The position numbers were made by a program, and so were the translations under genes. Below the pieces are notes generated by a model. That model was not told the origin of the DNA. It did no database searches and saw nothing but the letters and a program-made list of their open reading frames with translations. Of a stretch of 64,000 nucleotides of DNA, positions 1 to 64,000 are shown piece after piece. Source of the stretch: Bacillota bacterium (GTDB taxonomy: Bacteria > Bacillota > Desulfitobacteriia > Desulfitobacteriales > JAJXUE01); contig JAJZPO010000001.1 in the NCBI GenBank assembly GCA_021811155.1, positions 1,683 to 65,682 of the forward strand. The letters run 5' to 3'. Position 1 is the stretch's first letter. Each line of letters opens with the position of its first letter.

Positions 1-253
1 CCACAATTCACAATGAGACGACTTAACAGCAGACCTGCTCAACAAATTTGTGTCCTATCCGAATAAGCGTTCTGCTGAGGGTGTCCTAACCGCAATGAAT
101 TTTTCTGAAATAGAAGGAAAATCCTAAGAGATAAAGAATATAATATTCATATAATGGACCAATCAACCAGACCAATATAACGCTGAGCAGGGTCGAAACG
201 TGCTTAGAGCTGAGAGAAGGCGACGGACCTGGGCGGGGAAGAGGGCATACAAT

Positions 254-283
254 CGAACCTCGAACCTCGAACTTCGAACTTCG
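254..283. repeat. Tandem heptamer array (CGAACCT x2, CGAACTT x2)
   Basis: Four perfectly phased 7-nt units read directly at 254-281 plus a partial unit. It is the reverse complement of the AGGTTCG array at 25962-25996. Confidence 0.85.
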
Positions 284-299
284 CAAAGGGGGTGTGGGG

Positions 300-1250
300 G
301 TGAAATTGGAGAAAAAAAGCGGCATTCCATATTACATTCAGCTGAAGGAGCAAATCCTGAAAAACATTACTTCGGGCCAATGGCCGCCAGGGTACAAGCT
401 GCCGACGGAGCGCGAACTGGCGGGAGAATTGGGGGTAAGCCGGAACACTGTAGGCCAGGCGTACCAGGAACTTGAGGGCGAAGGCGTAATCAGTTCGGCC
501 CAGGGGCGGGGGACTTTTGTCACCGGCGCCGGGGCGGTCCTGCAGCGGGAGAGTCGCAAGGAGAAAGTGCTGCGCATCGTGGACGCCGCCATGGAAGAAG
601 CGGTAAGCCTGGGATTCAGCATCGATGACTTCGTATCCTTTGTCCACGTGCGCGGCATGGAGAAAAAAGCTGCTTTGAGCCGGCTCAAGGTTGCTTTTGT
701 GGAGTCGAACCGGGATCAGCTGCTGGAGTTCGAGCGCGAGGCTTATCTCGGACCGGAAGTTGCCATTGTCCCGGTCAGGCTGGAAGCCTTGACATCCGAG
801 CCGGGCCGGACCCGGGAGAGGCTGGGGGCCATGGACATGATAGTGACTACCCTCTACCACCTGAGTGCCGTGAAAAGCTTTCTTTCCGGCCAAAAGACCC
901 CGGTGATCGGGATCAGCCTGGAACCGAAACTGGAGACCATGGTGCGCATTGCCCGCCTGCCCGCATCTGAGCCCCTGGCCCTGGTGTGCGAGAGCGAGGG
1001 GTTCGCTGACAAGGTCCGTTCGGTTTTGAGCCAGGCAGGGATCTACCACGAGCTGGAGACAGTGCTGGCAAGGGATGAGAAAGACCTGGCAGCCTCACTG
1101 GCGGGACGGAGCGCGGTAGTTGCCTGTTCTTCCCGCAAAGCCCAGGCAGCAAAACTGGCTCCCGGGGCTGAGATTATCGAGTTTCGCACTTACCCGGACG
1201 CGGGTTCGCTAAACCTGCTGCGCAGCGCTCTGCTGGAACTGCGCAAGTGA
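300..1250 (+). CDS. GntR-family transcriptional regulator
   Basis: ORF 294-1250. N-terminal winged HTH of GntR type (YKLPTERELAGELGVSRNTVGQAYQELEGEGVISSAQGRGTFV). SD AAAGGGGG at 285-292 favours GTG 300 over GTG 294. The C-terminal effector domain (~240 aa) is not assigned. Confidence 0.85.
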   Translation: MKLEKKSGIPYYIQLKEQILKNITSGQWPPGYKLPTERELAGELGVSRNTVGQAYQELEGEGVISSAQGRGTFVTGAGAVLQRESRKEKVLRIVDAAMEEAVSLGFSIDDFVSFVHVRGMEKKAALSRLKVAFVESNRDQLLEFEREAYLGPEVAIVPVRLEALTSEPGRTRERLGAMDMIVTTLYHLSAVKSFLSGQKTPVIGISLEPKLETMVRIARLPASEPLALVCESEGFADKVRSVLSQAGIYHELETVLARDEKDLAASLAGRSAVVACSSRKAQAAKLAPGAEIIEFRTYPDAGSLNLLRSALLELRK

Positions 1251-1304
1251 GGCCGCTTACTGGCTGGGCTTAGTTGTCAGAACTCACTGATGAATGAAAC
1301 CTTC

Positions 1305-1343
1305 TTGCTAGGACAACGGGGACGGTTCTGGACGTCCTAGCAA
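1305..1343 (+). repeat. Conserved-core hairpin repeat (CTAGGAC-stem type)
   Basis: TTGCTAGGAC / GTCCTAGCAA 10-bp inverted repeat encloses the core GGGGACGGTTCT (1318-1329). Near-identical copy at 4752-4790. Confidence 0.85.
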
Positions 1344-1494
1344 ATCCTGCCGAATCTTGACAGGTCACTTTCTTTCGATGTTACAGGGCAGACCCCCATG
1401 CTGGCTTCAGCACCAGCAGAGGATGAAAATGGATTCATAAGGTTATTTTCAGAGTAGAATGGTTCAGCTAAATCTATTCACGGAGGAGTATAAA

Positions 1495-1962
1495 GTGGAC
1501 AAACCAACCTTGGTCCTGGGTGTGATCGGGGCCGATGTTCACGCCGTCGGCAACCGGATTCTGGATTACGCTTTTACCCAGGCCGGTTTCCAGGTAATAA
1601 ATATCGGAGTCCTGGCATCCCAGGAAGAGTTTATCAATGCAGCCATCGAAACTGACGCCCAGGCGCTCCTGGTTTCCTCCCTTTACGGCCACGGGGAAAT
1701 CGACTGCCGGGGGCTGAGGGAAAAATGTGAAGAAGCCGGCATCGGGGACATCCTTATATATGTGGGCGGCAACCTGGTGGTGGGGAAACAGGACTTCGGC
1801 GAGGTGGAGCAGCGCTTTCTTGAGATGGGATTCGACCGGGTATACCCGCCGGGGATTATGCCGGAGCGGCCTATCGCCGATTTGAAGCGGGACTTGGGTC
1901 TCGAGGAAGGAGCCGGTGGTGGGGAACATCCTGCTCATGGACTTCGGCAGCACCTACACTAA
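1495..1962 (+). CDS. glmS: Glutamate mutase (methylaspartate mutase) sigma/S subunit, B12-binding
   Basis: Colinear with clostridial MutS/GlmS ([19 protein letters not shown] with DxHxxG cobalamin motif, [29 protein letters not shown]). SD GGAGGAG at 1482-1488 then GTG 1495; the track ATG 1459 is probably too long. The 3' end overlaps the next gene by 47 nt. Confidence 0.9.
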
Positions 1963-3313
1963 AGTTGCGCTGGCCGACACGGTCAAGTGTGAAATTATGG
2001 GCACTGCCAAGGCTCATACCACGGTGGCCAGCAATATTATGCTGGGGTTAAACGAAGCCCTGGGCAAATTAGGGGTGCAGGGACCCTTTGAAAAAAGACT
2101 TGCCTGCAGCAGCGCCGCAGGCGGCCTTAAGATGGTGGCAGTGGGCCTCGTAAAGGACCTCACAGCTGAGGCGGCACGCCGCGCGGCCTTGGGAGCGGGG
2201 GCCAGAGTCCTGGATGTATTCAGCCATGAGATGACGGATAAGGACCTGGAGAGAATCACTGACCTCAAGCCCGAGATCATCCTCCTCGCCGGCGGCACAG
2301 ACGGGGGCAACAAGGAAATAATCCTGAAAAACGCCCGGACCCTGGCCCGTTTGCCCGTGAGCCTGCCGGTAGTGGTGGCGGGGAACCGGGTGGCGGCGCC
2401 GGAGGCGGCGGAAATCCTCAAGTCCAGGCACGACCCTGTCGTAATCTCCGGCAATGTGATGCCGGAACTGAATGTCCTCCGGGTGGACGAAGCGCGGCTG
2501 GCTATCCGGGAGCTGTTCCTGGCGCAAATTGTCAAGGCTAAGGGGCTGGAGCTGGCGGAGGAGTTTTCCGGCCAGGTCTTGATGCCTACCCCGGCCGCGG
2601 TTTTGAAGGCGGCGGAACTCCTGGCCCGGGGTTGCGGCGATGAGCCGGGGCTGGGCGAGCTTATGGTGGTGGATGTGGGCGGAGCAACCACTGATGTGCA
2701 CTCCATCGCCGTGGGGGACCCTTCCAAAGCGGGGGTGAGTTTGAAAGGGTTGCCCGAGCCTTATGCCAAGCGCACGGTGGAAGGGGATCTGGGGATGCGC
2801 TACAGTTCCATGGCCCTTTTCGAGGCGGCGGGCCGCCGGCTGACCGGCTACCTCGGGACGGACGCGGAAAGCCTCAGGGGATACATCGAGAGTCTCACCC
2901 GTAAGCCGGACTACCTGGCCCAGACGGAGGGAGAAAAGAAAATCGACTCGGGGTTGGGGAGGATCGCGGTGGAAATAGCGGTGGAAAGGCACTGCGGCGC
3001 TTTGGAAGTAATTTATACTCCATTTGGTGCATCCTATATACAGCACGGCAAGGACCTCACTCCTCTAAGAACTGTGATCGGCACAGGGGGAGTGCTGGCG
3101 GGAAATCCGGCGGCGCTGGAAATCCTGCAGGGTGCAGCTTTCGCGCCGGCTGCGCCAAACCTGTTAAAACCGCAGCAGCCCGAGTATTATCTGGATTCCA
3201 GCTACATCATGGCAGGGATGGGGCTTTTGGCGGAGAGCGATCCTCTGGCTGCCCTGAAGATTATGAAAAAGTACATAACGCGTTTAGGAGGAGATCAGCA
3301 TGGAAGTCACTAA
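1916..3313 (+). CDS. glmL: Glutamate mutase reactivase/chaperone MutL/GlmL
   Basis: N-terminal [18 protein letters not shown]-type ATPase motif. The gene sits between the S and E subunit genes as in Clostridium. SD GAGGAAGGAG at 1902-1911 precedes GTG 1916/1919. Confidence 0.85.
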
Positions 3314-4751
3314 CCGGCGTCTGGACCAGGATGAGTTCGAACGGGAGCGGCAGGAAGTTTTGCGCCAGTGGATGACCGGGGGCGAAGTGGACCTGGCTGA
3401 GGCGGTGGAGTATCAGAAGAACCTGCCCAGGCACAAGGTGCTGGCTTACAAGCTGGAGCAGGGTAAGGAACAGGGTATCACCTACGCCCAGCCCCGGGCG
3501 GGAGTGGCCCTAATCAATGAGCATATCGAGCTCTTGCGCTTTTTGCAGGATGAGGGCGGGGCTGACATGCTTCCCACCACCATAGACTCCTACACCAGGC
3601 AGAACCGTTACACCGAAGCACAAGGGGGCATCGAGGAGAGCCGCACTGTGGGGCGCTCCATGCTGAACGGCTTTCCCGCCGTGAACCATGGAGTGAATGC
3701 CTGCCGCAGGGTGGTGGAGTCAGTCAATGTGCCAGTACAGGTGCGGCACGGCACTCCTGATGCCAGACTCCTGGCCGAGATAACTCTTGCCGGCGGGTTT
3801 ACGGACTTTGAGGGTGGTGGAATTTCTTACAATATCCCCTATGCCAAGGATGTTCCGCTGGCAGACACCATCCGGCACTGGCAGTATGTGGACCGCCTGG
3901 TGGGGATGTACGAGGAGAAGGGGGTACGCATCAACCGGGAGCCCTTCGGCCCCCTGACAGGAACTCTGGTGCCGCCCTGCATCTCCCATGCCGTAGCTGT
4001 CATTGAGGCCGTCCTGGCAGTGGAACAGGGCGTGAAAAGCCTTACCCTGGGCTACGGCCAGTGCGGCAACCTCCTGCAGGACGTGGCTGCGGTCCATACC
4101 CTCACGCAACTAGCGGAGGAATATCTTGCGAAGCTGGGGCTGGGCCCGGTAAGCCTGACCACGGTATTTCACCAGTGGATGGGAGGCTTTCCCCAGGACG
4201 AGGCCAAGGCCTACGGCGTGATTTCCTGGGGTGCGGCCACCGCTGCCCTGGCCAAAGCGAGCAAAGTAATTGTTAAAACTCCCCATGAAGCCTTGGGCAT
4301 CCCCACCAAAGAAGCCAATGCTGCGGGTATTCGCGCTACCAAGCAGGTCCTGAACATGCTGAAAGACCAGCGCCTGCCCCGCACCGAGGAGCTGAAGGCG
4401 GAAGAAGATATCATCCGGGCGGAGACCAGGGCCATTCTGGACAAGGTGCTGGAACTGGGGGATGGAGACATGGCCCTCGGGGCTGTGCGCAGTTTCCAGG
4501 CCGGAGTTATCGATGTGCCTTTTGCTCCCAGCAGGTTTAACGCCGGCAAAATCCTGCCGGCCCGGGACCACCAGGGTGCGGTGCGGATTCTCGACTTCGG
4601 CAACGTGCCCTTTGGACAGGAAATCAGGCAGTTCCACCAGGAGATGATCGGGAAGCGGGGCAAGGCCGAATCGCGCGACCCCTCCTTCCAGATGGTGATC
4701 GACGACATCTATGCTATTGGGAAAGGGATGCTTGTAGGGAGACCCAGATAG
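3300..4751 (+). CDS. glmE: Glutamate mutase (methylaspartate mutase) epsilon/E subunit
   Basis: 483-aa ORF of the expected size, in S-L-E gene order. SD GGAGGAG at 3286-3292. 14-nt overlap with glmL. Confidence 0.9.
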
Positions 4752-4790
4752 CTTGCTAGGACAACGGGGACGGTTCTGGGCGTCCTAGCG
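4752..4790 (+). repeat. Conserved-core hairpin repeat (CTAGGAC-stem type)
   Basis: Starts one nt after the glmE stop. CTTGCTAGGAC...GTCCTAGCG encloses GGGGACGGTTCT (4766-4777). Confidence 0.85.
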
Positions 4791-4888
4791 AAAAAAGTAG
4801 ATTAATGGTGGTTCCCTGGGCGAAAATGAGTTCGCCAGTCTTCTAGATTTTAAATCCCGGAAGAGGGATGCCGGCGGGAGGTAATAAC

Positions 4889-6142
4889 GTGAAAATCGTC
4901 GAAGTACTAGCTGCGCCAGGACTTACAGGTTTCTATTTTGATGACCAGAAGGCCATCAAGCTGGGGGCGGAACAAGATGGGTTTTCCTACACCGGGGAGC
5001 CCAAAACCCCTGGCTTTACGGCAGTGCGCCAGCGCGGCGAGTCTATATCCGTGCTGCTTGTGCTTGAGGACGGGCAGGTGGCTTACGGAGACTGTGCCGC
5101 TGTACAGTACTCGGGAGCGGGGGGGCGGGACCCATTGTTCCTGGCGGAAGAGTTTATCCCGTTAATTATGGAAGAAATAGCTCCTCACCTGGAGGGAAGG
5201 GAACTGGACTCCTTCCGGCAGCTGGCCGAAGAAGTTGAAGCCTTGCGCCGCCCCAACGGGGAGGTCTACCACACGGCCATCCGGTATGGGGTGAGCCAGG
5301 CCATCCTGGATGCGGTGGCCAAGGCCCGGCATGTTAGCATGACAGAGATAATCGCCAAGGAGTACGACCTGCCCATTCAGGCTGAGCCGGTGCCGGTGTT
5401 CGCCCAGACCGGGGATGACAGGTATCTGAACGCGGACAAGGCTATCTTGAAGCGGGCGGATGTGCTCCCCCACGGGCTGATAAATAATGTGGAGAGCAAG
5501 CTTGGGCGCCGTGGCGAGAAGCTCATGGACTATGTCCGCTGGCTGAAAAACAGGGTCCTGGAACTGGGGGACCCGGCCTACCGCCCTGTGCTTCACATCG
5601 ATGTCTACGGCACCATCGGCCTTGCCCTCGGGGAGGATACGGAGAGGATGGCTGAGTACCTCGGCCAGTTGGGTGAAGCGGCCCAGCCACTTAAGCTCAG
5701 GATCGAGGGCCCTATGGACGCGGGGAGCAAGGAGGGCCAGATCAGGGCCCTGAAGGAACTTCGCCTGGCTTTGGAGGCGCGGCAGATCCCGGTGGAGATA
5801 GTGGCGGATGAGTGGTGCAACACTTATGAAGACATTGTGGAATTCGTGGACGCAGGAGCGGGCCACATGGTTCAGATCAAGACCCCGGATTTGGGCGGGA
5901 TTCAAAACTCCATAGCCGCGGTGCTCTACGCCAAAAAGCGCGGGGTCAAGGCTTATCTGGGGGGGTCCTGCAATGAAACCGACTGCGGCGGCAGGGCCTG
6001 TGTCCATGTGGCCCTGGCCACCCGCCCTGACCAGATGCTGGCCAAGCCCGGGATGGGTGTGGACGAGGGTTTTATGATTGTACGCAATGAGATGAACCGC
6101 ACCCTGGCCCTGCTGCACCACTTGCTTGCGGGCAGGGATTGA
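4889..6142 (+). CDS. mal: 3-methylaspartate ammonia-lyase (beta-methylaspartase)
   Basis: VKIVEVLAAPGLTGFYFDDQKAIK...ESISVLLVLEDGQVAYGDCAAVQYSGAGGRDPLF follows the clostridial methylaspartase N-terminus almost residue for residue. SD GGGAGG at 4876-4881 then GTG 4889. Confidence 0.92.
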   Translation: MKIVEVLAAPGLTGFYFDDQKAIKLGAEQDGFSYTGEPKTPGFTAVRQRGESISVLLVLEDGQVAYGDCAAVQYSGAGGRDPLFLAEEFIPLIMEEIAPHLEGRELDSFRQLAEEVEALRRPNGEVYHTAIRYGVSQAILDAVAKARHVSMTEIIAKEYDLPIQAEPVPVFAQTGDDRYLNADKAILKRADVLPHGLINNVESKLGRRGEKLMDYVRWLKNRVLELGDPAYRPVLHIDVYGTIGLALGEDTERMAEYLGQLGEAAQPLKLRIEGPMDAGSKEGQIRALKELRLALEARQIPVEIVADEWCNTYEDIVEFVDAGAGHMVQIKTPDLGGIQNSIAAVLYAKKRGVKAYLGGSCNETDCGGRACVHVALATRPDQMLAKPGMGVDEGFMIVRNEMNRTLALLHHLLAGRD

Positions 6143-6182
6143 GGGTCGGGAGTCAGAAGTCAGGAGTCAGGAGTCAGAATGG
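6143..6182 (+). repeat. Tandem heptamer array (GGGTCGG GAGTCAG AAGTCAG GAGTCAG GAGTCAG AATGG)
   Basis: Begins immediately after the mal stop codon. Period-7 repetition read directly. Confidence 0.85.
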
Positions 6183-6270
6183 TTTTAGTATGCTTATACT
6201 GCGATTGGGATCTTCGCATTGCTCTGAAGAAAGACCCATGGATCTTGGGGCCTGAAGAAAGGGATAAGGC

Positions 6271-7245
6271 GTGAAAATTGGGCTAACCACCACTGTGCCG
6301 GTGGAAGTGATTTTCGCCGCGGGCCATACTCCCGTGGACATCAACAATATATTTATCGGTGATCAGAACCCCATGCACCTGGTGGAGGAAGCGGAGATTG
6401 CCGGTTACCCGCGCAACGTGTGCGGCTGGATCAAGGGCCTCTATGCTACCGTGCTGCGCGAGGAGGATATCCGGGCCGTGGTGGCTGTGACCCAGGGTGA
6501 CTGCTCCAACACCCATGCCCTGATGGAGACCTGGCAGCACAAGGGGATCGAAATCATTCCCTTTGCTTTTCCCTATGACCGGGACTACGACATGCTGAAG
6601 CTCCAGATTGAGAAGCTGATACAGGTTTTGGGCACGGATTGGGAGCAGACGGTCAAGTGGAAGAAAAATTTGGACGAGGTGCGCAGCCTTGCCTGGGAGC
6701 TGGACCGGCTGACATGGGAAGAGAACCGGGCGACCGGGTTTGAAAACCACCTGTGGCAGGTATCCAGCAGCGACTTCAACGGGGATCCGGACAAATTTGC
6801 CCGGGACCTGGCAGGAGCGCTGGCGGAGGCCCGGGCCAGAGAGCCCCTGGCCCCGGCCCTGCGCCTCGGCTTTATTGGGGTGCCGCCAATAGTGCCTGAG
6901 TTGTACGATTACCTGGAGGCCCAGGGGGCCAGGGTGGTGTTCAATGAGGTGCAGCGCCAGTTCAGCATGCCTTTTCAGGTGGAGGACCTGGTGGAGCAGT
7001 ACCGCCTCTACACCTACCCCTACAATGTCTTCGGCAGGATTGAAGATATCAAGCGCCAGGCTGAGCTGCGCCGCCTGGACGGGTTGATCCACTATACCCA
7101 GAGCTTTTGTTTCCGGCAGATTGAGGACCTGATTATCCGCCAGGAAATCGATTTGCCGATTCTCACCCTGGAGGGGGACAGCCCCACCCGCCTGGACGCC
7201 CGCAGCAAGATGCGGCTGGACTCCTTCATCGAGATGCTTAAATAG
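6271..7245 (+). CDS. 2-hydroxyacyl-CoA dehydratase family (HgdB/BcrB-like, HGD-D) Fe-S protein, single subunit
   Basis: 324 aa. N-terminus GLTTTVPVEVIFAAGHTPV and three spaced Cys (NVCGW, GDCSN, SFCFRQ) as in the D-component of ATP-activated radical dehydratases. Only one such subunit gene is present. Confidence 0.7.
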   Translation: MKIGLTTTVPVEVIFAAGHTPVDINNIFIGDQNPMHLVEEAEIAGYPRNVCGWIKGLYATVLREEDIRAVVAVTQGDCSNTHALMETWQHKGIEIIPFAFPYDRDYDMLKLQIEKLIQVLGTDWEQTVKWKKNLDEVRSLAWELDRLTWEENRATGFENHLWQVSSSDFNGDPDKFARDLAGALAEARAREPLAPALRLGFIGVPPIVPELYDYLEAQGARVVFNEVQRQFSMPFQVEDLVEQYRLYTYPYNVFGRIEDIKRQAELRRLDGLIHYTQSFCFRQIEDLIIRQEIDLPILTLEGDSPTRLDARSKMRLDSFIEMLK

Positions 7246-7265
7246 GCTCTGGGGCAATTCTTTTT

Positions 7266-7291
7266 GGTCGGAATTCAGGAGTCAGAATGGG
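7266..7291 (+). repeat. Heptamer array (GGTCGGAATTCAGGAGTCAGAATGGG)
   Basis: Lies 21 nt after the stop at 7245. Same terminal GAGTCAGAATGG as the arrays at 6143, 7542 and 50396. Confidence 0.8.
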
Positions 7292-7308
7292 TTAAGCCTG
7301 AATCAAGG

Positions 7309-7334
7309 GTGTCAGGGGGACTGTCCCCGTGACA
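7309..7334. repeat. Palindromic repeat GTGTCA-GGGGGACTGTCCCC-GTGACA
   Basis: Imperfect palindrome read directly. Sister copies at 10136-10164 and 50560-50586. Confidence 0.8.
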
Positions 7335-7393
7335 TTGCATGCCGCTACGCGGCACCACTTATGAATGAAACGAGAGCTTGCTAGCAGCAGAGT

Positions 7394-7506
7394 CGTTTGA
7401 TATATCCGGAGAGCGCGATTTTATTTGAAGCGTCCTCACCTTGCGCGATAGCGTTTCGAATCAGAGGACGGTTCAAATTCATGAGCGCCGGAGGATATAT
7501 CAAACG
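7394..7506. repeat. Long imperfect hairpin (~45-nt arms) in the dehydratase-activase spacer
   Basis: CGTTTGATATATCC...ATTTGAAGCGTCCTC pairs with GAGGACGGTTCAAAT...GGATATATCAAACG. The right arm carries the family core (GAGGACGGTTC, 7464-7474). Confidence 0.7.
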
Positions 7507-7541
7507 GACCCCAGCAGACCCGAACTGACCCAATGTTTCAG

Positions 7542-7565
7542 GGCAGGAGTCAGGAGTCAGAATGG
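7542..7565 (+). repeat. Heptamer array (GGCAGGAGTCAGGAGTCAGAATGG)
   Basis: Direct repeat of the 7266-7291 array. It flanks the long hairpin on the other side. Confidence 0.8.
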
Positions 7566-7586
7566 TTTTGGAAGGGATGTTGGAGT

Positions 7587-8345
7587 TTGACTGTAAGTTG
7601 CGGGATTGACCTGGGCAGCCGCAGTGTTAAAGTGGCTGTCCTGCAGGATGAAAAGATACTGGAACTGAAAACCTTCGATACCATTGAGTTTTACCGGAAT
7701 TACAGCCGCCGGGTTGAGGGTGATTTAAGGGTGGATCTGTCCGGACTGGGGGTACCGGAGACGGACAGGCTGGTCTCCACCGGTTATGGGCGCAATGCCC
7801 TGAACCTGGCCGGGGCCAGGGTAATCCCGGAAATCAAGGCTCATCTCCTGGGAGCAATTTTCCAAACCGGGCTCAAGGACTTCACCCTGCTTGACATGGG
7901 AGGTCAGGACAGCAAGATCATCAAGGTGCAGCGGGGCAGAATGGCGGACTTTTTGACCAATGACAAGTGTGCCGCGTCCACGGGCAGGTACCTGGAGAAC
8001 ATGGCCAATGTCCTGGGTGTCACGCTGGAAGAGCTGGGCAGGTACTGGCAGGAGCCGGTAGAGCTTAATTCCACCTGTGCCGTGTTCGGTGAAAGCGAAC
8101 TTATTGGAAGAATTGTGGACGGCCATGACATAGGAAATCTCGCGGCAGGGGTAAACTATACGATTTTCCGGCGGATTCAGCCCATGCTCAGACAGTTGAT
8201 GAGCCCGGTCATCGTCTTTACCGGCGGGGTGGCAGGCAACTTGGCCCTGCGGCGGATTATTGAGAGCGAGACCGGGGCCGAGGTTGTGGTGCCGGAACAT
8301 CACCAGCACAACGGGGCCATAGGAGCGGCGGTACAGAAGCTATGA
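7587..8345 (+). CDS. Acyl-CoA dehydratase activase (HgdC/BcrAD/BadFG-family ATPase)
   Basis: SCGIDLGSRSVKVAVL N-terminal ASKHA motif, DKCAASTGRYLE and STCAVFGESE cluster-Cys motifs. SD GGAAGGGA at 7571-7578 then TTG 7587; the track ATG 7533 lies inside the repeat array. Confidence 0.85.
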   Translation: MTVSCGIDLGSRSVKVAVLQDEKILELKTFDTIEFYRNYSRRVEGDLRVDLSGLGVPETDRLVSTGYGRNALNLAGARVIPEIKAHLLGAIFQTGLKDFTLLDMGGQDSKIIKVQRGRMADFLTNDKCAASTGRYLENMANVLGVTLEELGRYWQEPVELNSTCAVFGESELIGRIVDGHDIGNLAAGVNYTIFRRIQPMLRQLMSPVIVFTGGVAGNLALRRIIESETGAEVVVPEHHQHNGAIGAAVQKL

Positions 8346-8403
8346 GGCAGGAATCGCGGGTCGGAAATCGGCTTGAGGGTAATAAGCTAGAGGTGATGCA
8401 AAC

Positions 8404-9786
8404 ATGATTGATGAAATTCGGGTTCTTTCACCCACGGCGATTTTGGGGTATGGGTTTCCGCTTGCCTCCTTTGAGGCGGGGCTGGACCGTAACCCCCATG
8501 TGATTGCTGTGGATGCCGGTTCGACTGACCCGGGACCCTATTACCTGGGCTCAGGCCATTCCTTCACGGACCGGACTGCGGTCAAACGGGACCTGGAGGC
8601 AATGCTGGTTGCCGGTCGCAGGCTGAATATCCCGGTAATAATCGGTACGGCGGGAGGTTCCGGCGCTAACTCCCACCTGGACTGGTGCCTGGAGATTGTG
8701 CGGGAGTTGGCGACTGAACACGGGCTCAGTTTTAAGCTGGCGGTGATTGAGGCTGAAATCCCGAAACGGGAGCTGTTGCGCCGCTTCGAGCGGGGTGAAA
8801 TCAAACCCCTGCCGCCGGGCGGGGAATTGTCGCGGGAAGACCTGGAACAAAGCACCGCGGTTGTGGGACAGATGGGCATGGAGCCCTTTATCAAGGCCCT
8901 GGAAGCCGGAGCAGAGGTGATTTTGGCCGGTCGTTCCTATGATCCGGCGGTATTTGCCGCTTACCCCGTGCTCAGGGGCTTTGACCGGGCCCTGGCCCTG
9001 CACATGGGAAAAATCCTGGAGTGCGCCTCTATTGCCGCTACGCCGGGCAGCGGCAGCGACTGTATGATGGGGTACCTGGGGCGGGACCACTTCCGGCTGG
9101 AACCACTAAACCCGATGCGCAAATGCACCGTTACCTCGGTGGCGGCCCATACTCTGTATGAAAAGACCAACCCTTACCTGCTGCCTGGCCCGGGGGGGAC
9201 CCTGGACTTAAGGGAAACCACCTTTGAACAGGTGGAGGAGCGGGTGGTCAAAGTGGCGGGAAGCAAGTTTATTCCTGCTGAGCCTTACACCATCAAGTTG
9301 GAAGGGGCGAGACTGGCGGGTTACCGCACCGTGTCCATCGCCGGGGCCAGGGACCCGGTCTTCATCGCCAAAGTGGATGAAATTATCCAGGGAGTGAGGG
9401 AAAGGGTGGCTGACAATTTCCGCGCCCTGGAGGGAAAGTACCGCTTGATTTTCCGTCTCTACGGCAGAGATGGGGTCATGGGGGACCTGGAACCGCTGCT
9501 GGAACCCGCCTCCCACGAGCTGGGGATAATCATCGAAGCTGTGGCGGAAACCCAGGAGGAGGCCAACACGGTATGCAGTTTTGCCCGCTCCACCATGCTG
9601 CATTATGGCTATCCCGGCCGCATGGCCACGGCGGGCAACCTGGCTTTTCCCTATTCTCCTTCGGATTTCAAGGCGGGGGAAGTCTATCGTTTTGCTGTCC
9701 ACCACCTGTTGGAAGTCAAGAATCCCGTTGAGCTTTTCCCCATGCGCTTTGAGGATATCCCGGGGGTGCGAGGTGAAAATCGGTGA
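8404..9786 (+). CDS. AtuA-like (DUF1446 superfamily) protein, function unknown
   Basis: 460 aa. Central EPFIKALEAGAEVILAGRSYDPAVF and GKILECASIAATPGSG resemble AtuA-family signatures. SD GAGGTGA at 8390-8396. Confidence 0.6.
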   Translation: MIDEIRVLSPTAILGYGFPLASFEAGLDRNPHVIAVDAGSTDPGPYYLGSGHSFTDRTAVKRDLEAMLVAGRRLNIPVIIGTAGGSGANSHLDWCLEIVRELATEHGLSFKLAVIEAEIPKRELLRRFERGEIKPLPPGGELSREDLEQSTAVVGQMGMEPFIKALEAGAEVILAGRSYDPAVFAAYPVLRGFDRALALHMGKILECASIAATPGSGSDCMMGYLGRDHFRLEPLNPMRKCTVTSVAAHTLYEKTNPYLLPGPGGTLDLRETTFEQVEERVVKVAGSKFIPAEPYTIKLEGARLAGYRTVSIAGARDPVFIAKVDEIIQGVRERVADNFRALEGKYRLIFRLYGRDGVMGDLEPLLEPASHELGIIIEAVAETQEEANTVCSFARSTMLHYGYPGRMATAGNLAFPYSPSDFKAGEVYRFAVHHLLEVKNPVELFPMRFEDIPGVRGENR

Positions 9787-10106
9787 AAAGAGCGCTTTTG
9801 CCTGAGTTGGCGGAAGTAATCCGCAGCAAGAATGCCGGGCCCTACGAACTGACCTTTGACATCATCTTTAAGACCAGGGAAATCTTTGAGCAAGTCGCGG
9901 CGCGAAAACTGATCACACCCGAGCTGATCGCCAAACTGTACAAGATTCCGCCGGAAAGAGTGATTTCTGTAGTGGAATTTGCCCCCGCCAAGGCCATCAA
10001 GGCTACCATCGTCCGGCCCCTGGCCTGCGGCGATGTGGGGGACAGCGACGTCTACGGCGCCCAGCAGCACGCGCCCCTGCTGGGACTGGAAGTAGAGTGG
10101 GAGTAG
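9783..10106 (+). CDS. DUF4387-like small protein, partner of the AtuA-like protein
   Basis: 107 aa (LAEVIRSKNAGPYELTFDIIFK...DVYGAQQHAPLL). GTGA start/stop overlap with the preceding gene implies translational coupling. Confidence 0.6.
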   Translation: MKRALLPELAEVIRSKNAGPYELTFDIIFKTREIFEQVAARKLITPELIAKLYKIPPERVISVVEFAPAKAIKATIVRPLACGDVGDSDVYGAQQHAPLLGLEVEWE

Positions 10107-10219
10107 CAGAAGTCAGGAGTCAGGAGTCAGAATAAAGTGTCAGGGGGACTGTCCCTGTGACACTCTGGTTCATTCATCAGTGGTGCCGTGAAGCGGCATG
10201 CAAGTCTGAATTCCGACCC
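10107..10219. repeat. Composite repeat: forward heptamer array, GTGTCA palindrome, GAATGAA/GCATGCCGC module, reverse heptamer array
   Basis: CAGAAGTCAGGAGTCAGGAGTCAGAAT (10107-10133), palindrome (10136-10164), a module that is the reverse complement of 7336-7372, then AGTCTGAATTCCGACCC (10203-10219). The ends are inverted relative to each other. Confidence 0.75.
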
Positions 10220-10257
10220 TTAAGGTAAGCAAATAAGAATGCGAGGTGGCAGAAGAG

Positions 10258-11118
10258 GTGAAAACGATCCACACTGATGAGATCATCCCTGTTGTGGAGC
10301 GTCTCTGCATGGAGGCTAACTATTTCCTGGGGGATGATATGGTCGCGGCTTTGCAAAGGGCCGCCTCAGCCGAGGAAAATCCCGCAGGAGCGGCTATCCT
10401 CAGTCGGCTGGTGGAGAATGCGGAGATCGCCAGGAGTGAAGAAGCGCCCATGTGCCAGGACACGGGCATGGCGGTGATTTTTGCGGAGGTGGGCCAGGAC
10501 CTGCACATTGAGGGCATGGGACTTACCGACGCCATCAATCAGGGTGTGCGCCAGGGCTACAGCAAGGGCTACCTGCGCAAATCGGTGGTGAAAGACCCCA
10601 CCCTGAACCGGGCCAACACAGGAGATAACACCCCTGCTATCATTCACTATGACATCGTGCCGGGGGACGAACTCAAAATCACCTTGGCCCCTAAAGGATT
10701 TGGCAGTGAAAACATGGGCGGGATCAAAATGTGCAAACCTTCGGAAGGCCTGGACGGAGTCATCAATTTCGTGGTGGACACGGTTGACAAGGCCGGCGGC
10801 AATCCCTGCCCGCCAATTGTGGTGGGAGTCGGAGCAGGCGGCGACCTGGAGAAGTGCGCCATCCTGGCCAAGAAGGCCTTGCTCCGCTCCATCGGGGAGC
10901 ACAATCCCGACCCGGAATGGCGCAAGGTGGAGGAAACCATCCTGGAGAGGATCAACAAACTGGGGATAGGGCCCCAGGGGCTGGGCGGGACCCAGACCGC
11001 TCTGGCCGTGTTCATCGAGACCTATCCCACCCATATCGCCGGTATGCCCGTGGCTGTCAACATCAACTGCCATGCGGCCCGGCACAAGGAAGCCGCGCTG
11101 AAAGGGAGGGACGCCTAA
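10258..11118 (+). CDS. Class I Fe-S hydro-lyase alpha subunit (FumA N-terminal/TtdA type); mesaconase candidate
   Basis: VKTIHTDEI start matches the N-termini of this family. Contains the CQDTG Fe-S ligand motif. SD GAGGTGG at 10243-10249 then GTG 10258; track start is 10246. Confidence 0.85.
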   Translation: MKTIHTDEIIPVVERLCMEANYFLGDDMVAALQRAASAEENPAGAAILSRLVENAEIARSEEAPMCQDTGMAVIFAEVGQDLHIEGMGLTDAINQGVRQGYSKGYLRKSVVKDPTLNRANTGDNTPAIIHYDIVPGDELKITLAPKGFGSENMGGIKMCKPSEGLDGVINFVVDTVDKAGGNPCPPIVVGVGAGGDLEKCAILAKKALLRSIGEHNPDPEWRKVEETILERINKLGIGPQGLGGTQTALAVFIETYPTHIAGMPVAVNINCHAARHKEAALKGRDA

Positions 11119-11675
11119 TGGCCGGTGAGATCATGCTGCAAACTCCTCTGACCCAGGATAAGGTACAGAAGCTGAGGGCGGGGGATGCCGTTCTCATAAG
11201 CGGCACTATTTACACCGGGCGGGATGCGGCCCACAAGAAGATGGTGGAGGCCCTGGCCCGCGGGGAAGAACTGCCTTTTGATGTCAAAGACCAGATTATC
11301 TACTACGTCGGGCCCAGCCCGGAGAAGCCAGGCAAGCCCATCGGCTCCGCCGGCCCCACCACCAGCTACCGCATGGATTCCTACGCGCCGAAGCTCATCG
11401 CTCTGGGCCAGACCGGGATGCTGGGCAAAGGCTGGCGCGCACCGGAAGTTATTGAAGCCATGAAAAAATACGGCGCTGTCTACTTCGCTGCCATAGGCGG
11501 AGCCGGGGCCTACATAGCCAGATGCATCAAAGCCTCAGAGGTAATTGCTTACCCGGAACTGGGACCTGAGGCTGTGCGCAAGCTTACTGTGGAGAACCTG
11601 CCCGCCATCGTGGCGATTGACGCCCAGGGCAACAATATCTACGAGCTGGGCAAGGCCAAATACCGCAAGACATGA
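11118..11675 (+). CDS. Class I Fe-S hydro-lyase beta subunit (FumA C-terminal/TtdB type)
   Basis: MAGEIMLQTPL...ISGTIYTGRDAAHKKM...GKGWRAPEV. TAATG stop/start overlap with the alpha subunit. The upstream part of track ORF 10854-11675 is an out-of-context extension. Confidence 0.85.
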   Translation: MAGEIMLQTPLTQDKVQKLRAGDAVLISGTIYTGRDAAHKKMVEALARGEELPFDVKDQIIYYVGPSPEKPGKPIGSAGPTTSYRMDSYAPKLIALGQTGMLGKGWRAPEVIEAMKKYGAVYFAAIGGAGAYIARCIKASEVIAYPELGPEAVRKLTVENLPAIVAIDAQGNNIYELGKAKYRKT

Positions 11676-11704
11676 AGGCGGCTGAAGACAAAGTGAATAC
11701 GGAA

Positions 11705-11750
11705 AAAAGGCGGCTTAAACTGTTCCAACAAGTTTAAGCCGCCTTTTCCT
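11705..11750 (+). terminator. Rho-independent terminator (16-bp perfect stem)
   Basis: AAAAGGCGGCTTAAAC (11705-11720) pairs with GTTTAAGCCGCCTTTT (11732-11747). It lies 30 nt after the stop at 11675. Confidence 0.8.
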
Positions 11751-12065
11751 GTGTACCTTAAGAAAGCATTGACTCGGCAAATTTAGCCGTTTATATCAAA
11801 CATCCTCCAAAGGACTAGGACTCTGACAGGCATTTTCTCTGGAGTGCAGAGTGGTTAATATTAATCCTTTGTACATTTTTAATGCAGATTTAATAATCAA
11901 TATTTAAAATACAACATGGACGTATTTTCTCCATTTAACTATTTGAGCTGAAATTCGGCAATAATTGAATAAAGGCGTTTTTACTTGTACAATGCGATAT
12001 TCTGATAGGAGTTGGCTTTTTGAAATTGACGCAGACATGAAATGCGCACACGGAGTGATACTTAA

Positions 12066-13502
12066 TTGCCAATAAGAAACAGATCCAAACGAAAGAAAAT
12101 TATTTTTCTAGTTTACGCAACTGTATTCGCCTTTTTCATCTTTAAAATGTTCTTCTATGCACACTTCGTAGGCAGGTTTCCCGATGAAGTTGCACATATT
12201 TCCTACATAGCTTATTTGGAACAAGAGCATAAAATTATTCCTGATTTTAAAAGCATGACTATCTTAATCCCAAAAGAAAAAAATAACGATTTGTCAGCTG
12301 TAAAAGATATTCTTGTGTCCTACCCCGGCCCGTATATATTCGGCGAAAGTGTGAACTACCTTGGTCATCCTCCGCTCTATTATCAGCTCATGCGGTTGTC
12401 CGGAGGGGTAAAAGTTCAAAATGGGGTTGCAAGTATTGATATCTGGCGGCTCAGGTACTTTAATATGGTCCTAAGCGCTTTTGCCATGCTGCTTATTTTT
12501 TATATCGGTTATAGCCGAATTCGAGATATTCCGATTCTTCACCTGTTGTTTGCCACAATTTGTGTATCTGTGCCAATGCTCGCATATGTCTCCGCCGGGG
12601 TAAATAACGACAACCTGGCTCTGCTCGGGGTATCCTTGTCCGTCTTGGGCTTGCTGCGTTTCTCCGAACACAAACGTACTTTTTTCACTTATAGCTTGTT
12701 AAGTATTGGACTTTATATTTCTGTTATGTCCAAGCTGACAGCAGGACTCATCGTGCTGCTCGCGTTTGCATTGTACCTTGTTTTTGCGCTCATAACGGAA
12801 AAGAACCTGCGATTTCTAAAATCAAAGGAATTTCTTGTGACCCTGCCTGTCTATCTCATAGCTGCTGCTTATTTTGCGTTAGTTCATATGCAAACCGGCA
12901 GTTTTCAGCCCAGCTATCGCTTGTTGGATCTACAGGGTTACCTTGCATCCGATTTTTATGTTCCTCCTGCCAGTCGAACCCATATGGATTTCTTACAGTA
13001 TGCAAAATACTATATTGCAGCTTTCCTGGGTACGTGGACGGGTATCGCGTCCAACGTTTCCTTGTTGAAAGATGAGACAGCGCTTTATTCCCTGCCTCAA
13101 ATTGGGCTGGTTGGGCTCCTGGTTCTGCCGCTCTTGCTGAGTCTACAGTTAGGTAAAAACAGGCCCGAACGGCCGGCAGCGCTGGCGTTGTTTGCTTTCT
13201 ACCTCGGCCTGATAATTACCATGATAGTTCAATTTTTGCGCGCTTATTTGGAATACAAAAACATTTCCGGATATCTTGGGGGATATCAGTCCCGTTATTA
13301 CCTTTGCGGAATTGCCGCAATAGCGTTGGCAACTGTTTTTGCTGCCGGCAACATCTACGGCAAGGAAACGGGGAAACAAGGGCGCGGGCCGGCAAGAATC
13401 ATAAGACAAATGACCGTCCAATTTGCCGCTTTTGCCTTCGTTCTTTTACTGCTGTATGAGGATTTTGGCTTTTTTCTCAAGCATTTTACGGATTATCTTT
13501 AA
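12066..13502 (+). CDS. GT-C fold membrane glycosyltransferase (ArnT/PMT/YfhO-like)
   Basis: 478 aa and polytopic. First extracytoplasmic loop has FVGRFPDEVAHISY (acidic DE motif). TTG start behind GGAGTG. AT-rich codon usage differs from the flanking regions. Confidence 0.65.
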   Translation: MPIRNRSKRKKIIFLVYATVFAFFIFKMFFYAHFVGRFPDEVAHISYIAYLEQEHKIIPDFKSMTILIPKEKNNDLSAVKDILVSYPGPYIFGESVNYLGHPPLYYQLMRLSGGVKVQNGVASIDIWRLRYFNMVLSAFAMLLIFYIGYSRIRDIPILHLLFATICVSVPMLAYVSAGVNNDNLALLGVSLSVLGLLRFSEHKRTFFTYSLLSIGLYISVMSKLTAGLIVLLAFALYLVFALITEKNLRFLKSKEFLVTLPVYLIAAAYFALVHMQTGSFQPSYRLLDLQGYLASDFYVPPASRTHMDFLQYAKYYIAAFLGTWTGIASNVSLLKDETALYSLPQIGLVGLLVLPLLLSLQLGKNRPERPAALALFAFYLGLIITMIVQFLRAYLEYKNISGYLGGYQSRYYLCGIAAIALATVFAAGNIYGKETGKQGRGPARIIRQMTVQFAAFAFVLLLLYEDFGFFLKHFTDYL

Positions 13503-13533
13503 TCCCAAAAATAACGTTGGTGGTGCAAATTAA

Positions 13534-14589
13534 ATGAAATTGATAATTCAGATACCCTGTTACAACGAGGAAAAGACCCTGGCCCAGACATTCAATGATC
13601 TTCCCCAAGCCATATCCGGCGTTGACAGTATTGAATACCTGATTATCAATGACGGCAGCACGGACAGGACTGTACAAGTGGCCAAGAAATTGGGCATCCA
13701 ACATGTGGTTACCTTTAAGCGCAACAGAGGACTGGCCGCGGGTTTCATGGCTGGAATCGAAGCCTGTCTGCGCCTGGGAGCGGACATAATTGTAAACACT
13801 GACGCAGACAATCAGTATCGCGGCGAGGACATTGCCAGAATTGTTAAGCCAATAATTGACGGCAAGGCGGAAATTGTGGTTGGCAGCCGCCCTATTGACG
13901 AGATTGAGCACTTTTCAAGACGGAAAAAATTGCTCCAGCATCTGGGAAGTTGGGTGGTGCGGTTAGCTTCGGACACCGACATCCCCGACGCGCCCAGCGG
14001 TTTCAGGGCTTACTCCAGAGAGGCTGCCATGCGGCTTAACGTTGTAAATCAATACACCTATACCTTGGAGACCATAATACAAGCCGGGCATAACAGGATT
14101 GCCATTACCTCCGTACCCATCCGCACCAACCCTGAGACGCGCAAGTCACGCCTATTCAAGAGCACATTTGGTTATGTTAAACGCTCAGCCAGTACGATCA
14201 TTCGCGCATTTATGATGTACAAGCCCCTGCGTTTTTTTGGCATCCTGGGATCTCTCATTTTCCTAATGGGTCTCTTGATAGCGGTGCGCTTTCTGTTTCA
14301 CTACCTGTTTAGCACCGGTACGGGACATTTGCAGTCGCTTATTCTCTCGGCAGTATTGATGCTGTTAGGCTTCCAAACATTCGTTGCGGGTTTGCAGGCA
14401 GATATCATAGCGGCTAACCGCAAGCTGTTGGAGGATATTCAATACCGGGTGCGCAACCTTGACTATGCTTCCGGTACCGAAGCTGGCATGAAGAGGATAA
14501 AGAATGAGCAGAATCAATACAGCGAAAAACTATCTTACCACACGGGCCGGGGGAAAGAACGTTCTGTTCATTACCACCAAAAACATTGA
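13534..14589 (+). CDS. GT2 polyprenyl-phosphate glycosyltransferase (GtrB/CsbB/ArnC-like) with C-terminal TM helices
   Basis: IQIPCYNEE...INDGSTD...NTDADNQY (DXD) GT-A signatures, plus two C-terminal hydrophobic helices (FFGILGSLIFLMGLLIAV, LILSAVLMLLGFQTFVAGL). Confidence 0.8.
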   Translation: MKLIIQIPCYNEEKTLAQTFNDLPQAISGVDSIEYLIINDGSTDRTVQVAKKLGIQHVVTFKRNRGLAAGFMAGIEACLRLGADIIVNTDADNQYRGEDIARIVKPIIDGKAEIVVGSRPIDEIEHFSRRKKLLQHLGSWVVRLASDTDIPDAPSGFRAYSREAAMRLNVVNQYTYTLETIIQAGHNRIAITSVPIRTNPETRKSRLFKSTFGYVKRSASTIIRAFMMYKPLRFFGILGSLIFLMGLLIAVRFLFHYLFSTGTGHLQSLILSAVLMLLGFQTFVAGLQADIIAANRKLLEDIQYRVRNLDYASGTEAGMKRIKNEQNQYSEKLSYHTGRGKERSVHYHQKH

Positions 14590-15523
14590 TTACATACGAA
14601 ACACTCAGGAAATAGAGGCTCTCAGCAGCGCGAAATCCATCAAGGTTTTGGGATATCCAGATAAGGGTTATCTCTCCCGTCTCATCAAGGTTTACTTTAA
14701 GTTGATGACTTGGTCTATGAAACGGTACGATTTGGTTTATGTCGGTTTTGCCCCCCAGCTTATTATCCCTCTATTTGGCTGGCGGTTCAGGCACAAAATT
14801 GTTGTGCAGGATTTTTTCATCTCCCTCTACGATACCATGGTATGGGACCGAAAAAAGTTTAAAGACAAGGGCTTGGCCGCCAAAATTCTGGCCTGGCTGG
14901 ATAAATTCACTATTAACCGGGCAAACGCGGTGATAACTGATACCCTGGCCCACGCTGAATATTTTGTACGGGAGTTTGGTGTCGATCCTGGAAAGCTGAA
15001 GGTGCTGTACCTTGAGGCTGATCCGGTGATTTACTACCCACGTCAGGCGGTAAAACCTGTGGAATGGCAGAACAAGTTCGTAGTATTATATTTTGGCAGT
15101 GTACTCCCCCTCCAGGGAGTAGATACTGTTCTGGCGTGCGTCAAGCGGATGGAGGGTATTTCATCTGTAGTTTTTGATATTATTGGCCCGGTGGCGAAAA
15201 AAGATCTGCAGCAGTACGCAAAACTTCACAACGTCCGTTTTACTCCCTGGCTTTCCCAGGCGGACCTGGCTGAAAGGATTGCGGCGGCAGATTTGTGTCT
15301 TGCCGGCCATTTCAACAAAACTATCGCCAAAGCGTCCCGTACCATACCCGGCAAGGCGTATATATACCGCGCCATGGGCAGGCCTGTGATTTTAGGCGAT
15401 AACCCTGCCAATCGTGAACAGTTCAGCGAAGACAAGATGAATTTCTATGTTGAAATGGGCAGCGCCGGGAAGCTACAAGAAAAGATACTTTATGCCATGA
15501 GCTGTTTGGGGCTTAGTCATTAA
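14504..15523 (+). CDS. GT-B fold glycosyltransferase (family 1/4-like)
   Basis: 339 aa. NVLFITTKN first strand and a C-terminal GKAYIYRAMGRPVILGD nucleotide-sugar-binding region. ATG 14504 sits behind GAGGA. Overlaps the previous CDS by 86 nt. Confidence 0.65.
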   Translation: MSRINTAKNYLTTRAGGKNVLFITTKNIDYIRNTQEIEALSSAKSIKVLGYPDKGYLSRLIKVYFKLMTWSMKRYDLVYVGFAPQLIIPLFGWRFRHKIVVQDFFISLYDTMVWDRKKFKDKGLAAKILAWLDKFTINRANAVITDTLAHAEYFVREFGVDPGKLKVLYLEADPVIYYPRQAVKPVEWQNKFVVLYFGSVLPLQGVDTVLACVKRMEGISSVVFDIIGPVAKKDLQQYAKLHNVRFTPWLSQADLAERIAAADLCLAGHFNKTIAKASRTIPGKAYIYRAMGRPVILGDNPANREQFSEDKMNFYVEMGSAGKLQEKILYAMSCLGLSH

Positions 15524-15579
15524 ATCAAACAGTCTGTATGGCGCCGGCGTGGATAAAATCAGCAAGAAGTGAGTAGACC

Positions 15580-16500
15580 TTGAAAACTAAACTGCTTAAA
15601 TACGTTGGATACGGTGTTACAGTGGCGGCATTTGCCTTTCTGGCCAGATCCGTTGCATCAATGCATTTGGATTTTTCCCGCCTCATCAATCCCTTTGCTG
15701 CGGTAAGCTGCGGCTTAATACTCTCGCTTGGTTATGCCGGCATTGTTTACTTATCCGCTTATGCGTGGAAAATGGTTCTAGAATTCATCCGCGGGAGTAA
15801 AATCTCGTATCGGGATGTGACCGGTGTCTACATTAAGGCCAATCTGGGCAAGTATTTTCCCGGCAACGTAATGCACTTTGCAGGGCGCAACCTCCTGGCC
15901 GGTAAATTAGGATTTAAGCAGATGGATGTAACTTTCAGCAGCGCCGTTGAAGTCTTGGCCTTAATTGCGACTGCCGTCATTTGGTCTATACTTCTGGCTC
16001 TGCAGAGGTTTACTTCAATACTCGGAAATATCCTTAATAGGACAGATGCAGCGGTGTTTGGCGTAATCGCCGCTTTCTTGTTTGGAGCGGCGGTTCTGGG
16101 TTGGGCTGCCATAACAAAAGGCAGCTATCTCCAGAAATACAGGCGCTTTTTCACGCGCGGATTCCTCAAACTTCTCGGCAAGCTGTTCTCTGTCTACAGC
16201 CTGACTTTAATTATTCCGGGAATCTTTCTGGTGATGATATTCGCTCTGGTGCTTGGATTCCAGGTGACTCCGCAAAACGCTTTAGTCATAATATCGGCAT
16301 ACATCATCTCATGGGTGGCTGGGTTTATTGTCCCTGGGGCGCCAGGCGGCATGGGTGTTCGCGAGTCTGTTTTGCTCCTCGTGCTTGGACCAATGTATTC
16401 GGGTGATTTGGCGGTGTTGGCAGCAATACTTCACCGCCTGGCATCGATGTTAGGTGATGCAGCAGCCTTTCTGGTTGAATCGGGCAGACGCCCGAAGTGA
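15580..16500 (+). CDS. Flippase-like membrane protein (lysyl-PG synthase TM-region/UPF0104 family)
   Basis: 306 aa, about 8 TM segments. C-terminal VPGAPGGMGVRESVLLL motif is typical of this family. Confidence 0.6.
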   Translation: MKTKLLKYVGYGVTVAAFAFLARSVASMHLDFSRLINPFAAVSCGLILSLGYAGIVYLSAYAWKMVLEFIRGSKISYRDVTGVYIKANLGKYFPGNVMHFAGRNLLAGKLGFKQMDVTFSSAVEVLALIATAVIWSILLALQRFTSILGNILNRTDAAVFGVIAAFLFGAAVLGWAAITKGSYLQKYRRFFTRGFLKLLGKLFSVYSLTLIIPGIFLVMIFALVLGFQVTPQNALVIISAYIISWVAGFIVPGAPGGMGVRESVLLLVLGPMYSGDLAVLAAILHRLASMLGDAAAFLVESGRRPK

Positions 16501-16550
16501 AACTTAACATGAGACACCGCAGGGCATAATGAAAGGCAGGCTGGATAAAG

Positions 16551-17852
16551 ATGAAGATAGCGGTTGCTGGTACAGGGTATGTAGGGCTGGTCACAGGAGT
16601 GTGTCTGGCCTACATGGGGCATGTCGTGACATGTGTGGACACGGACGAAAGAAAAATAGCCCTGTTGCAGGCCGGTAAACCTTTGATTCATGAAGAAGGT
16701 CTGGAGCAATTGATGCTGCAGACCAGGGAGCGGCTCAGTTTTACGCCGGATTTTGCATCTGCCTACCAGGATGCGGAGGTAATTTTTATAGCCGTGGGTA
16801 CGCCGGATAAAAAGGACGGCTCAGCAAATCTCATCTATGTATACAATGCCGCAAGGCAGATCGCCGCAAACATAAAAAACGACTGCTTAGTCGTTGTCAA
16901 ATCCACAGTTCCCATAGGCACCGGCGAGATCATAGAGGCAAGATTGAAAGCCGGATTACCATGCCGGGTGCGCGTTGAAGTCGCATCAAACCCCGAGTTT
17001 CTTTCCCAGGGAACGGCGGTGCGAGAAACTCTTCACCCCTCCCGTATTGTGCTGGGGGTGGAATCCGAGCGGGCCGAGAAGCTTCTGCGCAAGGTTTATG
17101 CAGGCTTTGATGGTCCTATACTGGTTACCAGCCGTCACAGCGCTGAAATGATCAAATATGCCTCAAACAATTTTCTGGCGTTAAAGATTTCATACGTCAA
17201 CGAAATTGCCAACCTGTGTGAGGTGACCGGGGCGGACATTTCGGAAGTAACAGAGGGAATGGGTCTGGACCCGCGGATTGGGTCTCATTTTCTTAGGGCC
17301 GGGGTAGGTTATGGCGGATCCTGTTTCCCAAAGGACACAAAAGCTCTGCACTGGCTGAGCAGCATGTATAAACATGAGCTTAAGACTGTTCGCGCCGCAA
17401 TAGACGTAAATGAAAAGCAAAAAACCGTACTGATAAGGAAAGCTCATAAATACTATCCCAACTTGGCGGGGATCAATGTTGCCGTGCTTGGACTCACCTT
17501 TAAGCCGGGTACAGACGATTTGCGTGAGGCCCCTTCCCTGGCTTGCATACCTATGCTGTTGACAGAGGGAGCTTATATTCGTGCCTGGGATCCTGTCGGC
17601 AGGGCAAATTTCAGCAAATTGTACCCGCAGGGAATTACATACTGTGAGAATATAGGGGAAACACTGGACATGGCAGATATCTGTTTCATTTTTACCGAAT
17701 GGCCTGAAATAAAACAACTTGACCTGGATGAATTTACGCGACGGATGAAAAAACCTGTGGTATTGGATGGGCGCAACTGTTTCCGGCTCAGCAACGTGCG
17801 CGGTAAAGGAATATTGTACGAATCCATAGGCCGTGCCATAGTACATGGTTAA
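16551..17852 (+). CDS. ugd: UDP-glucose 6-dehydrogenase
   Basis: MKIAVAGTGYVGLVTG Rossmann N-terminus, catalytic GGSCFPKDT motif, 433 aa. Confidence 0.9.
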   Translation: MKIAVAGTGYVGLVTGVCLAYMGHVVTCVDTDERKIALLQAGKPLIHEEGLEQLMLQTRERLSFTPDFASAYQDAEVIFIAVGTPDKKDGSANLIYVYNAARQIAANIKNDCLVVVKSTVPIGTGEIIEARLKAGLPCRVRVEVASNPEFLSQGTAVRETLHPSRIVLGVESERAEKLLRKVYAGFDGPILVTSRHSAEMIKYASNNFLALKISYVNEIANLCEVTGADISEVTEGMGLDPRIGSHFLRAGVGYGGSCFPKDTKALHWLSSMYKHELKTVRAAIDVNEKQKTVLIRKAHKYYPNLAGINVAVLGLTFKPGTDDLREAPSLACIPMLLTEGAYIRAWDPVGRANFSKLYPQGITYCENIGETLDMADICFIFTEWPEIKQLDLDEFTRRMKKPVVLDGRNCFRLSNVRGKGILYESIGRAIVHG

Positions 17853-17903
17853 TATATATCGATGAGGAAACGGTAGCCTATGCCTTCCGGATGGATGTCA
17901 ATT

Positions 17904-17952
17904 GCGAGAACACATGTGCCCCGCTTGTTTGGCGGGGCACATGTGTTCTCGC
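17904..17952. terminator. Bidirectional terminator hairpin (21-bp perfect stem)
   Basis: GCGAGAACACATGTGCCCCGC (17904-17924), loop TTGTTTG, GCGGGGCACATGTGTTCTCGC (17932-17952). Located between the convergent ugd and RND genes. Confidence 0.75.
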
Positions 17953-17968
17953 TGCAGCGAGGCTCGAC

Positions 17969-20900
17969 TCACTTGGCTGAATCTGGGATGGATTGGGCTT
18001 TAGGGGCACGGGAGAAGACACGGCTGCGCACCGCGTCTAATACCTGGTAGGCTACCGGTACGATGAGCAGGGTGAGCAAGGTGGAGGTGGTGAGACCGGA
18101 GATTACCACCACTGCCATGGAGCGGGATATGAGCCCGCCCTCGTGGGAAACAGCCAAAGGCAGGAGGGCGCCTACGGTGGCTACGGCGGTCATCAGAATG
18201 GGCCTGAGCCGGGTGACCCCTGCTTCCACCAGAGCATCTTTCATAGCCAGGCCCTGCTTGCGGTTTTTGAGCGCCCGGTCCATCAAGACGATGGCATTGG
18301 TCACCACGATGCCGATGAGCATCAGGAAGCCCACCAGGGCGGGCATGCCCAGAGCCTCGCCGGAAAGGTACAGGCCGATCAGCCCGCCGGTAAAGATAAA
18401 GGGCAGGGAGAAGAGAATGGCGATGGGGGCCAGCATTTCGCCGAAGGCTACCATCATCACGGCGTAGACCATGAAGATTGCCGCGACCATGGCAAAAATC
18501 ATGTTCTTGAAGCCGTCGGACATGGCCTTGGACTCACCTTCGTAGTAATAGCTGACACCTTGAGGCAGGTTCAGAGCTTTGATGCGGGCGTCAACGTCTT
18601 TCTGCACGCCGGAAGAGTTGTCGGTGGTGAAGCGGCCTGTGACCGAGATGTATTCCTGCTGGTTCAGGCGCTGAATCGAAGTGGGGCCGGGCTTCTCGTC
18701 GATTTTTGCCACATCGGACAGCTTTACCTGACCGCCGGTCATGTTGGCGATTGTCTGGCTGCGGATAACGTCCAGGCTGTTGAGAGCTCCGGTTTTCAAA
18801 CCCAGGTTCACCGGGGTGGTGCGGCCGTCCAGGGTAACGTCCATCACATCGTCGCCGTTGATCATCTGGCGCACGGCCAGGGCTACCATGGCCGGGTTAA
18901 GGCCGTTTTTGGCCGCGGCATCCGGTTTGACATCGATGGAGAGCTGAGGTTTTACCGCGGACAGGTTGGTTTTCACGTTGGCGAGCCCGGGGACGGTCTT
19001 GATGGCGTTAACCATCTTGTCGCCGGCTTCCTTCAGAGCGTTAAGATCCGGGCCGTTGACCACGATGAACAGGCCGCCGTAGCCGGTCATTCCCAGGGGG
19101 GAGAGGGCGGTTTGCACATCCGGGCCCAGGCTGTTTGTTATCTGCTGCATATCCTGTTCGAATTTTTTCGTTTGATCCAGGGTAACGTTGGGATCCAACT
19201 CGATGCCGATTCTTAAATTCTCGCCGTTAACGCTGGTCTGGTAGCTTTTCATCCCGGGGTAATTGCGCAGGGACTGTTCGATCTTGGCGGCTGCCTGGTT
19301 GGTCTTTTCCGTAGCGGTGCCTACGGGCATGGTTGCAGTTAGGGAGTAGGACACTGTTTTCTCGGAAGGCAGGAAGTTTTGGGGAATCCTGGAGACCAGG
19401 GCCAGGGATGCGCCAAAGACCAGGAGGGACAGGGCGGCGATAACCAGCTTGTGCCTGAGGGACCAGTTGAGTACGGTGCGGTAGGTGCGCTGCAATATGT
19501 TCTCTCCTGCCTCCCGGTGCCTGATGCCCAGGAGAAAGAGGCGGGCAAGCAGAGGGACGACGGAAATCGCCACCAGGAGAGAGAAGACCAATGAAACCAC
19601 TACGGTGACTCCAAAGGGGGCGAAGAATTTGCCTACAATCCCCGGCACGAAGGAGAGGGGACCAAAGACGGCCACGGTGGTGATGGTGGAGGAGGTAACA
19701 GCGGGGGACACTTCCTTGGCTGCCCTGAGCACCAGGTCCAGGGAACGCTCCTCGCTGGTGCGGACGTGGCGGTAAATATTCTCCATCACCACGATGGAGT
19801 CGTCCACAACCCGGCCTACGGCAACGGCGATGCCCGCCAGGGTCATGATATTCAGGCTGTAATCCAGCCAGTAAAGCACCATCATGGAAGCGAAAATTGA
19901 CAAGGGTATGGAAAGTATGGCCACCAGGGTGGAACGCCAGTTGCGCAGGAAGAGGAAGGTGACCAGCATGGCGAAGAGGGCGCCGAGGAGGGCTTCGCGC
20001 AGCATAACGTCAACGGATTTTTTGATCTGGACTGAGTTGTCCTGGAGCTTAGCCAGGTGATAGCCGGCGGGGAGATTGATTCCCGCCAGCTTGGCGTTGA
20101 TGTCATTCACTGCTTCTACCGTGTTCGTGCCGGCCTGGGTAAAGATGTCCGTCACCACGGCCGGTTCCCCGTTCAGGCGGGTGATGACCGTATCTTTGTC
20201 AGGCGCGTAGGACACAGTGGCGATGTCCGAGAGCTTGATGGTGCGGATCTTCAGGGCGGGGGCGGCTGAGACATCGCCGCTTCGCTTCGGAGCGGAGGTG
20301 CCGGAGAGGCTTTGCAGGGCTGAGGCCGTATCCCCGCCGGAAGCGTTGACCTGGTCCTGGAGCTGGGTGAGCTGGGTCTGCAAACCGCTTAGCTGGGCTT
20401 GTTCAGCGGCGATCTTTTGGTTTTGGACTGCGATCTGCTGCTGCAGGGCTGCCGCTGCGGTTTGGTCTGTGGTGCTTTGCAGGGCTGTGCCGAGGGCTTG
20501 CAGTTTTGACTGGTCGGCCAAGAGGGTCATAGAAAGGCCGTTGATGCCCTGGATGAGCTGGATCTGGCCCTGCAAAAGCATCTGGCCCTTGGTCAGGCTG
20601 CCTACCCCCTGGCCCAGCTTGCCCAGGGAGGAGCCGAGGGAGCTGAAGCCGTCCCCGACGCTCTTAAAGGCATCGGTGAGGCTGCTCATGTCCTGGTCTA
20701 TTACCACCAACTCCAGGTTTTTGGCGTCATCCAGGGAATGGATTTTTTTGCCCACTTCCACGTTCAGGCCTTTGTCTGCCAGGGTGACCTGTCCGGCGGG
20801 AATGGAGATGTTATTGGCCTGGAGCGCCTGTTTGATTTTATCCAGGCTGAGGTTATACTCTTTCATTTTGTCGGGGTCAACCCGTATGTACAGCTTCTTC

Positions 20901-21436
20901 TCGGACTGGCCCTGTACTTCCACATTGGAAATTCCAGGGGCGGAGGCGAGAGCCGGTTTGATGTGGTCTTCGACATACTGCTGGATGCTGGCCTGGTCGG
21001 TGTTGGCCGTAATGCCGAAGGAGTAAATGGCCTCGGCGTTGGGTCCCTGCTTGGAAATCTGCGGCTTTTGGGCCCCCTCAGGCAGCTTTAGCCCGGCCAG
21101 GGCGCTCGTGACATCTTTCTCCGCGTCGCTCATGGACTGTTTCATGTCAAATTCCAAAGTGGCGGCAACATAGTTGCTGCCTGAGGTAACGTAAAGGTTC
21201 TTTAGGTTATTGATGCCCGACAGGGCCTGTTCCAGGGGTTTGCCCACGTCATCCAGGGCCTGATGGGGGTTGGCGCCTGGATAAAGCACCACAACAGACA
21301 AATAGGGAATATCCACGTTGGGCATATTCTCCTGCTTCATGTTCAGAACCGAGTAGACTCCCCCGGCCAGAATCATCAGCATGGCCAGGAAAATTACCCC
21401 GGCGTTTTGCATCGAAAATTTGATCCACCTATTCAT
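17969..21436 (-). CDS. RND-superfamily efflux transporter (AcrB/SwrC-like) with ~150-aa Q-rich coiled-coil insertion
   Basis: 12-TM RND architecture. MNRWIKFSMQNAGVIFLAMLM start sits behind GGGAGGAAAAGGA, so ATG is at 21436; the first 23 track codons are discarded. The insert is encoded at 20249-20695. Confidence 0.85.
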   Translation of the reverse strand: MNRWIKFSMQNAGVIFLAMLMILAGGVYSVLNMKQENMPNVDIPYLSVVVLYPGANPHQALDDVGKPLEQALSGINNLKNLYVTSGSNYVAATLEFDMKQSMSDAEKDVTSALAGLKLPEGAQKPQISKQGPNAEAIYSFGITANTDQASIQQYVEDHIKPALASAPGISNVEVQGQSEKKLYIRVDPDKMKEYNLSLDKIKQALQANNISIPAGQVTLADKGLNVEVGKKIHSLDDAKNLELVVIDQDMSSLTDAFKSVGDGFSSLGSSLGKLGQGVGSLTKGQMLLQGQIQLIQGINGLSMTLLADQSKLQALGTALQSTTDQTAAAALQQQIAVQNQKIAAEQAQLSGLQTQLTQLQDQVNASGGDTASALQSLSGTSAPKRSGDVSAAPALKIRTIKLSDIATVSYAPDKDTVITRLNGEPAVVTDIFTQAGTNTVEAVNDINAKLAGINLPAGYHLAKLQDNSVQIKKSVDVMLREALLGALFAMLVTFLFLRNWRSTLVAILSIPLSIFASMMVLYWLDYSLNIMTLAGIAVAVGRVVDDSIVVMENIYRHVRTSEERSLDLVLRAAKEVSPAVTSSTITTVAVFGPLSFVPGIVGKFFAPFGVTVVVSLVFSLLVAISVVPLLARLFLLGIRHREAGENILQRTYRTVLNWSLRHKLVIAALSLLVFGASLALVSRIPQNFLPSEKTVSYSLTATMPVGTATEKTNQAAAKIEQSLRNYPGMKSYQTSVNGENLRIGIELDPNVTLDQTKKFEQDMQQITNSLGPDVQTALSPLGMTGYGGLFIVVNGPDLNALKEAGDKMVNAIKTVPGLANVKTNLSAVKPQLSIDVKPDAAAKNGLNPAMVALAVRQMINGDDVMDVTLDGRTTPVNLGLKTGALNSLDVIRSQTIANMTGGQVKLSDVAKIDEKPGPTSIQRLNQQEYISVTGRFTTDNSSGVQKDVDARIKALNLPQGVSYYYEGESKAMSDGFKNMIFAMVAAIFMVYAVMMVAFGEMLAPIAILFSLPFIFTGGLIGLYLSGEALGMPALVGFLMLIGIVVTNAIVLMDRALKNRKQGLAMKDALVEAGVTRLRPILMTAVATVGALLPLAVSHEGGLISRSMAVVVISGLTTSTLLTLLIVPVAYQVLDAVRSRVFSRAPKAQSIPDSAK

Positions 21437-21569
21437 TCCTTTTCCTCCCAAACCACTTTCTTGCTTCACCAAGGGTATTACGCAACATGCCGCCGGATGT
21501 TCCACCTAGCGCCTGCAAATTATAGCTTATGCATTGTGTGCTTACCACAGTATATTATATCATGAGCTT

Positions 21570-21598
21570 GAGGAATTCAGGAGTCAGAAGTCAGAATA
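21570..21598 (+). repeat. Heptamer array (GAGGAATTCAGGAGTCAGAAGTCAGAATA)
   Basis: Period-7 units read directly in the RND/P-loop divergent spacer. Confidence 0.8.
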
Positions 21599-21650
21599 GG
21601 ACAAAGGGGACGGTTCCGTTGGACAAAGGGGACGGTTCCGTTTGTCCTAG
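21599..21650 (+). repeat. Tandem pair of conserved-core hairpin repeats (GGACAAA-stem type)
   Basis: GGACAAAGGGGACGGTTCCGTT occurs twice, followed by TGTCCTAG. Cores at 21606 and 21628. Confidence 0.85.
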
Positions 21651-21748
21651 TGGGATTCACGCTATATGTGACCATCAGCCAGTTGAGGTTCCGGGTTGAA
21701 GCAAGAACCGTCACCAGACACGCTAAGCATATCTGTATCGACACCATT

Positions 21749-21783
21749 TGCTAGGACGTTTAGAACCGTCCCCGTTGTCCTAG
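21749..21783 (-). repeat. Conserved-core hairpin repeat (CTAGGAC-stem type), inverted orientation
   Basis: TTGCTAGGACGTTTAGAACCGTCCCCGTTGTCCTAGA is the reverse complement of the 1305/4752 type. Core at 21762-21773. Confidence 0.85.
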
Positions 21784-21886
21784 AATCTTGAAGCTCTCCA
21801 TTTCAATGGAGAGTAGTTCACTTGTGCATAAGTTGGAAAAGGGCTACAATGAATAGAGAATTTTCCCTCAGGTAAAGCTAGTCGAG

Positions 21887-22849
21887 GTGAGGCCGGTGCT
21901 GTTAAATGTAGTGCATGAATACCTGATGCAGGCGGTTTATTTTGCTCCCAGGGGAAGAGTGAGGCTCCTGGCCTTGGGGCATAACCTGTCCCAGCGTTAT
22001 TTAAGCCCGGACGACAACATGATAGGTTTCATCGGGGAGGCTGGAGCGGGTAAATCCCTGCTCATCCGCGGCATGTTCCCCGGACTGGAACTAACCAACG
22101 ATGACGACGGGATCAATGTGCGGCCGCTGCCTTTGATTGGGGACGCTGAAAAAGAGCACTTTCGCACCCATACCTATCACCTCGATGCCCGGTTCGAACT
22201 GGCCTTTACCCAGCCCTGGATTGTGGCTGAGGCGGTGCAGAAGGCCTTGGCCAAAAACCGGCGGGTAATCATCGAACACTTTGATCTCCTCTATCCTTTC
22301 CTTAATATGAATGCCCAGGTGATGATCGGTGTGGGCGAGGAGGTCATCGTCACCAGACCTACGGTCTATGGGCCGGAACCCGAGGAACTTGCCGGCATTG
22401 TCTTCCGCTCCATCAAGTACAGGCGCATGGCCCACAGCGCGGAGGATATCACGAGCATGATCCTGGAGGAAATGGGACTGAAGCGACCCGAGGTCCATAG
22501 TGACATCAAACACGGGTTTGTGCTGGAATTCCGGGAAAAGCCTGACATCGACCTGGAACTGGTGGAACGGCGCGTCAACGAAATAGTCCGGCAGGACCTG
22601 CAGATTTGCTACAGTGACGACGAACACATCCGGGTTGGGGAAAATATTTATGGGTGTACCGGCCCGAGGATCCATGTCAAGCGGACCAGTGAGATAACAG
22701 AGTTTAAACTGCTCAAAGACTTTCGCTGGGACCCGCTGCAAAAACTTTACACTCTGGCCGGGGTGGTAGGAGATCCTGCCGCAGGGTCTCCGGCTAACAG
22801 CCTGGCGGATTATTCAGGCAAAGGGGGCGGTATTGTTGAACAGAAGTGA
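21887..22849 (+). CDS. Hypothetical protein with Walker A P-loop
   Basis: 320-aa ORF with GEAGAGKS followed by an acidic LTNDDDG stretch. No family recognised by eye. The start codon is uncertain (GTG 21887). Confidence 0.55.
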
Positions 22850-23570
22850 TGGACGGCAGCCGGATGAGCTGCGTCCGGTAATCATAACCAAGGGTTTTCT
22901 GGCATACCCCGAGGGTTCGGTCCTGATCGAAGTGGGCCGGACCAGGGTAATCTGCGCCGCAACAGTGGAGGAGAAGGTTCCTCCGTTCCAAAAAGGGAGC
23001 GGCCAGGGCTGGGTCACCGCTGAATACTCCATGCTGCCAAGAGCGACAGCCGTTCGTACCGCAAGGGAAGCTACCAGGGGCAAGGTCACCGGACGGACAA
23101 TGGAGATTCAGCGGCTCATCGGCAGGGCACTGCGCTCGGTAGTGGATTTGAAGGCTTTGGGTGAGCGGACTATCCAACTGGACTGCGATGTGATTCAGGC
23201 TGACGGCGGGACCAGGACGGCGTCAATTACCGGAGCCTATGTGGCCCTGGCGGAAGCCCTGACAAAGCTGAAAAACAACGGCTCGATCAGCCGCATCCCC
23301 CTCATTGACAGCCTTGCTGCCGTGAGTGTGGGAATCGTGGAGGGGGCACAGCTTTTGGACCTGTGCTATGAGGAGGATTCCCAGGCTCAGGTGGACATGA
23401 ACGTGGTGATGACCGGTTCGGGCAAACTGGTGGAGGTCCAGGGGACGGCGGAAGGGCATCCCTTTACCCGGGAGGAAATGAACAACTTGATGGATATTGC
23501 TTTTAAGGGGATTCGCGAACTGGCCGGGTACCAGAGCGGGACGCTGGGCTGGGAGCCCAAAACAACGTAG
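22833..23570 (+). CDS. rph: Ribonuclease PH
   Basis: [11 protein letters not shown]...[26 protein letters not shown]...[14 protein letters not shown] is the canonical RNase PH sequence. TTG start behind GGGGG. Confidence 0.92.
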
Positions 23571-23580
23571 GGGGTCAGCA

Positions 23581-24174
23581 GTGGACATTTTGTTAGCGAC
23601 AAACAACCAGGGGAAAGTACAGGAACTGGTGAGATTGCTGGGTGATTTGCCCTTCAACGTGCGGTCCCTGCGCGACTTCCCTGAGGTAGGGGAGATAGAA
23701 GAAGACGGGGAGAGCTTCGCTGAAAACGCCTTGATCAAAGCCAGGGCGGGGGCCGGCGCCACGGGCCTCCTGACTTTGGCGGATGACTCGGGCCTTGAGG
23801 TGGATGTGCTGGAGGGCGAGCCGGGCGTACGCTCCGCCCGCTTTGCCGGCGAACCGAAAGATGACAGCCGCAACAACGCCAAACTGCTGGAACTGCTGCA
23901 AGACATCCCTCTCAACCGCCGGACGGCCAGGTTCAAGTCCGTAATCGCCCTGGCCACACCGGAAGGTGAGGAGCATCTGACAGAGGGGACATGCGAAGGC
24001 TTGATTGGCCTTCAGCCCAGGGGCCAGGGCGGCTTTGGCTACGATCCGCTTTTTTACGTGCCTGAATATGACAAGACCTTTGCGGAACTAAGCCTGGAAG
24101 AAAAGAACGCCATCAGCCACCGCGGCAAAGCCCTGCGGGCTGCCGCTGCCATGCTGGAAAGGCTGGACCAATAG
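23581..24174 (+). CDS. rdgB: dITP/XTP pyrophosphatase (RdgB/HAM1 family)
   Basis: VDILLATNNQGKVQEL...GFGYDPLFYVPEYDKTFAEL...KNAISHRGKAL. SD AGGGGG then GTG 23581. The upstream part of the track ORF overlaps rph and is discarded. Confidence 0.9.
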   Translation: MDILLATNNQGKVQELVRLLGDLPFNVRSLRDFPEVGEIEEDGESFAENALIKARAGAGATGLLTLADDSGLEVDVLEGEPGVRSARFAGEPKDDSRNNAKLLELLQDIPLNRRTARFKSVIALATPEGEEHLTEGTCEGLIGLQPRGQGGFGYDPLFYVPEYDKTFAELSLEEKNAISHRGKALRAAAAMLERLDQ

Positions 24175-24225
24175 ACTCAGGGGTCGGAACTCGGGGGTCA
24201 GAACTCAGAACTCAGGAGTCAGAAT
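24175..24225 (+). repeat. Heptamer array, 7 units (TCAGGGG TCGGAAC TCGGGGG TCAGAAC TCAGAAC TCAGGAG TCAGAAT)
   Basis: Starts at the first nt after the rdgB stop codon. Period 7 read directly. Confidence 0.85.
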
Positions 24226-24266
24226 AATTCTTTGCCATGTATTCCTCAGTTATGCCCTCGTGAAAC

Positions 24267-24300
24267 AGGCCCTGCGCCACTTGGTTGTGGTGCAGGGCCT
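24267..24300. terminator. Bidirectional terminator hairpin
   Basis: AGGCCCTGCGCCAC, loop TTGGTT, GTGGTGCAGGGCCT (14 bp with one G-U pair). Located between convergent genes and followed by TTCTGTT. Confidence 0.65.
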
Positions 24301-24315
24301 TTCTGTTACTAAAAT

Positions 24316-24636
24316 TTACTTGCGCTTGACTTCGTTCAGGTAGATGACTTTTCCCTTGTCCCTTGAGCGGGAGGCGGCAGCGGGTTCGCTCTTTGTCTTC
24401 TTTTGCTGCCGCAGGGCTTTCTGGTACTTGTTAGTTTCGTCCCGTTTTTTTGAGGGGGCGAATTTATTGTACAGCCACCACAGGGCAAAAAGAATTACCC
24501 CGCCGATAGCTACCTTCGGTGCGGCGCCTGAGGCAAAGAGACTCGTGATGAAGGACAGAGCAATCAAGGCAGCCAGGATGATGCCAAGGGCCCCGGGGCT
24601 GCCAGGGAATTGATCTGATTTGCGCGGGTTGAACAT
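24316..24636 (-). CDS. Small membrane protein (2 TM helices, basic C-terminus), hypothetical
   Basis: MFNPRKSDQF... start sits behind GGAGGGAG. Two hydrophobic helices then a K/R-rich tail. The upstream 39 track codons have no RBS. Confidence 0.55.
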   Translation of the reverse strand: MFNPRKSDQFPGSPGALGIILAALIALSFITSLFASGAAPKVAIGGVILFALWWLYNKFAPSKKRDETNKYQKALRQQKKTKSEPAAASRSRDKGKVIYLNEVKRK

Positions 24637-24842
24637 CGGCCTCTCCCTCCTAATACTATTGTAACCTACGGGACAGGAAATAGACCAGGGAATTTTCCGC
24701 AACTTATCGACTCTCTTTTCACATGCTGCCTGGGCTCCGGGGAACCTCCTCAAGCGCCCGTTTTGCTGCAGTGAGGATCTTTTGTCACTTGGGGATGGTT
24801 CTGTGCTGACTCACTATTATGGAGCCGAAGCCGCTCAAGGGC

Positions 24843-25598
24843 CTATTCAAGGCTCTGCCTGTAGCCCGCTGCGAGCTCCCGGTTGACCTCAAGCACCTTC
24901 TCATTGATGCCGTAGAAGGAGTACCCGGCTTTGACCGGCGGAAGTTTGTCCGCGGCGGCCTGGGTGGTGATGACCTGCCCCGCCGGAACATAGCGGCCGG
25001 GCGGGACGGTTACGCCGATAATGCGGGCCCCCGGCTCGAGCACAGCGCCGCTGCCAATGCGGGATTTAAACACGAAAGCCTGCATGCCCACAAACACGTT
25101 GTCTTCAATAAGAGCGGGACCATGGACCTGGGACTGGTGAGCGAGGGAGACGTCCCTGCCGATGTAGACAGCAAAGGCTTTGCCGTCTTTTTCAACCAGG
25201 TTTTCTTTAACGGGCTGCCCGTTTTTTTCTGTCTCCAGGGCGTGGATTACCACTCCGTCCTGGATGTTGCAGCCGCTCCCTACATAAATGGGGCCCCCTT
25301 CATCCCCGCGCACGGAGGCAAAGGGACCGATGAGGACATTATCCCCGATTTGCACATGCCCGATTACGGCGGCACCGGGGTGGACGTAGGCTGAAGCGCT
25401 GACCTCTGGGACCCTGACCCTTGAGTTAAAGCTGGTCGCTACATTCGGCTCCAGGTTGGCCGCCTGGAATGCAGCTGCCTGGGCGCCGGCGGGGGTGTCT
25501 TCTGTTTTGTTGGACTCTGTGCCAAAGTAACTTGAGCTACAGCCGCCGACATTTAGCAAACTTAGAAATAAAAATAAGACAATGATTTTTCTAAACAA
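24843..25598 (-). CDS. Gamma-class carbonic anhydrase, Cam type, with lipoprotein signal peptide
   Basis: Left-handed beta-helix protein. SNVQDGVVIHALET...YIGRDVSLAHQSQVHGPA...GMQAFVFKS closely follows Methanosarcina thermophila Cam. The N-terminus MFRKIIVLFLFLSLLNVGGCSS has a lipobox. TTG start behind GGAGG. Confidence 0.85.
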   Translation of the reverse strand: MFRKIIVLFLFLSLLNVGGCSSSYFGTESNKTEDTPAGAQAAAFQAANLEPNVATSFNSRVRVPEVSASAYVHPGAAVIGHVQIGDNVLIGPFASVRGDEGGPIYVGSGCNIQDGVVIHALETEKNGQPVKENLVEKDGKAFAVYIGRDVSLAHQSQVHGPALIEDNVFVGMQAFVFKSRIGSGAVLEPGARIIGVTVPPGRYVPAGQVITTQAAADKLPPVKAGYSFYGINEKVLEVNRELAAGYRQSLE

Positions 25599-25830
25599 AT
25601 ACCAAGCCTCCAGACCTAAAATATTTTGTTATCTGAGGAAAATTAAGTCAGCGTTTTGCAAACGCCAATATTGTTTCCGTGTTTTCCGGTTGATATCCGC
25701 TTTTACAGGTAAAGACTGCAAGTTGACAATCCTGCTGCTTTGCAGTTAATATTAAATGTGCTCCAAAAAATAATCTGAAACAAGATGACCAGACATAGCT
25801 ATTGTTAGTTCCGGCCCCGGTTCTTTCCTA

Positions 25831-25859
25831 TTGACTGGCACATGGTTTTAAGCTATACT
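25831..25859 (+). promoter_or_regulatory. Sigma-A-type promoter for the tRNA cluster
   Basis: TTGACT (25831-25836), 17 nt, TATACT (25854-25859). It lies 17 nt upstream of tRNA-Pro. A second candidate is TTGACA 25723-25728 / TAATAT 25747-25752. Confidence 0.6.
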
Positions 25860-25875
25860 ATTTCTTGTCGCTGAG

Positions 25876-25952
25876 CGGGGTATAGCGCAGTTTGGTAGCG
25901 CGCCTGCCTTGGGAGCAGGAGGCCGGGGGTTCAAATCCCTCTGCCCCGACCA
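25876..25952 (+). tRNA. tRNA-Pro (anticodon UGG)
   Basis: CGGGGTA/TGCCCCG acceptor stem, anticodon loop CTTGGGA, GGTTCAAATCC T-arm, encoded CCA. Confidence 0.95.
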
Positions 25953-25961
25953 TAACTCGAT

Positions 25962-25996
25962 GTTCGAAGTTTGAGGTTCGAGGTTCGATTTAGAAT
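25962..25996. repeat. Heptamer array (GTTCGAA GTTTGAG GTTCGAG GTTCGAT TTAGAAT) in the tRNA spacer
   Basis: Period-7 units. Reverse complement of the 254-283 array. Ends in AGAAT like the GAGTCAG arrays. Confidence 0.8.
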
Positions 25997-26059
25997 AATA
26001 GATTTTGAGCCTGGTATCCTCAGGGTTTGTAGCTTCGGAGAGAGTTTTCCCGTTGATGA

Positions 26060-26136
26060 GCGCCTGTAGCTCAGTTGGATAGAGCATCTGCCTTCTAAGC
26101 AGGTTGTCGGGAGTTCGAATCTCTCCAGGCGCGCCA
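26060..26136 (+). tRNA. tRNA-Arg (anticodon UCU)
   Basis: GCGCCTG/CAGGCGC acceptor stem, anticodon loop CTTCTAA, GAGTTCGAATCTC T-arm, encoded CCA. Confidence 0.95.
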
Positions 26137-26145
26137 AAACAATAT

Positions 26146-26222
26146 GGTGGATGTGGCGAAGTGGTTAACGCACCGGATTGTGGTTCCGGCATTCGGGGGT
26201 TCGAAACCCCTCATCCACCCCA
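26146..26222 (+). tRNA. tRNA-His (anticodon GUG)
   Basis: Extra 5' G(-1) paired to the discriminator C, anticodon loop TTGTGGT, GGTTCGAAACC T-arm, encoded CCA. Confidence 0.95.
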
Positions 26223-26264
26223 TTCGCGTATAAATGGTTAGCGTTTTGCTAACCGTAATTATAT

Positions 26265-26339
26265 TGGGGTGTCGCCAAGCGGTAAGGCACCAGACTTTGA
26301 CTCTGGCATGCGTTGGTTCGAATCCAGCCACCCCAGCCA
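26265..26339 (+). tRNA. tRNA-Gln (anticodon UUG)
   Basis: TGGGGTG/CACCCCA acceptor stem, anticodon loop CTTTGAC, GGTTCGAATCC T-arm, encoded CCA. Confidence 0.95.
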
Positions 26340-26358
26340 GATAAAATTAATAAGTTTT

Positions 26359-26441
26359 GCGGGAGTGGCGGAACTGGCAGACGCACCAGATTTAGGTTCT
26401 GGCGGGCAACCGTGCAGGTTCAAGTCCTGTCTCCCGCACCA
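26359..26441 (+). tRNA. tRNA-Leu (anticodon UAG)
   Basis: GCGGGAG/CTCCCGC acceptor stem, anticodon loop TTTAGGT, long variable arm (class II), encoded CCA. Confidence 0.95.
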
Positions 26442-26460
26442 TTTACATTGCAGCAATTAA

Positions 26461-26483
26461 GATTCCGCAGGGAGTCTTTTTTT
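26461..26483 (+). terminator. Rho-independent terminator after the tRNA cluster
   Basis: GATTCC, loop GCAG, GGAGTC stem, followed by a T7 run. Confidence 0.6.
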
Positions 26484-26637
26484 GCATTTCATGGTTTTTA
26501 CCACTGTCCTGAGGATTTACGCTTCAGTTCCGGCATACGGGCGTTATGCTTGTACATATAGGAACAATGTTGTAAAATTGTCCTCAGGTTTTGTGTTTTT
26601 ATACCCGTCTTCAAGCTGGCTTATAAAGTGGTGAATT

Positions 26638-27789
26638 ATGAAGAACATCAGGCAGCAGGTCTTTCTGCTGGCAGTGGGACCGCTCATAGCTGTTACCCTG
26701 ATAACTTTGCCGATCCTGGGGGTTATCAGCAGGGAAAATGCCGTATATGCGGAAACTACCAAGGTAAAAAGCGACCTGGCCAACGGCGAGGCCATACTGG
26801 AGTATCTTTACCCCGGCACGTGGGAAAGCAAGGACGGACTCCTGTACAAGGGCGGGATAAGGATTAACCAAAACTATATCCCTGTTGACCGGATCGCTGC
26901 GCTCTCGGACGATAACGTAAGCATTTTTTGCGGCGATACCAGGATTTCCACCACTATCCGTACCAATGACGGGGAGCGCGCGATAGGCACCAAAGCTGCA
27001 GAACATGTTTCTGCCAGTGTACTAAAAGACGGGCAGCTTTACATCGGTGAAGCAAATGTGGCGGGCGCTGCCCCTATGACCGGGTATAAGCCGATCCGGG
27101 ATAAGAATGGGAATATAATAGGTATGATTTCTGTAGGCATATCGCAAAAGTTCGTTGACCACCTGTGGCGGGACTACTTTCTCATCATGATTGCGTGCAA
27201 CCTGGCGGTTGCCGCGGCAGTGGGAGCGGTTTTCTGGCTCTTTGCCCGACGCAGCGTTTCCGGCCCCCTGGAACGGATGACAAATAACCTCTGGGAGGTT
27301 GCAACCAGCTACGGAATCGATTATTCGCATCCCGCAACCGTGGGCGGGCTGGCTCAAGGATGTGAAAACTTCCTCAGAATGAGAACCGAGGCGGTTGACG
27401 AGAGCAGCGCTGCTGTTGAAACGGCCGCTCCTGATAATAATGTACCTGCCGCCGGCCAAGCAAGCCCGGTCGGACAGGAGCCAAACCCTAACGAATTTAC
27501 TTACATTGAGCCTTTTCCTTCCAGTTCCCAGGTGGTTCCCATGCCCCTGAAGGAGGAGCTGCCGAAGGGGCTGAATCGAACAACCATGCAGCAAATCGTC
27601 ACCTTCCTCTTGAGCAGGAACGAGCCCATGTCTGCGGAGGAAGTAGGTGAAGGCGTCAACATTACCCGGGTGACCGCGCGCCGCTACCTGGAATACCTTG
27701 AGAACAGCGGCAGGGTCAAGATAATTATCAGGTACGGCACTGTGGGGCGTCCGGTCAAGCTATACAAGGCGATACTCAGAGAGCAGTGA
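26638..27789 (+). CDS. Membrane-anchored sensor-regulator: extracytoplasmic single-Cache (sCache_3-like) domain fused to a CitB/DcuR-type C-terminal HTH
   Basis: TM1 (res 7-30). Cache signature (LYKGGIRINQNYIPVDRI...GERAIGTKA...LYIGEANVAGAAPMTGYKPIRDKNGNIIGMISVG). TM2 (res ~183-205). P/A/S-rich linker. Then LPKGLNRTTMQQIV...SAEEVGEGVNITRVTARRYLEYLENSG...YGTVGRPVKLYK. No HisKA/HATPase or receiver motifs are visible. Confidence 0.75.
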   Translation: MKNIRQQVFLLAVGPLIAVTLITLPILGVISRENAVYAETTKVKSDLANGEAILEYLYPGTWESKDGLLYKGGIRINQNYIPVDRIAALSDDNVSIFCGDTRISTTIRTNDGERAIGTKAAEHVSASVLKDGQLYIGEANVAGAAPMTGYKPIRDKNGNIIGMISVGISQKFVDHLWRDYFLIMIACNLAVAAAVGAVFWLFARRSVSGPLERMTNNLWEVATSYGIDYSHPATVGGLAQGCENFLRMRTEAVDESSAAVETAAPDNNVPAAGQASPVGQEPNPNEFTYIEPFPSSSQVVPMPLKEELPKGLNRTTMQQIVTFLLSRNEPMSAEEVGEGVNITRVTARRYLEYLENSGRVKIIIRYGTVGRPVKLYKAILREQ

Positions 27790-27806
27790 TTATAGGGAGT
27801 GGATAG

Positions 27807-27840
27807 AAGGTTGTGAGTCACTTGCAGCCTTTTTTGTTTT
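27807..27840 (+). terminator. Putative rho-independent terminator
   Basis: AAGGTTG pairs with CAGCCTT (7 bp including one G-U), 11-nt loop, followed by TTTTTGTTTT. Confidence 0.5.
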
Positions 27841-28018
27841 GTCCTGAAACCCGGCACAGCAGGGTTCTCACGGCTTGCGCCGAATTTCACAAGAGTTTTG
27901 AAAATTTAGTTTATTTAGTAAATGGATAAATCTTTAGTTCAATATGTACAAAAGCTATTATTATTTGAACCGGACAGTTAGTATTGACTTTGGACAAAAC
28001 TGGCAGCGGGGGTCGGAT

Positions 28019-28357
28019 ATGCACGAAACTGCCCTGGTTTCAGGCATTATGAAAATAGCGTTCGAACAGCTGGAAAATCACAGGCTGAACAGGCTGGTGG
28101 CGATCAAACTGAAGGTGGGGGAATTTTCCGGAGCTTTCCCCGACGCTCTGAGGTTTGCCTTTGAGGCCATGGTGGCAGAGACGGAACACAGCGGAGCACG
28201 TCTGGAAATCGAAGAAATCCCCGGGAGGGGCCTTTGCCGTTTCTGCCAGGCGGAATTCTCTTATACTCCCGGCATGGAATGCCCGAGCTGCGGGGGATTG
28301 GCGCCAAAACTGGTGCAGGGAGAAGAGATGCTCCTGGAATCGATTGAGGCTGAGTGA
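28019..28357 (+). CDS. hypA: Hydrogenase nickel-insertion protein HypA
   Basis: MHETALVSGIM start (MHE motif) and two CxxC pairs (CRFCQ..., CPSCGG). SD GGGGG then ATG 28019. Confidence 0.9.
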   Translation: MHETALVSGIMKIAFEQLENHRLNRLVAIKLKVGEFSGAFPDALRFAFEAMVAETEHSGARLEIEEIPGRGLCRFCQAEFSYTPGMECPSCGGLAPKLVQGEEMLLESIEAE

Positions 28358-28370
28358 ACTGAGGAGGGTA

Positions 28371-29036
28371 ATGGTGGAAATTAAGGTTGTTGCCAATGTA
28401 CTTAAGGCAAACGAAGATATGGCTGTGGTGAACCGGGAGATTCTTTCCCGGCGCGGCATCAGGGTCGTGAACATGATCAGTTCACCGGGCGCAGGCAAGA
28501 CCACAATCCTGGAGCGCACTGTCGAAGCCTTGAAAAACGAAATCCCTATGGCGGTCATTGAAGGGGACCTGATGACTACCCGGGATGCTGAGCGAATTAA
28601 CCGGCACGGTGTTCCGGTTGTCCAGATTAATACCCAGGGGGGATGCCACCTGGATGCCAATATGGTCAACAAGGCCATGTTGGAGCTGCCCCTGGATGAA
28701 ATAAAGCTGTTGATTATCGAAAATGTCGGCAATCTTGTCTGCCCAGCCTCGTTTGACCTGGGTGAAGATGCGAAGGTTGTGGTGCTGTCGGTCCCGGAAG
28801 GGGACGACAAGCCGTTAAAATACCCGCAAGTCTTTAGCAAGGCTGGAATTTGCCTTTTGAACAAAATAGATTATTTGCCCCACAGCAACTTCAATCTCAA
28901 GCAATTTTACCAGGATGCGGCTGCTTTGAACCCGGAGCAAAAAGTCTTTGAAGTCTCTGCCCTGAGAGAGGACGGGATGCAAAATTGGTACAATTACCTG
29001 CGGGAGCTGGTCCGGAAAAACCGGTTCGGGCTGTGA
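28371..29036 (+). CDS. hypB: Hydrogenase nickel-incorporation GTPase HypB
   Basis: SSPGAGKTT P-loop, ENVGNLVCPA motif, 221 aa. SD GAGGAGGG then ATG 28371. Confidence 0.9.
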   Translation: MVEIKVVANVLKANEDMAVVNREILSRRGIRVVNMISSPGAGKTTILERTVEALKNEIPMAVIEGDLMTTRDAERINRHGVPVVQINTQGGCHLDANMVNKAMLELPLDEIKLLIIENVGNLVCPASFDLGEDAKVVVLSVPEGDDKPLKYPQVFSKAGICLLNKIDYLPHSNFNLKQFYQDAAALNPEQKVFEVSALREDGMQNWYNYLRELVRKNRFGL

Positions 29037-31291
29037 CTGGGCCAGGTGAAGATTCATCCGCCCTTCTAGGGCTTGAAGTAAAAATCAAGGGCACGGTGCA
29101 GGGGGTTGGGTTTCGTCCCCATGTTTACCGCCTGGCTGCCGGCCTGGGATTGTTTGGATGGGTGATTAACACCGCCGCCGGGGTAACCGTTCACCTGGAG
29201 GGACATTTGTCTCAAATTGAGGCTTTTTGCCGGGAATTGCGCGCCAACCTGCCACCCCTGGCAAGAATAGACTCCTGGCTTGAACGCCCGGCTGTCCCGG
29301 CAGGCTACAGCTCGTTTTTTATCCAGGAAAGCCATGCGGGGTCCGATACTGAGATCAGCATCCCCCCGGATACCGGCACCTGTCCTGATTGCCTGGAGGA
29401 ATACTCCGATCCGGCGGACAGGAGGTACGGTTACGAATTTACCAACTGCGTCAACTGCGGTCCCAGGTTCAGTATAACCCGGGCTGCCCCGTATGACAGG
29501 GCCAACACCTCCATGCATATGTTCCGGATGTGTGAGCGGTGCCTGGCGGAATATTCCGACCCCGCCGACCGGCGTTTCCATGCCGAACCGAATGCCTGCC
29601 CGGTCTGCGGTCCCAAAGTGGAGTTCAGTTCCGGCACCAAACCGGAAGATATCCGGCAGGCCTTAAAGGCAGGCCGGATTCTAGCGATAAAAGGAATCGG
29701 CGGCTACCACCTGGCGTGCAACGCCCTGGACGAGAAGGCTGTCCTGCTCATGCGCCGCCGCAAAAAAAGGGAAACAAAGCCTTTTGCCATTATGTGCCGG
29801 GACCTGGACGAGGTACGCCGCTATTGCTATTTGTCCGCGGAGGAAGAGGGCCTCCTGGCCTCGCCCGCAAAGCCTATAGTTTTGCTTTGCCGCCGGGAGG
29901 ATGCTCCTCTTGCGGCGGAAATCGCGCCAGGACTCAACACATTAGGTGTTATGCTGCCGTATACTCCTTTGCATTACGGGCTTTTTGACCGCGAACTGTC
30001 CGTCTTGGTTATGACCAGCGCCAATATCAGCGGTGATCCGCAAATCCTGACCGCAGCAGAAGCTCACTCCGAACTTGAGAACCTGGTGGATGGGTTTGTA
30101 GAGCACCCGCGGCAGATTGTCAACCGGGCCGATGATTCGGTCCTCATGCGCCATAATGGGCACGACTATTTTGTCAGGCGGTCCAGGGGGTATGTGCCGC
30201 AAAGGATTCTTCTGCCTGAGAGTGTGCCGGAGATCTTTGCGGCCGGAGGGGACTTGAAAGCCGTATTTGCCTTTGTCCGGGAAAAATCCGTTGTCCTCAG
30301 CCAGTATTTCGGAGACCTGGAAAATGTCAAGAATTTTGATGCCTACCGGCAGAGCGCAGAGTTTTTCCGCGGGTTTCTCCGGGCTGAACCGAAAATAGCT
30401 GCGGCCGACCTGCATCCCAATTATTTCAGTTCGTCTTTGGCCCGGGACTTTAACCTTCCTCTGGTACAAATCCAGCACCACCAGGCTCATTTTGCCGCCT
30501 GTATGGCGGACAATGGCATTACGGAAAAGGTCCTGGGCGTGGTGTGCGATGGCACAGGGTACGGTGAAGACGGAACTGTCTGGGGTTGTGAATATTTTTA
30601 CGGTGATTTTCAGCGGCCGGCCAGGGTTGGAAGCCTGGAGCAGTTTTTCCAGTCCAAAGGTGACGGGGTGCAAAAGAACCCAGAGCAAATGGCTGCCATG
30701 CTTCTCTATGAACTGGGCTGCAGAGAGGAAATAATCGCCGGCTTGCTGCCAGGGTGCGCTGAAATCCTGCCTTTGCTTGCTCCCATGCAGAGGAGCAGGA
30801 TGCTCAGCGTCAGATCGTCCAGTTCAGGCCGGCTGTTTGATGCAGCGGCAGCTCTGTGTGGAGTTTCAACCCGCTCTTCTTATGAAGGGGAAGCTGCCAT
30901 GCGGCTGGAGTCCCTGGTCGGAGGGCTGAGAGACGTCAAACCCTATTATTTTGAAATCAGGGAGAAGGACATGCCGCGCTTGTCATGGGATTTCCTGGCC
31001 CTGATGGCGGAAGACAGAGCAGCCGGCCTCTCGCCCCGGGAAATGTCGGAGCGTTTCCACCGCACTTTTGCGGACGGGATTCTGGCAATGCTCACTCTGC
31101 TAAAGGAAAGGTTTCCCGCCCAAAAAGCGGTTTTCTCCGGCGGGACTTTCCAAAACCGGGTGCTTATAAACTATCTGGCGGAAAAGATACCGGAGATCGG
31201 GCTTACCCCTTTTTTCCACCGCCAGGTTCCTGCCAATGACGGCGGACTGGCCCTGGGGCAGGTGGTGTTAGCAGCTGCGGAGTATCGATAG
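29033..31291 (+). CDS. hypF: Carbamoyltransferase HypF
   Basis: Acylphosphatase domain (IKGTVQGVGFRPHVYRLA), two CxxC-x18-CxxC zinc fingers (CPDCLEE...CVNCGPRF; CERCLAE...CPVCGP), YrdC and Kae1-like regions. GTGA overlap with the hypB stop makes GTG 29033 the likely start. Confidence 0.9.
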   Translation: MTGPGEDSSALLGLEVKIKGTVQGVGFRPHVYRLAAGLGLFGWVINTAAGVTVHLEGHLSQIEAFCRELRANLPPLARIDSWLERPAVPAGYSSFFIQESHAGSDTEISIPPDTGTCPDCLEEYSDPADRRYGYEFTNCVNCGPRFSITRAAPYDRANTSMHMFRMCERCLAEYSDPADRRFHAEPNACPVCGPKVEFSSGTKPEDIRQALKAGRILAIKGIGGYHLACNALDEKAVLLMRRRKKRETKPFAIMCRDLDEVRRYCYLSAEEEGLLASPAKPIVLLCRREDAPLAAEIAPGLNTLGVMLPYTPLHYGLFDRELSVLVMTSANISGDPQILTAAEAHSELENLVDGFVEHPRQIVNRADDSVLMRHNGHDYFVRRSRGYVPQRILLPESVPEIFAAGGDLKAVFAFVREKSVVLSQYFGDLENVKNFDAYRQSAEFFRGFLRAEPKIAAADLHPNYFSSSLARDFNLPLVQIQHHQAHFAACMADNGITEKVLGVVCDGTGYGEDGTVWGCEYFYGDFQRPARVGSLEQFFQSKGDGVQKNPEQMAAMLLYELGCREEIIAGLLPGCAEILPLLAPMQRSRMLSVRSSSSGRLFDAAAALCGVSTRSSYEGEAAMRLESLVGGLRDVKPYYFEIREKDMPRLSWDFLALMAEDRAAGLSPREMSERFHRTFADGILAMLTLLKERFPAQKAVFSGGTFQNRVLINYLAEKIPEIGLTPFFHRQVPANDGGLALGQVVLAAAEYR

Positions 31292-31302
31292 GAGGAGTTG
31301 TT

Positions 31303-31524
31303 ATGTGCTTAGCGGTACCGGCTAAGGTGATCTCCCTTGACAAGGAGATTTTCCTTGGCGAAGTCACGATTATGGGAAACAGCAAAATGGTCAGCATCGC
31401 CCTGGTGCCCGAAGTGGAAGTGGGGGACTGGGTGCTGGTCCATGCGGGGGAGGCCATAAGCCTCATTTCCCCGGAAGCTGCCCAGGAGTCAGAGGAGCTG
31501 TGGCAAGCGATCATCGACGGTTGA
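31303..31524 (+). CDS. hypC: Hydrogenase assembly chaperone HypC/HupF
   Basis: MCLAVPAKV N-terminus with the essential Cys2, 73 aa. Confidence 0.9.
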   Translation: MCLAVPAKVISLDKEIFLGEVTIMGNSKMVSIALVPEVEVGDWVLVHAGEAISLISPEAAQESEELWQAIIDG

Positions 31525-31533
31525 CGGAGGAGA

Positions 31534-32631
31534 ATGCCCGTGATTGAGGATGGAAAGCGGAAGTATTTCCGACTTTTTAGAGATGAGCTGGAGCGGATTG
31601 CTGTGCGGCCGGTCCGGTTGATGGAAGTATGCGGCACCCATACCATGGCAATCGGCAGGGCCGGACTGAGGCAGGTCCTGCCGCCGCAAATCAGCCTGGT
31701 CTCCGGCCCGGGGTGTCCGGTATGCGTCACTGCAGACGCGGATATCGACTCCTTCCTGGGGTTGGCCAAGGAAAGGCGGGTCACTGTCGCTACCTTTGGC
31801 GACATGATGCGGGTGCCTGGCAATGAAGGAAGCCTGGCTGATTTTAGGGCCGCCGGCGCAGATATCAGGGTAGTCTACTCTCCCCTGGAGGCTTTGGAGC
31901 TGGCCCGTTCCAACCCCGGCCAGGAAATTGTCTTTCTGGGCATCGGGTTTGAGACCAGCGCCCCTGGGACGGCCCAGGCCATCATCCGCGCCGGGAGGGA
32001 AGGGCTGAAGAACTTCAGCGTGTACAACCTGCACAAGACAGTGCCGCAGGCGCTGCAGGTACTGTTGGACGATCCCGGGCAGGCTCTTGATGCCTTCATC
32101 CTGCCGGGGCATGTCAGCGCCATCATCGGAGAAGCCCCGTACCGCTTTATGCCGGAGAAGTACGGCGTGGGCGGGGCCATAGCCGGTTTCGAACCTACGG
32201 ATATTTTGGCCGCGATTGCCAGACTGGTTAAGGACATTAATTCCGGCTGCCCTCGCATTACCAACCTCTACGGCCAGGTAGTCCGCCCCGGCGGCAACAC
32301 CGCGGCGCAGCAAATCCTGGCTGAGACCTTTGAGCCGTGTGATGCCGACTGGCGCGGGCTCGGCATGATTCCCGGGAGCGGCCTGAAACTGCGCCCGCGT
32401 TATGCCGGATTCGACGCGGCGCTGAAATTCGGCGTCAGCCGGGCCCCGGCGAAGGTCCGCGCCGGCTGCCGCTGCGGCGAGGTCTTGAAAGGAATCCTCA
32501 GGCCTGTGGCGTGTCCGCTGTTTGGCAGGACGTGCACCCCTGAGCATCCGGTCGGGCCCTGCATGGTCTCCTCCGAAGGGACCTGCGCAGCCTATTATCT
32601 TTATGAAGGCGGGAAGGCCCATGCCAGCTAA
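31534..32631 (+). CDS. hypD: Hydrogenase maturation Fe-S protein HypD
   Basis: MEVCGTHT, GPGCPVCV and C-terminal CxxC...PCxxxC motifs, 365 aa. Confidence 0.9.
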   Translation: MPVIEDGKRKYFRLFRDELERIAVRPVRLMEVCGTHTMAIGRAGLRQVLPPQISLVSGPGCPVCVTADADIDSFLGLAKERRVTVATFGDMMRVPGNEGSLADFRAAGADIRVVYSPLEALELARSNPGQEIVFLGIGFETSAPGTAQAIIRAGREGLKNFSVYNLHKTVPQALQVLLDDPGQALDAFILPGHVSAIIGEAPYRFMPEKYGVGGAIAGFEPTDILAAIARLVKDINSGCPRITNLYGQVVRPGGNTAAQQILAETFEPCDADWRGLGMIPGSGLKLRPRYAGFDAALKFGVSRAPAKVRAGCRCGEVLKGILRPVACPLFGRTCTPEHPVGPCMVSSEGTCAAYYLYEGGKAHAS

Positions 32632-33622
32632 AATTACGCTTGCCCACGGCAGCGGGGGGGGAATGTCATCCCGCCTGATAGCGGATGTCTTTTACGACGC
32701 CTTCGGCACCGACGGGGCAAAGGCCAACGACGCAGCTGTCCTGAGTCTGGCCGGGGGCAAGCTGGCTTTTACCACTGACAGTTTTGTAGTCAGTCCGCTT
32801 TTTTTCCCGGGCGGAAACATAGGCAAGCTGGCCTTTTGCGGCACTGTAAATGATTTGGCCACAGCCGGAGCCAAACCGGTGGCACTGGCGGCTTCCTTCA
32901 TAATTGAAGAGGGCCTGGAACTGGAAGAACTGCGCCTTATCGCCCGGACCATGGGCGAATTAGCAGCGGAAACAGGCATCCCGATTGTTACCGGGGATAC
33001 CAAGGTGGTGGAGAAGGGCAGCGCCGACAAGGTCTTTATCACCACCAGCGGCGTTGGCATTGTACCCGGTGAGCTTAACTACCATCCCGGCAGAATTGCC
33101 CCCGGGGATGCGATTATCGTCAGCGGCACAATAGGCGATCACGGTTACTGCATAACGGCCCTGCGGGAAGGAATCGCTATCAAAAGCAATGTCACAAGCG
33201 ACTGCCAGCCCCTGCACACTATGGTGTCCTCTTTGTCCAGCCTGGGTGACGGTGTACATGCCGTGCGCGACGCCACCAGGGGCGGTGTGGGAACCGTGCT
33301 GAACGAATGGGCCGCCCAAGCCGGGCAGGAAATAGTTATCTCGGAGGGACTGCTGCCGGTCCTGGACGAGGTGAGGGGAGGCTGCGGCATGCTGGGTCTG
33401 GAGCCCTTATACCTGGCCAATGAAGGAAAGATGCTGTTTGCGGTATCTGCCGGCCTGGCTGATAGAGCTTTGTCCATTCTGCGTCAACACCCGGCGGGTC
33501 GAGACGCGGCCGTAATCGGCCGGGTCAACCCCGGAGAGCCCAGGCTGCTGCTGGAAACTGAGTGGGGGACCAGACGCATTGTGCCGGTGCCGGTAGGGGA
33601 AATACTGCCGCGGATATGCTGA
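32621..33622 (+). CDS. hypE: Hydrogenase maturation carbamoyl dehydratase HypE
   Basis: ITLAHGSGG N-terminus, PurM/AIR-synthase-like fold, C-terminal PRIC motif. ATG 32621 overlaps the hypD end by 11 nt. Confidence 0.9.
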   Translation: MPAKITLAHGSGGGMSSRLIADVFYDAFGTDGAKANDAAVLSLAGGKLAFTTDSFVVSPLFFPGGNIGKLAFCGTVNDLATAGAKPVALAASFIIEEGLELEELRLIARTMGELAAETGIPIVTGDTKVVEKGSADKVFITTSGVGIVPGELNYHPGRIAPGDAIIVSGTIGDHGYCITALREGIAIKSNVTSDCQPLHTMVSSLSSLGDGVHAVRDATRGGVGTVLNEWAAQAGQEIVISEGLLPVLDEVRGGCGMLGLEPLYLANEGKMLFAVSAGLADRALSILRQHPAGRDAAVIGRVNPGEPRLLLETEWGTRRIVPVPVGEILPRIC

Positions 33623-33624
33623 AA

Positions 33625-33703
33625 CAGAAGTCAGAAGTCAGAAGTCAGAAGACAGGAGTCAGGAGTCAGGAGTAAGAAGTTGGAAGCCAGAAGCCAGAAA
33701 GCC
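33625..33703 (+). repeat. Longest heptamer array (~11 units: AGAAGTC x3, AGAAGAC, AGGAGTC x2, AGGAGTA, AGAAGTT, GGAAGCC, AGAAGCC...)
   Basis: Starts 3 nt after the hypE stop. Period 7 read directly, with progressive degeneration toward the 3' side. Confidence 0.85.
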
Positions 33704-33754
33704 GGTAGTCGAGTCGGACTGAGTGGACAGAGAGAAAAAAGAACAGCTCCAAGT

Positions 33755-33786
33755 ATTCTGACTCCTGACTACTGACTCCTGAATTC
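33755..33786 (-). repeat. Inverted heptamer array (ATTCTGACTCCTGACTACTGACTCCTGAATTC)
   Basis: Reverse complement GAATTCAGGAGTCAGTAGTCAGGAGTCAGAAT. It can pair (19 bp, 1 mismatch) with 33654-33672. Confidence 0.85.
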
Positions 33787-33813
33787 TTGGTCATGCAAGA
33801 AAGGTGGTTGTGA

Positions 33814-34215
33814 ATGGACCGGGCGGGTTTTTTCCGGTATCTGGCGGCAAGAGGGGCTTCGACAGCAGTGGATGTGGTGAAGCATGTAATCAACCCCTTG
33901 GCAAGCCTGGAGGACATAAAGACGACTGTCAGGCCCCTTATTCCATTAAGCCAATATACTGCCAGGCCCCAACTGCTCAGCGCTTCTGATCCGCCTTTGT
34001 TCTTAACCGGAGAACCGGGGGCAGATCTTAGGGCAGTGAAGGCTACCTGTGAAAAAGACGGATTCCTTCTCTCCTACCTGCCCAGGGAAGAAGCGCTATT
34101 TTGCCCTGCCTGTAATACAAAACATGCTTTGAAGCGAGGTGATGCAGCAGCGGGCGCCGGTCTGCCGGCATACCCGGTGGCGCTAGACGGAGATTACATC
34201 TGTTTAATCAAGTGA
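33814..34215 (+). CDS. Hypothetical small protein upstream of the hydrogenase (possible degenerate Rieske-like fold)
   Basis: 133-aa ORF behind AAAGGTGG. C79-x17-C97-x2-C100-x3-H104 spacing and the C-terminal LPAYPVALDGDYICL recall the Rieske-domain layout. No family confirmed. Confidence 0.4.
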   Translation: MDRAGFFRYLAARGASTAVDVVKHVINPLASLEDIKTTVRPLIPLSQYTARPQLLSASDPPLFLTGEPGADLRAVKATCEKDGFLLSYLPREEALFCPACNTKHALKRGDAAAGAGLPAYPVALDGDYICLIK

Positions 34216-34233
34216 TTAAAGAAGTGATTAAAG
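34210..34233 (+). repeat. Perfect 12-bp tandem duplication (AAGTGATTAAAG x2)
   Basis: Read directly. The first copy contains the stop codon of ORF 33814-34215. Lies 38 nt upstream of the hydrogenase small-subunit start. Confidence 0.8.
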
Positions 34234-34270
34234 CAAAGACGAAAAAAGGATGTCAAGAGGGGGTTTAACA

Positions 34271-35341
34271 GTGGGATTATTAGAAGAACTAAGCTCTAAG
34301 AGGATTGAGCGCCGCGATTTCTTAAAACTGTGCGGCGCTGTGACAGCGGCCTTTTCCCTGCCGCTTACGTTTCAGGACCATATTGCCTCCGCAGCGGAGC
34401 AGGCCATGGCCAAACCCCGCGTAATCTGGCTCGAGGGCCAGGATTGCGCCGGCTGCAGCGAGTCATTCCTGGCAACGATGAACCCTTCCGTTGCCGAACT
34501 GGTCCTGGACACTTTGTCAATTCGCTATCATGAGACTATTATGGGCGCTTCCGGAGAGGTGGCAGAAAAAGCCCTGCGCGACACCATGAAAGAAGGCGGC
34601 TACATACTGGTGGTCGAAGGTTCCATACCCAAAGCGGACGACCGGTTCTGCCTGGTTGGCGGCAAGCCTTTCCGGGAGACCGTGATGGAAGTGGCGGAGA
34701 ATGCGGCGCTGGTGATTGGCGCCGGGTCCTGCGCCATGTACGGTGGGGGCATTCCGGGTGCCACACCCTCAATGGGTGGCGGAGTTGGGGAATTTGTCAA
34801 GAACAAGCCGCTTATTAACCTGCCGTCCTGCCCGGTGAAACCGTCACGTCTGGTGGCCACTGTTTTGTATTACCTCGCGGCAAAAAAGGCGCCTCCGCTC
34901 GACAGCTACAATAGGCCGGTGGCCTTCTACGGCAGCCTGATCCATGACAACTGCCCCCGGCGGGGCCAGTTTGAAAAGGGCAATTTCCTGACCGACTGGA
35001 ACGATCCGGAACAGCGCGGCTACTGCCTGCTGAAGAAGGGGTGCAAAGGCCCGAAAACCTATTCCGATTGTGCACAGGTCTGGTGGAACGAGGGCGCGAG
35101 TTTCTGCATGAATGCCGGCGCGCCTTGTGCCGGCTGCGGCCAGCCTGAATTCTATAAAGAGTTTTCCCCGCTTTACGCAAACCAGGAAACGTTGGGGATC
35201 GGATTTGGCAAGTCGGTCAATGTTGACACTGCCGGGGCCTTCGTAATCGGGGCTACTGCGGCCGGTGTCGCAGTTCACGGCATAGGCCGGGTCATTGCCG
35301 GAAAAGGTCCGGATGCAAATAAAGAGGATGAATTAGGTTAG
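34271..35341 (+). CDS. [NiFe] hydrogenase small subunit (Tat signal, C-terminal membrane anchor)
   Basis: Twin-arginine signal RRDFLKLCG, proximal-cluster motif WLEGQDCAGCSES, C-terminal hydrophobic helix. SD AGAGGGGG then GTG 34271 (track ATG 34250 has no spacing to an RBS). Confidence 0.9.
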   Translation: MGLLEELSSKRIERRDFLKLCGAVTAAFSLPLTFQDHIASAAEQAMAKPRVIWLEGQDCAGCSESFLATMNPSVAELVLDTLSIRYHETIMGASGEVAEKALRDTMKEGGYILVVEGSIPKADDRFCLVGGKPFRETVMEVAENAALVIGAGSCAMYGGGIPGATPSMGGGVGEFVKNKPLINLPSCPVKPSRLVATVLYYLAAKKAPPLDSYNRPVAFYGSLIHDNCPRRGQFEKGNFLTDWNDPEQRGYCLLKKGCKGPKTYSDCAQVWWNEGASFCMNAGAPCAGCGQPEFYKEFSPLYANQETLGIGFGKSVNVDTAGAFVIGATAAGVAVHGIGRVIAGKGPDANKEDELG

Positions 35342-35356
35342 GGAGGCAGTGAAAGA

Positions 35357-36913
35357 ATGGCTCAAAAGATTATCATAGATCCGGTCACCCGCATCGAAGG
35401 CCACCTGGCCATCGAAGTAGAAGTGGAGGGCGGCAAGGTTAAAAACGCCTGGTCCAAGGGGACAATGTTTCGCGGTCTGGAAGTGCTGCTGCGGGGGAAA
35501 GATCCCCGCGAGGCTTCGTATGTAACCGATAGGGTTTGCGGCGTGTGCACTGGTTCCCACCAATGGGCTTCAGCCCTGGCCCTGGATGACGCTTTCCACG
35601 CCAATGTGCCCGATGGGGGCAGACTTGTGCGCAACCTTATCCTGGGAGCAATCTGGCTGCACGACCATCCGCTTCATTTCTATCACCTCAGCGCGCTGGA
35701 CTACCTGGATGTGATGGCTGTTGCCCAGTACAAGGGGAACGACCCCGGCCTGAACCAGGTAAAGGATAAGCTGGTTAAGCTGGTCCAGATGAAGGACACT
35801 TCGCCCCTGACCCCGCGCTATGAACCGGATGAATTCTGTGTGACAGACCCGGAAATTGTGACCACAGCCGTTGCTCACTATCTTAAGGCTTTGGAAATTC
35901 AGGCAAAGGCCAAGCGGATGGCAGCGCTTCTGGGCGGAAAAGTTCCCCACAATGCCGCGATTGTGGTGGGCGGAGCTACAGTTTATCCGGAACTCCAGCT
36001 GCTGGCCCAATTCCGCAGCCACTTGCAAGAGGTTGCTGATTTTATCGAAAACATCTATATTAAGGACGTCTTGCTCTTTGGCACCGGCCCCCTGCTACCC
36101 CTGGCCAAGGCCGGGGTAGGTGATTCCGGCGGGAATTACCTGAGCTACGGCGGCTTCGCCAATTCCTCAGCTAAAACGGACCTGCACCTACCCGCAGGAG
36201 TTATCATAGATAATCAGTTTGACAAAGTCAGCCAGGTTTCCACCAACATGATTTTGGAGCATGTGTCCCATGCCTGGTATGACAACAACAGTCCCTTGAA
36301 TCCCGCAGAGGGGCAGACCAGCGTTAACCCCAACAAGAGCCAGGGTTACAGTTATATCAAGGCTCCCCGCTATGATGGCAGGGCCATGGAAGTCGGCCCG
36401 CTGGCACGCACGCTGATCTCAAAACCGGCGGAATTCATGCAGCTGCTGCAGCAGGGCGTTAAGCCCGGCGCTGTAGCACGTCATGCGGCGCGCGCTATTG
36501 AGACCGTAAGGCTGGCAAAACAGTTGTTCAAGTGGCTGGATCAACTGGAGAATATGGTTGCGTTGGGACAGTGCAAGATCCACGACACCTCGGCCTGGGA
36601 AGTTCCCAAAAATTCACAAGGGGCCGGCTTGACAGAAGCGCCGCGCGGAGCCCTCGGACACTGGCTGAAAATCGTCGATCAAAAAATCGACAACTATCAA
36701 CTGGTGGTACCCTCAACCTGGAATCTTTCGCCCCGGGATGATAACGGGGGAATGGGGCCGGTTGAGAAGGCCTTGATCGGCGCTCCGGTACCGGATGTCA
36801 GCAATCCCTTGAATGTGGTGAGAATTGTCCGCTCCTTTGACCCGTGCATTTCCTGCGCAGTGCATATCATCGAGCCCAATTCCAATAAAATCCTGGAATT
36901 TAAGGTGAGTTAG
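35357..36913 (+). CDS. [NiFe] hydrogenase large subunit
   Basis: RIEGH, RVCGVCTGSH (N-terminal CxxC) and C-terminal DPCISCAVH followed by a 15-aa cleavable extension. All four metal ligands are Cys. Confidence 0.93.
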   Translation: MAQKIIIDPVTRIEGHLAIEVEVEGGKVKNAWSKGTMFRGLEVLLRGKDPREASYVTDRVCGVCTGSHQWASALALDDAFHANVPDGGRLVRNLILGAIWLHDHPLHFYHLSALDYLDVMAVAQYKGNDPGLNQVKDKLVKLVQMKDTSPLTPRYEPDEFCVTDPEIVTTAVAHYLKALEIQAKAKRMAALLGGKVPHNAAIVVGGATVYPELQLLAQFRSHLQEVADFIENIYIKDVLLFGTGPLLPLAKAGVGDSGGNYLSYGGFANSSAKTDLHLPAGVIIDNQFDKVSQVSTNMILEHVSHAWYDNNSPLNPAEGQTSVNPNKSQGYSYIKAPRYDGRAMEVGPLARTLISKPAEFMQLLQQGVKPGAVARHAARAIETVRLAKQLFKWLDQLENMVALGQCKIHDTSAWEVPKNSQGAGLTEAPRGALGHWLKIVDQKIDNYQLVVPSTWNLSPRDDNGGMGPVEKALIGAPVPDVSNPLNVVRIVRSFDPCISCAVHIIEPNSNKILEFKVS

Positions 36914-36925
36914 GAGGCGAGTTGA

Positions 36926-37519
36926 ATGAGTTCGGTAAAAATTACTCTGCCCCGCCGGCTCTTCCACTGGACCAACCTGATTGCTATTGCAGCCTTGGCG
37001 GTAACCGGCTGGTACATTCATAAGCCCTTCGTTCCCGGCTCTATGGGGCTGGTGCGGCAGATTCATTTTGTCTTTGCTTTTGTCTTTGCCATCAATACTT
37101 TGCTGCGTGTCTACTACGCCTTTACCCCGGCAGGGGACTGGAGGAAATACCTTAAGCCGCAAATCAGCAAAGAAAGGATCAGGCTTGTGTTCAGACACTA
37201 TGCCTTTTATGAACACCTGCCCGAGGGGGAAGAATTCCGCCTGCTGCAAAACGCTTCCTACCTGGCCCTGGTTTTGCTGTTTGGAGTTCAGATTTTCACC
37301 GGCATCCTGATGTATAACCCCGAGGGGGGCGTCACCGGGATTATTAACTGGCTGGGAGGGCTGAGCGCAGTCCGGCAAGCCCACCTCCTGCTGCAATGGG
37401 CATTTATCGCCTTTACTATAATCCATCTATACATGGTGGTTTCTGAAGAACTGTTCCAGGTCAAGAACATTTTCTTTGGCATCACCAGCGGGAAGGAAGG
37501 AGTGGTCAATGAAAGATAA
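36926..37519 (+). CDS. Ni/Fe-hydrogenase b-type cytochrome subunit
   Basis: 197 aa, 4 TM helices. LFHWTNLIAIAALAVTGWYIH and conserved His positions as in HyaC/HupC. Confidence 0.85.
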   Translation: MSSVKITLPRRLFHWTNLIAIAALAVTGWYIHKPFVPGSMGLVRQIHFVFAFVFAINTLLRVYYAFTPAGDWRKYLKPQISKERIRLVFRHYAFYEHLPEGEEFRLLQNASYLALVLLFGVQIFTGILMYNPEGGVTGIINWLGGLSAVRQAHLLLQWAFIAFTIIHLYMVVSEELFQVKNIFFGITSGKEGVVNER

Positions 37520-38009
37520 AGTCCTTGTCTTGGGAGTGGGAAACTCCATCCTAAGCGATGAAGGTATCGGTGTCCACTTAGCACGGCGCCTTGCCGCAGA
37601 AAACCTTCCGGCCAATGTCGAGGTTCAGGACGGTGGAACCCAGGGGCTGGAACTGCTGGATTACATGGATGATGTGGCCAAGTTGATCATTGTGGACTGC
37701 GTTAAGGCCGGCGATGAGCCGGGGAGCATCTTCCGTTTTGAACCGGATGCTATTGACGTCATTCCCCGGCAGTACAAGATTTCATTCCATGACTTGGGGA
37801 TTTATGACTTCCTGCGCATAGCCTCGGCTCTCGACATCCTGCCTCCTACAGTGATTTTCGGCATGGAGCCGGAGAAGATTACGTGGGGCGAGGAGCTTTC
37901 CCCCAGCGTGGAGAGAAAAATGGGCCGTTTGAAGGAACTGGTGCTGGAAGAAATAAACTTGAGTTTAAGCGGGATTAAGTCTAAAATGGAGGTGGCACAG
38001 GCTGTTTGA
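37509..38009 (+). CDS. Hydrogenase maturation endopeptidase (HyaD/HupD/HybD family)
   Basis: MKDKVLVLGVGNSILSDEGIGVH N-terminus with GNxxxxDDG-type motif; ...SFHD. ATG 37509 overlaps the cytochrome b end. Confidence 0.88.
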   Translation: MKDKVLVLGVGNSILSDEGIGVHLARRLAAENLPANVEVQDGGTQGLELLDYMDDVAKLIIVDCVKAGDEPGSIFRFEPDAIDVIPRQYKISFHDLGIYDFLRIASALDILPPTVIFGMEPEKITWGEELSPSVERKMGRLKELVLEEINLSLSGIKSKMEVAQAV

Positions 38010-38055
38010 GCCTTGGCCTAAAAGGGCGGAAGTTCTATACTAAGGGGAGTGGGCT

Positions 38056-38853
38056 GTGTATCCTTTAGCATTGGGATTCCTGGCAGTTCTTATAGTTGGC
38101 GGTGTCATCCTCTTCAGCTTCAGTATCCTGGTGCTCAAAGAATGGGAGCGGGTAGCTGTCCTGACCTTGGGTAAGTACAGTGGACTGAAGGGTCCTGGTT
38201 TGGTGGTGATTTTCCCGCTCATTCAGTCCTTTACCAACAGGATTGACATGCGGGTAAAGACCAGCAAGTTCCAGTCTGAGACTACCCTGACCAAAGACGG
38301 TGTGGCTGTAACCGTTGACGCGGTCCTCTTCTGGCGGGTGGTCGACCCGGAGGAGGCAACTCTGCAGGTAACCAATTACCGGCAGGCAGTTGAGCTGGCG
38401 GCCCAAACCACTCTGCGGGAGGTAATCGGCCGGATGAACCTGGCCCATATTCTCTCGCACCTGGAAGAACTGGACATCACCTTAAAAGAAATTATTGCCC
38501 GCAAAGTACTGCAATGGGGCATTGAGGCCAAGGCTGTTGAAATCCGGGATGTACAGATTCCTGAGGAATTGCAGGAGGTCATGTCGCGGGCGGCCCAGGC
38601 TGAACGGGAAAAAGAGGCCAGGATTACCTACGGCGAGGCTGAGGTAGAGGTAGCCAAGAAGTTTGTGGAGGCAGCCGCCATTTATGCCGCCGATCCCAAC
38701 GCCATGCAGCTTCGGGCTATGAACATTATGTACGAAGCCTTTAAGCGGGACAAGAATACCGTTATCGTGACTCCCACCAATGTGACCGAATCCCTTAACC
38801 CCAATACCCTGTGGGCTGTGTGGAACAAGCCTGAAGATACAAAGCAGGAATAG
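38056..38853 (+). CDS. SPFH/band-7 (stomatin-like) membrane protein
   Basis: N-terminal TM helix then LKEWERVAVLTLGKYSGLKGPGLVVIFPLIQ...; coiled-coil AQAEREKEARI. GTG start behind AAGGGGAG. Confidence 0.85.
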   Translation: MYPLALGFLAVLIVGGVILFSFSILVLKEWERVAVLTLGKYSGLKGPGLVVIFPLIQSFTNRIDMRVKTSKFQSETTLTKDGVAVTVDAVLFWRVVDPEEATLQVTNYRQAVELAAQTTLREVIGRMNLAHILSHLEELDITLKEIIARKVLQWGIEAKAVEIRDVQIPEELQEVMSRAAQAEREKEARITYGEAEVEVAKKFVEAAAIYAADPNAMQLRAMNIMYEAFKRDKNTVIVTPTNVTESLNPNTLWAVWNKPEDTKQE

Positions 38854-38875
38854 GACGCATGTCCTTAGAGGGAAT

Positions 38876-38909
38876 AAAAAGCTCGCCCGGCCAGCCGGGC
38901 GAGCTTTTT
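38876..38909. terminator. Bidirectional rho-independent terminator
   Basis: AAAAAGCTCGCCCGG, loop CCAG, CCGGGCGAGCTTTTT: a 15-bp perfect stem flanked by A and T runs, between convergent genes. Confidence 0.85.
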
Positions 38910-39104
38910 ATACCTCAGGAAACAACCATGACCTACGCATGCATTCCTTGGCTGACGGTCAGCACGGCGGCTCGGGACTTCCAGGAGCCAGGTGAAAATT
39001 TGCTCCGGAAGAGTTCATCCTCCCTGAAGCAGCTTAACTTCCAAGTAGCGTTTTTCGTAAGAAAGTATATACTCGGCAGTAGGGTGCGGCACAAAGAGCG
39101 GTTT

Positions 39105-40064
39105 CTAGTGGGTGTAGAAAGGCCTGGTAACTTTGGCGGCAAACTGCCTTAAGGTAGTTTTCGGACCAATAAAGATCCTGGGGATTGCGTAAGGATTATT
39201 ATCCGGCCTGACCCAACCGGGATTGGTCGAAAAAGCAAGCACAAAACCATTCGACTTAAGCGCCCGGATGGCGTTGTCATTGTACCTGCCGCAGGGATAG
39301 GCAAAGTAAATGAGTGATTTACCCGGCAATGCCTGCTCCAATACTGCGTTACACTGCTTCAGTTCCAGTGTTTGCTGCTCTTGGGCGAGGGCAGCCAAAT
39401 CAGGGTGACTGAAAGTATGATTGCCAATGTCCCATCCGGCCGCGGCTAAGGTCTTGATGTCGTCCAGGCTGACGGAGCCGCTTTGTCCGACGAAGCCGCC
39501 AATGACAAAGACCGCAGCAGTAAAACCATGCTCAGCAAGTATGGGCAGGGCCGTGGTCAGATTATCCTGGTTTCCATCGTCGAAGGTAATCAAAACGGAC
39601 TTTGGCGGTAACGGCTTGTTTTCCAGCAGGTAATCCCCTAATTGCGCCAACTTAACGGTGTGAAACCCTCTAAGGCGCAGGTAGTCCATCTGTTCGCGGA
39701 AATTGTTGACCGGTACAGCCAAGTTGTATTTGTCAGGGTTATCACTGATGCGGTGATACATCAAGACGGGCAGAGCGAAGCTGTTGACGCGTTTGGGCAG
39801 GGGCTTCCCACGCGCCTCAAAGGCTTGCGCCGGTGCCGGGGTGGGAAGAAACCGGCTGCTGAATTTTTCTGCCAACACTTCGTCCCTTTTGGGGTGCACA
39901 GGTTCATTGAACTGCCGGGCCGCCTCCCATGTTGCCGCTGGAGGTTCCGGGTAAAAAAAGGACATAATTCCCGGCACGGTTACGAACATCAAAAAGATAA
40001 AAACAAAGAGAGCGATTGGCAACCACTCTGCCCACAGGACATCAAAATTCAGCTCTTTCTTCAA
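39105..40064 (-). CDS. Polysaccharide deacetylase (NodB/CE4 family), membrane-anchored
   Basis: N-terminal TM helix; VLMYHRI...; LITFDDGNQD (NodB motif 1); HTFSHPDL (motif 2). TTG start at 40064. Confidence 0.85.
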   Translation of the reverse strand: MKKELNFDVLWAEWLPIALFVFIFLMFVTVPGIMSFFYPEPPAATWEAARQFNEPVHPKRDEVLAEKFSSRFLPTPAPAQAFEARGKPLPKRVNSFALPVLMYHRISDNPDKYNLAVPVNNFREQMDYLRLRGFHTVKLAQLGDYLLENKPLPPKSVLITFDDGNQDNLTTALPILAEHGFTAAVFVIGGFVGQSGSVSLDDIKTLAAAGWDIGNHTFSHPDLAALAQEQQTLELKQCNAVLEQALPGKSLIYFAYPCGRYNDNAIRALKSNGFVLAFSTNPGWVRPDNNPYAIPRIFIGPKTTLRQFAAKVTRPFYTH

Positions 40065-40186
40065 ACTCTCTCTTCACCTGTCTTTCTCTCACCGCAGAGA
40101 GCGTTAGTACATCAGTTTATTCGTTGCGAACTTTCTATTTCCTGCATAGAGAGGATTATATAGCTAGTAACCTGTCCTTAATTTGC

Positions 40187-40215
40187 TTGACTTTCCAGCA
40201 TAAATTATCTATAAT
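40187..40215 (+). promoter_or_regulatory. Near-consensus sigma-A promoter about 300 nt upstream of tig
   Basis: TTGACT (40187-40192), 17 nt, TATAAT (40210-40215), read directly. Confidence 0.6.
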
Positions 40216-40520
40216 AAACTCTACCCTCGCGGGTGTGGCTCGCTCTATGAGTGTCGCTTGGCGCATTGCCAAGTTTTCTTTTCGTTCAGGAAAACATCCG
40301 AACCGCATCCAAGAATTCAGAATACTTGGAGATGAAAAAGGGAATTGAAATATAGTTCGCGGTCCGGATTGGCAGGAAATAACCCCCCACCGTAGAATAA
40401 AGTATGGCATGGCGCGGGGTGCCAGGGAGGAATCGAAATAATTTAGTAATTTCTGGTTAGAATAGATAAGGTACGCATAATTTGGACACTACATATACAT
40501 GACCTTAAGGAGGAGCATTA

Positions 40521-41801
40521 ATGGCTGTAAAAGTGGATAGAATAGAGAAGAATCGCGTGGCTCTGGAAATCACGGTCGCTGCTGCTGATTTTCAGCAAGC
40601 TTACGACCGGGCTTATAAAAAGCTTGCGGGCAGGGTAAATATTCCGGGTTTCCGCAAAGGCAAAGCCCCTAAGGCGGTCATCGAAGCCCGGGTAGGCAAA
40701 GAAGCCATTTTGGAAGAGGCATATGAGTTTGCCATCCCTGACGCTTACAGCAAGGCAATCGACGAGAGTGGCATCGAGCCGGTGGACCATCCCGAGGTCG
40801 ACGTTGTAAGCGGTGAAGCAGGCAAGGACATGGTGTTCAAGGCTACTGTGGTTGTCAAACCGGAAGTGGAACTGGGCCAGTACAAGGGCCTGGGTGTTGA
40901 GAAAACCGCAGTCACGGTTGATGATGCTCAGGTGGACAGTCAGATTAAGTCCATGCAGGAACGCCACGCCAAAATCACCGACATTGAGGAAGGCAAGGTA
41001 GAAGACGGGGATACGGCTGTGATTGATTTTGAGGGTTTTGTTAACGACGAGGCTTTCCCCGGCGGCAAAGGGACGGATTATCCCCTGGTCATCGGCTCCA
41101 ACACCTTTATTCCCGGTTTCGAAGAGCAGCTCGTCGGCGCTTTGATAGGTGCGGAACTTGATGTCAAAGTAACTTTCCCGGTGGAATACCACTCGACGGA
41201 TTTGGCCGGAAAAGATGCGATGTTCAAGGTCAGCGTCAAGGGGATCAAGCGCAAAGAGCTCACACCTTTGGATGACGAGTTTGCCAAAGACGTCAGTGAA
41301 TTTGAAACCCTGGAGGAATTAAAGGCTGACATCAGGAGTAAGCTGTTAAAGACGGGCGAAGATAAAGCGGAAAAGGATTTCCGCAATGCCGTGGTAGCCA
41401 AGGCTGTTGAAAATGCCGCTGTTGAGATCCCAGAGGTGATGGTGGACCAGCGTGTGGCAGAGATGGTGAATGATTTGGCGCAGCGCCTGAAGTATCAGGG
41501 CCTGTCATTTGAACAATACCTGGAGTACGCCGGGACAAACCTGCAGGAAATGCAGGACAAATACCGGCCGCAAGCTGAACAAAGCGTAAAAGCTGAATTG
41601 ATTCTGGAAGCCGTCGCCAGACAGGAAGGTATTGAGGCTTCCGATGCAGAAATACAGGCAGAGATTGAAAAGTATGCGGAGCAGTACAAACAAGATGCGG
41701 CTCAGTTCCGCTCTGCATTGGAAAAACGCGGCGAGCTGAAATTGTTCAGCCGGGGCTTGGTGAACGACAAAACTGTGGAATTCCTGGCAGCTAACAATTA
41801 G
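40521..41801 (+). CDS. tig: Trigger factor
   Basis: MAVKVDRIEKNRVALEITV..., GFRKGKAP ribosome-binding signature, central FKBP PPIase domain, 426 aa. Confidence 0.93.
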   Translation: MAVKVDRIEKNRVALEITVAAADFQQAYDRAYKKLAGRVNIPGFRKGKAPKAVIEARVGKEAILEEAYEFAIPDAYSKAIDESGIEPVDHPEVDVVSGEAGKDMVFKATVVVKPEVELGQYKGLGVEKTAVTVDDAQVDSQIKSMQERHAKITDIEEGKVEDGDTAVIDFEGFVNDEAFPGGKGTDYPLVIGSNTFIPGFEEQLVGALIGAELDVKVTFPVEYHSTDLAGKDAMFKVSVKGIKRKELTPLDDEFAKDVSEFETLEELKADIRSKLLKTGEDKAEKDFRNAVVAKAVENAAVEIPEVMVDQRVAEMVNDLAQRLKYQGLSFEQYLEYAGTNLQEMQDKYRPQAEQSVKAELILEAVARQEGIEASDAEIQAEIEKYAEQYKQDAAQFRSALEKRGELKLFSRGLVNDKTVEFLAANN

Positions 41802-41840
41802 GCCTGCCTAAATTGTAAAAGAAGAGAGGTGTAAGTATTC

Positions 41841-42443
41841 ATGTCTACCTTAGTACCTATGGTAGTAGAACAAACTAACCGGGGAGAGCGGGCCTATGAC
41901 ATCTATTCCCGCTTGCTAAAGGACAGAATTATCTTCATCGGCGGACCAATCAACGATCTGGTGGCCAATCTGGTTATTGCCCAGATGCTGTTTTTGGAGG
42001 CTGAAGATCCTGACAAGGACATTTTCCTTTACATCAACAGCCCGGGAGGGTCTATTACATCGGGTATGGCAATGTATGATACCATGCAGCATGTGAGACC
42101 TGATGTGCAGACCATCTGCGTGGGCATGGCTGCCAGCATGGGTGCTTTCCTTCTCGCAGCCGGAGCTAAGGGCAAACGCTATGCCCTGCCCAATAGCGAA
42201 ATCATGATTCATCAGCCTTTAATGAGCGGTCTTGGCGGTCAGGCCACCGAAATTGAAATTCATGCTAAGCATTTGGTCCGGACCAGGGAACGGTTGAATA
42301 ACATTTTAGCGGAGAGAACCGGTCAACCGCTCGAGAAGATCGGGAGGGACACCGACAGGGACTATTTCATGACGGCCGAAGAGGCCAAGGAATACGGACT
42401 TGTGGACGGGGTGATGGTCAAGCCGCAGAAAAAGGCCAAGTAG
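41841..42443 (+). CDS. clpP: ATP-dependent Clp protease proteolytic subunit
   Basis: [25 protein letters not shown]..., catalytic GMAASMGA (Ser) and IMIHQP (His). Confidence 0.95.
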
Positions 42444-42464
42444 AGCCGGTAGAGAGGTGATATT

Positions 42465-43724
42465 ATGTACAAGAATACCGACGAGAAAAGCCAACTCAAG
42501 TGTTCTTTCTGTGGCAAACTTCAGGACCAGGTAAAGAAGTTGGTTGCCGGCCCGGGTGTATATATCTGCGACGAGTGTATTGAACTCTGCAATGAGATTA
42601 TTGAAGAGGAATTGAGCGAAGACCTTGGCTTTGAAATGAGCGATGTGCCCAAGCCCAAGGAAATCCGCGACATTCTCGACCAGTATGTAATCGGTCAGGA
42701 TCCTGCCAAGAAGGCTCTTGCCGTTGCGGTCTATAATCACTACAAGCGTATCAACCTGGGCATGAAGATTGACGACGTAGAGTTGCAGAAGTCAAATATT
42801 CTGATGCTTGGTCCCACCGGGTCAGGCAAGACCCTCCTGGCTTCAACTTTAGCCAAGGTGCTCAATGTTCCCTTTGCAATTGCCGATGCCACCTCCCTGA
42901 CTGAGGCCGGCTACGTGGGCGAGGACGTGGAAAACATCCTGCTCAAGCTGATTCAGGCTGCGGACTATGATGTGGAAAAGGCTGAGAAAGGGATTGTTTA
43001 CATCGACGAGGTGGATAAAATCGCCCGCAAGTCGGAAAATCCCTCTATCACCCGGGACGTTTCCGGTGAGGGAGTACAGCAGGCCCTGCTGAAGATTCTG
43101 GAGGGAACGGTAGCCAGTGTTCCGCCCCAGGGCGGCCGCAAACACCCCCATCAGGAATTCATCCAGCTGGACACCACCAATATCCTATTTATCTGCGGCG
43201 GCGCCTTTGACGGTGTGGAAAAGATCATTCAGAACAGGATTGGCAAGAAAGTCCTGGGCTTTGGCGCCGAAATCAAGAGTAAGCAGGAAGGGCAGATCGG
43301 GGATACCCTGAAGCAAATCCTGCCGGCAGACCTGCTCAGGTTCGGGCTTATCCCTGAGTTTGTGGGCCGCCTGCCCGTAATTGTGACTTTGGACGCCCTG
43401 GATGAGCAAGCGCTGATCCAGATTCTGACCGAGCCGAAAAACGCCCTGGTCAAACAGTATCAGAAACTGTGCGAACTTGACGGGGTAACCCTTGAGTTCA
43501 AGGAAGAGGCGCTGAAGGCCATCGCGGAAGAAGCTATCAAGCGGAATACCGGGGCCAGGGGGCTTCGGGCCATCGTGGAGGAACTCATGCTGAATGTGAT
43601 GTATGACATTCCTTCCCGTACCGATGTCACCAAGTGCATCATCACCAAGGATGTGGTCCAGAAGAAGGAAGAACCTCTCCTGGTCACCGTGGACAAGAAG
43701 AAGAAAAAAGAAGAAACAGCCTAA
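42465..43724 (+). CDS. clpX: ATP-dependent Clp protease ATP-binding subunit ClpX
   Basis: N-terminal zinc finger CSFCGK...CDECIELC, Walker [18 protein letters not shown] Walker B. Confidence 0.95.
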
Positions 43725-43736
43725 ACCAACAACAAG

Positions 43737-43771
43737 AAACCTGGCAGCTCCGCAAGCCCGCCGGGTTTTTT
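43737..43771 (+). terminator. Putative terminator after clpX
   Basis: AAACCTGG pairs with CCGGGTTT (8 bp including one G-U), with a 16-nt loop, followed by a T run. Weak geometry. Confidence 0.4.
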
Positions 43772-43816
43772 GTCGAAGTTTCTAGGTACCTGGAACCATA
43801 AAGGGAGTCGAGAGAA

Positions 43817-44545
43817 ATGACGCTTAATTATGCCCACCGCGGAGCGAGCGGATATTATCCTGAAAACACAATGCCGGCCTTCATTAAGGCGGTGGAAATG
43901 GGCTGCGACGGGATTGAAACCGATGTCCAGATGACCAAAGACGGGGTTTTGGTTTTAATCCACGATGAAACCGTGAACAGGACGACCGGAGGGATTGGCT
44001 TCGTCAAAGATTTCATGTACCGGGAGCTTTGCCGGCTGGATGCGGGCGCTTGGTTTGCGCGTGAGTTTTCCGGGGCCAAAGTGCCGACGGCGGAGGAGCT
44101 GCTGCTTTTGGCCAAGGATACCGGGATCTGGATCAATTTTGAGATCAAGACAGGGATCGTGCAGTATGAGGGTATCGAGGAAAAGTTGATTGATTTGATT
44201 CACCGCTATGGGTGGCAGGACAGGGTGATTCTCTCCAGCTTTAACCACTACTCCATGGTCAGGGTGAAAGAAATCGCCGGCAGCATTAAAACCGGACTCT
44301 TATACATGGAAGGCTTGTATAAACCGGCGCGCTACGCCAAATCTACCGGCGCCGACGCGCTCCATCCCTATTTCTATGCCCTAAACGAGGAGGTTGTGCG
44401 GGAAATCAAAGCGGAAGGTCTGCTGATCAACCCGTTTACCGTAAATGATTCCGCTGTAATGGGGCAGTTGCTTCAGCTTGGCGTTGACGGCATCATCACC
44501 AACTACCCGGACAAACTGAGAGCGATTGCGGAGGGTTTTCGATGA
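43817..44545 (+). CDS. glpQ: Glycerophosphodiester phosphodiesterase
   Basis: AHRGASGYYPENT...IETDVQMTKDGVLVLIHDETVNRTT are GDPD-family catalytic motifs. Confidence 0.88.
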   Translation: MTLNYAHRGASGYYPENTMPAFIKAVEMGCDGIETDVQMTKDGVLVLIHDETVNRTTGGIGFVKDFMYRELCRLDAGAWFAREFSGAKVPTAEELLLLAKDTGIWINFEIKTGIVQYEGIEEKLIDLIHRYGWQDRVILSSFNHYSMVRVKEIAGSIKTGLLYMEGLYKPARYAKSTGADALHPYFYALNEEVVREIKAEGLLINPFTVNDSAVMGQLLQLGVDGIITNYPDKLRAIAEGFR

Positions 44546-45762
44546 ATAAACTCAATTATCAGAAAATATTTCTCCTGGGGTTCGGCTTTTTCGCGGTGAG
44601 CATCACCTGGTCCGTCTACAATGCTTTTATGCCGAAAATACTGAGCAACTTTATTCATAGCGCCACCCTTATCGGGTTTATTATGACTATCGACAATTAC
44701 CTGGCGCTCTTCATTCAGCCGGCTGTCGGTCTGAAAAGCGACAAAATCTCGACCCGGTTCGGCAAGAGAATGCCGTTTATTATGGTGGGTATGCCTTTGG
44801 CCACCCTCTTTTTGGTTCTGTTGGCCAATTACCACAACCTGGCGACTTTACTGGTCTTCCTCGTGCTGATGAATCTCTCCATGAGCGTTTTCCGCTCGCC
44901 CGTTATCGCTTTGATGCCTGATTTGACGTACAGCGAACATAGGAGCAAGGCGAACAGCGTCATTAACCTGATGGGCGGGATCGGTGCGGTGATCGCCTAC
45001 TTTGCAGGCTCGCTGCTATGGGACAAGAGTCAGAAGTACCCGTTTTATCTGGCGGCGGCGCTGATGGCCGTGTCTTTTTTCGTCCTCTATACCTTTATCA
45101 AGGAAAAACGGGACGTAACCGGCTATGAATCGAGCTCAGGGCGGGTGAAGATTGGGCTGCTGGAAGGGCTGCGAGCCAGCGGCAATGCCAAAAACGTCAT
45201 CTACTTGCTGCTGGCCATTTGTACCTGGTTTATAGGCTACCAGGGGGTGGAAGCTTTTCTCACGTTATACGGCGTGAATCTCCTTGGCCTGAAGACAAGT
45301 GTGGCTGCTATGTCTTTTACCTTTATCTCCCTCTCATTTTTGCTTTTTGCTTTCCCCGCCGGGATCATGGGCGCCAAGTTCGGTAAGAAAAAGACGATCA
45401 TCGCCGGCGTGGCGGGGATCATTATCAGTTTCGCAGTCCTGGCCTTGCTCCGGAACCTGTTGGCGGTGCGGGCCGTGCTGGTCGTGACCGGGTTTTTCTG
45501 GGCGCTGATCAACATCAATTCCTACCCATTTGTGGCTGATATGGCGCCCGAGGGTCAGACCGGAGTTTACACAGGGCTGTACTATCTGGCATCCTCGGTG
45601 GCGGCCATAGTTTCCCCGCCGTTATTAGGTGCGTTGATTGACACTGCGGGTTACGCTTATATGTTCGCTTATGCCTCGGTCTGCTTTGTTTTGGCCCTTG
45701 TGTTTATCCTTAAGGTCAAGGAAGTCAAACCCGGTAACGTTGTGAATCGGACAGTTCTTTGA
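44542..45762 (+). CDS. MFS transporter
   Basis: 406 aa, 12 predicted TM helices. ATGA start/stop overlap with glpQ. Confidence 0.8.
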   Translation: MNKLNYQKIFLLGFGFFAVSITWSVYNAFMPKILSNFIHSATLIGFIMTIDNYLALFIQPAVGLKSDKISTRFGKRMPFIMVGMPLATLFLVLLANYHNLATLLVFLVLMNLSMSVFRSPVIALMPDLTYSEHRSKANSVINLMGGIGAVIAYFAGSLLWDKSQKYPFYLAAALMAVSFFVLYTFIKEKRDVTGYESSSGRVKIGLLEGLRASGNAKNVIYLLLAICTWFIGYQGVEAFLTLYGVNLLGLKTSVAAMSFTFISLSFLLFAFPAGIMGAKFGKKKTIIAGVAGIIISFAVLALLRNLLAVRAVLVVTGFFWALININSYPFVADMAPEGQTGVYTGLYYLASSVAAIVSPPLLGALIDTAGYAYMFAYASVCFVLALVFILKVKEVKPGNVVNRTVL

Positions 45763-45790
45763 CGGGGTAACCCTTAAGTTCAAGGAAGAG
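45759..45790 (+). repeat. 32-nt duplicate of an internal clpX segment (31/32 identical to 43477-43508)
   Basis: TTGACGGGGTAACCCTTAAGTTCAAGGAAGAG versus the clpX sequence TTGACGGGGTAACCCTTGAGTTCAAGGAAGAG. This copy contains the MFS stop codon. Confidence 0.85.
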
Positions 45791-45795
45791 ACAGA

Positions 45796-45830
45796 GTGAG
45801 TCAGTTGGGGACGGTTCTTGGTTGACTCAC
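45796..45830 (+). repeat. Conserved-core hairpin repeat (GTGAGTCA-stem type)
   Basis: GTGAGTCA...TGACTCAC encloses GGGGACGGTTCT (45807-45818). Twin copy at 50464-50498. Confidence 0.85.
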
Positions 45831-45838
45831 TTTCCGTG

Positions 45839-45905
45839 GGATAAAGGGGACGGTTCTGTTTGTCCTATCCACTAGGACCAACAGAACCGTCCCCTTTATC
45901 CTAGC
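45839..45905. repeat. Inverted pair of conserved-core repeats forming a ~30-bp-arm hairpin
   Basis: GGATAAAGGGGACGGTTCTGTTTGTCCTA (45839-45868) and its near reverse complement CTAGGACCAACAGAACCGTCCCCTTTATCCTAGC (45872-45905). Confidence 0.85.
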
Positions 45906-45999
45906 TTAGTTTTTTAGGCGGGAGGATAAATGGCGGAGGGCTGGCAATACTAGTAGGTGTTGGATTTATACTGCCTGTTTACCCGGAAAGGAGCGTACC

Positions 46000-47700
46000 A
46001 TGGGGGATATGAGTTTTGCGGCCGGTTTGGGCGGCCTGATAGGATTTATTCAGATATTTTTTGCCATTGTCATCGGCCTGTACTTCTGGAATCTGTTGAA
46101 AAGCCAGCAGGGTAATAAGGTTGCGGTGGAAAAGGAATCCCGCAAAGAGTTGGAAAAGCTGCAGAAGATGCGCAAAATATCTCTGACAGAACCACTGGCG
46201 GAAAAAACCCGGCCGTCAACTTTTGATGAGATTATCGGTCAAAATGAGGGTATCAAGGCTCTGCGGGCAGCCTTGTGCGGCCCCAATCCCCAGCACGTGA
46301 TAATTTACGGGCAGCCTGGGGTGGGCAAGACCGCCGCGGCACGCCTGGTGCTGGAGGAGGCCAAGCGCAATCCCATGTCCCCTTTCAAGGAGGACGCAAA
46401 ATTCATCGAAATAGACGGAGCTACAGCCCGGTTTGACGAGCGGGGCATCGCCGACCCGCTCATAGGTTCGGTCCACGACCCGATTTATCAGGGAGCAGGC
46501 CCCTTGGGCATGGCCGGAATTCCCCAGCCAAAGCCCGGGGCTGTGACCAAGGCCCACGGGGGAATGCTCTTTATCGATGAAATCGGGGAACTGCACCCGA
46601 TTCAAATCAACAAGCTCTTAAAGGTGCTGGAAGACCGCAGGGTAATTCTCGAGAGCGCCTATTACAGTTCGGAAGACCACAATATTCCTTCCCACATCCA
46701 TGATATTTTCCAGAACGGCCTGCCGGCGGACTTCCGCCTGGTGGGGGCGACAACCCGCATGCCGGATGAAATCCCGCCGGCCGTGCGTTCGCGCTGCCTG
46801 GAGGTTTTCTTCCGCTCCCTTAATCCGGAGGAAGTAGCTATCATTGCCGCCAACGCCGCTCGTAAGGTAAACCTGGAGCTTGAGGAAAAAGCCCTGGAGG
46901 TTCTGAAACGCTATGCCACCAACGGGCGGGAAGCGGTGAATATCATTCAGATTGCGGCGGGTATTGCCTTGGGAGACGGGTCCCAGGTCATCCGCACCCA
47001 GGATATCGAATGGGTGGTTAATTCAGGCCAGTATACCCCCCGCATGGAAAAGAAGGTGCCGCAGCAGCCCCAGGTCGGGTTGGTTAACGGTCTGGCTGTT
47101 TACGGCCCGAACATGGGGACTTTGATTGAGCTGGAAACGGGTATAATTCCGGCCAAAAAGGGCAAGGGTGAGCTGAAGGTAACCGGTATCGTGGAAGAAG
47201 AGGAACAGGGCGGGCGGGACGGAAAAACCATCCGCCGCAAGTCCATGGTCAAAGGGTCGGTGGAAAATGTGCTGACGGTACTGCGCCGTCACTTGGACGT
47301 GGAGCCTGCGAATTATGACATCCACCTCAATTTCCCGGGCGGGGTGCCCATCGACGGGCCGTCCGCCGGGGTGACCATCGCCACAGCCGTGTTCTCCGCT
47401 ATCAAAAACATCCCGGTGGATAACCGGGTGGCCATGACCGGAGAGGTCTCGATCCGGGGCCAGGTAAAGCCCATCGGTGGGGTTGTGGCCAAGGTGGAGG
47501 CCGCCAAACGGGCGGGCTGCCGCAAAGTAATTATTCCCAAAGAAAACTGGCAGGAAATTTTCACTGAGATGACCGGGATTGAAATCATCCCGGTTGAAAC
47601 CCTGCAGGAAGTGATAAAGCACGCCCTTGTACGGGAAGTCCCGGGCAAGCAGCAGGAGCTTCTGCCGGGATTTGACCTCTTGAGCGCTTCCCATATGTAA
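46000..47700 (+). CDS. lonB: Sporulation-type ATP-dependent protease LonB
   Basis: N-terminal TM helix, AAA+ Walker A GQPGVGKT, C-terminal Lon protease domain (DGPSAGV with catalytic Ser; GGVVAKVEAAKRAG). Positioned between clpX and lon as in Bacillus. Confidence 0.88.
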   Translation: MGDMSFAAGLGGLIGFIQIFFAIVIGLYFWNLLKSQQGNKVAVEKESRKELEKLQKMRKISLTEPLAEKTRPSTFDEIIGQNEGIKALRAALCGPNPQHVIIYGQPGVGKTAAARLVLEEAKRNPMSPFKEDAKFIEIDGATARFDERGIADPLIGSVHDPIYQGAGPLGMAGIPQPKPGAVTKAHGGMLFIDEIGELHPIQINKLLKVLEDRRVILESAYYSSEDHNIPSHIHDIFQNGLPADFRLVGATTRMPDEIPPAVRSRCLEVFFRSLNPEEVAIIAANAARKVNLELEEKALEVLKRYATNGREAVNIIQIAAGIALGDGSQVIRTQDIEWVVNSGQYTPRMEKKVPQQPQVGLVNGLAVYGPNMGTLIELETGIIPAKKGKGELKVTGIVEEEEQGGRDGKTIRRKSMVKGSVENVLTVLRRHLDVEPANYDIHLNFPGGVPIDGPSAGVTIATAVFSAIKNIPVDNRVAMTGEVSIRGQVKPIGGVVAKVEAAKRAGCRKVIIPKENWQEIFTEMTGIEIIPVETLQEVIKHALVREVPGKQQELLPGFDLLSASHM

Positions 47701-47706
47701 GCAAAA

Positions 47707-47736
47707 CCGGGGCAAATGGCCCCGGCCTTTCTTTTT
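47707..47736 (+). terminator. Rho-independent terminator after lonB
   Basis: CCGGGGC, loop AAATG, GCCCCGG stem, followed by CCTTTCTTTTTG. Confidence 0.7.
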
Positions 47737-47760
47737 GTCCTGGTGACGCATGCTAAAACG

Positions 47761-47822
47761 ATTCTGAATTCCGACCTTGAATTGAGCCCATGAGCCGATT
47801 TCTGAATTCTGAGTTCCGACCC
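47761..47822 (-). repeat. Two reverse-orientation heptamer arrays
   Basis: ATTCTGAATTCCGACC (47761-47776) and GATTTCTGAATTCTGAGTTCCGACCC (47797-47822). Their reverse complements read GGTCGGAATTCAGAAT and GGGTCGGAACTCAGAATTCAGAAATC. Confidence 0.8.
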
Positions 47823-47970
47823 TTAAGTACAGCCTAAAAGTTTTGGTATACCCCCCGGGGGTTTTTGCCGAAGTGGGGTGGCGGGCCGCGGTAAATTATG
47901 CTAGAATATATTTACATCGGTTTTTGCAAACTAAGGGATGGATTTGTTTCAACCCTTGGAGGTGGAAAGT

Positions 47971-50382
47971 ATGCTTGAAGAGAGCAAACCCTTGGTACTG
48001 CGACAGCTGCCCCTTCTACCCCTCAGAGGGCTTTTAGTTTTTCCTTATATGGTAATCCACCTGGATGTGGGCAGGGACAAGTCGATTAAGGCGATTGAAG
48101 AGGCCATGATTCAGGAGCGGTCCATCTTTTTGGCTACCCAGCGGGATGCCAGCGTCGAGGAGCCGGGCGAGGCTGATATTTACAACATTGGCACCGTGGC
48201 CGAGATTAAGCAGCTCCTGAAGCTTCCCGGCGGCACTATCCGCGTTTTGGTGGAAGGCATTGCCAGGGCCAGAGTGGAAAATTTTCTCAGCTACGAACCC
48301 TATATGAAGGTTCTGGTACAGGAATACGAGGAAGAACAGAGGCGGACACCGGAGGTGGAAGCGCTTACCCGCAGCCTGACCAACCAGTTTGAACAGTATG
48401 TGAAGGTGAGCAAGAAGATTCCGCCGGAAACTGTCGGCACTGTTTTGGCGGTGGAAGATCCGGGGCGCCTGGCTGATATTGTAGCATCCCATTTGAGCCT
48501 GAAGGTGGAGGATAAGCAGCTAATCCTGGAGGCAATCGGCCTTGCCAAACGGCTGGAGACGATTTGCGAGATTCTGGCCCGGGAAATGGAAATCCTGGAA
48601 CTGGAGCGCAAAATCAGTATCCGGGTGCGCAAGCAGATGGAAAAGACCCAAAAAGAATATTACCTGCGTGAGCAGATGAAGGCAATTCAAAAGGAACTGG
48701 GCGAGAAGGACGAACGCCAGGCCGAGGCTGAGGAATTCAGGGAAAAAATCGCCAAGGCCAAATTCCCCAAGGATGTGGAAGAGAAAGCCCTGAAGGAAGT
48801 GGAACGGCTGGAGAAAATGCCTCCCATGGTGGCGGAGGCTACGGTCGTACGCAACTACCTGGAATGGCTCCTGGCTTTGCCCTGGCATAAAACCACCCGG
48901 GACAGGATTAACATCAAACTGGCTGAGGAAATTCTGGATGAAGACCATTACGGGCTGGAAAAGGTTAAGGAAAGAATTATCGAATACCTGGCTATCCGCA
49001 AACTGGCCAACAAAATGAAGGGGCCGATAATCTGCTTTGTGGGCCCGCCTGGGGTCGGCAAAACTTCCCTGGCCAAGTCCATTGCCCGGGCCCTGGAACG
49101 CAAATTTATCCGGATGTCTCTCGGCGGCGTTAGGGATGAGGCAGAGATACGCGGTCATCGCCGCACTTATGTGGGAGCCCTGCCCGGTAGGATAATTCAG
49201 GGTATGCGCCAGGCCGGCACCAAAAACCCGGTTTTTCTCCTGGATGAGATTGACAAGATGAGTTCTGATTTTCGGGGAGACCCGGCTTCCGCCCTTCTGG
49301 AAGTGCTGGACCCGGAACAAAACTGCAACTTCAGCGACCATTTCATTGAGGCTACCTTTGATTTGTCCAGCGTGATGTTCATCACTACGGCTAATACCCT
49401 GCACACGGTGCCGCGGCCTCTTCTGGACCGGATGGAGGTAATCCGCATCGCGGGCTATACGGAAGAGGAAAAGGTCAAGATTGCGGAGAAATACCTCCTG
49501 CCCAAGCAGATCAAAAACCACGGCCTGAAAGCAGAACAGTTGGAGGTACCGGAAGCGACCCTTCTACGCCTGGTCAGGGAATACACGCGGGAGTCGGGGG
49601 TGCGCAACCTGGAGCGTGAAATCGCCAACCTGTGCCGTAAGACCGCTGCCAGGGTGGTTAAGAAACATGTCAAGTTCCTGAAGATTGAGCCGGAGACCCT
49701 GCCCGATTTCCTGGGGGTACCCAGGTTCCGCTTCGGTGTTGCCGCCAAGGCTCCGGAAGTGGGTTCCGCCACAGGCCTGGCCTGGACCGAGGTGGGCGGG
49801 GATGTGTTAAGCATTGAAGTTACGGTCTTTCCGGGTAATGGCAAGCTGACTCTTACCGGGCAGCTGGGGGATGTGATGAAGGAATCAGCCCAGGCCGGTT
49901 ACAGTTATATCCGTTCGGTGGCCAAGAGCCTGGAGATTCCGGAAGACTTTTATCAGAAGATGGATGTGCACATCCACGTGCCCGAGGGGGCTATCCCCAA
50001 GGACGGGCCCTCGGCAGGTATTACCATGGCCACTGCTTTGGCTTCCGCATTGTCTTACCGGGCGGTGCGCAGCGACCTGGCCATGACCGGAGAGATTACC
50101 TTAAGGGGCAAAGTCCTGCCTGTGGGCGGTATCAAGGAAAAAGTGCTGGCCGCGCGAAGGGCCGGTGTCACAACTATCATTCTGTGTGAGGAAAACAGGA
50201 AGGACCTGGAGGAAGTGCCGCCTGACGTGCGGCAGGATTTGAAGTTCGTCTTCGTGGAGCATATGGATGAAGTTCTGGCCAACGCCCTGGTGCCCGCGGT
50301 AAAGGAATATAAGTCTGAGTATAGCGAGGTGCCGCTGCACCTGGAGGGGATAACGACGATCCAGCCTACGGTAGACCTGTAA
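47971..50382 (+). CDS. lon: ATP-dependent protease Lon (LonA)
   Basis: [27 protein letters not shown]-domain, Walker [10 protein letters not shown], protease domain [22 protein letters not shown] then ATG 47971. Confidence 0.95.
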
Positions 50383-50395
50383 GGGAGGCTTATGG

Positions 50396-50427
50396 GTTGG
50401 ACTTCTGGGTCGGAATACAGAATGGGT
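50396..50427 (+). repeat. Degenerate heptamer array (GGTTGGACTTCTGGGTCGGAATACAGAATGGG)
   Basis: Lies 14 nt after the lon stop. Same ...TCGGAAT.CAGAATGGG ending as 7266-7291. Confidence 0.7.
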
Positions 50428-50432
50428 TGAGT

Positions 50433-50586
50433 AGGACACCGGGGACGGTTCTCGTTGTCCTAGTGAGTCAGTTGGGGACGGTTCTTGATTGACTCACTTT
50501 TGTCAGAGTCACTTGGGGATGGCGATTGGTTGACTCCCCCTTTGTGTCAGACGTGAGAGTGTCAGAGGGACTGTCCCCGTGACACC
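50433..50586 (+). repeat. Four concatenated hairpin repeats of different stem types
   Basis: TAGGACA..TGTCCTA (50433-50463, core at 50442); GTGAGTCA..TGACTCAC (50464-50498, core at 50475); GAGTCA..TGACTC with degenerate core GGGGATGGCGAT (50507-50537); GTGTCAGAGGGACTGTCCCCGTGACAC (50560-50586). Confidence 0.85.
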
Positions 50587-50609
50587 CTGAAAAGGCTGGT
50601 AATTACGGT

Positions 50610-51221
50610 ATGAAGATTAGTTCCAGTGAATTTGTCATCAGCGCGGTTGGGCCTAAACAGTACCCGGCAACCGGCCTGCCGGAGGTGGCTCTGGTGGGCC
50701 GCTCCAATGTAGGGAAGTCCTCGCTGATCAACTGCTTTGTGAACAGGCGTAATTTTGCCCGCACCAGTTCCAGACCTGGCAAGACGGGGACCTTAAATTA
50801 CTACCTTATCAACAATGCCTGGTATTTCGTTGATTTGCCAGGCTATGGTTTTGCCCAGGTCTCAAGGGAAACCAAGGCTCAATGGGCAAAAATGATTGAA
50901 GGATACCTGCAAAACCGTCAGGAGCTCCGGGCGGTAATTCAACTTGTGGATATCCGTCATCCTCCCTCGGAAGATGACCGTACAATGTACGACTGGTTGC
51001 TGAACAGGGGGATTCCTGTTCTGATTGTTGCTACCAAGGCGGACAAGATTTCGCGGGGCCAGACGGTCAGGCAGCTGCAGCAGATCAAACAGGCGCTGGA
51101 CTTGCCCGGCACGGATGTAATTCTGCCCTTTTCCGCCGAAACGGCCCTGGGGCGGGAAGAGCTGCACAGCCTGGTGGCTGAGATTACCGTGACGGAAGTT
51201 CCGGGTGAACCGACTGTATGA
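50610..51221 (+). CDS. engB: Ribosome-biogenesis GTPase EngB/YsxC/YihA
   Basis: GRSNVGKSSLIN G1 motif, DLPGYG G3 motif, TKADK G4 motif. Located downstream of lon as in Bacillus. Confidence 0.92.
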   Translation: MKISSSEFVISAVGPKQYPATGLPEVALVGRSNVGKSSLINCFVNRRNFARTSSRPGKTGTLNYYLINNAWYFVDLPGYGFAQVSRETKAQWAKMIEGYLQNRQELRAVIQLVDIRHPPSEDDRTMYDWLLNRGIPVLIVATKADKISRGQTVRQLQQIKQALDLPGTDVILPFSAETALGREELHSLVAEITVTEVPGEPTV

Positions 51222-51281
51222 GGCAGCGAAGCATATATTAAAACGAAGAGACTGTATCTGCCAGAATTGTAGGGGGAAATA

Positions 51282-52280
51282 ATGAGAGACATAGCTTATC
51301 TGTTGGTCAGCCTGGGTGTGATCCTGCTGGGAGCGGAGGCTTTTACCAACGGAGTGGAGTGGCTCGGCAAAAGGCTGGGACTGGGTGCGGGTGCTGTAGG
51401 GAGTATCCTGGCAGCTGTAGGCACTGCACTGCCGGAAACCATGGTGCCTGTTATCGCCATCGTCTTTGGAGGGGGGAACGTCCACGCCAGCGAAGTCGGC
51501 ATCGGCGCCATTCTCGGCGCCCCCTTTATGCTGGCGACCCTGGCCTTTTTTGTCTCGGGCGTGGCCGCGGTACTGACCCGTGTTGGGGGCAGGCGGCGCA
51601 AGTTCATGATTGTGGACAAATCTATTATTGAGCGGGACCTGCGCTTTTTCCTGATTTCGTATACTGTGGCAATTCTGGTGTCCTTTTACCCCGCCCATTG
51701 GGTGAAGACCATAGTGGCCCTGTTTTTGCTGGCTGCCTATGGGTTTTATGCCTTCCAGACAGTGCGGGATGGCAGGGGTGTGGATGAAGGGGATATTTCT
51801 GCCCTGTACCTGGCCCCCAGGTCCCATGCGCCGGGGACAGCCATAATCCTGGTGCAGGTCTTGGGCGCCCTTCTTTTGATTGTAGCCGGGGCCAGGACCT
51901 TTGTCAGCGCGGTGGAGAATATTTCCCTGGCTTACGGGATACCTCCTTTTGTGCTGTCCTTGATCATCACGCCGGTGGCCACGGAACTGCCGGAAAAGTT
52001 CAACAGCGTCATCTGGATCCGGCAGGGCAAGGATACCCTTGCTATGGGTAATATTACCGGCGCTATGGTATTTCAAAGCTCAATTATCCCGGCTATCGGA
52101 ATCATGCTGACGCCGTGGACCCTGGAACCGCTGGCCTTGGTCAGCGCGGGTCTGGCCCTGCTGGCTGCTGCCGTTCCCTTCTGGTTTGTGCGCACCCGGG
52201 GAAGGATCAGGCCGGTCGAGCTTCTCCTGGGGGGAGTTGTCTACCTGGTGTTTGTGTTTATGGTCTTTTGGATGCATTAG
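51282..52280 (+). CDS. Sodium/calcium exchanger (CaCA family) membrane protein
   Basis: Two alpha-repeat signatures (GTALPETMV and ATELPEKFNS...GNITGAMVFQSSI), about 10 TM helices. Confidence 0.8.
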   Translation: MRDIAYLLVSLGVILLGAEAFTNGVEWLGKRLGLGAGAVGSILAAVGTALPETMVPVIAIVFGGGNVHASEVGIGAILGAPFMLATLAFFVSGVAAVLTRVGGRRRKFMIVDKSIIERDLRFFLISYTVAILVSFYPAHWVKTIVALFLLAAYGFYAFQTVRDGRGVDEGDISALYLAPRSHAPGTAIILVQVLGALLLIVAGARTFVSAVENISLAYGIPPFVLSLIITPVATELPEKFNSVIWIRQGKDTLAMGNITGAMVFQSSIIPAIGIMLTPWTLEPLALVSAGLALLAAAVPFWFVRTRGRIRPVELLLGGVVYLVFVFMVFWMH

Positions 52281-52320
52281 AGACAAAAACCGGTACCGGG
52301 TGCCTAATGAGAACTTTTTT

Positions 52321-52348
52321 GAGGAAGCCTGCGGGCTTCCTCTTTTCC
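52321..52348 (+). terminator. Rho-independent terminator
   Basis: GAGGAAGCC, loop TGCG, GGCTTCCTC (9-bp perfect stem), followed by TTTTCC. Confidence 0.75.
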
Positions 52349-52471
52349 GTTGCAATGCCAATGCCTGCTTCGGGATACTCTTGACAGAGACATCCTGCGC
52401 CAACGAAGACTGTTCTGCAAAGAAAAATTTTAGATAATAGCAGGAATTTCGAAAGTTGCGTCAAATTAAGT

Positions 52472-52499
52472 ATCTAAACGTTTAGCTAAACGTTTAGAT
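52472..52499. promoter_or_regulatory. 28-bp perfect palindrome: tandem LacI-family operator (AT-CTAAACGTTTAG-CTAAACGTTTAG-AT)
   Basis: The sequence equals its own reverse complement. Each 12-mer has the AAACGTTT core typical of LacI/CcpA-type operators. Lies 55 nt upstream of the LacI-family gene. Confidence 0.7.
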
Positions 52500-52553
52500 G
52501 AGAGTGAAGCTGAATGTCCATAAGATCGATGCTTGTGATAGTGAGGTGGTTTG

Positions 52554-53564
52554 ATGGCAACCATGCGAGAAGTTGCCCAATTAGCGCGAGTGTCTGTAGC
52601 CACGGTTTCTGCAGTCATCAACAATTCCACGTTTGTCAGTGATGAACTGAAAGAAAGAGTGATCCAGGCTATTCAGGAACTTGACTACAGGCCGAATGCG
52701 CTGGCCCGCAGTTTGAAAAGCAGCCGGACTAGGTTGCTGGGCTTTATGTTGAGCAATATCACCAACCCCTTTTATCCGGAAATAGTTCTTGGAGCCGAGG
52801 ATGTTGCCAGAAAGGAGGGCTACAACATTTTTGTCTGTACTACGGATGATGATGAAGAGCGTGCACAGACGTATTTGGATTCAATGCTGGAACATCGGGT
52901 TGACGGCATGCTGGTTGGTACAGTGGATGAACTCAGCGACCCGACACTGCGCAAACTTAAAGCGGCCCAGGTACCGCTCGTCCTGGTAAACCGTTGGCCG
53001 GAAGGGTATAAGGGCAATACGGTAGTCCTCGACAATATTGCGGCCGGAATCTTAGCTACGAATCATCTGCTGTCTTTGGGTTACCGGGAAATTGCTTTTG
53101 TCGGAGCCTCACGAAAAATAATGACCAGCCGTCAGCGCGAAGACGGTTACCGGCAGGCGATGAAACTTGCAGGTATACCTGTGCCGGAACACTTTGTGCG
53201 GTACTGCGATTATTCAGAAGAGCGAGCTTATGAAGAGTTCAGGCGCATGGCTAAAACCGGTAGGGTACCGCGGGCGGTTTTTGCGGGAAATGACCTTATG
53301 GCTTTCGGCATTATCAGAGCTTTTTTGGATGAAGGGTTTAAGATTCCTGAGGATGTGGCTGTAGTTGGCTGCGACGACATCGCCTTTAGCAGCAAATTCT
53401 TTATTCCTCTAACAACGGTGCATTTCCACAAATATGAAATGGGGAAACTTAGCGCCGAACTCCTTATCAAGGCCATTAACAGTCCAGACAGTGAGGATTC
53501 GCAGAGCGATTTCATACAACTTAAACCGCACTTGGTTGTACGGAAAAGTTGCGGAGCAAATTGA
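52554..53564 (+). CDS. LacI-family transcriptional regulator
   Basis: MATMREVAQLARVSVATVSAVINN HTH and a periplasmic-binding-protein-like effector domain. SD GAGGTGG then ATG 52554 (TTG 52551 is also possible). Confidence 0.9.
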   Translation: MATMREVAQLARVSVATVSAVINNSTFVSDELKERVIQAIQELDYRPNALARSLKSSRTRLLGFMLSNITNPFYPEIVLGAEDVARKEGYNIFVCTTDDDEERAQTYLDSMLEHRVDGMLVGTVDELSDPTLRKLKAAQVPLVLVNRWPEGYKGNTVVLDNIAAGILATNHLLSLGYREIAFVGASRKIMTSRQREDGYRQAMKLAGIPVPEHFVRYCDYSEERAYEEFRRMAKTGRVPRAVFAGNDLMAFGIIRAFLDEGFKIPEDVAVVGCDDIAFSSKFFIPLTTVHFHKYEMGKLSAELLIKAINSPDSEDSQSDFIQLKPHLVVRKSCGAN

Positions 53565-53584
53565 ATTTTCTGGGGGGATGGAAA

Positions 53585-54769
53585 ATGCAAGAAGTAGTAA
53601 TTGTGGGCGGAGCCCGGACTCCTATCGGCACCATGGGCGGGATGATGAAAGATATTCACGCAGCCGACCTCGGTGCTCATGCTATTAGGGAGGCAGTCAA
53701 CAGGGCTGGCATCAGTGTTGAGATGATTGATGAAGTGATAGTGGGCAATGTTGGGCAAGTAGCGGAAAACGCCTTTATCGCGAGAATGTGCGCACTGAGG
53801 GCGGGACTCCCTGTTTCTTCTACCGCCTTCACCGTCAACCGTTTGTGCGGTTCCGGACTGCAGGCGGTCAACAGCGCGGTTCAGGAAATTCAGTCCGGCA
53901 ATGCCTCCGTCGTGGTGGCTGCCGGTACGGAGAATATGGATTTACTGCCATACTACGTGCGCAAAGGGCGCTATGGTTACCGGTTTGGTCACGACCGACT
54001 CGAGGATGGCCTGTTAACCGCCCTCACCGACCCTTTTGGCAATTACCCCATGGGGGTTACTGCGGAGGTTGTCGCCGAACGTTTCAATATTAACCGCGAG
54101 GACCAGGACCTGTTTGCTCTGACCAGCCAGGAACGCGCAATCCAGGCCATTGATAACGGGTATTTCAAGGATGAAATAGTACCTGTGGAAATCCGGGGGC
54201 GGCGAGGTGAAGTGTCAGTTTGTGACACCGATGAACATCCAAGGCGCGGCACAACACTGGAAAAGCTTGGCGCATTAAAACCTGCGTTTAAACCAGGCGG
54301 TACAGTTACAGCAGGCAATTCATCAGGGATCAACCAGGCTGCAGCGGCAGTAGTGATGATGACGGCCGCGAAGGCCGCGGAATTGGGCTTGCAGCCTCTG
54401 GCTTTTGTGCGAGAACAGGCTGTTGCCGGTGTTGAACCGGAAATCATGGGCTTCGCTCCGGCGCCTGCGGTGAAAAAGGTGCTGCAAAAAGCAGGCTTGA
54501 CTTTGGCCAACATCGATCTAATCGAGTTGAATGAGGCTTTCGCTTCGCAGTCCCTAGCCGTGATTCGCGATTTAGGGGCAGACATGGCTAAGGTCAATCC
54601 GCACGGCGGCGCCATTGCTTTGGGGCATCCTATAGGGGCAACCGGCGCTATCCTGACGGTAAAATCACTGTATGATATGCGGCGCCGCGGCCTGAAACGG
54701 GCTATTGTTACTATGTGCATCGGTGGAGGTCAGGGTATTGCAACAATAATTGAAAACGCTTCGCTATAG
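53585..54769 (+). CDS. Acetyl-CoA C-acetyltransferase (thiolase II type)
   Basis: MQEVVIVGGARTPIG; active-site NRLCGSGLQAV; GHPIGATG; CIGGGQG. ATG 53585 sits behind GGGGGGATGG. Confidence 0.92.
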   Translation: MQEVVIVGGARTPIGTMGGMMKDIHAADLGAHAIREAVNRAGISVEMIDEVIVGNVGQVAENAFIARMCALRAGLPVSSTAFTVNRLCGSGLQAVNSAVQEIQSGNASVVVAAGTENMDLLPYYVRKGRYGYRFGHDRLEDGLLTALTDPFGNYPMGVTAEVVAERFNINREDQDLFALTSQERAIQAIDNGYFKDEIVPVEIRGRRGEVSVCDTDEHPRRGTTLEKLGALKPAFKPGGTVTAGNSSGINQAAAAVVMMTAAKAAELGLQPLAFVREQAVAGVEPEIMGFAPAPAVKKVLQKAGLTLANIDLIELNEAFASQSLAVIRDLGADMAKVNPHGGAIALGHPIGATGAILTVKSLYDMRRRGLKRAIVTMCIGGGQGIATIIENASL

Positions 54770-54830
54770 GCGGCGCCGGAAAACACTGCCCACCCATTGG
54801 GATGCTCCGACTAAACAGGTGGTGATTTAA

Positions 54831-56330
54831 ATGAGCAATGCAGTGCAAATGAACAACATTACCAAAAGTTTTTCGGGTATTGCGGTGCTAAACGGCGTTG
54901 ATCTTACAGTGGCGGCAGGCGAAGTCGTTGCTTTGATGGGCGAAAACGGTGCCGGCAAGTCTACTCTGATGAAGATTTTGTGCGGTGTGCACGAACCGGA
55001 CAGCGGGTCTATTTTCGTCAACGGTAAGGAAGAGAAAGTTCCCACTCCCAGGAAGGCCTTCAGTATCGGTATCAGAGCCGTACACCAGGAACTAAGTCTG
55101 GTAGACCACCTTACCGTGGCATCCAATATCTTCCTTGGGCAGGAACCATCCCGCTTTGGCTTCATTGACCATGCGAAGATGCAGCAGATGTCCCAGGCAA
55201 TTTTGGATAGAAACGGATTTGAACTGGATGCTGGTCACAAAGTTGGGGATCTAAGTATTGCAAACAAGCAATTGGTGGAAATTGCCAAGGCAATTTTTGA
55301 TGACACCAAAACCCTGATTCTCGATGAACCAACCTCGGCTTTGACCAAAAAAGAAGTTGAAAGACTGTTTAAGGTAGTCGCCTTACTAAAGCAAAAAGGT
55401 GTTTCCATCGTCTACATTTCCCATAAATTAAATGAAGTGGTCCAAATTGCCGACCGTGTAGTTGTCTTGAAAGACGGGCAGAACTCCGGGGAATTGCCCA
55501 TAGAAAACGTTACCGAGGACAAGATTGTCAGAATGATGGTAGGGCGCGACATTGTTTATAGTCACACGGGAGCAGGCAAAGTATCTGATGAAAGTGTGTT
55601 AAAGGTCGAAGGAGTCAGCAGCATCGCTGTGAATGACATTAATTTCGACCTGCGCAAAGGTGAAATCCTCGGGGTGGCTGGATTAATGGGTTCTGGCAGA
55701 ACTGAACTTCTGGAAACACTGTTTGGAAAACGCAAGCTATTACAGGGTTCGGTATGGCTCAAGGGACAAAAGATAAACAACGCCTCACCCAGGCACTCGA
55801 TTAAAAGCGGTTTTGCTTTTGCTACAGAAGACCGTAAAGGAAACGGGCTGGTCCTGGATATGTCTGTCAAGCGGAATGTCTCGCTCCCCAGCCTAAACAG
55901 GTATGTTAAGTTTGGTTTTATCAATGAGACGGCCAGGACAAAAAACTCGGAAGAGAATGTGCGCAGTTTTAATGTCAAGACATCAGGCGTCAATCAATTG
56001 GTGCGGAATCTAAGCGGCGGAAACCAGCAAAAAGTGGTCCTGTCCAAATGGATTAATATTAGGCCAACGATTTTCCTGATCGATGAACCTACCAGGGGGA
56101 TTGATGTAGGGGCAAAAGCCGAAATCTACCAACTACTGAGGAATCTAGCTTCCGATGGCATTTCAATTATCATGGTTTCTTCCGAACTGCCGGAGATTTT
56201 AGCCCTGAGTGACCGTGTCCTGGTCATGAAAGGTGGCAGTGTGGCAGGAATTTTGGACCGCAGTGCTGCCAGCGAGGAGTCGGTATTGATGTTGGCGACA
56301 AAGGGGGAGAACCTGAATGGCAACGGCTAA
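54831..56330 (+). CDS. Sugar ABC transporter ATP-binding protein (RbsA/MglA-like, duplicated ABC domains)
   Basis: Two Walker A sites (GENGAGKST, GLMGSGRTE) and two signature motifs (second: LSGGNQQK). 499 aa. Confidence 0.9.
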   Translation: MSNAVQMNNITKSFSGIAVLNGVDLTVAAGEVVALMGENGAGKSTLMKILCGVHEPDSGSIFVNGKEEKVPTPRKAFSIGIRAVHQELSLVDHLTVASNIFLGQEPSRFGFIDHAKMQQMSQAILDRNGFELDAGHKVGDLSIANKQLVEIAKAIFDDTKTLILDEPTSALTKKEVERLFKVVALLKQKGVSIVYISHKLNEVVQIADRVVVLKDGQNSGELPIENVTEDKIVRMMVGRDIVYSHTGAGKVSDESVLKVEGVSSIAVNDINFDLRKGEILGVAGLMGSGRTELLETLFGKRKLLQGSVWLKGQKINNASPRHSIKSGFAFATEDRKGNGLVLDMSVKRNVSLPSLNRYVKFGFINETARTKNSEENVRSFNVKTSGVNQLVRNLSGGNQQKVVLSKWINIRPTIFLIDEPTRGIDVGAKAEIYQLLRNLASDGISIIMVSSELPEILALSDRVLVMKGGSVAGILDRSAASEESVLMLATKGENLNGNG

Positions 56331-57297
56331 AAACCGGCAGAGGGCAGCTAGAAACGTATTTTTGCAGAAGTGGGATGACTTGGGCAATATCCGGGGCTTG
56401 ATCGCGGGACTGTTGGCTCTGGTTATTCTGTTCAGCTTGAAGACTGGTTTTTTCCTGACACAGAACAACTTGATCGCAATTTCGGACCAGATTACCACGA
56501 TCGGCATCCTGGCCCTTGCTATGACCTTTGTAATTTTGTCCGGCGGAATTGATCTGGGTGTAGGTTCTGTCGTAGCCATGTCAGGTGTGCTTATCACGTA
56601 TTTCATGAGTCAAGGCATGGGGATGGTTCAGTCCATTCTACTCGGGGTTTTGCTCTGTACCATCATGGGTAGCCTGACAGGGGTAGTGATCACAAAATTC
56701 ATGCTCCAGCCGTTTATCGTTACTCTGGGTACTATGGGCGTTGCCAGAGGGGTGGCCATGGTAGTCTCTAACGCCAGCCCCATAACCCAGGTTACAGATG
56801 GTTTCAGCAATCTCGGCAGTGGCAGGATTGGCGTTATCCCTAACCCGGTACTTATTTTCGTCGTGTTGATTGTCCTCACTGTAATCCTTCTAAGGAAGAC
56901 GAAATTTGGTGAGTACACCTACGCCATCGGCGGCAACGAAGAAGCTGCCAGGCTAGCCGGCATACCCGTTAATTTCTACAAAATACTTATCTATACTTTG
57001 TCGGGATTCCTGGCAGGCTTTACCGGGTACTTGATGGCTTCCAAGTTTAACTCCGGCGTACCAACTCTTGGACAAGGGTACGAACTTGATGCCATTGCGG
57101 CCGTTGTCATCGGTGGGACTGCGTTATCGGGTGGAATAGGAGGAATCGGGGGAACCATCCTTGGGGTACTGATTATGGGGGTTCTAAACAATGGACTAAA
57201 CCTCATGGGGGTATCTGCCTACTGGCAGTATATTATAAAAGGCCTGCTGATCATTGTCGCTGTAATCATTGATAGCTACACCAGGAAAAAGAGGTGA
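56317..57297 (+). CDS. Sugar ABC transporter permease (RbsC-like)
   Basis: 326 aa, polytopic, with GGIDLGVGSV motif. 14-nt overlap with the ATPase gene. Confidence 0.88.
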   Translation: MATAKNRQRAARNVFLQKWDDLGNIRGLIAGLLALVILFSLKTGFFLTQNNLIAISDQITTIGILALAMTFVILSGGIDLGVGSVVAMSGVLITYFMSQGMGMVQSILLGVLLCTIMGSLTGVVITKFMLQPFIVTLGTMGVARGVAMVVSNASPITQVTDGFSNLGSGRIGVIPNPVLIFVVLIVLTVILLRKTKFGEYTYAIGGNEEAARLAGIPVNFYKILIYTLSGFLAGFTGYLMASKFNSGVPTLGQGYELDAIAAVVIGGTALSGGIGGIGGTILGVLIMGVLNNGLNLMGVSAYWQYIIKGLLIIVAVIIDSYTRKKR

Positions 57298-57398
57298 TGC
57301 CCCTTGCATCGGATGAACATGGAGGGAGTGATGAGAGCAGGATACGGGAGTGCAGAGCTCTTGATGGTGAGATTTGATTAAAGCGAGGAGGTAATGAA

Positions 57399-58535
57399 GT
57401 GAAAAAAGGTATTAAAATGATCACGGTGCTGTTAGCGGTGATGGTTGTGCTTTCTGCCTGTGGCACAGCCACTACACCAAGTGGCAGCGGTGACAATGGA
57501 AGCCAAAAGAAAACAGTTACTTTGGACTTTAATGGCAGAAAATTGAGTTCCGATGACGTATTTAAACTTGGCGAAATTCCGGGTCTGGGTATTGTCCACA
57601 CCAAAAAGCAGGGTCTCAAAATTGGTATGACAGTTTCGTCCCTGGAGTTTCCGGTTTTCGGTGTGATGCGAGATTTTGCCAAGACGCTGGCAGAAGCCGA
57701 CGGCAACCAATTCATATTTGTTAACGGCGAAAATGACATTGCCAAACAGGATGCGGCTCTTGACAACTTCATCACCCAAAAGGTCGATGTTGTAATCATC
57801 AACGCTGTGAACCCTCCGGCACAGCTGAAATCCTTACAAAAGCTGTTTGACGCTGGTATTAAGGTAGTTGCCCTAGACCGGGCCTTTGATACCGACAAAG
57901 TAAACCACGTGCTTGGCGATGACGAACAAGAGGGAAGAAATGCAGCAGACACCATCGCCAAGGCCCTTGACGGCAAGGGCAACGTGGTGGAGGTCACCGG
58001 ACAGCCTGGCGTTTCTCATGCCAACGACAATGCCAGAGGTTTTGCTGATGAACTGTCCAAAACCCCGGGATTGAAAATTGTAGCGCAGCAGTCCGGCAAC
58101 TATCAGAGGGACAAATCCTTTAACGTGATGCAGGATATTCTCAATGCCAACCCCAAAGGATCAATCCAGGCGGTCTTTGCCCACAACGACAATTCTGCTT
58201 TGGGCGCTCTTGCGGCCATCGAAGCTGCGGGCCGGGCTAAGGAAATGATCGTGATCGGCGGGGATGCTGATCAGGATGCTCTAAAGGCTATCAAAGAAGG
58301 CAGGATGTACGGCTCTGATGACCGTTCGCCAAGTATCATGGGAGCTACTGCCTATGAGGTGGCGGCCGAGATTCTGAACGGTGACGGAGGCAAGTTGCCG
58401 TATGCTATCCTGGTACCCCCTGTTATGATTACAAAGGACACCCTTGACCGGGCCAATGACCCATTCATGGCTTTGGAGCAGCACCAAAAGAAAATTATTA
58501 ACACCTTGGCCGATTATCAGGCACGCCAAAAATAA
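57399..58535 (+). CDS. Sugar ABC transporter substrate-binding lipoprotein (RbsB-like type I PBP)
   Basis: Signal peptide with lipobox (VVLSACG) and a PBP type-I fold sequence. GTG start behind GAGGAGG. Confidence 0.85.
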   Translation: MKKGIKMITVLLAVMVVLSACGTATTPSGSGDNGSQKKTVTLDFNGRKLSSDDVFKLGEIPGLGIVHTKKQGLKIGMTVSSLEFPVFGVMRDFAKTLAEADGNQFIFVNGENDIAKQDAALDNFITQKVDVVIINAVNPPAQLKSLQKLFDAGIKVVALDRAFDTDKVNHVLGDDEQEGRNAADTIAKALDGKGNVVEVTGQPGVSHANDNARGFADELSKTPGLKIVAQQSGNYQRDKSFNVMQDILNANPKGSIQAVFAHNDNSALGALAAIEAAGRAKEMIVIGGDADQDALKAIKEGRMYGSDDRSPSIMGATAYEVAAEILNGDGGKLPYAILVPPVMITKDTLDRANDPFMALEQHQKKIINTLADYQARQK

Positions 58536-58650
58536 TTAGGTTTTTCCCCTCCTTTACTTATTGGAGCAAGCGGCGGATCCGCACAAGGGTCCGCCGTGCT
58601 TCACCCTTTTTGCGAAGCGTAGAAATTTAATGCCAAGGGAGGAAGCACCA

Positions 58651-59421
58651 TTGGGACGCTTGGATGACAAAGTCGCAATTGTAACCGGCGGGGGATCGGG
58701 TATCGGCCGGGGAATTGCGAAAATGTATGCTTCAGAGGGTGCAACCGTGGTAGTGGCAGATATTAACCCGGAGGCGCAAAAGGTAGCGGATGAGATAGCT
58801 GAAAAAGGCGGAAGAGCGTTATTTGAGCTCGCTGACGTGTCTGCATCCGCAGATGCTGAGCGCGTGGTAAAAACCACTATAGCGAGATTCGGCAGACTTG
58901 ACATACTGGTAAACAATGCGGGCATCGAGCTGACCAAAAGCCTGCTGGAAACGCAAGAAGAGGAGTGGGACAAGGTCGTCCGAATCAATTTGCGGAGCGT
59001 CTTTCTCATGTCCAGATTTGCGGCAGACCATTTTGTCCATGCGGGTGGGGGCGTAATCATCAACATGGGATCAGTCACGGCAAAGGTAGGCTTTCTGAAT
59101 TACCCAGCCTATACGGCTACAAAGGGAGCTATTCATGCTTTCACGAGACAGATGGCCATGGAATTGGCCCAGTATAAAATCCGGGTTAACGTGATTTTCC
59201 CGGGCACAATCAGGACTCCATTGGCGATACGCAATTTTCTTTCGACAAACCCTGATTTGGAAGCGGCATTGGCGGAAAGCGCTGCGCTGCATTTGACAGG
59301 TAGAATAGGCGAACCTGAGGACGTGGCTTACCTGGCCGTTTATCTGGGATCAGAAGAGTCATCTTTTGTCACCGGCCAGGAGTTCGGTGTAGACGGAGGT
59401 TTTACTATCAAAGGAACTTAG
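58651..59421 (+). CDS. Short-chain dehydrogenase/reductase (SDR)
   Basis: TGGGSGIGRG cofactor motif, NNAG, catalytic YTATKGA (YxxxK). SD GGGAGG then TTG 58651 (ATG 58630 is an alternative). Confidence 0.88.
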   Translation: MGRLDDKVAIVTGGGSGIGRGIAKMYASEGATVVVADINPEAQKVADEIAEKGGRALFELADVSASADAERVVKTTIARFGRLDILVNNAGIELTKSLLETQEEEWDKVVRINLRSVFLMSRFAADHFVHAGGGVIINMGSVTAKVGFLNYPAYTATKGAIHAFTRQMAMELAQYKIRVNVIFPGTIRTPLAIRNFLSTNPDLEAALAESAALHLTGRIGEPEDVAYLAVYLGSEESSFVTGQEFGVDGGFTIKGT

Positions 59422-59440
59422 TCCAAGGGAGCGATGAAGT

Positions 59441-60295
59441 TTGAACTTACCGAAAAAAGGCAAGGACTTGGTGGGTGAGATTAGCGCTTATCGGGTCCCG
59501 ACGGGCGGATTGGCGATCTGGCACTTAAACCAGGCAGGATTTGTGGTCAAGAATCAACAAGTGATTATTTACATTGACCCCTATTTGTCGAATGACCTGG
59601 TAAACGCAACACGAGGCATGCCGGACCAGCATACCAAAATATATGAACCCCTGTTGAAGGGCTCTGACATTGACAATGCGGATTACGTTTTATGCACCCA
59701 TGATCATTTAGACCACCTTGATCCCACTACTGTTTTGGAAATTTCCCGAGCTGCCGAAAAGACAAGGTTTGTCGTGCCGTTTCAGGCCGGCAGAACAATG
59801 CAAGAGTTGGGTATCGATACGAAACGCATTATCTATCTTGACGCCGGCCAATCGCTCTCTTTGCCTGACATGACAGTGACCGCCTTGAAGGGAGCTCACG
59901 AGAGTTTTGACCAAGATGAGCAGTTCGGCTTTGCCTACCTTGGTTACCATATAACTTTGGGTGAATACCGTATTTTTCATGCCGGTGATACTGTTCTGCA
60001 TTCCGAATTGGTTGAAACAGCCAAAAAGCATCCAGTTGATGTAGCATTTTTGCCAATCAATGGCAGGGAGTATCACAAGCTGCAAAAGAACATCCGGGGC
60101 AACATGAATTTCAAAGAAGCAGCTGACTTCGCGGTGGAACTGGGCGCCGATATAGTGATTCCGTGTCACTGGGGGATGCACTATGAAAATACTGAGAGAC
60201 CGGGGAATTTTGTCGACTATATCACTGAACGATATCGTTTTCAGAAATTCCGGGTCATGGTACCGGGAGACAGGCTTATTTATTTTAGGGATTAA
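59441..60295 (+). CDS. MBL-fold metallo-hydrolase (UlaG/lactonase-like)
   Basis: CTHDHLDHLD (HxHxDH) zinc motif. 284 aa. TTG start behind AAGGGAG. Confidence 0.75.
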   Translation: MNLPKKGKDLVGEISAYRVPTGGLAIWHLNQAGFVVKNQQVIIYIDPYLSNDLVNATRGMPDQHTKIYEPLLKGSDIDNADYVLCTHDHLDHLDPTTVLEISRAAEKTRFVVPFQAGRTMQELGIDTKRIIYLDAGQSLSLPDMTVTALKGAHESFDQDEQFGFAYLGYHITLGEYRIFHAGDTVLHSELVETAKKHPVDVAFLPINGREYHKLQKNIRGNMNFKEAADFAVELGADIVIPCHWGMHYENTERPGNFVDYITERYRFQKFRVMVPGDRLIYFRD

Positions 60296-60335
60296 AGATC
60301 TGCAGTGGGCAACAGGATGTTGGAGGGGGTAAACC

Positions 60336-61184
60336 ATGACAATCAACAATACGGCAGTCATCGGAGCAGGGCTCATGGGGACCGGTATTGTGCAAGTTAT
60401 TGCTGAAGCGGGTTATCAGGTTGTCTGGGTAGACATTTCGGCCGAACAACTGTCCAAAGGCTTTGACAATATATCGCGGCAATTAAACCGTAAGCTGGAA
60501 AAAGGCAAGTGTGAGAAACAACACGTGGACGCTACCTTGGGCCGGATTAGCCTCGCCGGTACCCTAGAGGCAGTAGGTTCGGCAGATCTTGTGGTTGAAG
60601 CAGTGCCGGAAGTGATGGAACTTAAGAAGAGTATTTTCCGGCAGCTGGATGAAATTACACGGAGCGACACGATTTTGCTCTCCAATACATCAGGACTGTC
60701 TATTTCAGCACTTGGCGCTGTTACCCATAAGCCTGAAAAGGTAATTGGGGCCCATTTCTTTTACCCTGCTCCGTTAATGGGACTTGTGGAAGTCATTCCC
60801 GGACTTCTTACGGCCCGGGAAGTCTTCAATACAGTTATGGAGTTTAGTCGCAGCTTGGGTAAGGAACCGGTAGAATGTAAGGATTTCCCGGGATTCATTG
60901 TTAACCGTCTTCTGGTTCCTATGGTGAACGAGGCGATTTTTCTACTGATGGAGGGAATCAAGCCTGAAGATATAGACACTGCTATGAAACTGGGAGCCAA
61001 CCATCCTATGGGGCCCATTGCTTTGGCTGACTTTGTCGGCCTGGACACATTGCTGGCAACTATGCAGGGACTTTATGAGGGTTTTCGCGGTTCCAAATAC
61101 CGGCCGTGTCCCCTGCTGATCAAGATGGTTGAAGCCGGAAACCTTGGGCGCAAGACGGGCAGGGGTTTTTACAACTACCAGTAG
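60336..61184 (+). CDS. hbd: 3-hydroxyacyl-CoA (3-hydroxybutyryl-CoA) dehydrogenase
   Basis: AVIGAGLMGTGIVQV Rossmann motif, SNTSGLSI, PGFIVNRLL, NHPMGP. Confidence 0.9.
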   Translation: MTINNTAVIGAGLMGTGIVQVIAEAGYQVVWVDISAEQLSKGFDNISRQLNRKLEKGKCEKQHVDATLGRISLAGTLEAVGSADLVVEAVPEVMELKKSIFRQLDEITRSDTILLSNTSGLSISALGAVTHKPEKVIGAHFFYPAPLMGLVEVIPGLLTAREVFNTVMEFSRSLGKEPVECKDFPGFIVNRLLVPMVNEAIFLLMEGIKPEDIDTAMKLGANHPMGPIALADFVGLDTLLATMQGLYEGFRGSKYRPCPLLIKMVEAGNLGRKTGRGFYNYQ

Positions 61185-61213
61185 AATGCTGAGGAAGCGA
61201 GAAGAGATACACC

Positions 61214-62791
61214 ATGAAAAACAAGCTCGTTCCGGTAGAAGTGGCAGCAGACTATATTAAGAGCGGCCATACCTTGGCGACCTGCGGATTTACCCTGATG
61301 GGGGCATGTGAAACTATCCTGACAGAGGTTGAGAAGCGTTTTTTGACCACGGGAAATCCCTCCGGACTTACCCTGTTGCATGCAGCAGGCCACAGCGACC
61401 GTGTTAATGGCATTCAGCACCTGGCCCACAGAGGTTTGGTAAAAAGAATTGTCGGCTCCCATTGGGGCCTGGCGCCTCTTTGGGGCGAATTGATCCATGA
61501 TAATGAAGTTGAGGCTCATTGCTTGCCCCAGGGTCAAATGGTCCATCTGTTCAGGGCTATGGCCTCAGGGAAGCCGGGTAACTTCTCCAAGGTGGGACTC
61601 GGAACCTTTGTCGATCCCAGGCTTGAAGGTGGCATGATGAACGAGCAGGCCCGGGAGCATGGTCCTTTGGTGGAAGTCATAACTATTGGCGGCGAGGAAT
61701 TCCTTTTTTACAGGGAGATTCCAATTGATGTGGCTCTCATTCGCGGCACCACGGCCGATGAAAATGGCAATATCACCATGGAAGAAGAGGCGATTAAGCT
61801 TGAGGCCATTTCTATTGCCCAAGCGGTAAAAAGGTATAACGGCAAGGTGATTGTTCAGGTCAAAAATTTTGCCCGCTCAGGGACCCTACACCCCAAAGAT
61901 GTAGTGGTTCCAGGGATTTATGTAGATGCGGTGGTGCTGGCCCAGTCGCCGGAAAGAGAGCACCGGCAAACCGCAAGCGCCTTTTTTGACCCGGCCTATG
62001 CGGGGAATCTGAAGATCCCGGCTGCGGTAATTGACCCGATACCGCTCGATATCCGCAAAGTAATTGGGCGCAGGGGTGTAATGGAACTGTCGCCAGGCGC
62101 CATTGTAAATTTGGGTACCGGAATTCCAGGCGACACAGTCGGGCCTGTTGCCAGTGAAGAAGGGATTTTGGAAGACATTTTTCTTACCGTTGAGTCTGGA
62201 GTAATCGGTGGCATACCGGCTGGCGGAACGGATTTCGGCATTGCTAAAAATGCTGAGGCTATTATTGAACATGGCTATCAATTTGATTACTATAACGGGG
62301 CCGGAGTGGACATAACCTTTATGGGAATGGCCGAAGCGGATTCACTTGGCAGTGTCAACTCAAGCAAATTTGGCAGTCGGGCTGTCGGCTGTGGCGGATT
62401 CATTGACATTACCCAGCCGGCAAAAAAAGTAGTTTTTCTTGGGACCTTTACTGCCGGTGGGCTTGAGGTTGGCATCGCGGATGGCAAGCTGCGAATAATC
62501 CGCGAAGGGAAGATCAAGAAGTTCCTCAGGCAAGTAGGCCAGGTTACTTTTAGCGGTCAATATGCCGTAGCAGTGAAGCAACCGGTCTATTACGTAACGG
62601 AACGGGCTGTGTTTGTTTTGACCGGCGAGGGTATTAAGCTCATTGAATATGCCCCCGGGATTGACATTGAAAAGGATATTTTCGCCCAGATGGAATTCCG
62701 GCCGCTAATAGCGTCAAATCTGCGCTTGATGTCTCCCGAGATTTTTTTGGCCCGGGCTATGGGTTTCATAAATCAGTTTTATAGCAGCTAG
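61214..62791 (+). CDS. Fused-subunit family I CoA-transferase (acyl-CoA:acetate/3-ketoacid, YdiF-like)
   Basis: 525 aa, with alpha- and beta-like halves in one chain. Central TVESGVIGG contains the expected catalytic Glu context. Confidence 0.8.
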   Translation: MKNKLVPVEVAADYIKSGHTLATCGFTLMGACETILTEVEKRFLTTGNPSGLTLLHAAGHSDRVNGIQHLAHRGLVKRIVGSHWGLAPLWGELIHDNEVEAHCLPQGQMVHLFRAMASGKPGNFSKVGLGTFVDPRLEGGMMNEQAREHGPLVEVITIGGEEFLFYREIPIDVALIRGTTADENGNITMEEEAIKLEAISIAQAVKRYNGKVIVQVKNFARSGTLHPKDVVVPGIYVDAVVLAQSPEREHRQTASAFFDPAYAGNLKIPAAVIDPIPLDIRKVIGRRGVMELSPGAIVNLGTGIPGDTVGPVASEEGILEDIFLTVESGVIGGIPAGGTDFGIAKNAEAIIEHGYQFDYYNGAGVDITFMGMAEADSLGSVNSSKFGSRAVGCGGFIDITQPAKKVVFLGTFTAGGLEVGIADGKLRIIREGKIKKFLRQVGQVTFSGQYAVAVKQPVYYVTERAVFVLTGEGIKLIEYAPGIDIEKDIFAQMEFRPLIASNLRLMSPEIFLARAMGFINQFYSS

Positions 62792-62857
62792 AATTCATAA
62801 TGTGGACGGCGTAAGAGATAACTGCCGGGTTTTCCGTCTTCGGCAGGGGAGGAAACA

Positions 62858-63358
62858 GTGGAGGCGATACTGACGCGCAGAAGTATCCGTAAGTTTGAGG
62901 CGCAACCGGTTCCGGCTGAGACGATCAACGAGCTTTTACAGGCGGCCATGTGCGCTCCTTCAGCAAGCGATGAGAGACCGTGGCATTTTGTGCTGATCGA
63001 TGACCGCAATATCTTTGCTCAAATACACAAATTCCATCCATTTGCCCAGGCCCTAAAAACGGCTCTGTGTGCTATCCTGGTTTGCGGCGACGAAAGACTG
63101 GAAAAAAACAAGGGATTTTGGGTTCAGGATTGCGCTGCGGCAGTAGAGAACATTTTAATTGCTGCCCAGGCTAAAAAGCTAGGGGCTACTTGGTTGGGAG
63201 TGTATCCTTTAAGTGAGAGGATTGAACCGATGCGCAAGCTCCTACATATTCCAAACCATGTCCATCCTTTCGCACTGATTCCGGTTGGGTTCCCGGCGGA
63301 GCAAAAACCTCCAGTCAACAGATTTGAAAGTACCAGGGTTCACTTCAATAAGTGGTAA
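62858..63358 (+). CDS. Nitroreductase-family flavoprotein
   Basis: ILTRRSIRKF N-terminal signature, 166 aa. GTG start behind GGGGAGG. Confidence 0.85.
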   Translation: MEAILTRRSIRKFEAQPVPAETINELLQAAMCAPSASDERPWHFVLIDDRNIFAQIHKFHPFAQALKTALCAILVCGDERLEKNKGFWVQDCAAAVENILIAAQAKKLGATWLGVYPLSERIEPMRKLLHIPNHVHPFALIPVGFPAEQKPPVNRFESTRVHFNKW

Positions 63359-63435
63359 GAGGATAACATTTAGTATGGGGATTGCGGGGTGGCATGGTAC
63401 GTGGCACTGAGATCGGATTTTGCATCGACCGGCCT

Positions 63436-64000
63436 TCACTTCAATTCGGCGGCGGGACTCTTTGCGCTTGGTTTTAGTTCGCTTACGAGCATGCCGGCGA
63501 GGATCAGGCAGGCGCCGAGGGCTGCGGCGGGGCGCAGGGTTTCGCCCGCCAAAAAGTAGGCAAAGACGGCGGAAAAGACGGGTTCGGAAGCGAAAATTAT
63601 GGCAGTTCGGGTGGGGGTGGTGAACTGCTGCATCCTGGTCTGAACCAGGAAGGCCAGCGATGTGGCAGGAATGGCGGTAACCAGCAGTCCGACCCACACT
63701 TCTCCCGTAAATACCGGTGGCTGAGGTTCCCAAATCAGGCCGGCGAGACCTGATGCTGCCGCAACCACAGTGATCTGGACAAAGGCCAGGACCATGGGGT
63801 CATGCTGCGGGGCAAAACGGGCTACGGCCATAATCTGTAGGGCAAAACTAACGGCGCATAACAGGATGAGGAGGTCCCCGTGGTTCAGGCTGAAGCCCGC
63901 TCCAAGGGTCAGCAGGGCCAGTCCTGCGGTGGCGCTGAGCACTCCCAGGGATGTAAACAGGCCCGGCCAGCTGCGGGTGGTCAGGGTAACGAGGAGCGGC
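63436..64000 (-). CDS. DMT-superfamily (EamA-like) transporter, 5'-truncated by the window end
   Basis: Hydrophobic EamA-like C-terminal half. The frame stays open and hydrophobic (…PLLVTLTTRSWPGLFTSLG…) from 63943 to nt 64000, so the gene continues beyond the window. Confidence 0.7.
   Translation of the reverse strand, partial: PLLVTLTTRSWPGLFTSLGVLSATAGLALLTLGAGFSLNHGDLLILLCAVSFALQIMAVARFAPQHDPMVLAFVQITVVAAASGLAGLIWEPQPPVFTGEVWVGLLVTAIPATSLAFLVQTRMQQFTTPTRTAIIFASEPVFSAVFAYFLAGETLRPAAALGACLILAGMLVSELKPSAKSPAAELK

Follow-up and report, generated by a model that had tools for sequence, protein, structure and literature searches.

The window, by which we mean the whole 64-kb stretch of DNA analysed here, comes from an uncultured Bacillota bacterium and carries the genes tig-clpP-clpX-lonB-lon-engB together with a cluster for glutamate fermentation by the methylaspartate pathway, and 20.6 kb of it is identical to a contig of the MAG GCA_027356595.1. 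Between its genes lies a family of short hairpins built on the core GGGGACGGTTC. The initial annotation had reported at least 10 such cores, always between genes and on both strands, and we recovered them: there are 10 exact matches, two of them on the minus strand, and 4 more with one mismatch, which makes 14. Dinucleotide shuffles of the window contained 1.5 ± 1.3 cores at no more than one mismatch, with a maximum of 5, and 14 was reached in none of 100 shuffles. All 10 exact cores (starting at 1318, 4766, 21606, 21628, 21763(-), 45807, 45846, 45884(-), 50441 and 50474) are intergenic and spread over five intergenic regions, as called with a crude greedy ORF map in which the ORF-free share of the window is 13.3%. 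The core positions given earlier were all right within 1 nt, with four of them off by 1 nt. The short, palindromic, multicopy and extragenic character of REP elements is thus seen within 64 kb, in 10 exact and several degenerate copies.

The geometry is identical in every copy of the window: a left arm is followed at once by the 11-nt core, then by 2 nt, then by the right arm. The loop is 13 nt long and opens with GGGGACGGTTC, and the stem that closes it varies between copies. The three types of stem described earlier reduce to two frames. The first is TAGGAC/GTCCTA; GGAYAAA/TTTGTCC belongs to it too and differs in that three inner base pairs also form (GGACAAA/TTTGTCC). The second is GAGTCA/TGACTC, whose inner positions form G.T wobbles. 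A covariance model of the family, with the window copies in its training set, gives nine copies 26-34 bits, and two pairs of copies from separate loci reach 95% and 97% identity over 39-41 nt. Folded as isolated ssDNA, some units perform poorly (-2 kcal/mol, z about -1). The remark that the stems contain CTAG, a tetranucleotide usually avoided, was correct: CTAG is depleted in the window (37 sites, against 245 expected from base composition or 72 from a second-order model), and the hairpin blocks hold 10 of the 37 sites.

Single units lie at 1308-1340 (+; core 1318-1328; 28.7 bits), where the stem (TTG)CTAGGAC/GTCCTAG(CAA) reaches 1305-1343, and at 4756-4788 (+; core 4766-4776; 30 bits), where the stem is of the same type and the copy 95% identical to the one at 1305. 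The former is situated 55 nt past the stop of a GntR-family gene and ahead of the gene for the B12-binding subunit of glutamate mutase, and as ssDNA it folds with -9.4 kcal/mol (z = -4.1); the full stem of the latter begins 2 nt past the stop of a mutE-like gene (4751). At 21599-21650 (+), the left arm and core are duplicated in tandem (cores at 21606 and 21628). The duplication is a perfect 22-nt one (21599-21642; period 22, 2.0 copies, 100% matches), and the complete unit is 21618-21650, with the stem GGACAAA/TTTGTCC and 31.3 bits. Nearby, a unit on the minus strand at 21751-21783 (core 21763-21773; stem CTAGGAC/GTCCTAG; 26 bits) sits in the intergenic region from which an AcrB-family gene (-) and an ORF (+) diverge. 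Another single unit is found at 45797-45829 (+; core 45807-45817; 28.6 bits), with the stem GTGAGTCA/TGACTCAC.

Other copies are joined into larger structures. At 45836-45904 two units, 45836-45868 (+) and 45872-45904 (-), face each other with their 3' sides together and form an inverted, REPIN-like doublet (34.4 and 31.9 bits) to which no strand is assigned; as had been claimed, the stretch 45836-45906 folds into a single hairpin with arms of ~30 bp (-31.6 kcal/mol, z = -12). The reported array of four units is present at 50431-50588, between lon and engB, and consists of two good units, one degenerate unit and one palindromic sister. Unit 1 is at 50431-50463 (+; core 50441-50451; stem TAGGAC/GTCCTA; 32.7 bits) and unit 2 at 50464-50496 (+; core 50474-50484; stem GTGAGTCA/TGACTCAC; 28.9 bits), the latter 97% identical to the copy at 45795. 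Unit 3, at 50503-50541 (+; 72% identity), keeps the GAGTCA/TGACTC arms and the spacing, its core has decayed to GGGGATGGCGA, and a scan with the covariance model gave no match to it. Unit 4, at 50556-50588, reads GTGTCA-GAGGGAC-T-GTCCCC-GTGACA and matches the model weakly on both strands (-7.6 kcal/mol).

This sister form was confirmed at the two other places named for it as well, at 7306-7338 (GTGTCA-GGGGGAC-T-GTCCCC-GTGACA; -9.8 kcal/mol, z = -3.6) and at 10134-10166 (15.3 bits; -10 kcal/mol), where a heptamer array comes directly before it; these palindromes, like unit 4, carry no strand assignment. In another organism's locus (L061), the downstream repeat of a transposase gene has this form, stem-GGGGAC-N-GTCCCC-stem, and we therefore regard the sister form as a palindromised variant of the same hairpin family. 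A degenerate copy placed at 7464 is not supported, having one mismatch, no proper stem and no match to the covariance model. Two decayed pieces had been missed, namely a degenerate GAGTCA-type unit at 24781-24813 (+; core GGGGATGGTTC; 74% identity to its repeat family; 9.3 bits, E = 2.6) and a core fragment, GGTGACGGTTC, at 21703-21715 (-; no clear stem; 9.2 bits, partial match).

The same core occurs in other organisms. Scanning the pattern GGGGACGGTTC-N5-GTCCTA against one genome per species gave repeated matches in Bacillota and chance matches in unrelated phyla. The hosts were Neobacillus niacini, N. drentensis, N. jeddahensis, Fredinandcohnia humi, F. quinoae, Bacillus timonensis and several Clostridia MAGs, and two MAGs that are close relatives of the source organism carry the window's own stem types. 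Further copies in those loci, which were not selected by the scan pattern, combine the same core with different complementary arms, e.g. GGACCAG...CTGGTCC. A literature search by the core sequence and its reverse complement returned only primers in unrelated papers.

In these other organisms the core is tightly associated with a gene for a Y1/HUH transposase. At the Fredinandcohnia humi locus, a 253-aa ORF that matches Pfam Y1_Tnp and NCBIfam REP_Tyr_transpos is flanked by hairpins, and on contigs of a Clostridia MAG, Pelotomaculum and Syntrophothermus hairpins likewise flank a 252-253-aa Y1_Tnp gene, with stems that include CAACCA/TGGTTG. Three proteins considered as candidates for the source organism's enzyme (P0021, P0066 and P0111) proved to come from other MAGs, and their genes are each flanked by hairpins too. 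Among 80 metagenomic loci, in which cores were counted at no more than one mismatch, 71 extend far enough upstream, and in 60 of these a core lies within 200 nt ahead of the gene, nearly always on the gene's own strand and at a modal distance of 62-67 nt before the start; a downstream core is present in 52 of 68, mostly inverted and 7-50 nt past the stop. The inverted flanking of a Y1/HUH gene that characterizes REPs is therefore found in related organisms (relative to the gene, 60/71 upstream (+) and 52/68 downstream, mostly (-)). The right arm of the upstream hairpin enters a -35-like TTGAC in 36 of 56 distinct loci, and an extended -10-like box and a ribosome-binding site come next. The upstream and downstream hairpins of one gene have 5.2 of 6 left-arm bases in common, vs 2.76 ± 0.19 for random pairings, and where two paralogous genes share a locus (L132), each has its own stem type with an identical loop. 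Neighbouring copies in the related loci are arranged as 58 tandems, 21 +/- inverted doublets and 2 -/+ doublets. The statement that the window itself lacks a transposase was correct, none having been found in the 64 kb.

Stem covariation, which the initial annotation had asserted from the window copies, was borne out on an alignment of 130 distinct hairpins, comprising 120 that flank the gene in contigs and metagenomic loci and 10 window copies, aligned without gaps and with the register unoptimised. Standard pairs fill 73.0% of the cells of the 8-bp stem, vs 50.4 ± 1.2% after shuffling (0 of 500 shuffles reached the observed value) and 37-49% when the arms are slid, and the covariation score is 0.584, vs 0.218 shuffled and 0.14-0.20 slid. 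Double-sided changes occur at all 8 stem pairs, in 269 cells vs 116 after shuffling. Invariant columns occur only in the loop, and outside the stem there are no conserved bases. In a strand test, G.T and A.C combinations in the stems number 98 vs 53, where 118 vs 89 are expected. The repeat family is thus a real one, with a fixed geometry and covarying stems.

The protein encoded between the hairpins belongs to a large family. In a protein search, 7309 database proteins were related at E ≤ 1e-5, and the best 120 of these are 49-70% identical and come from across Bacilli and Clostridia; some sources label the relatives 'REP element-mobilizing transposase RayT'. The HUH motif (NHxHLL) and the Tyr motif (RYIHQNP) are invariant in the family. 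The Y1 protein of ~252 aa has the C-terminal motif GLSTRQIARLTG, and its ~100 extra C-terminal residues, which include a conserved GLSTRQIARLTGISR, are helical in the AF2 model. Pfam matches in this C-terminal part are weak (HTH_26, HTH_38 and HTH_3), and Bac_DnaA_C, HTH_23 and HTH_28, which Quentin et al. name, are absent among the enzyme's Pfam matches. The sole PDB sequence match is 4ER8, the E. coli TnpA_REP in complex with a REP hairpin, and the AF2 model (pLDDT 88.5) has 4er8_A as its best Foldseek match (E = 1.7e-8, TM 0.76, rmsd 2.4 Å), ahead of the IS608, ISDra2 and IS200 transposases (E about 3e-5). The only family-model match is NCBIfam NF047646 (REP_Tyr_transpos), at 73-86 bits vs a cutoff of 80, which 2 of 7 members pass. 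As judged from the model and the invariant motifs, the enzyme appears to have the fold and catalytic residues of the RAYT/TIRYT kind.

To our knowledge, nearly all REP/RAYT systems described so far come from Proteobacteria and a small number of other phyla. TIRYTs are RAYT-like genes with inverted repeats at constant distance that share the motif GGGGWSAS, and copies of these repeats are also found dispersed, either singly or as dimers and clusters (Di Nocera et al. 2013, PMC3733652). A later study identified them with TnpA_Y1 subclass 2.1, whose members are long and carry a C-terminal HTH, and in whose vicinity automatic and manual searches found no REP-like structures; the REP filter in that work called for GTAG/GTGG 0-2 nt 5' of the stem and a loop of 2-5 nt (Quentin et al. 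2018, PMC6006769).

The Bacillota family resembles the TIRYT/TIRtron systems in several respects: the protein is long and has a C-terminal helical or HTH extension, inverted repeats stand on either side of the gene at a constant distance (here 62-67 nt), and the copies occur as singles, dimers and clusters. The extra HTH-like domain typical of TIRYTs has its counterpart in the C-terminal extension, its weak HTH matches and its helical model. BLASTP of one family member (P0047) against the sequences in Additional file 5 of PMC3733652 gave 36-40% identity to published TIRYTs at E = 1e-29 to 1e-35 (TIRYTs as a whole span 1e-23 to 1e-35, apart from one Acidobacteria-group TIRYT at 3e-13), a far closer match than to classical RAYTs (E = 2e-11 to 4e-8). 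On the repeat side, GGGGACGG agrees with GGGGWSAS at 7 of 8 positions, the exception being position 7, which is G and not A. Given the TIRYT-like identity of the protein and this fit, the hairpin family would be a Bacillota member of the TIRYT/TIR kind. One published TIRYT, 'dau 2153', is from what we take, by its KEGG code, to be Desulforudis. Unlike the Bacillota family, the published examples, at least in the main text of PMC3733652, are mostly from Proteobacteria and Acidobacteria. Furthermore, where Quentin et al. found no REP-like structures next to subclass 2.1 genes, the Bacillota genes are flanked by stem-loops whose arms covary and whose 11-nt loop motif is invariant across Bacilli and Clostridia. 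What is added to the TIRYT/TIR kind is that the 'TIR' is a covarying stem-loop and that its loop motif is invariant across two classes.

Classical REP/REPIN elements with RAYTs (E. coli, Pseudomonas; PMC2817692, PMC3333891, PMC3479197, PMC8266576) share with the present units the dense short extragenic palindromes, the tandem and inverted-doublet arrangements and a single Y1/HUH gene bracketed in inverted orientation, and 4ER8 is the nearest solved structure. However, the stem of a classical REP is preceded on its 5' side by a GTAG/GTGG tag and closes a short loop, whereas the Bacillota hairpins have a 13-nt loop and lack the tag. Their conserved sequence is in the loop, unlike that of classical REPs; their stems differ from lineage to lineage and even between copies of one genome. 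The enzyme also exceeds a classical RAYT by ~90-100 aa, and just 2 of 7 members pass the NCBIfam RAYT cutoff. The proposal of a RAYT-type partner can accordingly be refined from these sequence comparisons: the enzyme groups with TIRYTs / TnpA_Y1 subclass 2.1 rather than with the classical RAYTs, and its hairpins are without the 5' GTAG tag. With IS200/IS605 elements (IS608, ISDra2) the family shares the HUH/Y1 fold, hairpins as the presumed recognition elements and the proposed strand logic. In contrast to the Bacillota flanking units, which are inverted, IS200/IS605 hairpins are on the same strand at both ends; their TnpA has about 130-155 aa vs 252 aa, and the structural matches are weaker (E about 3e-5), with no match of the Bacillota enzyme to their sequences in the PDB. 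Moreover, unlike multicopy IS200/IS605, the enzyme shows no sign of multicopy identical elements around it, since one protein was found at a single conserved locus in 20 contigs. CGTC-tagged REPs, considered because the reverse complement of the core contains CGTC, were rejected: they have an unpaired end CGTC, loops of 4-5 nt and no associated transposase. We also dropped attC sites, CRISPR repeats and tRNA-like T-arms, whose geometry and gene association do not fit.

It is quite likely that the hairpins are REP/TIR-type non-autonomous repeats that belong to a RAYT/TIRYT-type Y1/HUH ssDNA transposase, an enzyme found widely among Bacillota. The leading candidate at the outset, a REP-like element with a RAYT-type enzyme to service it, is supported by the covariation, by the inverted association with the gene and by the structural match of the enzyme. 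The source genome presumably still encodes the enzyme elsewhere. A unit, with its stem of 5-10 bp and its loop of 13 nt, would fold when its strand is single-stranded; the enzyme would recognise the loop motif and possibly the lineage-specific stem too, and by cutting and rejoining DNA it would spread the units through intergenic DNA, singly, in head-to-tail arrays or as inverted doublets. By analogy, folding may take place on the transiently single-stranded lagging-strand template, with cutting and rejoining by the enzyme thereafter. The strand with a positive GC skew is the lagging-strand template, and IS200/IS605-type enzymes act on that strand. In the window, GGGGACGGTTC is on the plus strand in 8 of 8 copies that are not the second half of a doublet, and the GC skew of the plus strand is positive throughout; because of this skew and the established replication geometry, the GGGGACGGTTC strand is taken to be the lagging-strand template. 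The orientation of the window copies fits the lagging-strand model but is confounded with gene direction, since 41 of 54 ORFs are on the plus strand.

We suggest, tentatively and as a possibility we hold at somewhat below even chances, a distinct mode of recognition in which the Y1 enzyme, perhaps through its C-terminal HTH, reads the invariant apical loop GGGGACGGTTC, and the stem provides an address, specific to a lineage or paralog, which evolves together with the enzyme copy. If this is true, the TIRYT / subclass 2.1 enzymes, reported without REP-like structures, gain a defined single-stranded substrate, and REPIN-like replicators are extended to Gram-positive bacteria.

Several other explanations have to be weighed against a transposase-borne repeat. 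The hairpins could be relics of a lineage that once had the enzyme, in which case they now only drift, slip and recombine. This would suit the search of the 64-kb window, which did not find an enzyme gene for the source organism, as well as the decayed or truncated copies (50503-50541, 24781-24813 and 21703-21715) and the 22-nt slippage duplication at 21599-21642. Yet the copy pairs in separate loci that are 95% and 97% identical over 39-41 nt, the nine copies that reach 26-34 bits (with a model trained partly on window copies), the recurrence of the same stem types in two related MAGs and the very wide distribution of the enzyme family in Bacillota (7309 proteins at E ≤ 1e-5) all speak against it, and we consider such a relic rather unlikely. 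MITEs, or fragments of a conventional insertion sequence with a DDE enzyme, would likewise be short, intergenic and repeated, and at one locus (L031) a DDE transposase is indeed near some copies. However, the unit is a single stem-loop of 33-39 nt with a non-palindromic conserved loop and not a body between terminal repeats, inspection of the flanks by eye revealed no consistent target duplication, and the systematic gene partner is the Y1 enzyme and not a DDE enzyme, so this origin has hardly any probability.

Selection mainly at the RNA level, with the hairpins acting as mRNA stabilisers, processing sites or attenuators independently of the transposase, would agree with the co-orientation of most window copies with their flanking genes, between co-directional genes, one of them 2 nt past the mutE-like stop; G.T wobbles are present in the stems, and an effect of REPs on mRNA decay is known (PMC3733652). 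Against this, a divergent promoter region holds three of the copies, two copies are on the opposite strand, and none resembles a terminator, has a T tail or matches Rfam. An Rfam scan of the window at gathering score gave five tRNAs only, the sub-threshold matches on the long doublet were to generic hairpin models, and no intrinsic terminator predicted in 45700-50700 overlaps the hairpins, the loops being 13-19 nt and without T tails. Such roles also fail to explain why, in 92 loci, the hairpins invariably stand on either side of the transposase gene, and why there are tandem, doublet and decayed copies; we judge them to be quite unlikely as the main cause; mRNA effects in the operons that carry hairpins are possible as side effects, as with REPs. 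Even less probable, in our view, is that the 11-mer is a double-stranded site for the enzyme's C-terminal HTH or for a host protein, and the hairpin incidental. The extra C-terminal helical domain with its weak HTH matches favours such an operator, as does the finding that in 36 of 56 loci the upstream copy and the -35-like TTGAC of the gene's promoter overlap, an arrangement suited to autoregulation. A duplex site, however, gives no cause for arms that change and yet stay complementary (all 8 pairs double-changed), and arrays and doublets far from promoters are left unexplained. For the copy at the gene's own promoter, the operator function can coexist with the REP/TIR-type reading.

The RAYT/REP literature that we consulted describes no repeat family for the Bacillota enzymes, and a keyword search for RAYT/REPIN in Firmicutes, Clostridia and Bacilli found nothing specific. 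Firmicutes are unmentioned in Nunvar 2010, the main text of Di Nocera 2013 (PMC3733652) mentions neither Firmicutes nor Clostridia nor any relevant Bacillus, and Bertels et al. 2017 note on Bacillota only that Group 1 RAYTs also occur in Clostridia. A single 11-nt loop motif is now tied, across Bacilli and Clostridia, to an enzyme branch reported without REP-like structures. For the window this means that the hairpins are not a new regulatory RNA; they are a Gram-positive case of a type of repeat, selfish or domesticated, that is already known, and do not constitute a new type of element. In practical terms, the family provides a concrete substrate for biochemical tests and a search pattern for annotating such repeats in Gram-positive genomes.

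The hairpins of the window are mixed with other short repeat modules, i.e. heptamer arrays and two other small hairpin modules, whose order and orientation vary. BIMEs likewise combine their units with other short modules in variable order and orientation; unlike in E. coli BIMEs, the accompanying heptamer arrays and two small hairpin modules are unrelated in sequence to the BIME linkers. We know of no binding factors for these modules. The repeats also explain why short-read assemblies break at these sites: public short-read contigs with engB stop ~139 nt upstream of engB, inside the hairpin array.

The hairpin that lies upstream of the Y1 transposase gene in related Bacillota appears to carry the promoter of that gene. 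In L038-L129, related loci outside the window, a -35-like TTGAC(A) about 63 nt before the transposase start is overlapped by this hairpin's right arm and is followed by an extended -10-like TGnTAT..T box and then by a GAGGTG ribosome-binding site. Because the arm overlaps the -35-like element and the other signals come next, the transposase promoter is built into the repeat, and this arrangement of sequence signals suggests that the transposase gene is autoregulated. The same TTGAC is present in the right arm (TTGACTCAC) of the GAGTCA-type hairpin of the window. In contig L132, two Y1 paralogues of 236 and 252 aa (160-870 and 3001-3759) lie 2 kb apart with a 65-aa Y1 fragment nearby; the hairpins bracketing each gene have their own stem (AGACA vs AAACCA) and an identical loop.

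Within the window, the hairpins are accompanied by other short repeats. Intergenic tandem heptamers, (CAGGAGT/CAGAAGT)n with up to 10.7 copies, occur at 6145-6179, 7544-7560, 10107-10130, 21573-21596, 24175-24224 and 33625-33699, and as the complement at 33758-33782; they call to mind heptamer repeats of other bacteria. Often a hairpin or its sister palindrome stands directly 3' of such an array, the heptamer-array unit GAGTCAG is identical to the left arm found in hairpins of the GAGTCA type, and the heptamer complement CTCCTGA also adjoins hairpins in a related MAG (L018, L035). Further modules surround the hairpins, namely a small hairpin, GCATGCCGC-NNN-GCGGCAC, fused to CACTTATGAATGAAAC, and GGTCGGAATTCAG (7335-7372, forward; 10164-10200, reverse complement; 1285-1300, in part; also 7262-7274 with 10205-10220 and 47805-47840). 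Since their order and orientation vary from site to site, hairpins and reshuffled modules together form a BIME-like mosaic.

The hairpin repeats fragment assemblies of the source organism: three independent short-read assemblies containing engB (Logan contigs L002-L004) all stop 139 nt upstream of this gene, at about 50471, inside the hairpin array between lon and engB.

Hairpins also occupy two intergenic gaps of the operon encoding glutamate mutase (B12-binding subunit and MutE) and methylaspartate ammonia-lyase (1459-6142), which is followed by genes for a 2-hydroxyglutaryl-CoA dehydratase-like protein and its activator (6271-8345). Two other tandem repeats were found in the window: TCGAACC (7 nt, 4.4 copies, 95% matches; 253-283), at the beginning of a GntR-family ORF (294-1250) or immediately 5' of it, and the heptamer TCGAGGT (4.6 copies; 25957-25988), between the first and second genes of a five-tRNA cluster (25876-26438).

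Follow-up and report, generated by a model that had tools for sequence, protein, structure and literature searches.

A candidate LacI-controlled operon that may couple a sugar-type importer to thiolytic cleavage of a deoxypentonate CoA ester

Why would a ribose-type ABC importer and a LacI-family repressor be encoded among a thiolase, a 3-hydroxyacyl-CoA dehydrogenase and a CoA-transferase? In the window, by which we mean the whole 64-kb stretch of DNA analyzed, nine such genes follow one another. We tentatively favor, with somewhat less than even confidence and on the strength of sequence comparison, the view that this block imports a five-carbon sugar-like compound and cleaves a 3-hydroxy acid derived from it, as the CoA thioester, to acetyl-CoA and glycerate; 2-deoxyribose, its lactone or its acid would be the most likely substrate. 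If this reading is true, an uncultured anaerobe would split a deoxyribose-like sugar via CoA esters.

Layout and control of the block

The first-pass annotation described a same-strand block of nine genes, and all 9 of 9 lie on the plus strand with their family assignments upheld by Pfam and NCBIfam. The features are as follows.

52321-52342, plus strand: terminator-like hairpin (9-bp stem, 6 GC pairs) and T-run, TTTTCC
52472-52499, no strand: candidate tandem LacI-type operator ATCTAAACGTTTAGCTAAACGTTTAGAT, a perfect 28-bp palindrome
52554-53564, plus strand: LacI-family regulator/repressor, HTH plus periplasmic-binding-protein-like effector domain (Pfam, NCBIfam)
53585-54769, plus strand: thiolase, BktB-like acetyl-CoA C-acyltransferase (Pfam, NCBIfam, solved structures)
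54831-56330, plus strand: RbsA-like double ATPase of a CUT2-type ABC importer (Pfam, NCBIfam)
56317-57297, plus strand: RbsC-like permease of the CUT2-type importer (Pfam, NCBIfam)
57399-58535, plus strand: RbsB-like lipoprotein substrate-binding protein (Pfam, NCBIfam, PDB match)
58562-58603, plus strand: GC-rich hairpin 3' of the binding-protein gene, with a T-run at a distance beyond (folding versus shuffles)
58651-59421, plus strand: classical SDR, 256 aa (Pfam, NCBIfam)
59441-60295, plus strand: MBL-fold metal hydrolase of the UlaG-like branch (Pfam, NCBIfam, structure match)
60336-61184, plus strand: 3HCDH/Hbd-like NAD-dependent L-3-hydroxyacyl-CoA dehydrogenase (Pfam, NCBIfam, PDB match)
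61214-62791, plus strand: fused alpha/beta family-I CoA-transferase, YdiF/Pct-like (Pfam, NCBIfam, PDB match)

The ATG start of the LacI gene was taken from the gene call in an identical metagenome contig, and a 286-aa ORF for the SDR was rejected. The gaps are indeed short (20, 61, -14, 101, 115, 19, 40 and 29 bp, in gene order), a Shine-Dalgarno-like sequence precedes 9 of the 9 genes, catalytic motifs are intact across the enzymes, and a search of the intergenic gaps of the block found no terminator-like sites. At the 5' boundary of the unit, the hairpin at 52321-52342 ends the upstream Na/Ca-exchanger gene (PF01699). The hairpin region after the binding-protein gene (-46.6 kcal/mol, z = -4.3; 0 of 200 shuffles as stable) is possibly an mRNA stabilizer or partial terminator, judging from its predicted fold.

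Downstream of the exchanger gene's terminator lies the perfect palindrome that had been reported, with arms of 14 nt each (52472-52485 and 52486-52499) that are 100% complementary without a spacer; by our own arithmetic, such a 14+14 palindrome is expected by chance about 2e-4 times per 64 kb. It is built from two 12-bp palindromes, CTAAACGTTTAG, set side by side. The same tandem design stands upstream of the related clusters L093, L005/L094, L014 and L015, and L010, L011 and L012 carry related sites, either single or dispersed. The tandem operator with its CTAAnCGnTTAG core is kept across window-type clusters and acid-type clusters, the latter having Liv-type ABC or TRAP carboxylate importers in place of the sugar importer, SDR and MBL-fold hydrolase, and it recurs in uncultured relatives and cultured Bacillales. 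This operon-like layout behind a single upstream operator suggests a LacI-repressed catabolic operon, a view that we hold only jointly with the favored reading as a whole and thus at the same, slightly less than even, confidence.

Importer and enzyme families

The repressor has RbsR as its best NCBIfam match but, at 278 bits against a cutoff of 531, is not an RbsR ortholog; it is 60% identical to the regulator of L093. The RbsA-like ATPase falls under the NCBIfam equivalog cutoffs for xylose, ribose, arabinose and allose ATPases, and the transporter and regulator scores are all under the ribose equivalog cutoffs. The binding protein belongs to the ribose-binding-protein family (best PDB match 2ioy, 190 bits) and carries N- and C-terminal extensions. 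Aligned to E. coli RbsB, it has an altered sugar pocket, with 5 changes among ten residues that we take to line the ribose pocket, and a search of 5.8 billion proteins turned up only 8 relatives that reach 49% identity. Orthologous transporters adjoin an Fe-ADH and an aldehyde dehydrogenase in L097, and in L096, where thiolase and Hbd are missing, they adjoin an Fe-ADH and a CoA-transferase of 48% identity; the ligand of the importer may therefore be something else. The same enzyme logic might serve a polyol or another deoxy sugar that is oxidized to a 3-hydroxy acid, an unlikely alternative that nevertheless ranks first among those we weighed: the alcohol and aldehyde dehydrogenase pairs beside transporter orthologs in L097 and L096 speak for it, as do the tiny clade and unusual extensions of the binding protein, whereas glycerate kinase (see below) and thiolase point to a C5 acid split 2+3, which few natural compounds other than 2-deoxypentonates fit.

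The SDR scores best on glucose-1-dehydrogenase-type models (NF005559, 258 bits, cutoff 215), not on FabG models, and shares only 34-37% identity with the FabG-like SDR found in acid-type clusters. In window-type clusters it is always adjacent to the MBL gene, and this adjacency also occurs in clusters without any CoA enzymes, which suggests a dehydrogenase-lactonase pair. We propose that the SDR is a sugar 1-dehydrogenase that converts sugar to lactone; alternatively, it could act as a D-specific 3-hydroxy-acid or acyl-CoA dehydrogenase. The MBL-fold hydrolase has the invariant residues H87/H89/D91/H92/H153/H180/D183/H243, and its AlphaFold model (pLDDT 94) best matches 3bv6 and UlaG 2wyl/2wym, with TM of 0.80-0.83 for the predicted model. 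UlaG, a sugar-acid lactonase, is the nearest structure of known function, and from the modeled fold we propose a lactonase.

The thiolase (TIGR01930, 468 bits, cutoff 241; 438 bits to solved structures) has the BktB subfamily as its top match (501 bits, cutoff 565), is 77-79% identical to those of the Fodinisporobacter and Bacillus cihuensis clusters, and shows readable Cys/His/Cys catalytic motifs; its proposed role is to cleave a 3-oxoacyl-CoA into acetyl-CoA and glyceryl-CoA. That 3-oxoacyl-CoA is proposed to be made from the 3-hydroxyacyl-CoA by the Hbd-like protein (NF004474, 386 bits, cutoff 408; 294 bits to Hbd 6aa8), which also matches PaaH and human HADH. The CoA-transferase (418 bits to E. 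coli YdiF, PDB 2ahu), in which the ESG catalytic-glutamate motif is readable, would, in our proposal, convert the aldonic acid to its CoA ester and free glycerate from glyceryl-CoA. Pct- and BktB-type enzymes take hydroxylated short acyl-CoAs (PMC9118988).

Related clusters and the proposed route

Since the proposed split yields acetyl-CoA and glyceryl-CoA, one would expect an enzyme that consumes glycerate to accompany the cluster. Glycerate kinase (PF02595) is present inside five related clusters of differing gene order, listed here; of about 75 loci whose CoA-transferases do not exceed 59% identity, just 1 has such a kinase nearby.

L005/L013 and L094: glycerate kinase at the cluster end
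L093 (Desulfitobacteriaceae MAG): glycerate kinase between MBL and CoA-transferase
L004: glycerate kinase inside the cluster
L010 (Fodinisporobacter ferrooxydans): glycerate kinase inside the cluster
L014 (Paenibacillus alginolyticus): glycerate kinase inside the cluster

The chain first suggested for this locus, from sugar through acid, CoA ester and 3-oxoacyl-CoA to C2 and C3 units, finds its best new support in these gene neighborhoods with their kinase but is weakened by our search of the 64-kb window, which found no glycerate kinase. Conservation of the gene neighborhood, which had been put forward as a check, is evident in that the same genes remain grouped across three distinct arrangements. 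Acid-type clusters, including those of cultured Bacillales, retain a thiolase, an Hbd and a CoA-transferase that are 55-79% identical to those of the window, which fits an acid intermediate common to both cluster types. In these clusters the thiolase adjoins a FabG-like SDR, typically D-specific, that is absent from the window.

These observations bear on whether the block merely places two unrelated functions side by side, namely a ribose-type importer with its repressor and a generic acetoacetate/3-hydroxybutyrate module in which the SDR would be a 3-hydroxybutyrate dehydrogenase. Every CoA enzyme does closely resemble its ketone-body or butyrate counterpart, and the SDR reaches 203 bits on the 3-hydroxybutyrate dehydrogenase model, missing the cutoff of 258. 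However, the thiolase gene lies upstream of the transporter genes and those of Hbd and CoA-transferase lie downstream, which argues against two unrelated operons, with one operator for all; the set remains joined through its rearrangements; ketone-body metabolism offers no role for LacI control or a linked glycerate kinase; and the transport and regulatory proteins miss the ribose cutoffs, with ribokinase and RbsD absent. We consider such a chance pairing very improbable, the least probable of the alternatives.

In the favored route, the repressor would stay bound to the tandem operator (52472-52499) until the sugar or an intermediate acted as effector and displaced it, and the CUT2 system with its lipoprotein binding protein would, by analogy with its family, import the substrate in ring form. 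The SDR would oxidize C1 to give a lactone, which the UlaG-like hydrolase would open to 2-deoxypentonate; were the lactone itself imported, the hydrolase alone would suffice. The YdiF-like CoA-transferase could then form the acyl-CoA with acetyl-CoA or the product glyceryl-CoA as donor, so that no ATP-dependent ligase would be needed and glycerate would be freed in the same reaction. A dehydrogenase, by default Hbd or, for a D-type 3-OH, the SDR, would produce the 3-oxoacyl-CoA for cleavage by the BktB-like thiolase, and glycerate would be phosphorylated by a glycerate kinase of the kind encoded in the related clusters, not in the window.

Stereochemistry complicates this route. The Hbd family is L-(S)-specific, and the Hbd of the window is a canonical member by sequence, whereas the 3-OH of 2-deoxy-D-ribonate and its CoA ester is D-type by our own stereochemical reasoning; the Hbd-like step on deoxyribonate that the first-pass annotation envisaged therefore involves a mismatch, which counts against our preferred explanation. 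The mismatch would disappear, again by our own reasoning, if the importer took 2-deoxypentonolactone, a neutral furanose-like ring, for the MBL hydrolase to open inside the cell, and the SDR oxidized the D-type 3-OH of the acid or CoA ester instead of the sugar; Hbd would then serve the L-type 3-epimer, and the end products would be the same. Both cluster types would hold one SDR and one Hbd, and the CoA-transferase may be a 3-oxoacid CoA-transferase, the classic activity of family I. Pseudomonas simiae 3-oxidizes deoxyribonate with an SDR, and import of the lactone was likewise considered for that organism (PMC6365646). The low identity of the SDR to its acid-type counterpart, its preference for glucose-1-dehydrogenase-type models and its pairing with MBL where CoA enzymes are missing all weigh against this variant, which we regard as improbable, slightly more so than a different substrate.

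An ordinary pentose, D-xylose or D-lyxose, might instead be converted to the pentonate and its CoA ester, oxidized at C3 by Hbd and thiolyzed to glycolyl-CoA and D-glyceryl-CoA. We know of no natural catabolic precedent for thiolysis of a 2-hydroxy-3-oxoacyl-CoA, the carbon yield would be poor relative to standard pentose routes, and our search for glycolate-utilization genes in the related clusters found none. The L-type 3-OH of D-xylonate and D-lyxonate would nonetheless fit Hbd, and their D-configured C4 would give D-glycerate (our own stereochemical reasoning), which explains the glycerate-kinase linkage equally; the binding protein resembles the ribose-binding protein and has substitutions in its pocket, and xylose differs from ribose only in its configuration at C3. 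Glycolyl-CoA can also serve BktB-type thiolases as extender unit (PMC9118988), which makes cleavage of a 2-hydroxy-3-oxoacyl-CoA chemically possible; the earlier statement that the scheme works only for a 2-deoxy-aldonate was hence too strong. Given, further, that the published genetic precedent concerns a 2-deoxy acid (PMC6365646), we judge an ordinary pentose quite improbable. For the favored deoxyribose reading, the substrate assignment stays tentative because of the Hbd stereochemistry, the missing kinase and the transporter orthologs beside alcohol and aldehyde dehydrogenases.

Comparison with known systems

At the level of single components, the MBL-fold hydrolase shares with the L-ascorbate-6-phosphate lactonase UlaG, itself a hydrolase of a sugar-acid lactone, the fold branch and the full set of metal-binding motifs, although it is shorter and only about 20% identical. 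The CUT2 architecture (double ATPase, permease, ribose-binding-protein fold) and LacI-family control via a palindromic operator recall E. coli rbsDACBK-rbsR, from which the window differs in that RbsD and ribokinase are absent and all four proteins are far under equivalog cutoffs. Enzyme families and catalytic residues are those of the acetoacetate/short-chain acyl-CoA module (E. coli YdiF, AtoDA-AtoB, clostridial Thl-Hbd), yet the window lacks a crotonase and an acyl-CoA dehydrogenase and has sugar-type regulation, an interleaved sugar importer and, in relatives, linked glycerate kinase. The same families act on hydroxylated short acyl-CoAs such as glycolyl-CoA in an engineered Pct-BktB-PhaB/Hbd-TesB route to 3,4-dihydroxybutyrate (Martin et al. 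2013, as reviewed in PMC9118988), which indicates that the chemistry is feasible; that route is man-made, proceeds toward biosynthesis and has one carbon fewer.

[quoted passage not shown] The first-pass annotation saw CoA-ester chemistry as a departure from reported pathways, but for the Klebsiella michiganensis M5al cluster BWI76_RS23695-23730, Price et al. (2019) had already proposed, from mutant fitness only, that deoxyribonyl-CoA is oxidized to the 3-keto form and cleaved by thiolase to acetyl-CoA and D-glyceryl-CoA, and then to glycerate (PMC6365646, Fig. S1). Compared by gene roles, both schemes have acyl-CoA formation, a beta-hydroxyacyl-CoA dehydrogenase, a thiolase, a CoA-transferase that frees glycerate and, as the last step, glycerate kinase, and the Klebsiella cluster also includes a lactonase. 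Klebsiella, which does not grow on deoxyribose, activates the acid with an ATP-dependent CoA synthetase and takes it up through MFS acid transporters; synthetase, MFS transporter and glycerate kinase are all absent from the window, where an ABC importer of the sugar type is encoded along with a LacI regulator, an SDR and an MBL-fold hydrolase. What is new here is probably this sugar-type importer/LacI variant of the route.

Gene content of the operon and its surroundings

The operon under study comprises nine genes on the forward strand, and Pfam and NCBIfam both bore out the families to which the first-pass annotation had assigned them. The gaps between them are short, as it had also stated (20, 61, -14, 101, 115, 19, 40 and 29 bp, in order).

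Features of the operon and its upstream region (gene families from Pfam and NCBIfam)
52321-52342, terminator-like hairpin that closes the preceding Na/Ca-exchanger gene
52472-52499, operator palindrome ATCTAAACGTTTAGCTAAACGTTTAGAT, downstream of the Na/Ca-exchanger terminator
52554-53564, + strand, LacI-family regulator
53585-54769, + strand, thiolase
54831-56330, + strand, Rbs-type (CUT2) ABC importer, double ATPase
56317-57297, + strand, CUT2 ABC importer, permease
57399-58535, + strand, CUT2 ABC importer, lipoprotein binding protein
58651-59421, + strand, classical short-chain dehydrogenase (SDR)
59441-60295, + strand, MBL-fold hydrolase
60336-61184, + strand, Hbd-like 3-hydroxyacyl-CoA dehydrogenase
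61214-62791, + strand, fused family-I CoA-transferase

Several metagenome contigs carry identical genes, and their gene calls set the starts of the LacI and SDR genes. A ribosome-binding-like sequence precedes all nine genes; no terminator-like site was found in any of the operon gaps, and a GC-rich hairpin lies 3' of the binding-protein gene, at 58562-58603 (z = -4.3). An Rfam scan of positions 50000-64000 returned no RNA family. The catalytic residues read in the translations are intact, namely Cys/His/Cys of the thiolase, Ser/His/Glu/Asn of Hbd, the ESG glutamate of the transferase and YxxxK of the SDR. Pfam detected no enoyl-CoA hydratase, acyl-CoA dehydrogenase, sugar kinase or AMP-forming ligase in the block.

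Third-position GC is 0.51-0.58 in the operon genes (52554-62791), compared with 0.59-0.68 in the housekeeping flank (40521-52280), and the thiolase, Hbd and CoA-transferase are 69-79% identical to Bacillales genes, compared with 54-69% to those of the sister clusters; together, these figures hint at module exchange or recent acquisition. A nitroreductase-family gene (62858-63358) begins 66 bp past the CoA-transferase, and its promoter-like site lies at 62765-62794. None of the related clusters has this gene; in several of them, a glycerate kinase takes its place.

The window organism carries genes for the methylaspartate pathway of glutamate fermentation and for NiFe hydrogenase, and their presence identifies the host as strictly anaerobic. 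The methylaspartate set (1916-11118) includes a MutL-like reactivase, glutamate mutase E chain, methylaspartate ammonia-lyase and class-I fumarase/mesaconase, and among its genes are also those for an HGD-D-like protein, a BcrAD/BadFG-type activator ATPase and an AtuA-like protein. HypB-like, HypF, HypD and HypE-like genes are followed by the small and large NiFe hydrogenase subunits and a b-type cytochrome (28155-37519). The housekeeping run tig-clpP-clpX ... lon-engB (40521-51221), in which engB was named by translation and tig, clpP, clpX and lon by ORF size and order only, is typical of Bacillota; a glycerophosphodiester phosphodiesterase gene (43817-44545) and one for an MFS transporter (44542-45762) stand within it and break it. 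At E <= 1e-8, Pfam gave no match for the long ORFs at 12066-13502, 15580-16500, 21887-22849 and 24819-25394, which are interspersed with genes for glycosyltransferase, UDP-glucose dehydrogenase and RNase PH, and a 1178-residue RND transporter of the AcrB family is encoded on the reverse strand (17969-21505), opposite to nearly all window genes.

The operator and the related clusters

The perfect palindrome that had been reported upstream of the operon is indeed present at 52472-52499, with two 14-nt arms and zero spacer. This 28-bp palindrome is built of two abutting 12-bp palindromes, CTAAACGTTTAG, which are the only exact copies within the window; by our own arithmetic, about 2e-4 such palindromes are expected by chance per 64 kb. 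An operator-like site at 47834, considered as a third copy, was rejected, as it has two mismatches and lies within chance expectation. A sigma-70 consensus scan gave no convincing promoter at the operator, with counts at chance level. The LacI protein has its PF00356 helix-turn-helix at residues 4-49 and a PF00532/PF13377 effector domain at residues 63-334.

The tandem design recurs in other organisms. The cluster of a Desulfitobacteriaceae MAG (L093) has the same 24-nt operator core within a 36-nt palindrome; the tandem operator is CTAACGCGTTAGCTAACCGGTTAG in two further relatives (L005 and L094), GCGAAACGTTTAGCTAAACGTTTCGC in Paenibacillus alginolyticus (L014) and GTTAAACGTTTAGCTAATCGTTTAAT in Oceanobacillus alkalisoli (L015), where it directly follows a TTGACA/TATAAT promoter. 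Single or dispersed related sites occur in Fodinisporobacter (L010), in Bacillus cihuensis (L011) and at a further locus (L012). A palindromic operator with a central CG is kept upstream of the regulated genes at orthologous loci. Because the tandem design recurs upstream of related clusters, there is good comparative evidence that the site is a real LacI-type operator and that these clusters would belong to one conserved regulon. In L094 the tandem operator occurs twice (337-348 and 434-445), about 97 bp apart and upstream of transporter genes, and this pair might serve repressor looping.

Conservation of the gene neighbourhood, which the first-pass annotation had proposed as a check, was found in the clusters most like that of the window: the gene set is kept, in three gene orders. 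These window-type clusters, found only in uncultured Bacillota, retain the importer, LacI, SDR, MBL protein (70-72% identical), Hbd, thiolase and CoA-transferase, the exception being L004, which has no importer. That the operon simply sets unrelated modules side by side seems to us very improbable. A second type, in cultured Bacillales, has thiolase, Hbd and CoA-transferase genes 55-79% identical to those of the window and is accompanied by acid importers.

Acid-type clusters in cultured Bacillales
Fodinisporobacter ferrooxydans, L010 (CP089291): unrelated CUT2 importer, LacI, PF04199 hydrolase, glycerate kinase, thiolase, SDR, Hbd, CoA-transferase, MBL protein, second CoA-transferase
Paenibacillus alginolyticus, L014: LacI, thiolase, SDR, second CoA-transferase, Liv-type ABC system, MaoC, CoA-transferase, Hbd, glycerate kinase
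Oceanobacillus alkalisoli, L015: TRAP transporter
Bacillus cihuensis, L011: Liv-type ABC system; no Hbd

The Bacillales clusters have acid importers in place of the sugar importer, SDR and MBL protein, which fits a shared intermediate of the two cluster types that is a carboxylic acid. These four clusters encode two YdiF-like CoA-transferases, 55-58% and 61-74% identical to that of the window. The PF00753 MBL protein of L010 could be a lactonase or a thioesterase, its PF04199 hydrolase belongs to a 'cyclase' family, and the MaoC protein of L014 is a hydratase.

The strongest argument on the pathway concerns glycerate kinase (PF02595), which all window-type relatives add to the set. It stands at the cluster end in L005/L013, L094 and the importer-less L004, and between the MBL and CoA-transferase genes in L093; with L010 and L014, it is present in clusters of both types. 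A scan of genome contigs with the CoA-transferase yielded only five close loci (L012-L016), and the remaining matches, generic YdiF-like genes of 43-53% identity, were used as a background set only; among about 75 background loci with CoA-transferases of at most 59% identity, a single one lies within 10 kb of a glycerate kinase gene. The recurrence of this kinase at variable positions in the related clusters argues that the C3 unit would end as glycerate, the probable product of the pathway. The window is the one variant without a glycerate kinase in reach, the nitroreductase gene following instead: tblastn with two cluster glycerate kinases found none in the 64 kb.

Substrate and chemistry of the predicted pathway

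The interpretation offered in the first-pass annotation is supported in part. Its general mechanism, here extended to glycerate, is well supported by this comparative evidence: a compound would be taken up, converted to a 3-hydroxy acid, oxidized as its CoA thioester and cleaved by thiolysis into two- and three-carbon units, ending in glycerate. As the substrate, 2-deoxyribose is the most economical guess. The route as a whole, in which a deoxypentose is cut as a CoA thioester into acetyl-CoA and glyceryl-CoA, is one that we hold tentatively, at a little less than an even chance. In its last step, the CoA-transferase would release glycerate from glyceryl-CoA while CoA passes to the incoming acid.

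Along its whole length, the CoA-transferase resembles YdiF/Pct (418 bits to YdiF, 2ahu); it matches PF01144 and pcaI/pcaJ-type halves, which are fused, and the catalytic-glutamate motif VESGVIGG is present in the translation. The thiolase scores best on the BktB models of NCBIfam. Engineered routes to dihydroxy acids rely on Pct and BktB for the handling of glycolyl-CoA (PMC9118988), so that short acyl-CoAs bearing hydroxyl groups are accessible to both families. The Hbd protein is a canonical member of the 3HCDH/Hbd family.

For the MBL protein, the PDB offered remote sequence matches only. The top structural matches of its model (pLDDT 94) are 3bv6 and the L-ascorbate-6-phosphate lactonase UlaG (2wyl/2wym), with TM scores of 0.80-0.83, and the metal ligands H87/H89/D91/H92/H153/H180/D183/H243, including HxHxDH, are invariant across 46 homologs; at 60 bits against an NCBIfam UlaG cutoff of 306, the resemblance is one of fold level only. 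Relatives at 45-49% identity adjoin an SDR and a CUT2 importer, together with other downstream enzymes and no CoA enzymes. Since these distant relatives pair with an SDR where CoA enzymes are lacking, a dehydrogenase-lactonase pair is the favored role for the SDR and MBL proteins, although their partner SDRs are only 37-42% identical to that of the window. A glyoxalase-II-like glyceryl-CoA thioesterase was rejected as the leading role of the MBL protein, given its UlaG-like branch and the same pairing. The gene context of a Domibacillus homolog (44% identity) is uninformative. The top PDB match of the SDR is the (3R)-hydroxyacyl-CoA dehydrogenase 2et6, whose two SDR domains may inflate the score; this match was left out of the evidence on SDR function.

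The binding protein belongs to the ribose-binding-protein family (2ioy, 190 bits). Of the E. coli RbsB residues compared, which we take to be ribose contacts, D89, R90, N190, D215 and F16 are kept and five are replaced (N13 by F, F15 by V, R141 by N, F164 by Y and Q235 by R). Relative to RbsB, it has an insertion of about 45 residues after the lipoprotein signal and a C-terminal extension of about 33 residues, both conserved in its few relatives. Its clade is tiny, with eight relatives of at least 49% identity and the next at 38% or less, and a scan of metagenome contigs with its alignment gave no match above 37% identity and no new contexts.

Importer orthologs (ATPase 61-64%, permease 69-77% and binding protein 49-65% identical) occur at two other loci. 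At L097 they adjoin an iron-dependent alcohol dehydrogenase (Fe-ADH) and an aldehyde dehydrogenase; in Peribacillus (L096) their neighbours are an Fe-ADH and a CoA-transferase of 48% identity, and the surroundings contain neither thiolase nor Hbd. Because the adjoining enzymes differ, the ligand would be a compound that different organisms oxidize to an acid by different ways. These contexts also speak for another substrate handled by the same enzyme logic, which we consider fairly unlikely. The GbsB-like Fe-ADH and betaine-aldehyde-dehydrogenase-like genes at L096 (Peribacillus sp. NPDC058002) and L097 all score below equivalog cutoffs, and a CdaR-glycerate kinase-GAPDH unit is found 5 kb away from the L096 importer genes.

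By our own reasoning, stereochemistry poses a problem for the deoxyribose reading. The 3-hydroxyl of 2-deoxy-D-ribonate is of the D-type, as in (R)-3-hydroxybutyrate, whereas the 3HCDH/Hbd family acts on L-type hydroxyls, such as those of (S)-3-hydroxyacyl-CoA, L-carnitine and L-gulonate. Enzymes of the FabG type are normally D-specific, and all acid-type clusters have, beside the thiolase, an orthologous SDR (67-80% mutual identity) that scores above the FabG equivalog cutoff. Window-type clusters have no such FabG-like SDR. The SDRs that they do have form a group of 70-84% mutual identity, which shares only 34-38% identity with the FabG-like one. There are three possible ways out. First, the window Hbd may accept a D-type alcohol. 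Second, the window SDR may oxidize the D-type 3-hydroxyl, the imported compound being a lactone; import of a lactone, with the SDR in this different role, would answer the mismatch, and we rate it as unlikely. Third, the substrate may have an L-type 3-hydroxyl, as in 2-deoxy-D-threo-pentose or an ordinary xylo- or lyxo-pentose. D-xylose or D-lyxose would then yield a pentonate, which the transferase would convert to a CoA ester and Hbd would oxidize at C3, thiolysis then giving glycolyl-CoA and D-glyceryl-CoA. Only with such an ordinary pentose are the L-specificity of Hbd and the D-glycerate end both accommodated without a rare sugar, and it would represent an undescribed kind of route, in which a sugar acid with all its hydroxyls is cleaved in the manner of beta-oxidation; we nevertheless regard it as quite improbable. 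AI-2, hexose 2-deoxy sugars, tetronates and butyrate synthesis were rejected, because they offer no carboxylate for the transferase or no glycerate end, or need enzymes that are absent (crotonase and acyl-CoA dehydrogenase).

Comparison with known systems

Of the two routes described by Price et al. 2019 (PMC6365646), one is a CoA route in Klebsiella michiganensis, in which a CoA synthetase, a beta-hydroxyacyl-CoA dehydrogenase and a thiolase yield acetyl-CoA and D-glyceryl-CoA, followed by a glycerate CoA-transferase and glycerate kinase; the cluster also holds a lactonase and MFS transporters, and the proposal rests on mutant fitness only. GapMind did not take up this route and lists the step from glyceryl-CoA to glycerate as unknown (PMC9007349); we found no later literature on such a CoA route in Firmicutes. 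The first-pass annotation had presented CoA-ester chemistry as its point of difference from reported pathways, and this claim to novelty is wrong, because the Klebsiella proposal precedes it. The question of 3-hydroxyl stereochemistry applies equally to that proposal.

If the deoxypentose reading is true, strictly anaerobic Bacillota and many aerobic Bacillales would harvest deoxyribose-derived carbon without DeoC aldolase, drawing on decaying or oxidatively damaged DNA and conserving the thioester as acetyl-CoA. The operon would then provide the first biochemical handle on a CoA route that rests on transposon fitness in one Klebsiella strain, and its CoA-transferase is a candidate enzyme for the conversion of glyceryl-CoA to glycerate, the unknown step of GapMind (PMC9007349). 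The comparison also defines a putative conserved LacI regulon with an unusual tandem operator. We find the reading moderately interesting: relatives in culture make it easy to test, and it would settle open steps of a pathway known only from genetics. Cultured carriers are Fodinisporobacter ferrooxydans, Paenibacillus alginolyticus DSM 5050, Oceanobacillus alkalisoli and Bacillus cihuensis.

Likened by enzyme descriptions, the window resembles the K. michiganensis type in its clustered beta-hydroxyacyl-CoA dehydrogenase, thiolase and CoA-transferase. Unlike that type, it has no glycerate kinase in the cluster and no ATP-dependent deoxyribonyl-CoA synthetase (no AMP-binding ligase among ten proteins), so that activation would have to be by the CoA-transferase. 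[quoted passage not shown] The MBL protein, a predicted lactonase, shares with UlaG its fold and the full metal-ligand set, and the CoA-transferase shares with the YdiF/Pct family-I enzymes the fused alpha and beta domains and the ESG catalytic glutamate. New are the front end, which combines a sugar-type ABC importer with an SDR and a UlaG-like MBL hydrolase; the predicted activation, for which a transferase would suffice without an ATP-dependent ligase; the putative LacI regulon with its tandem operator; and a host range that would span strict anaerobes and Bacillales.
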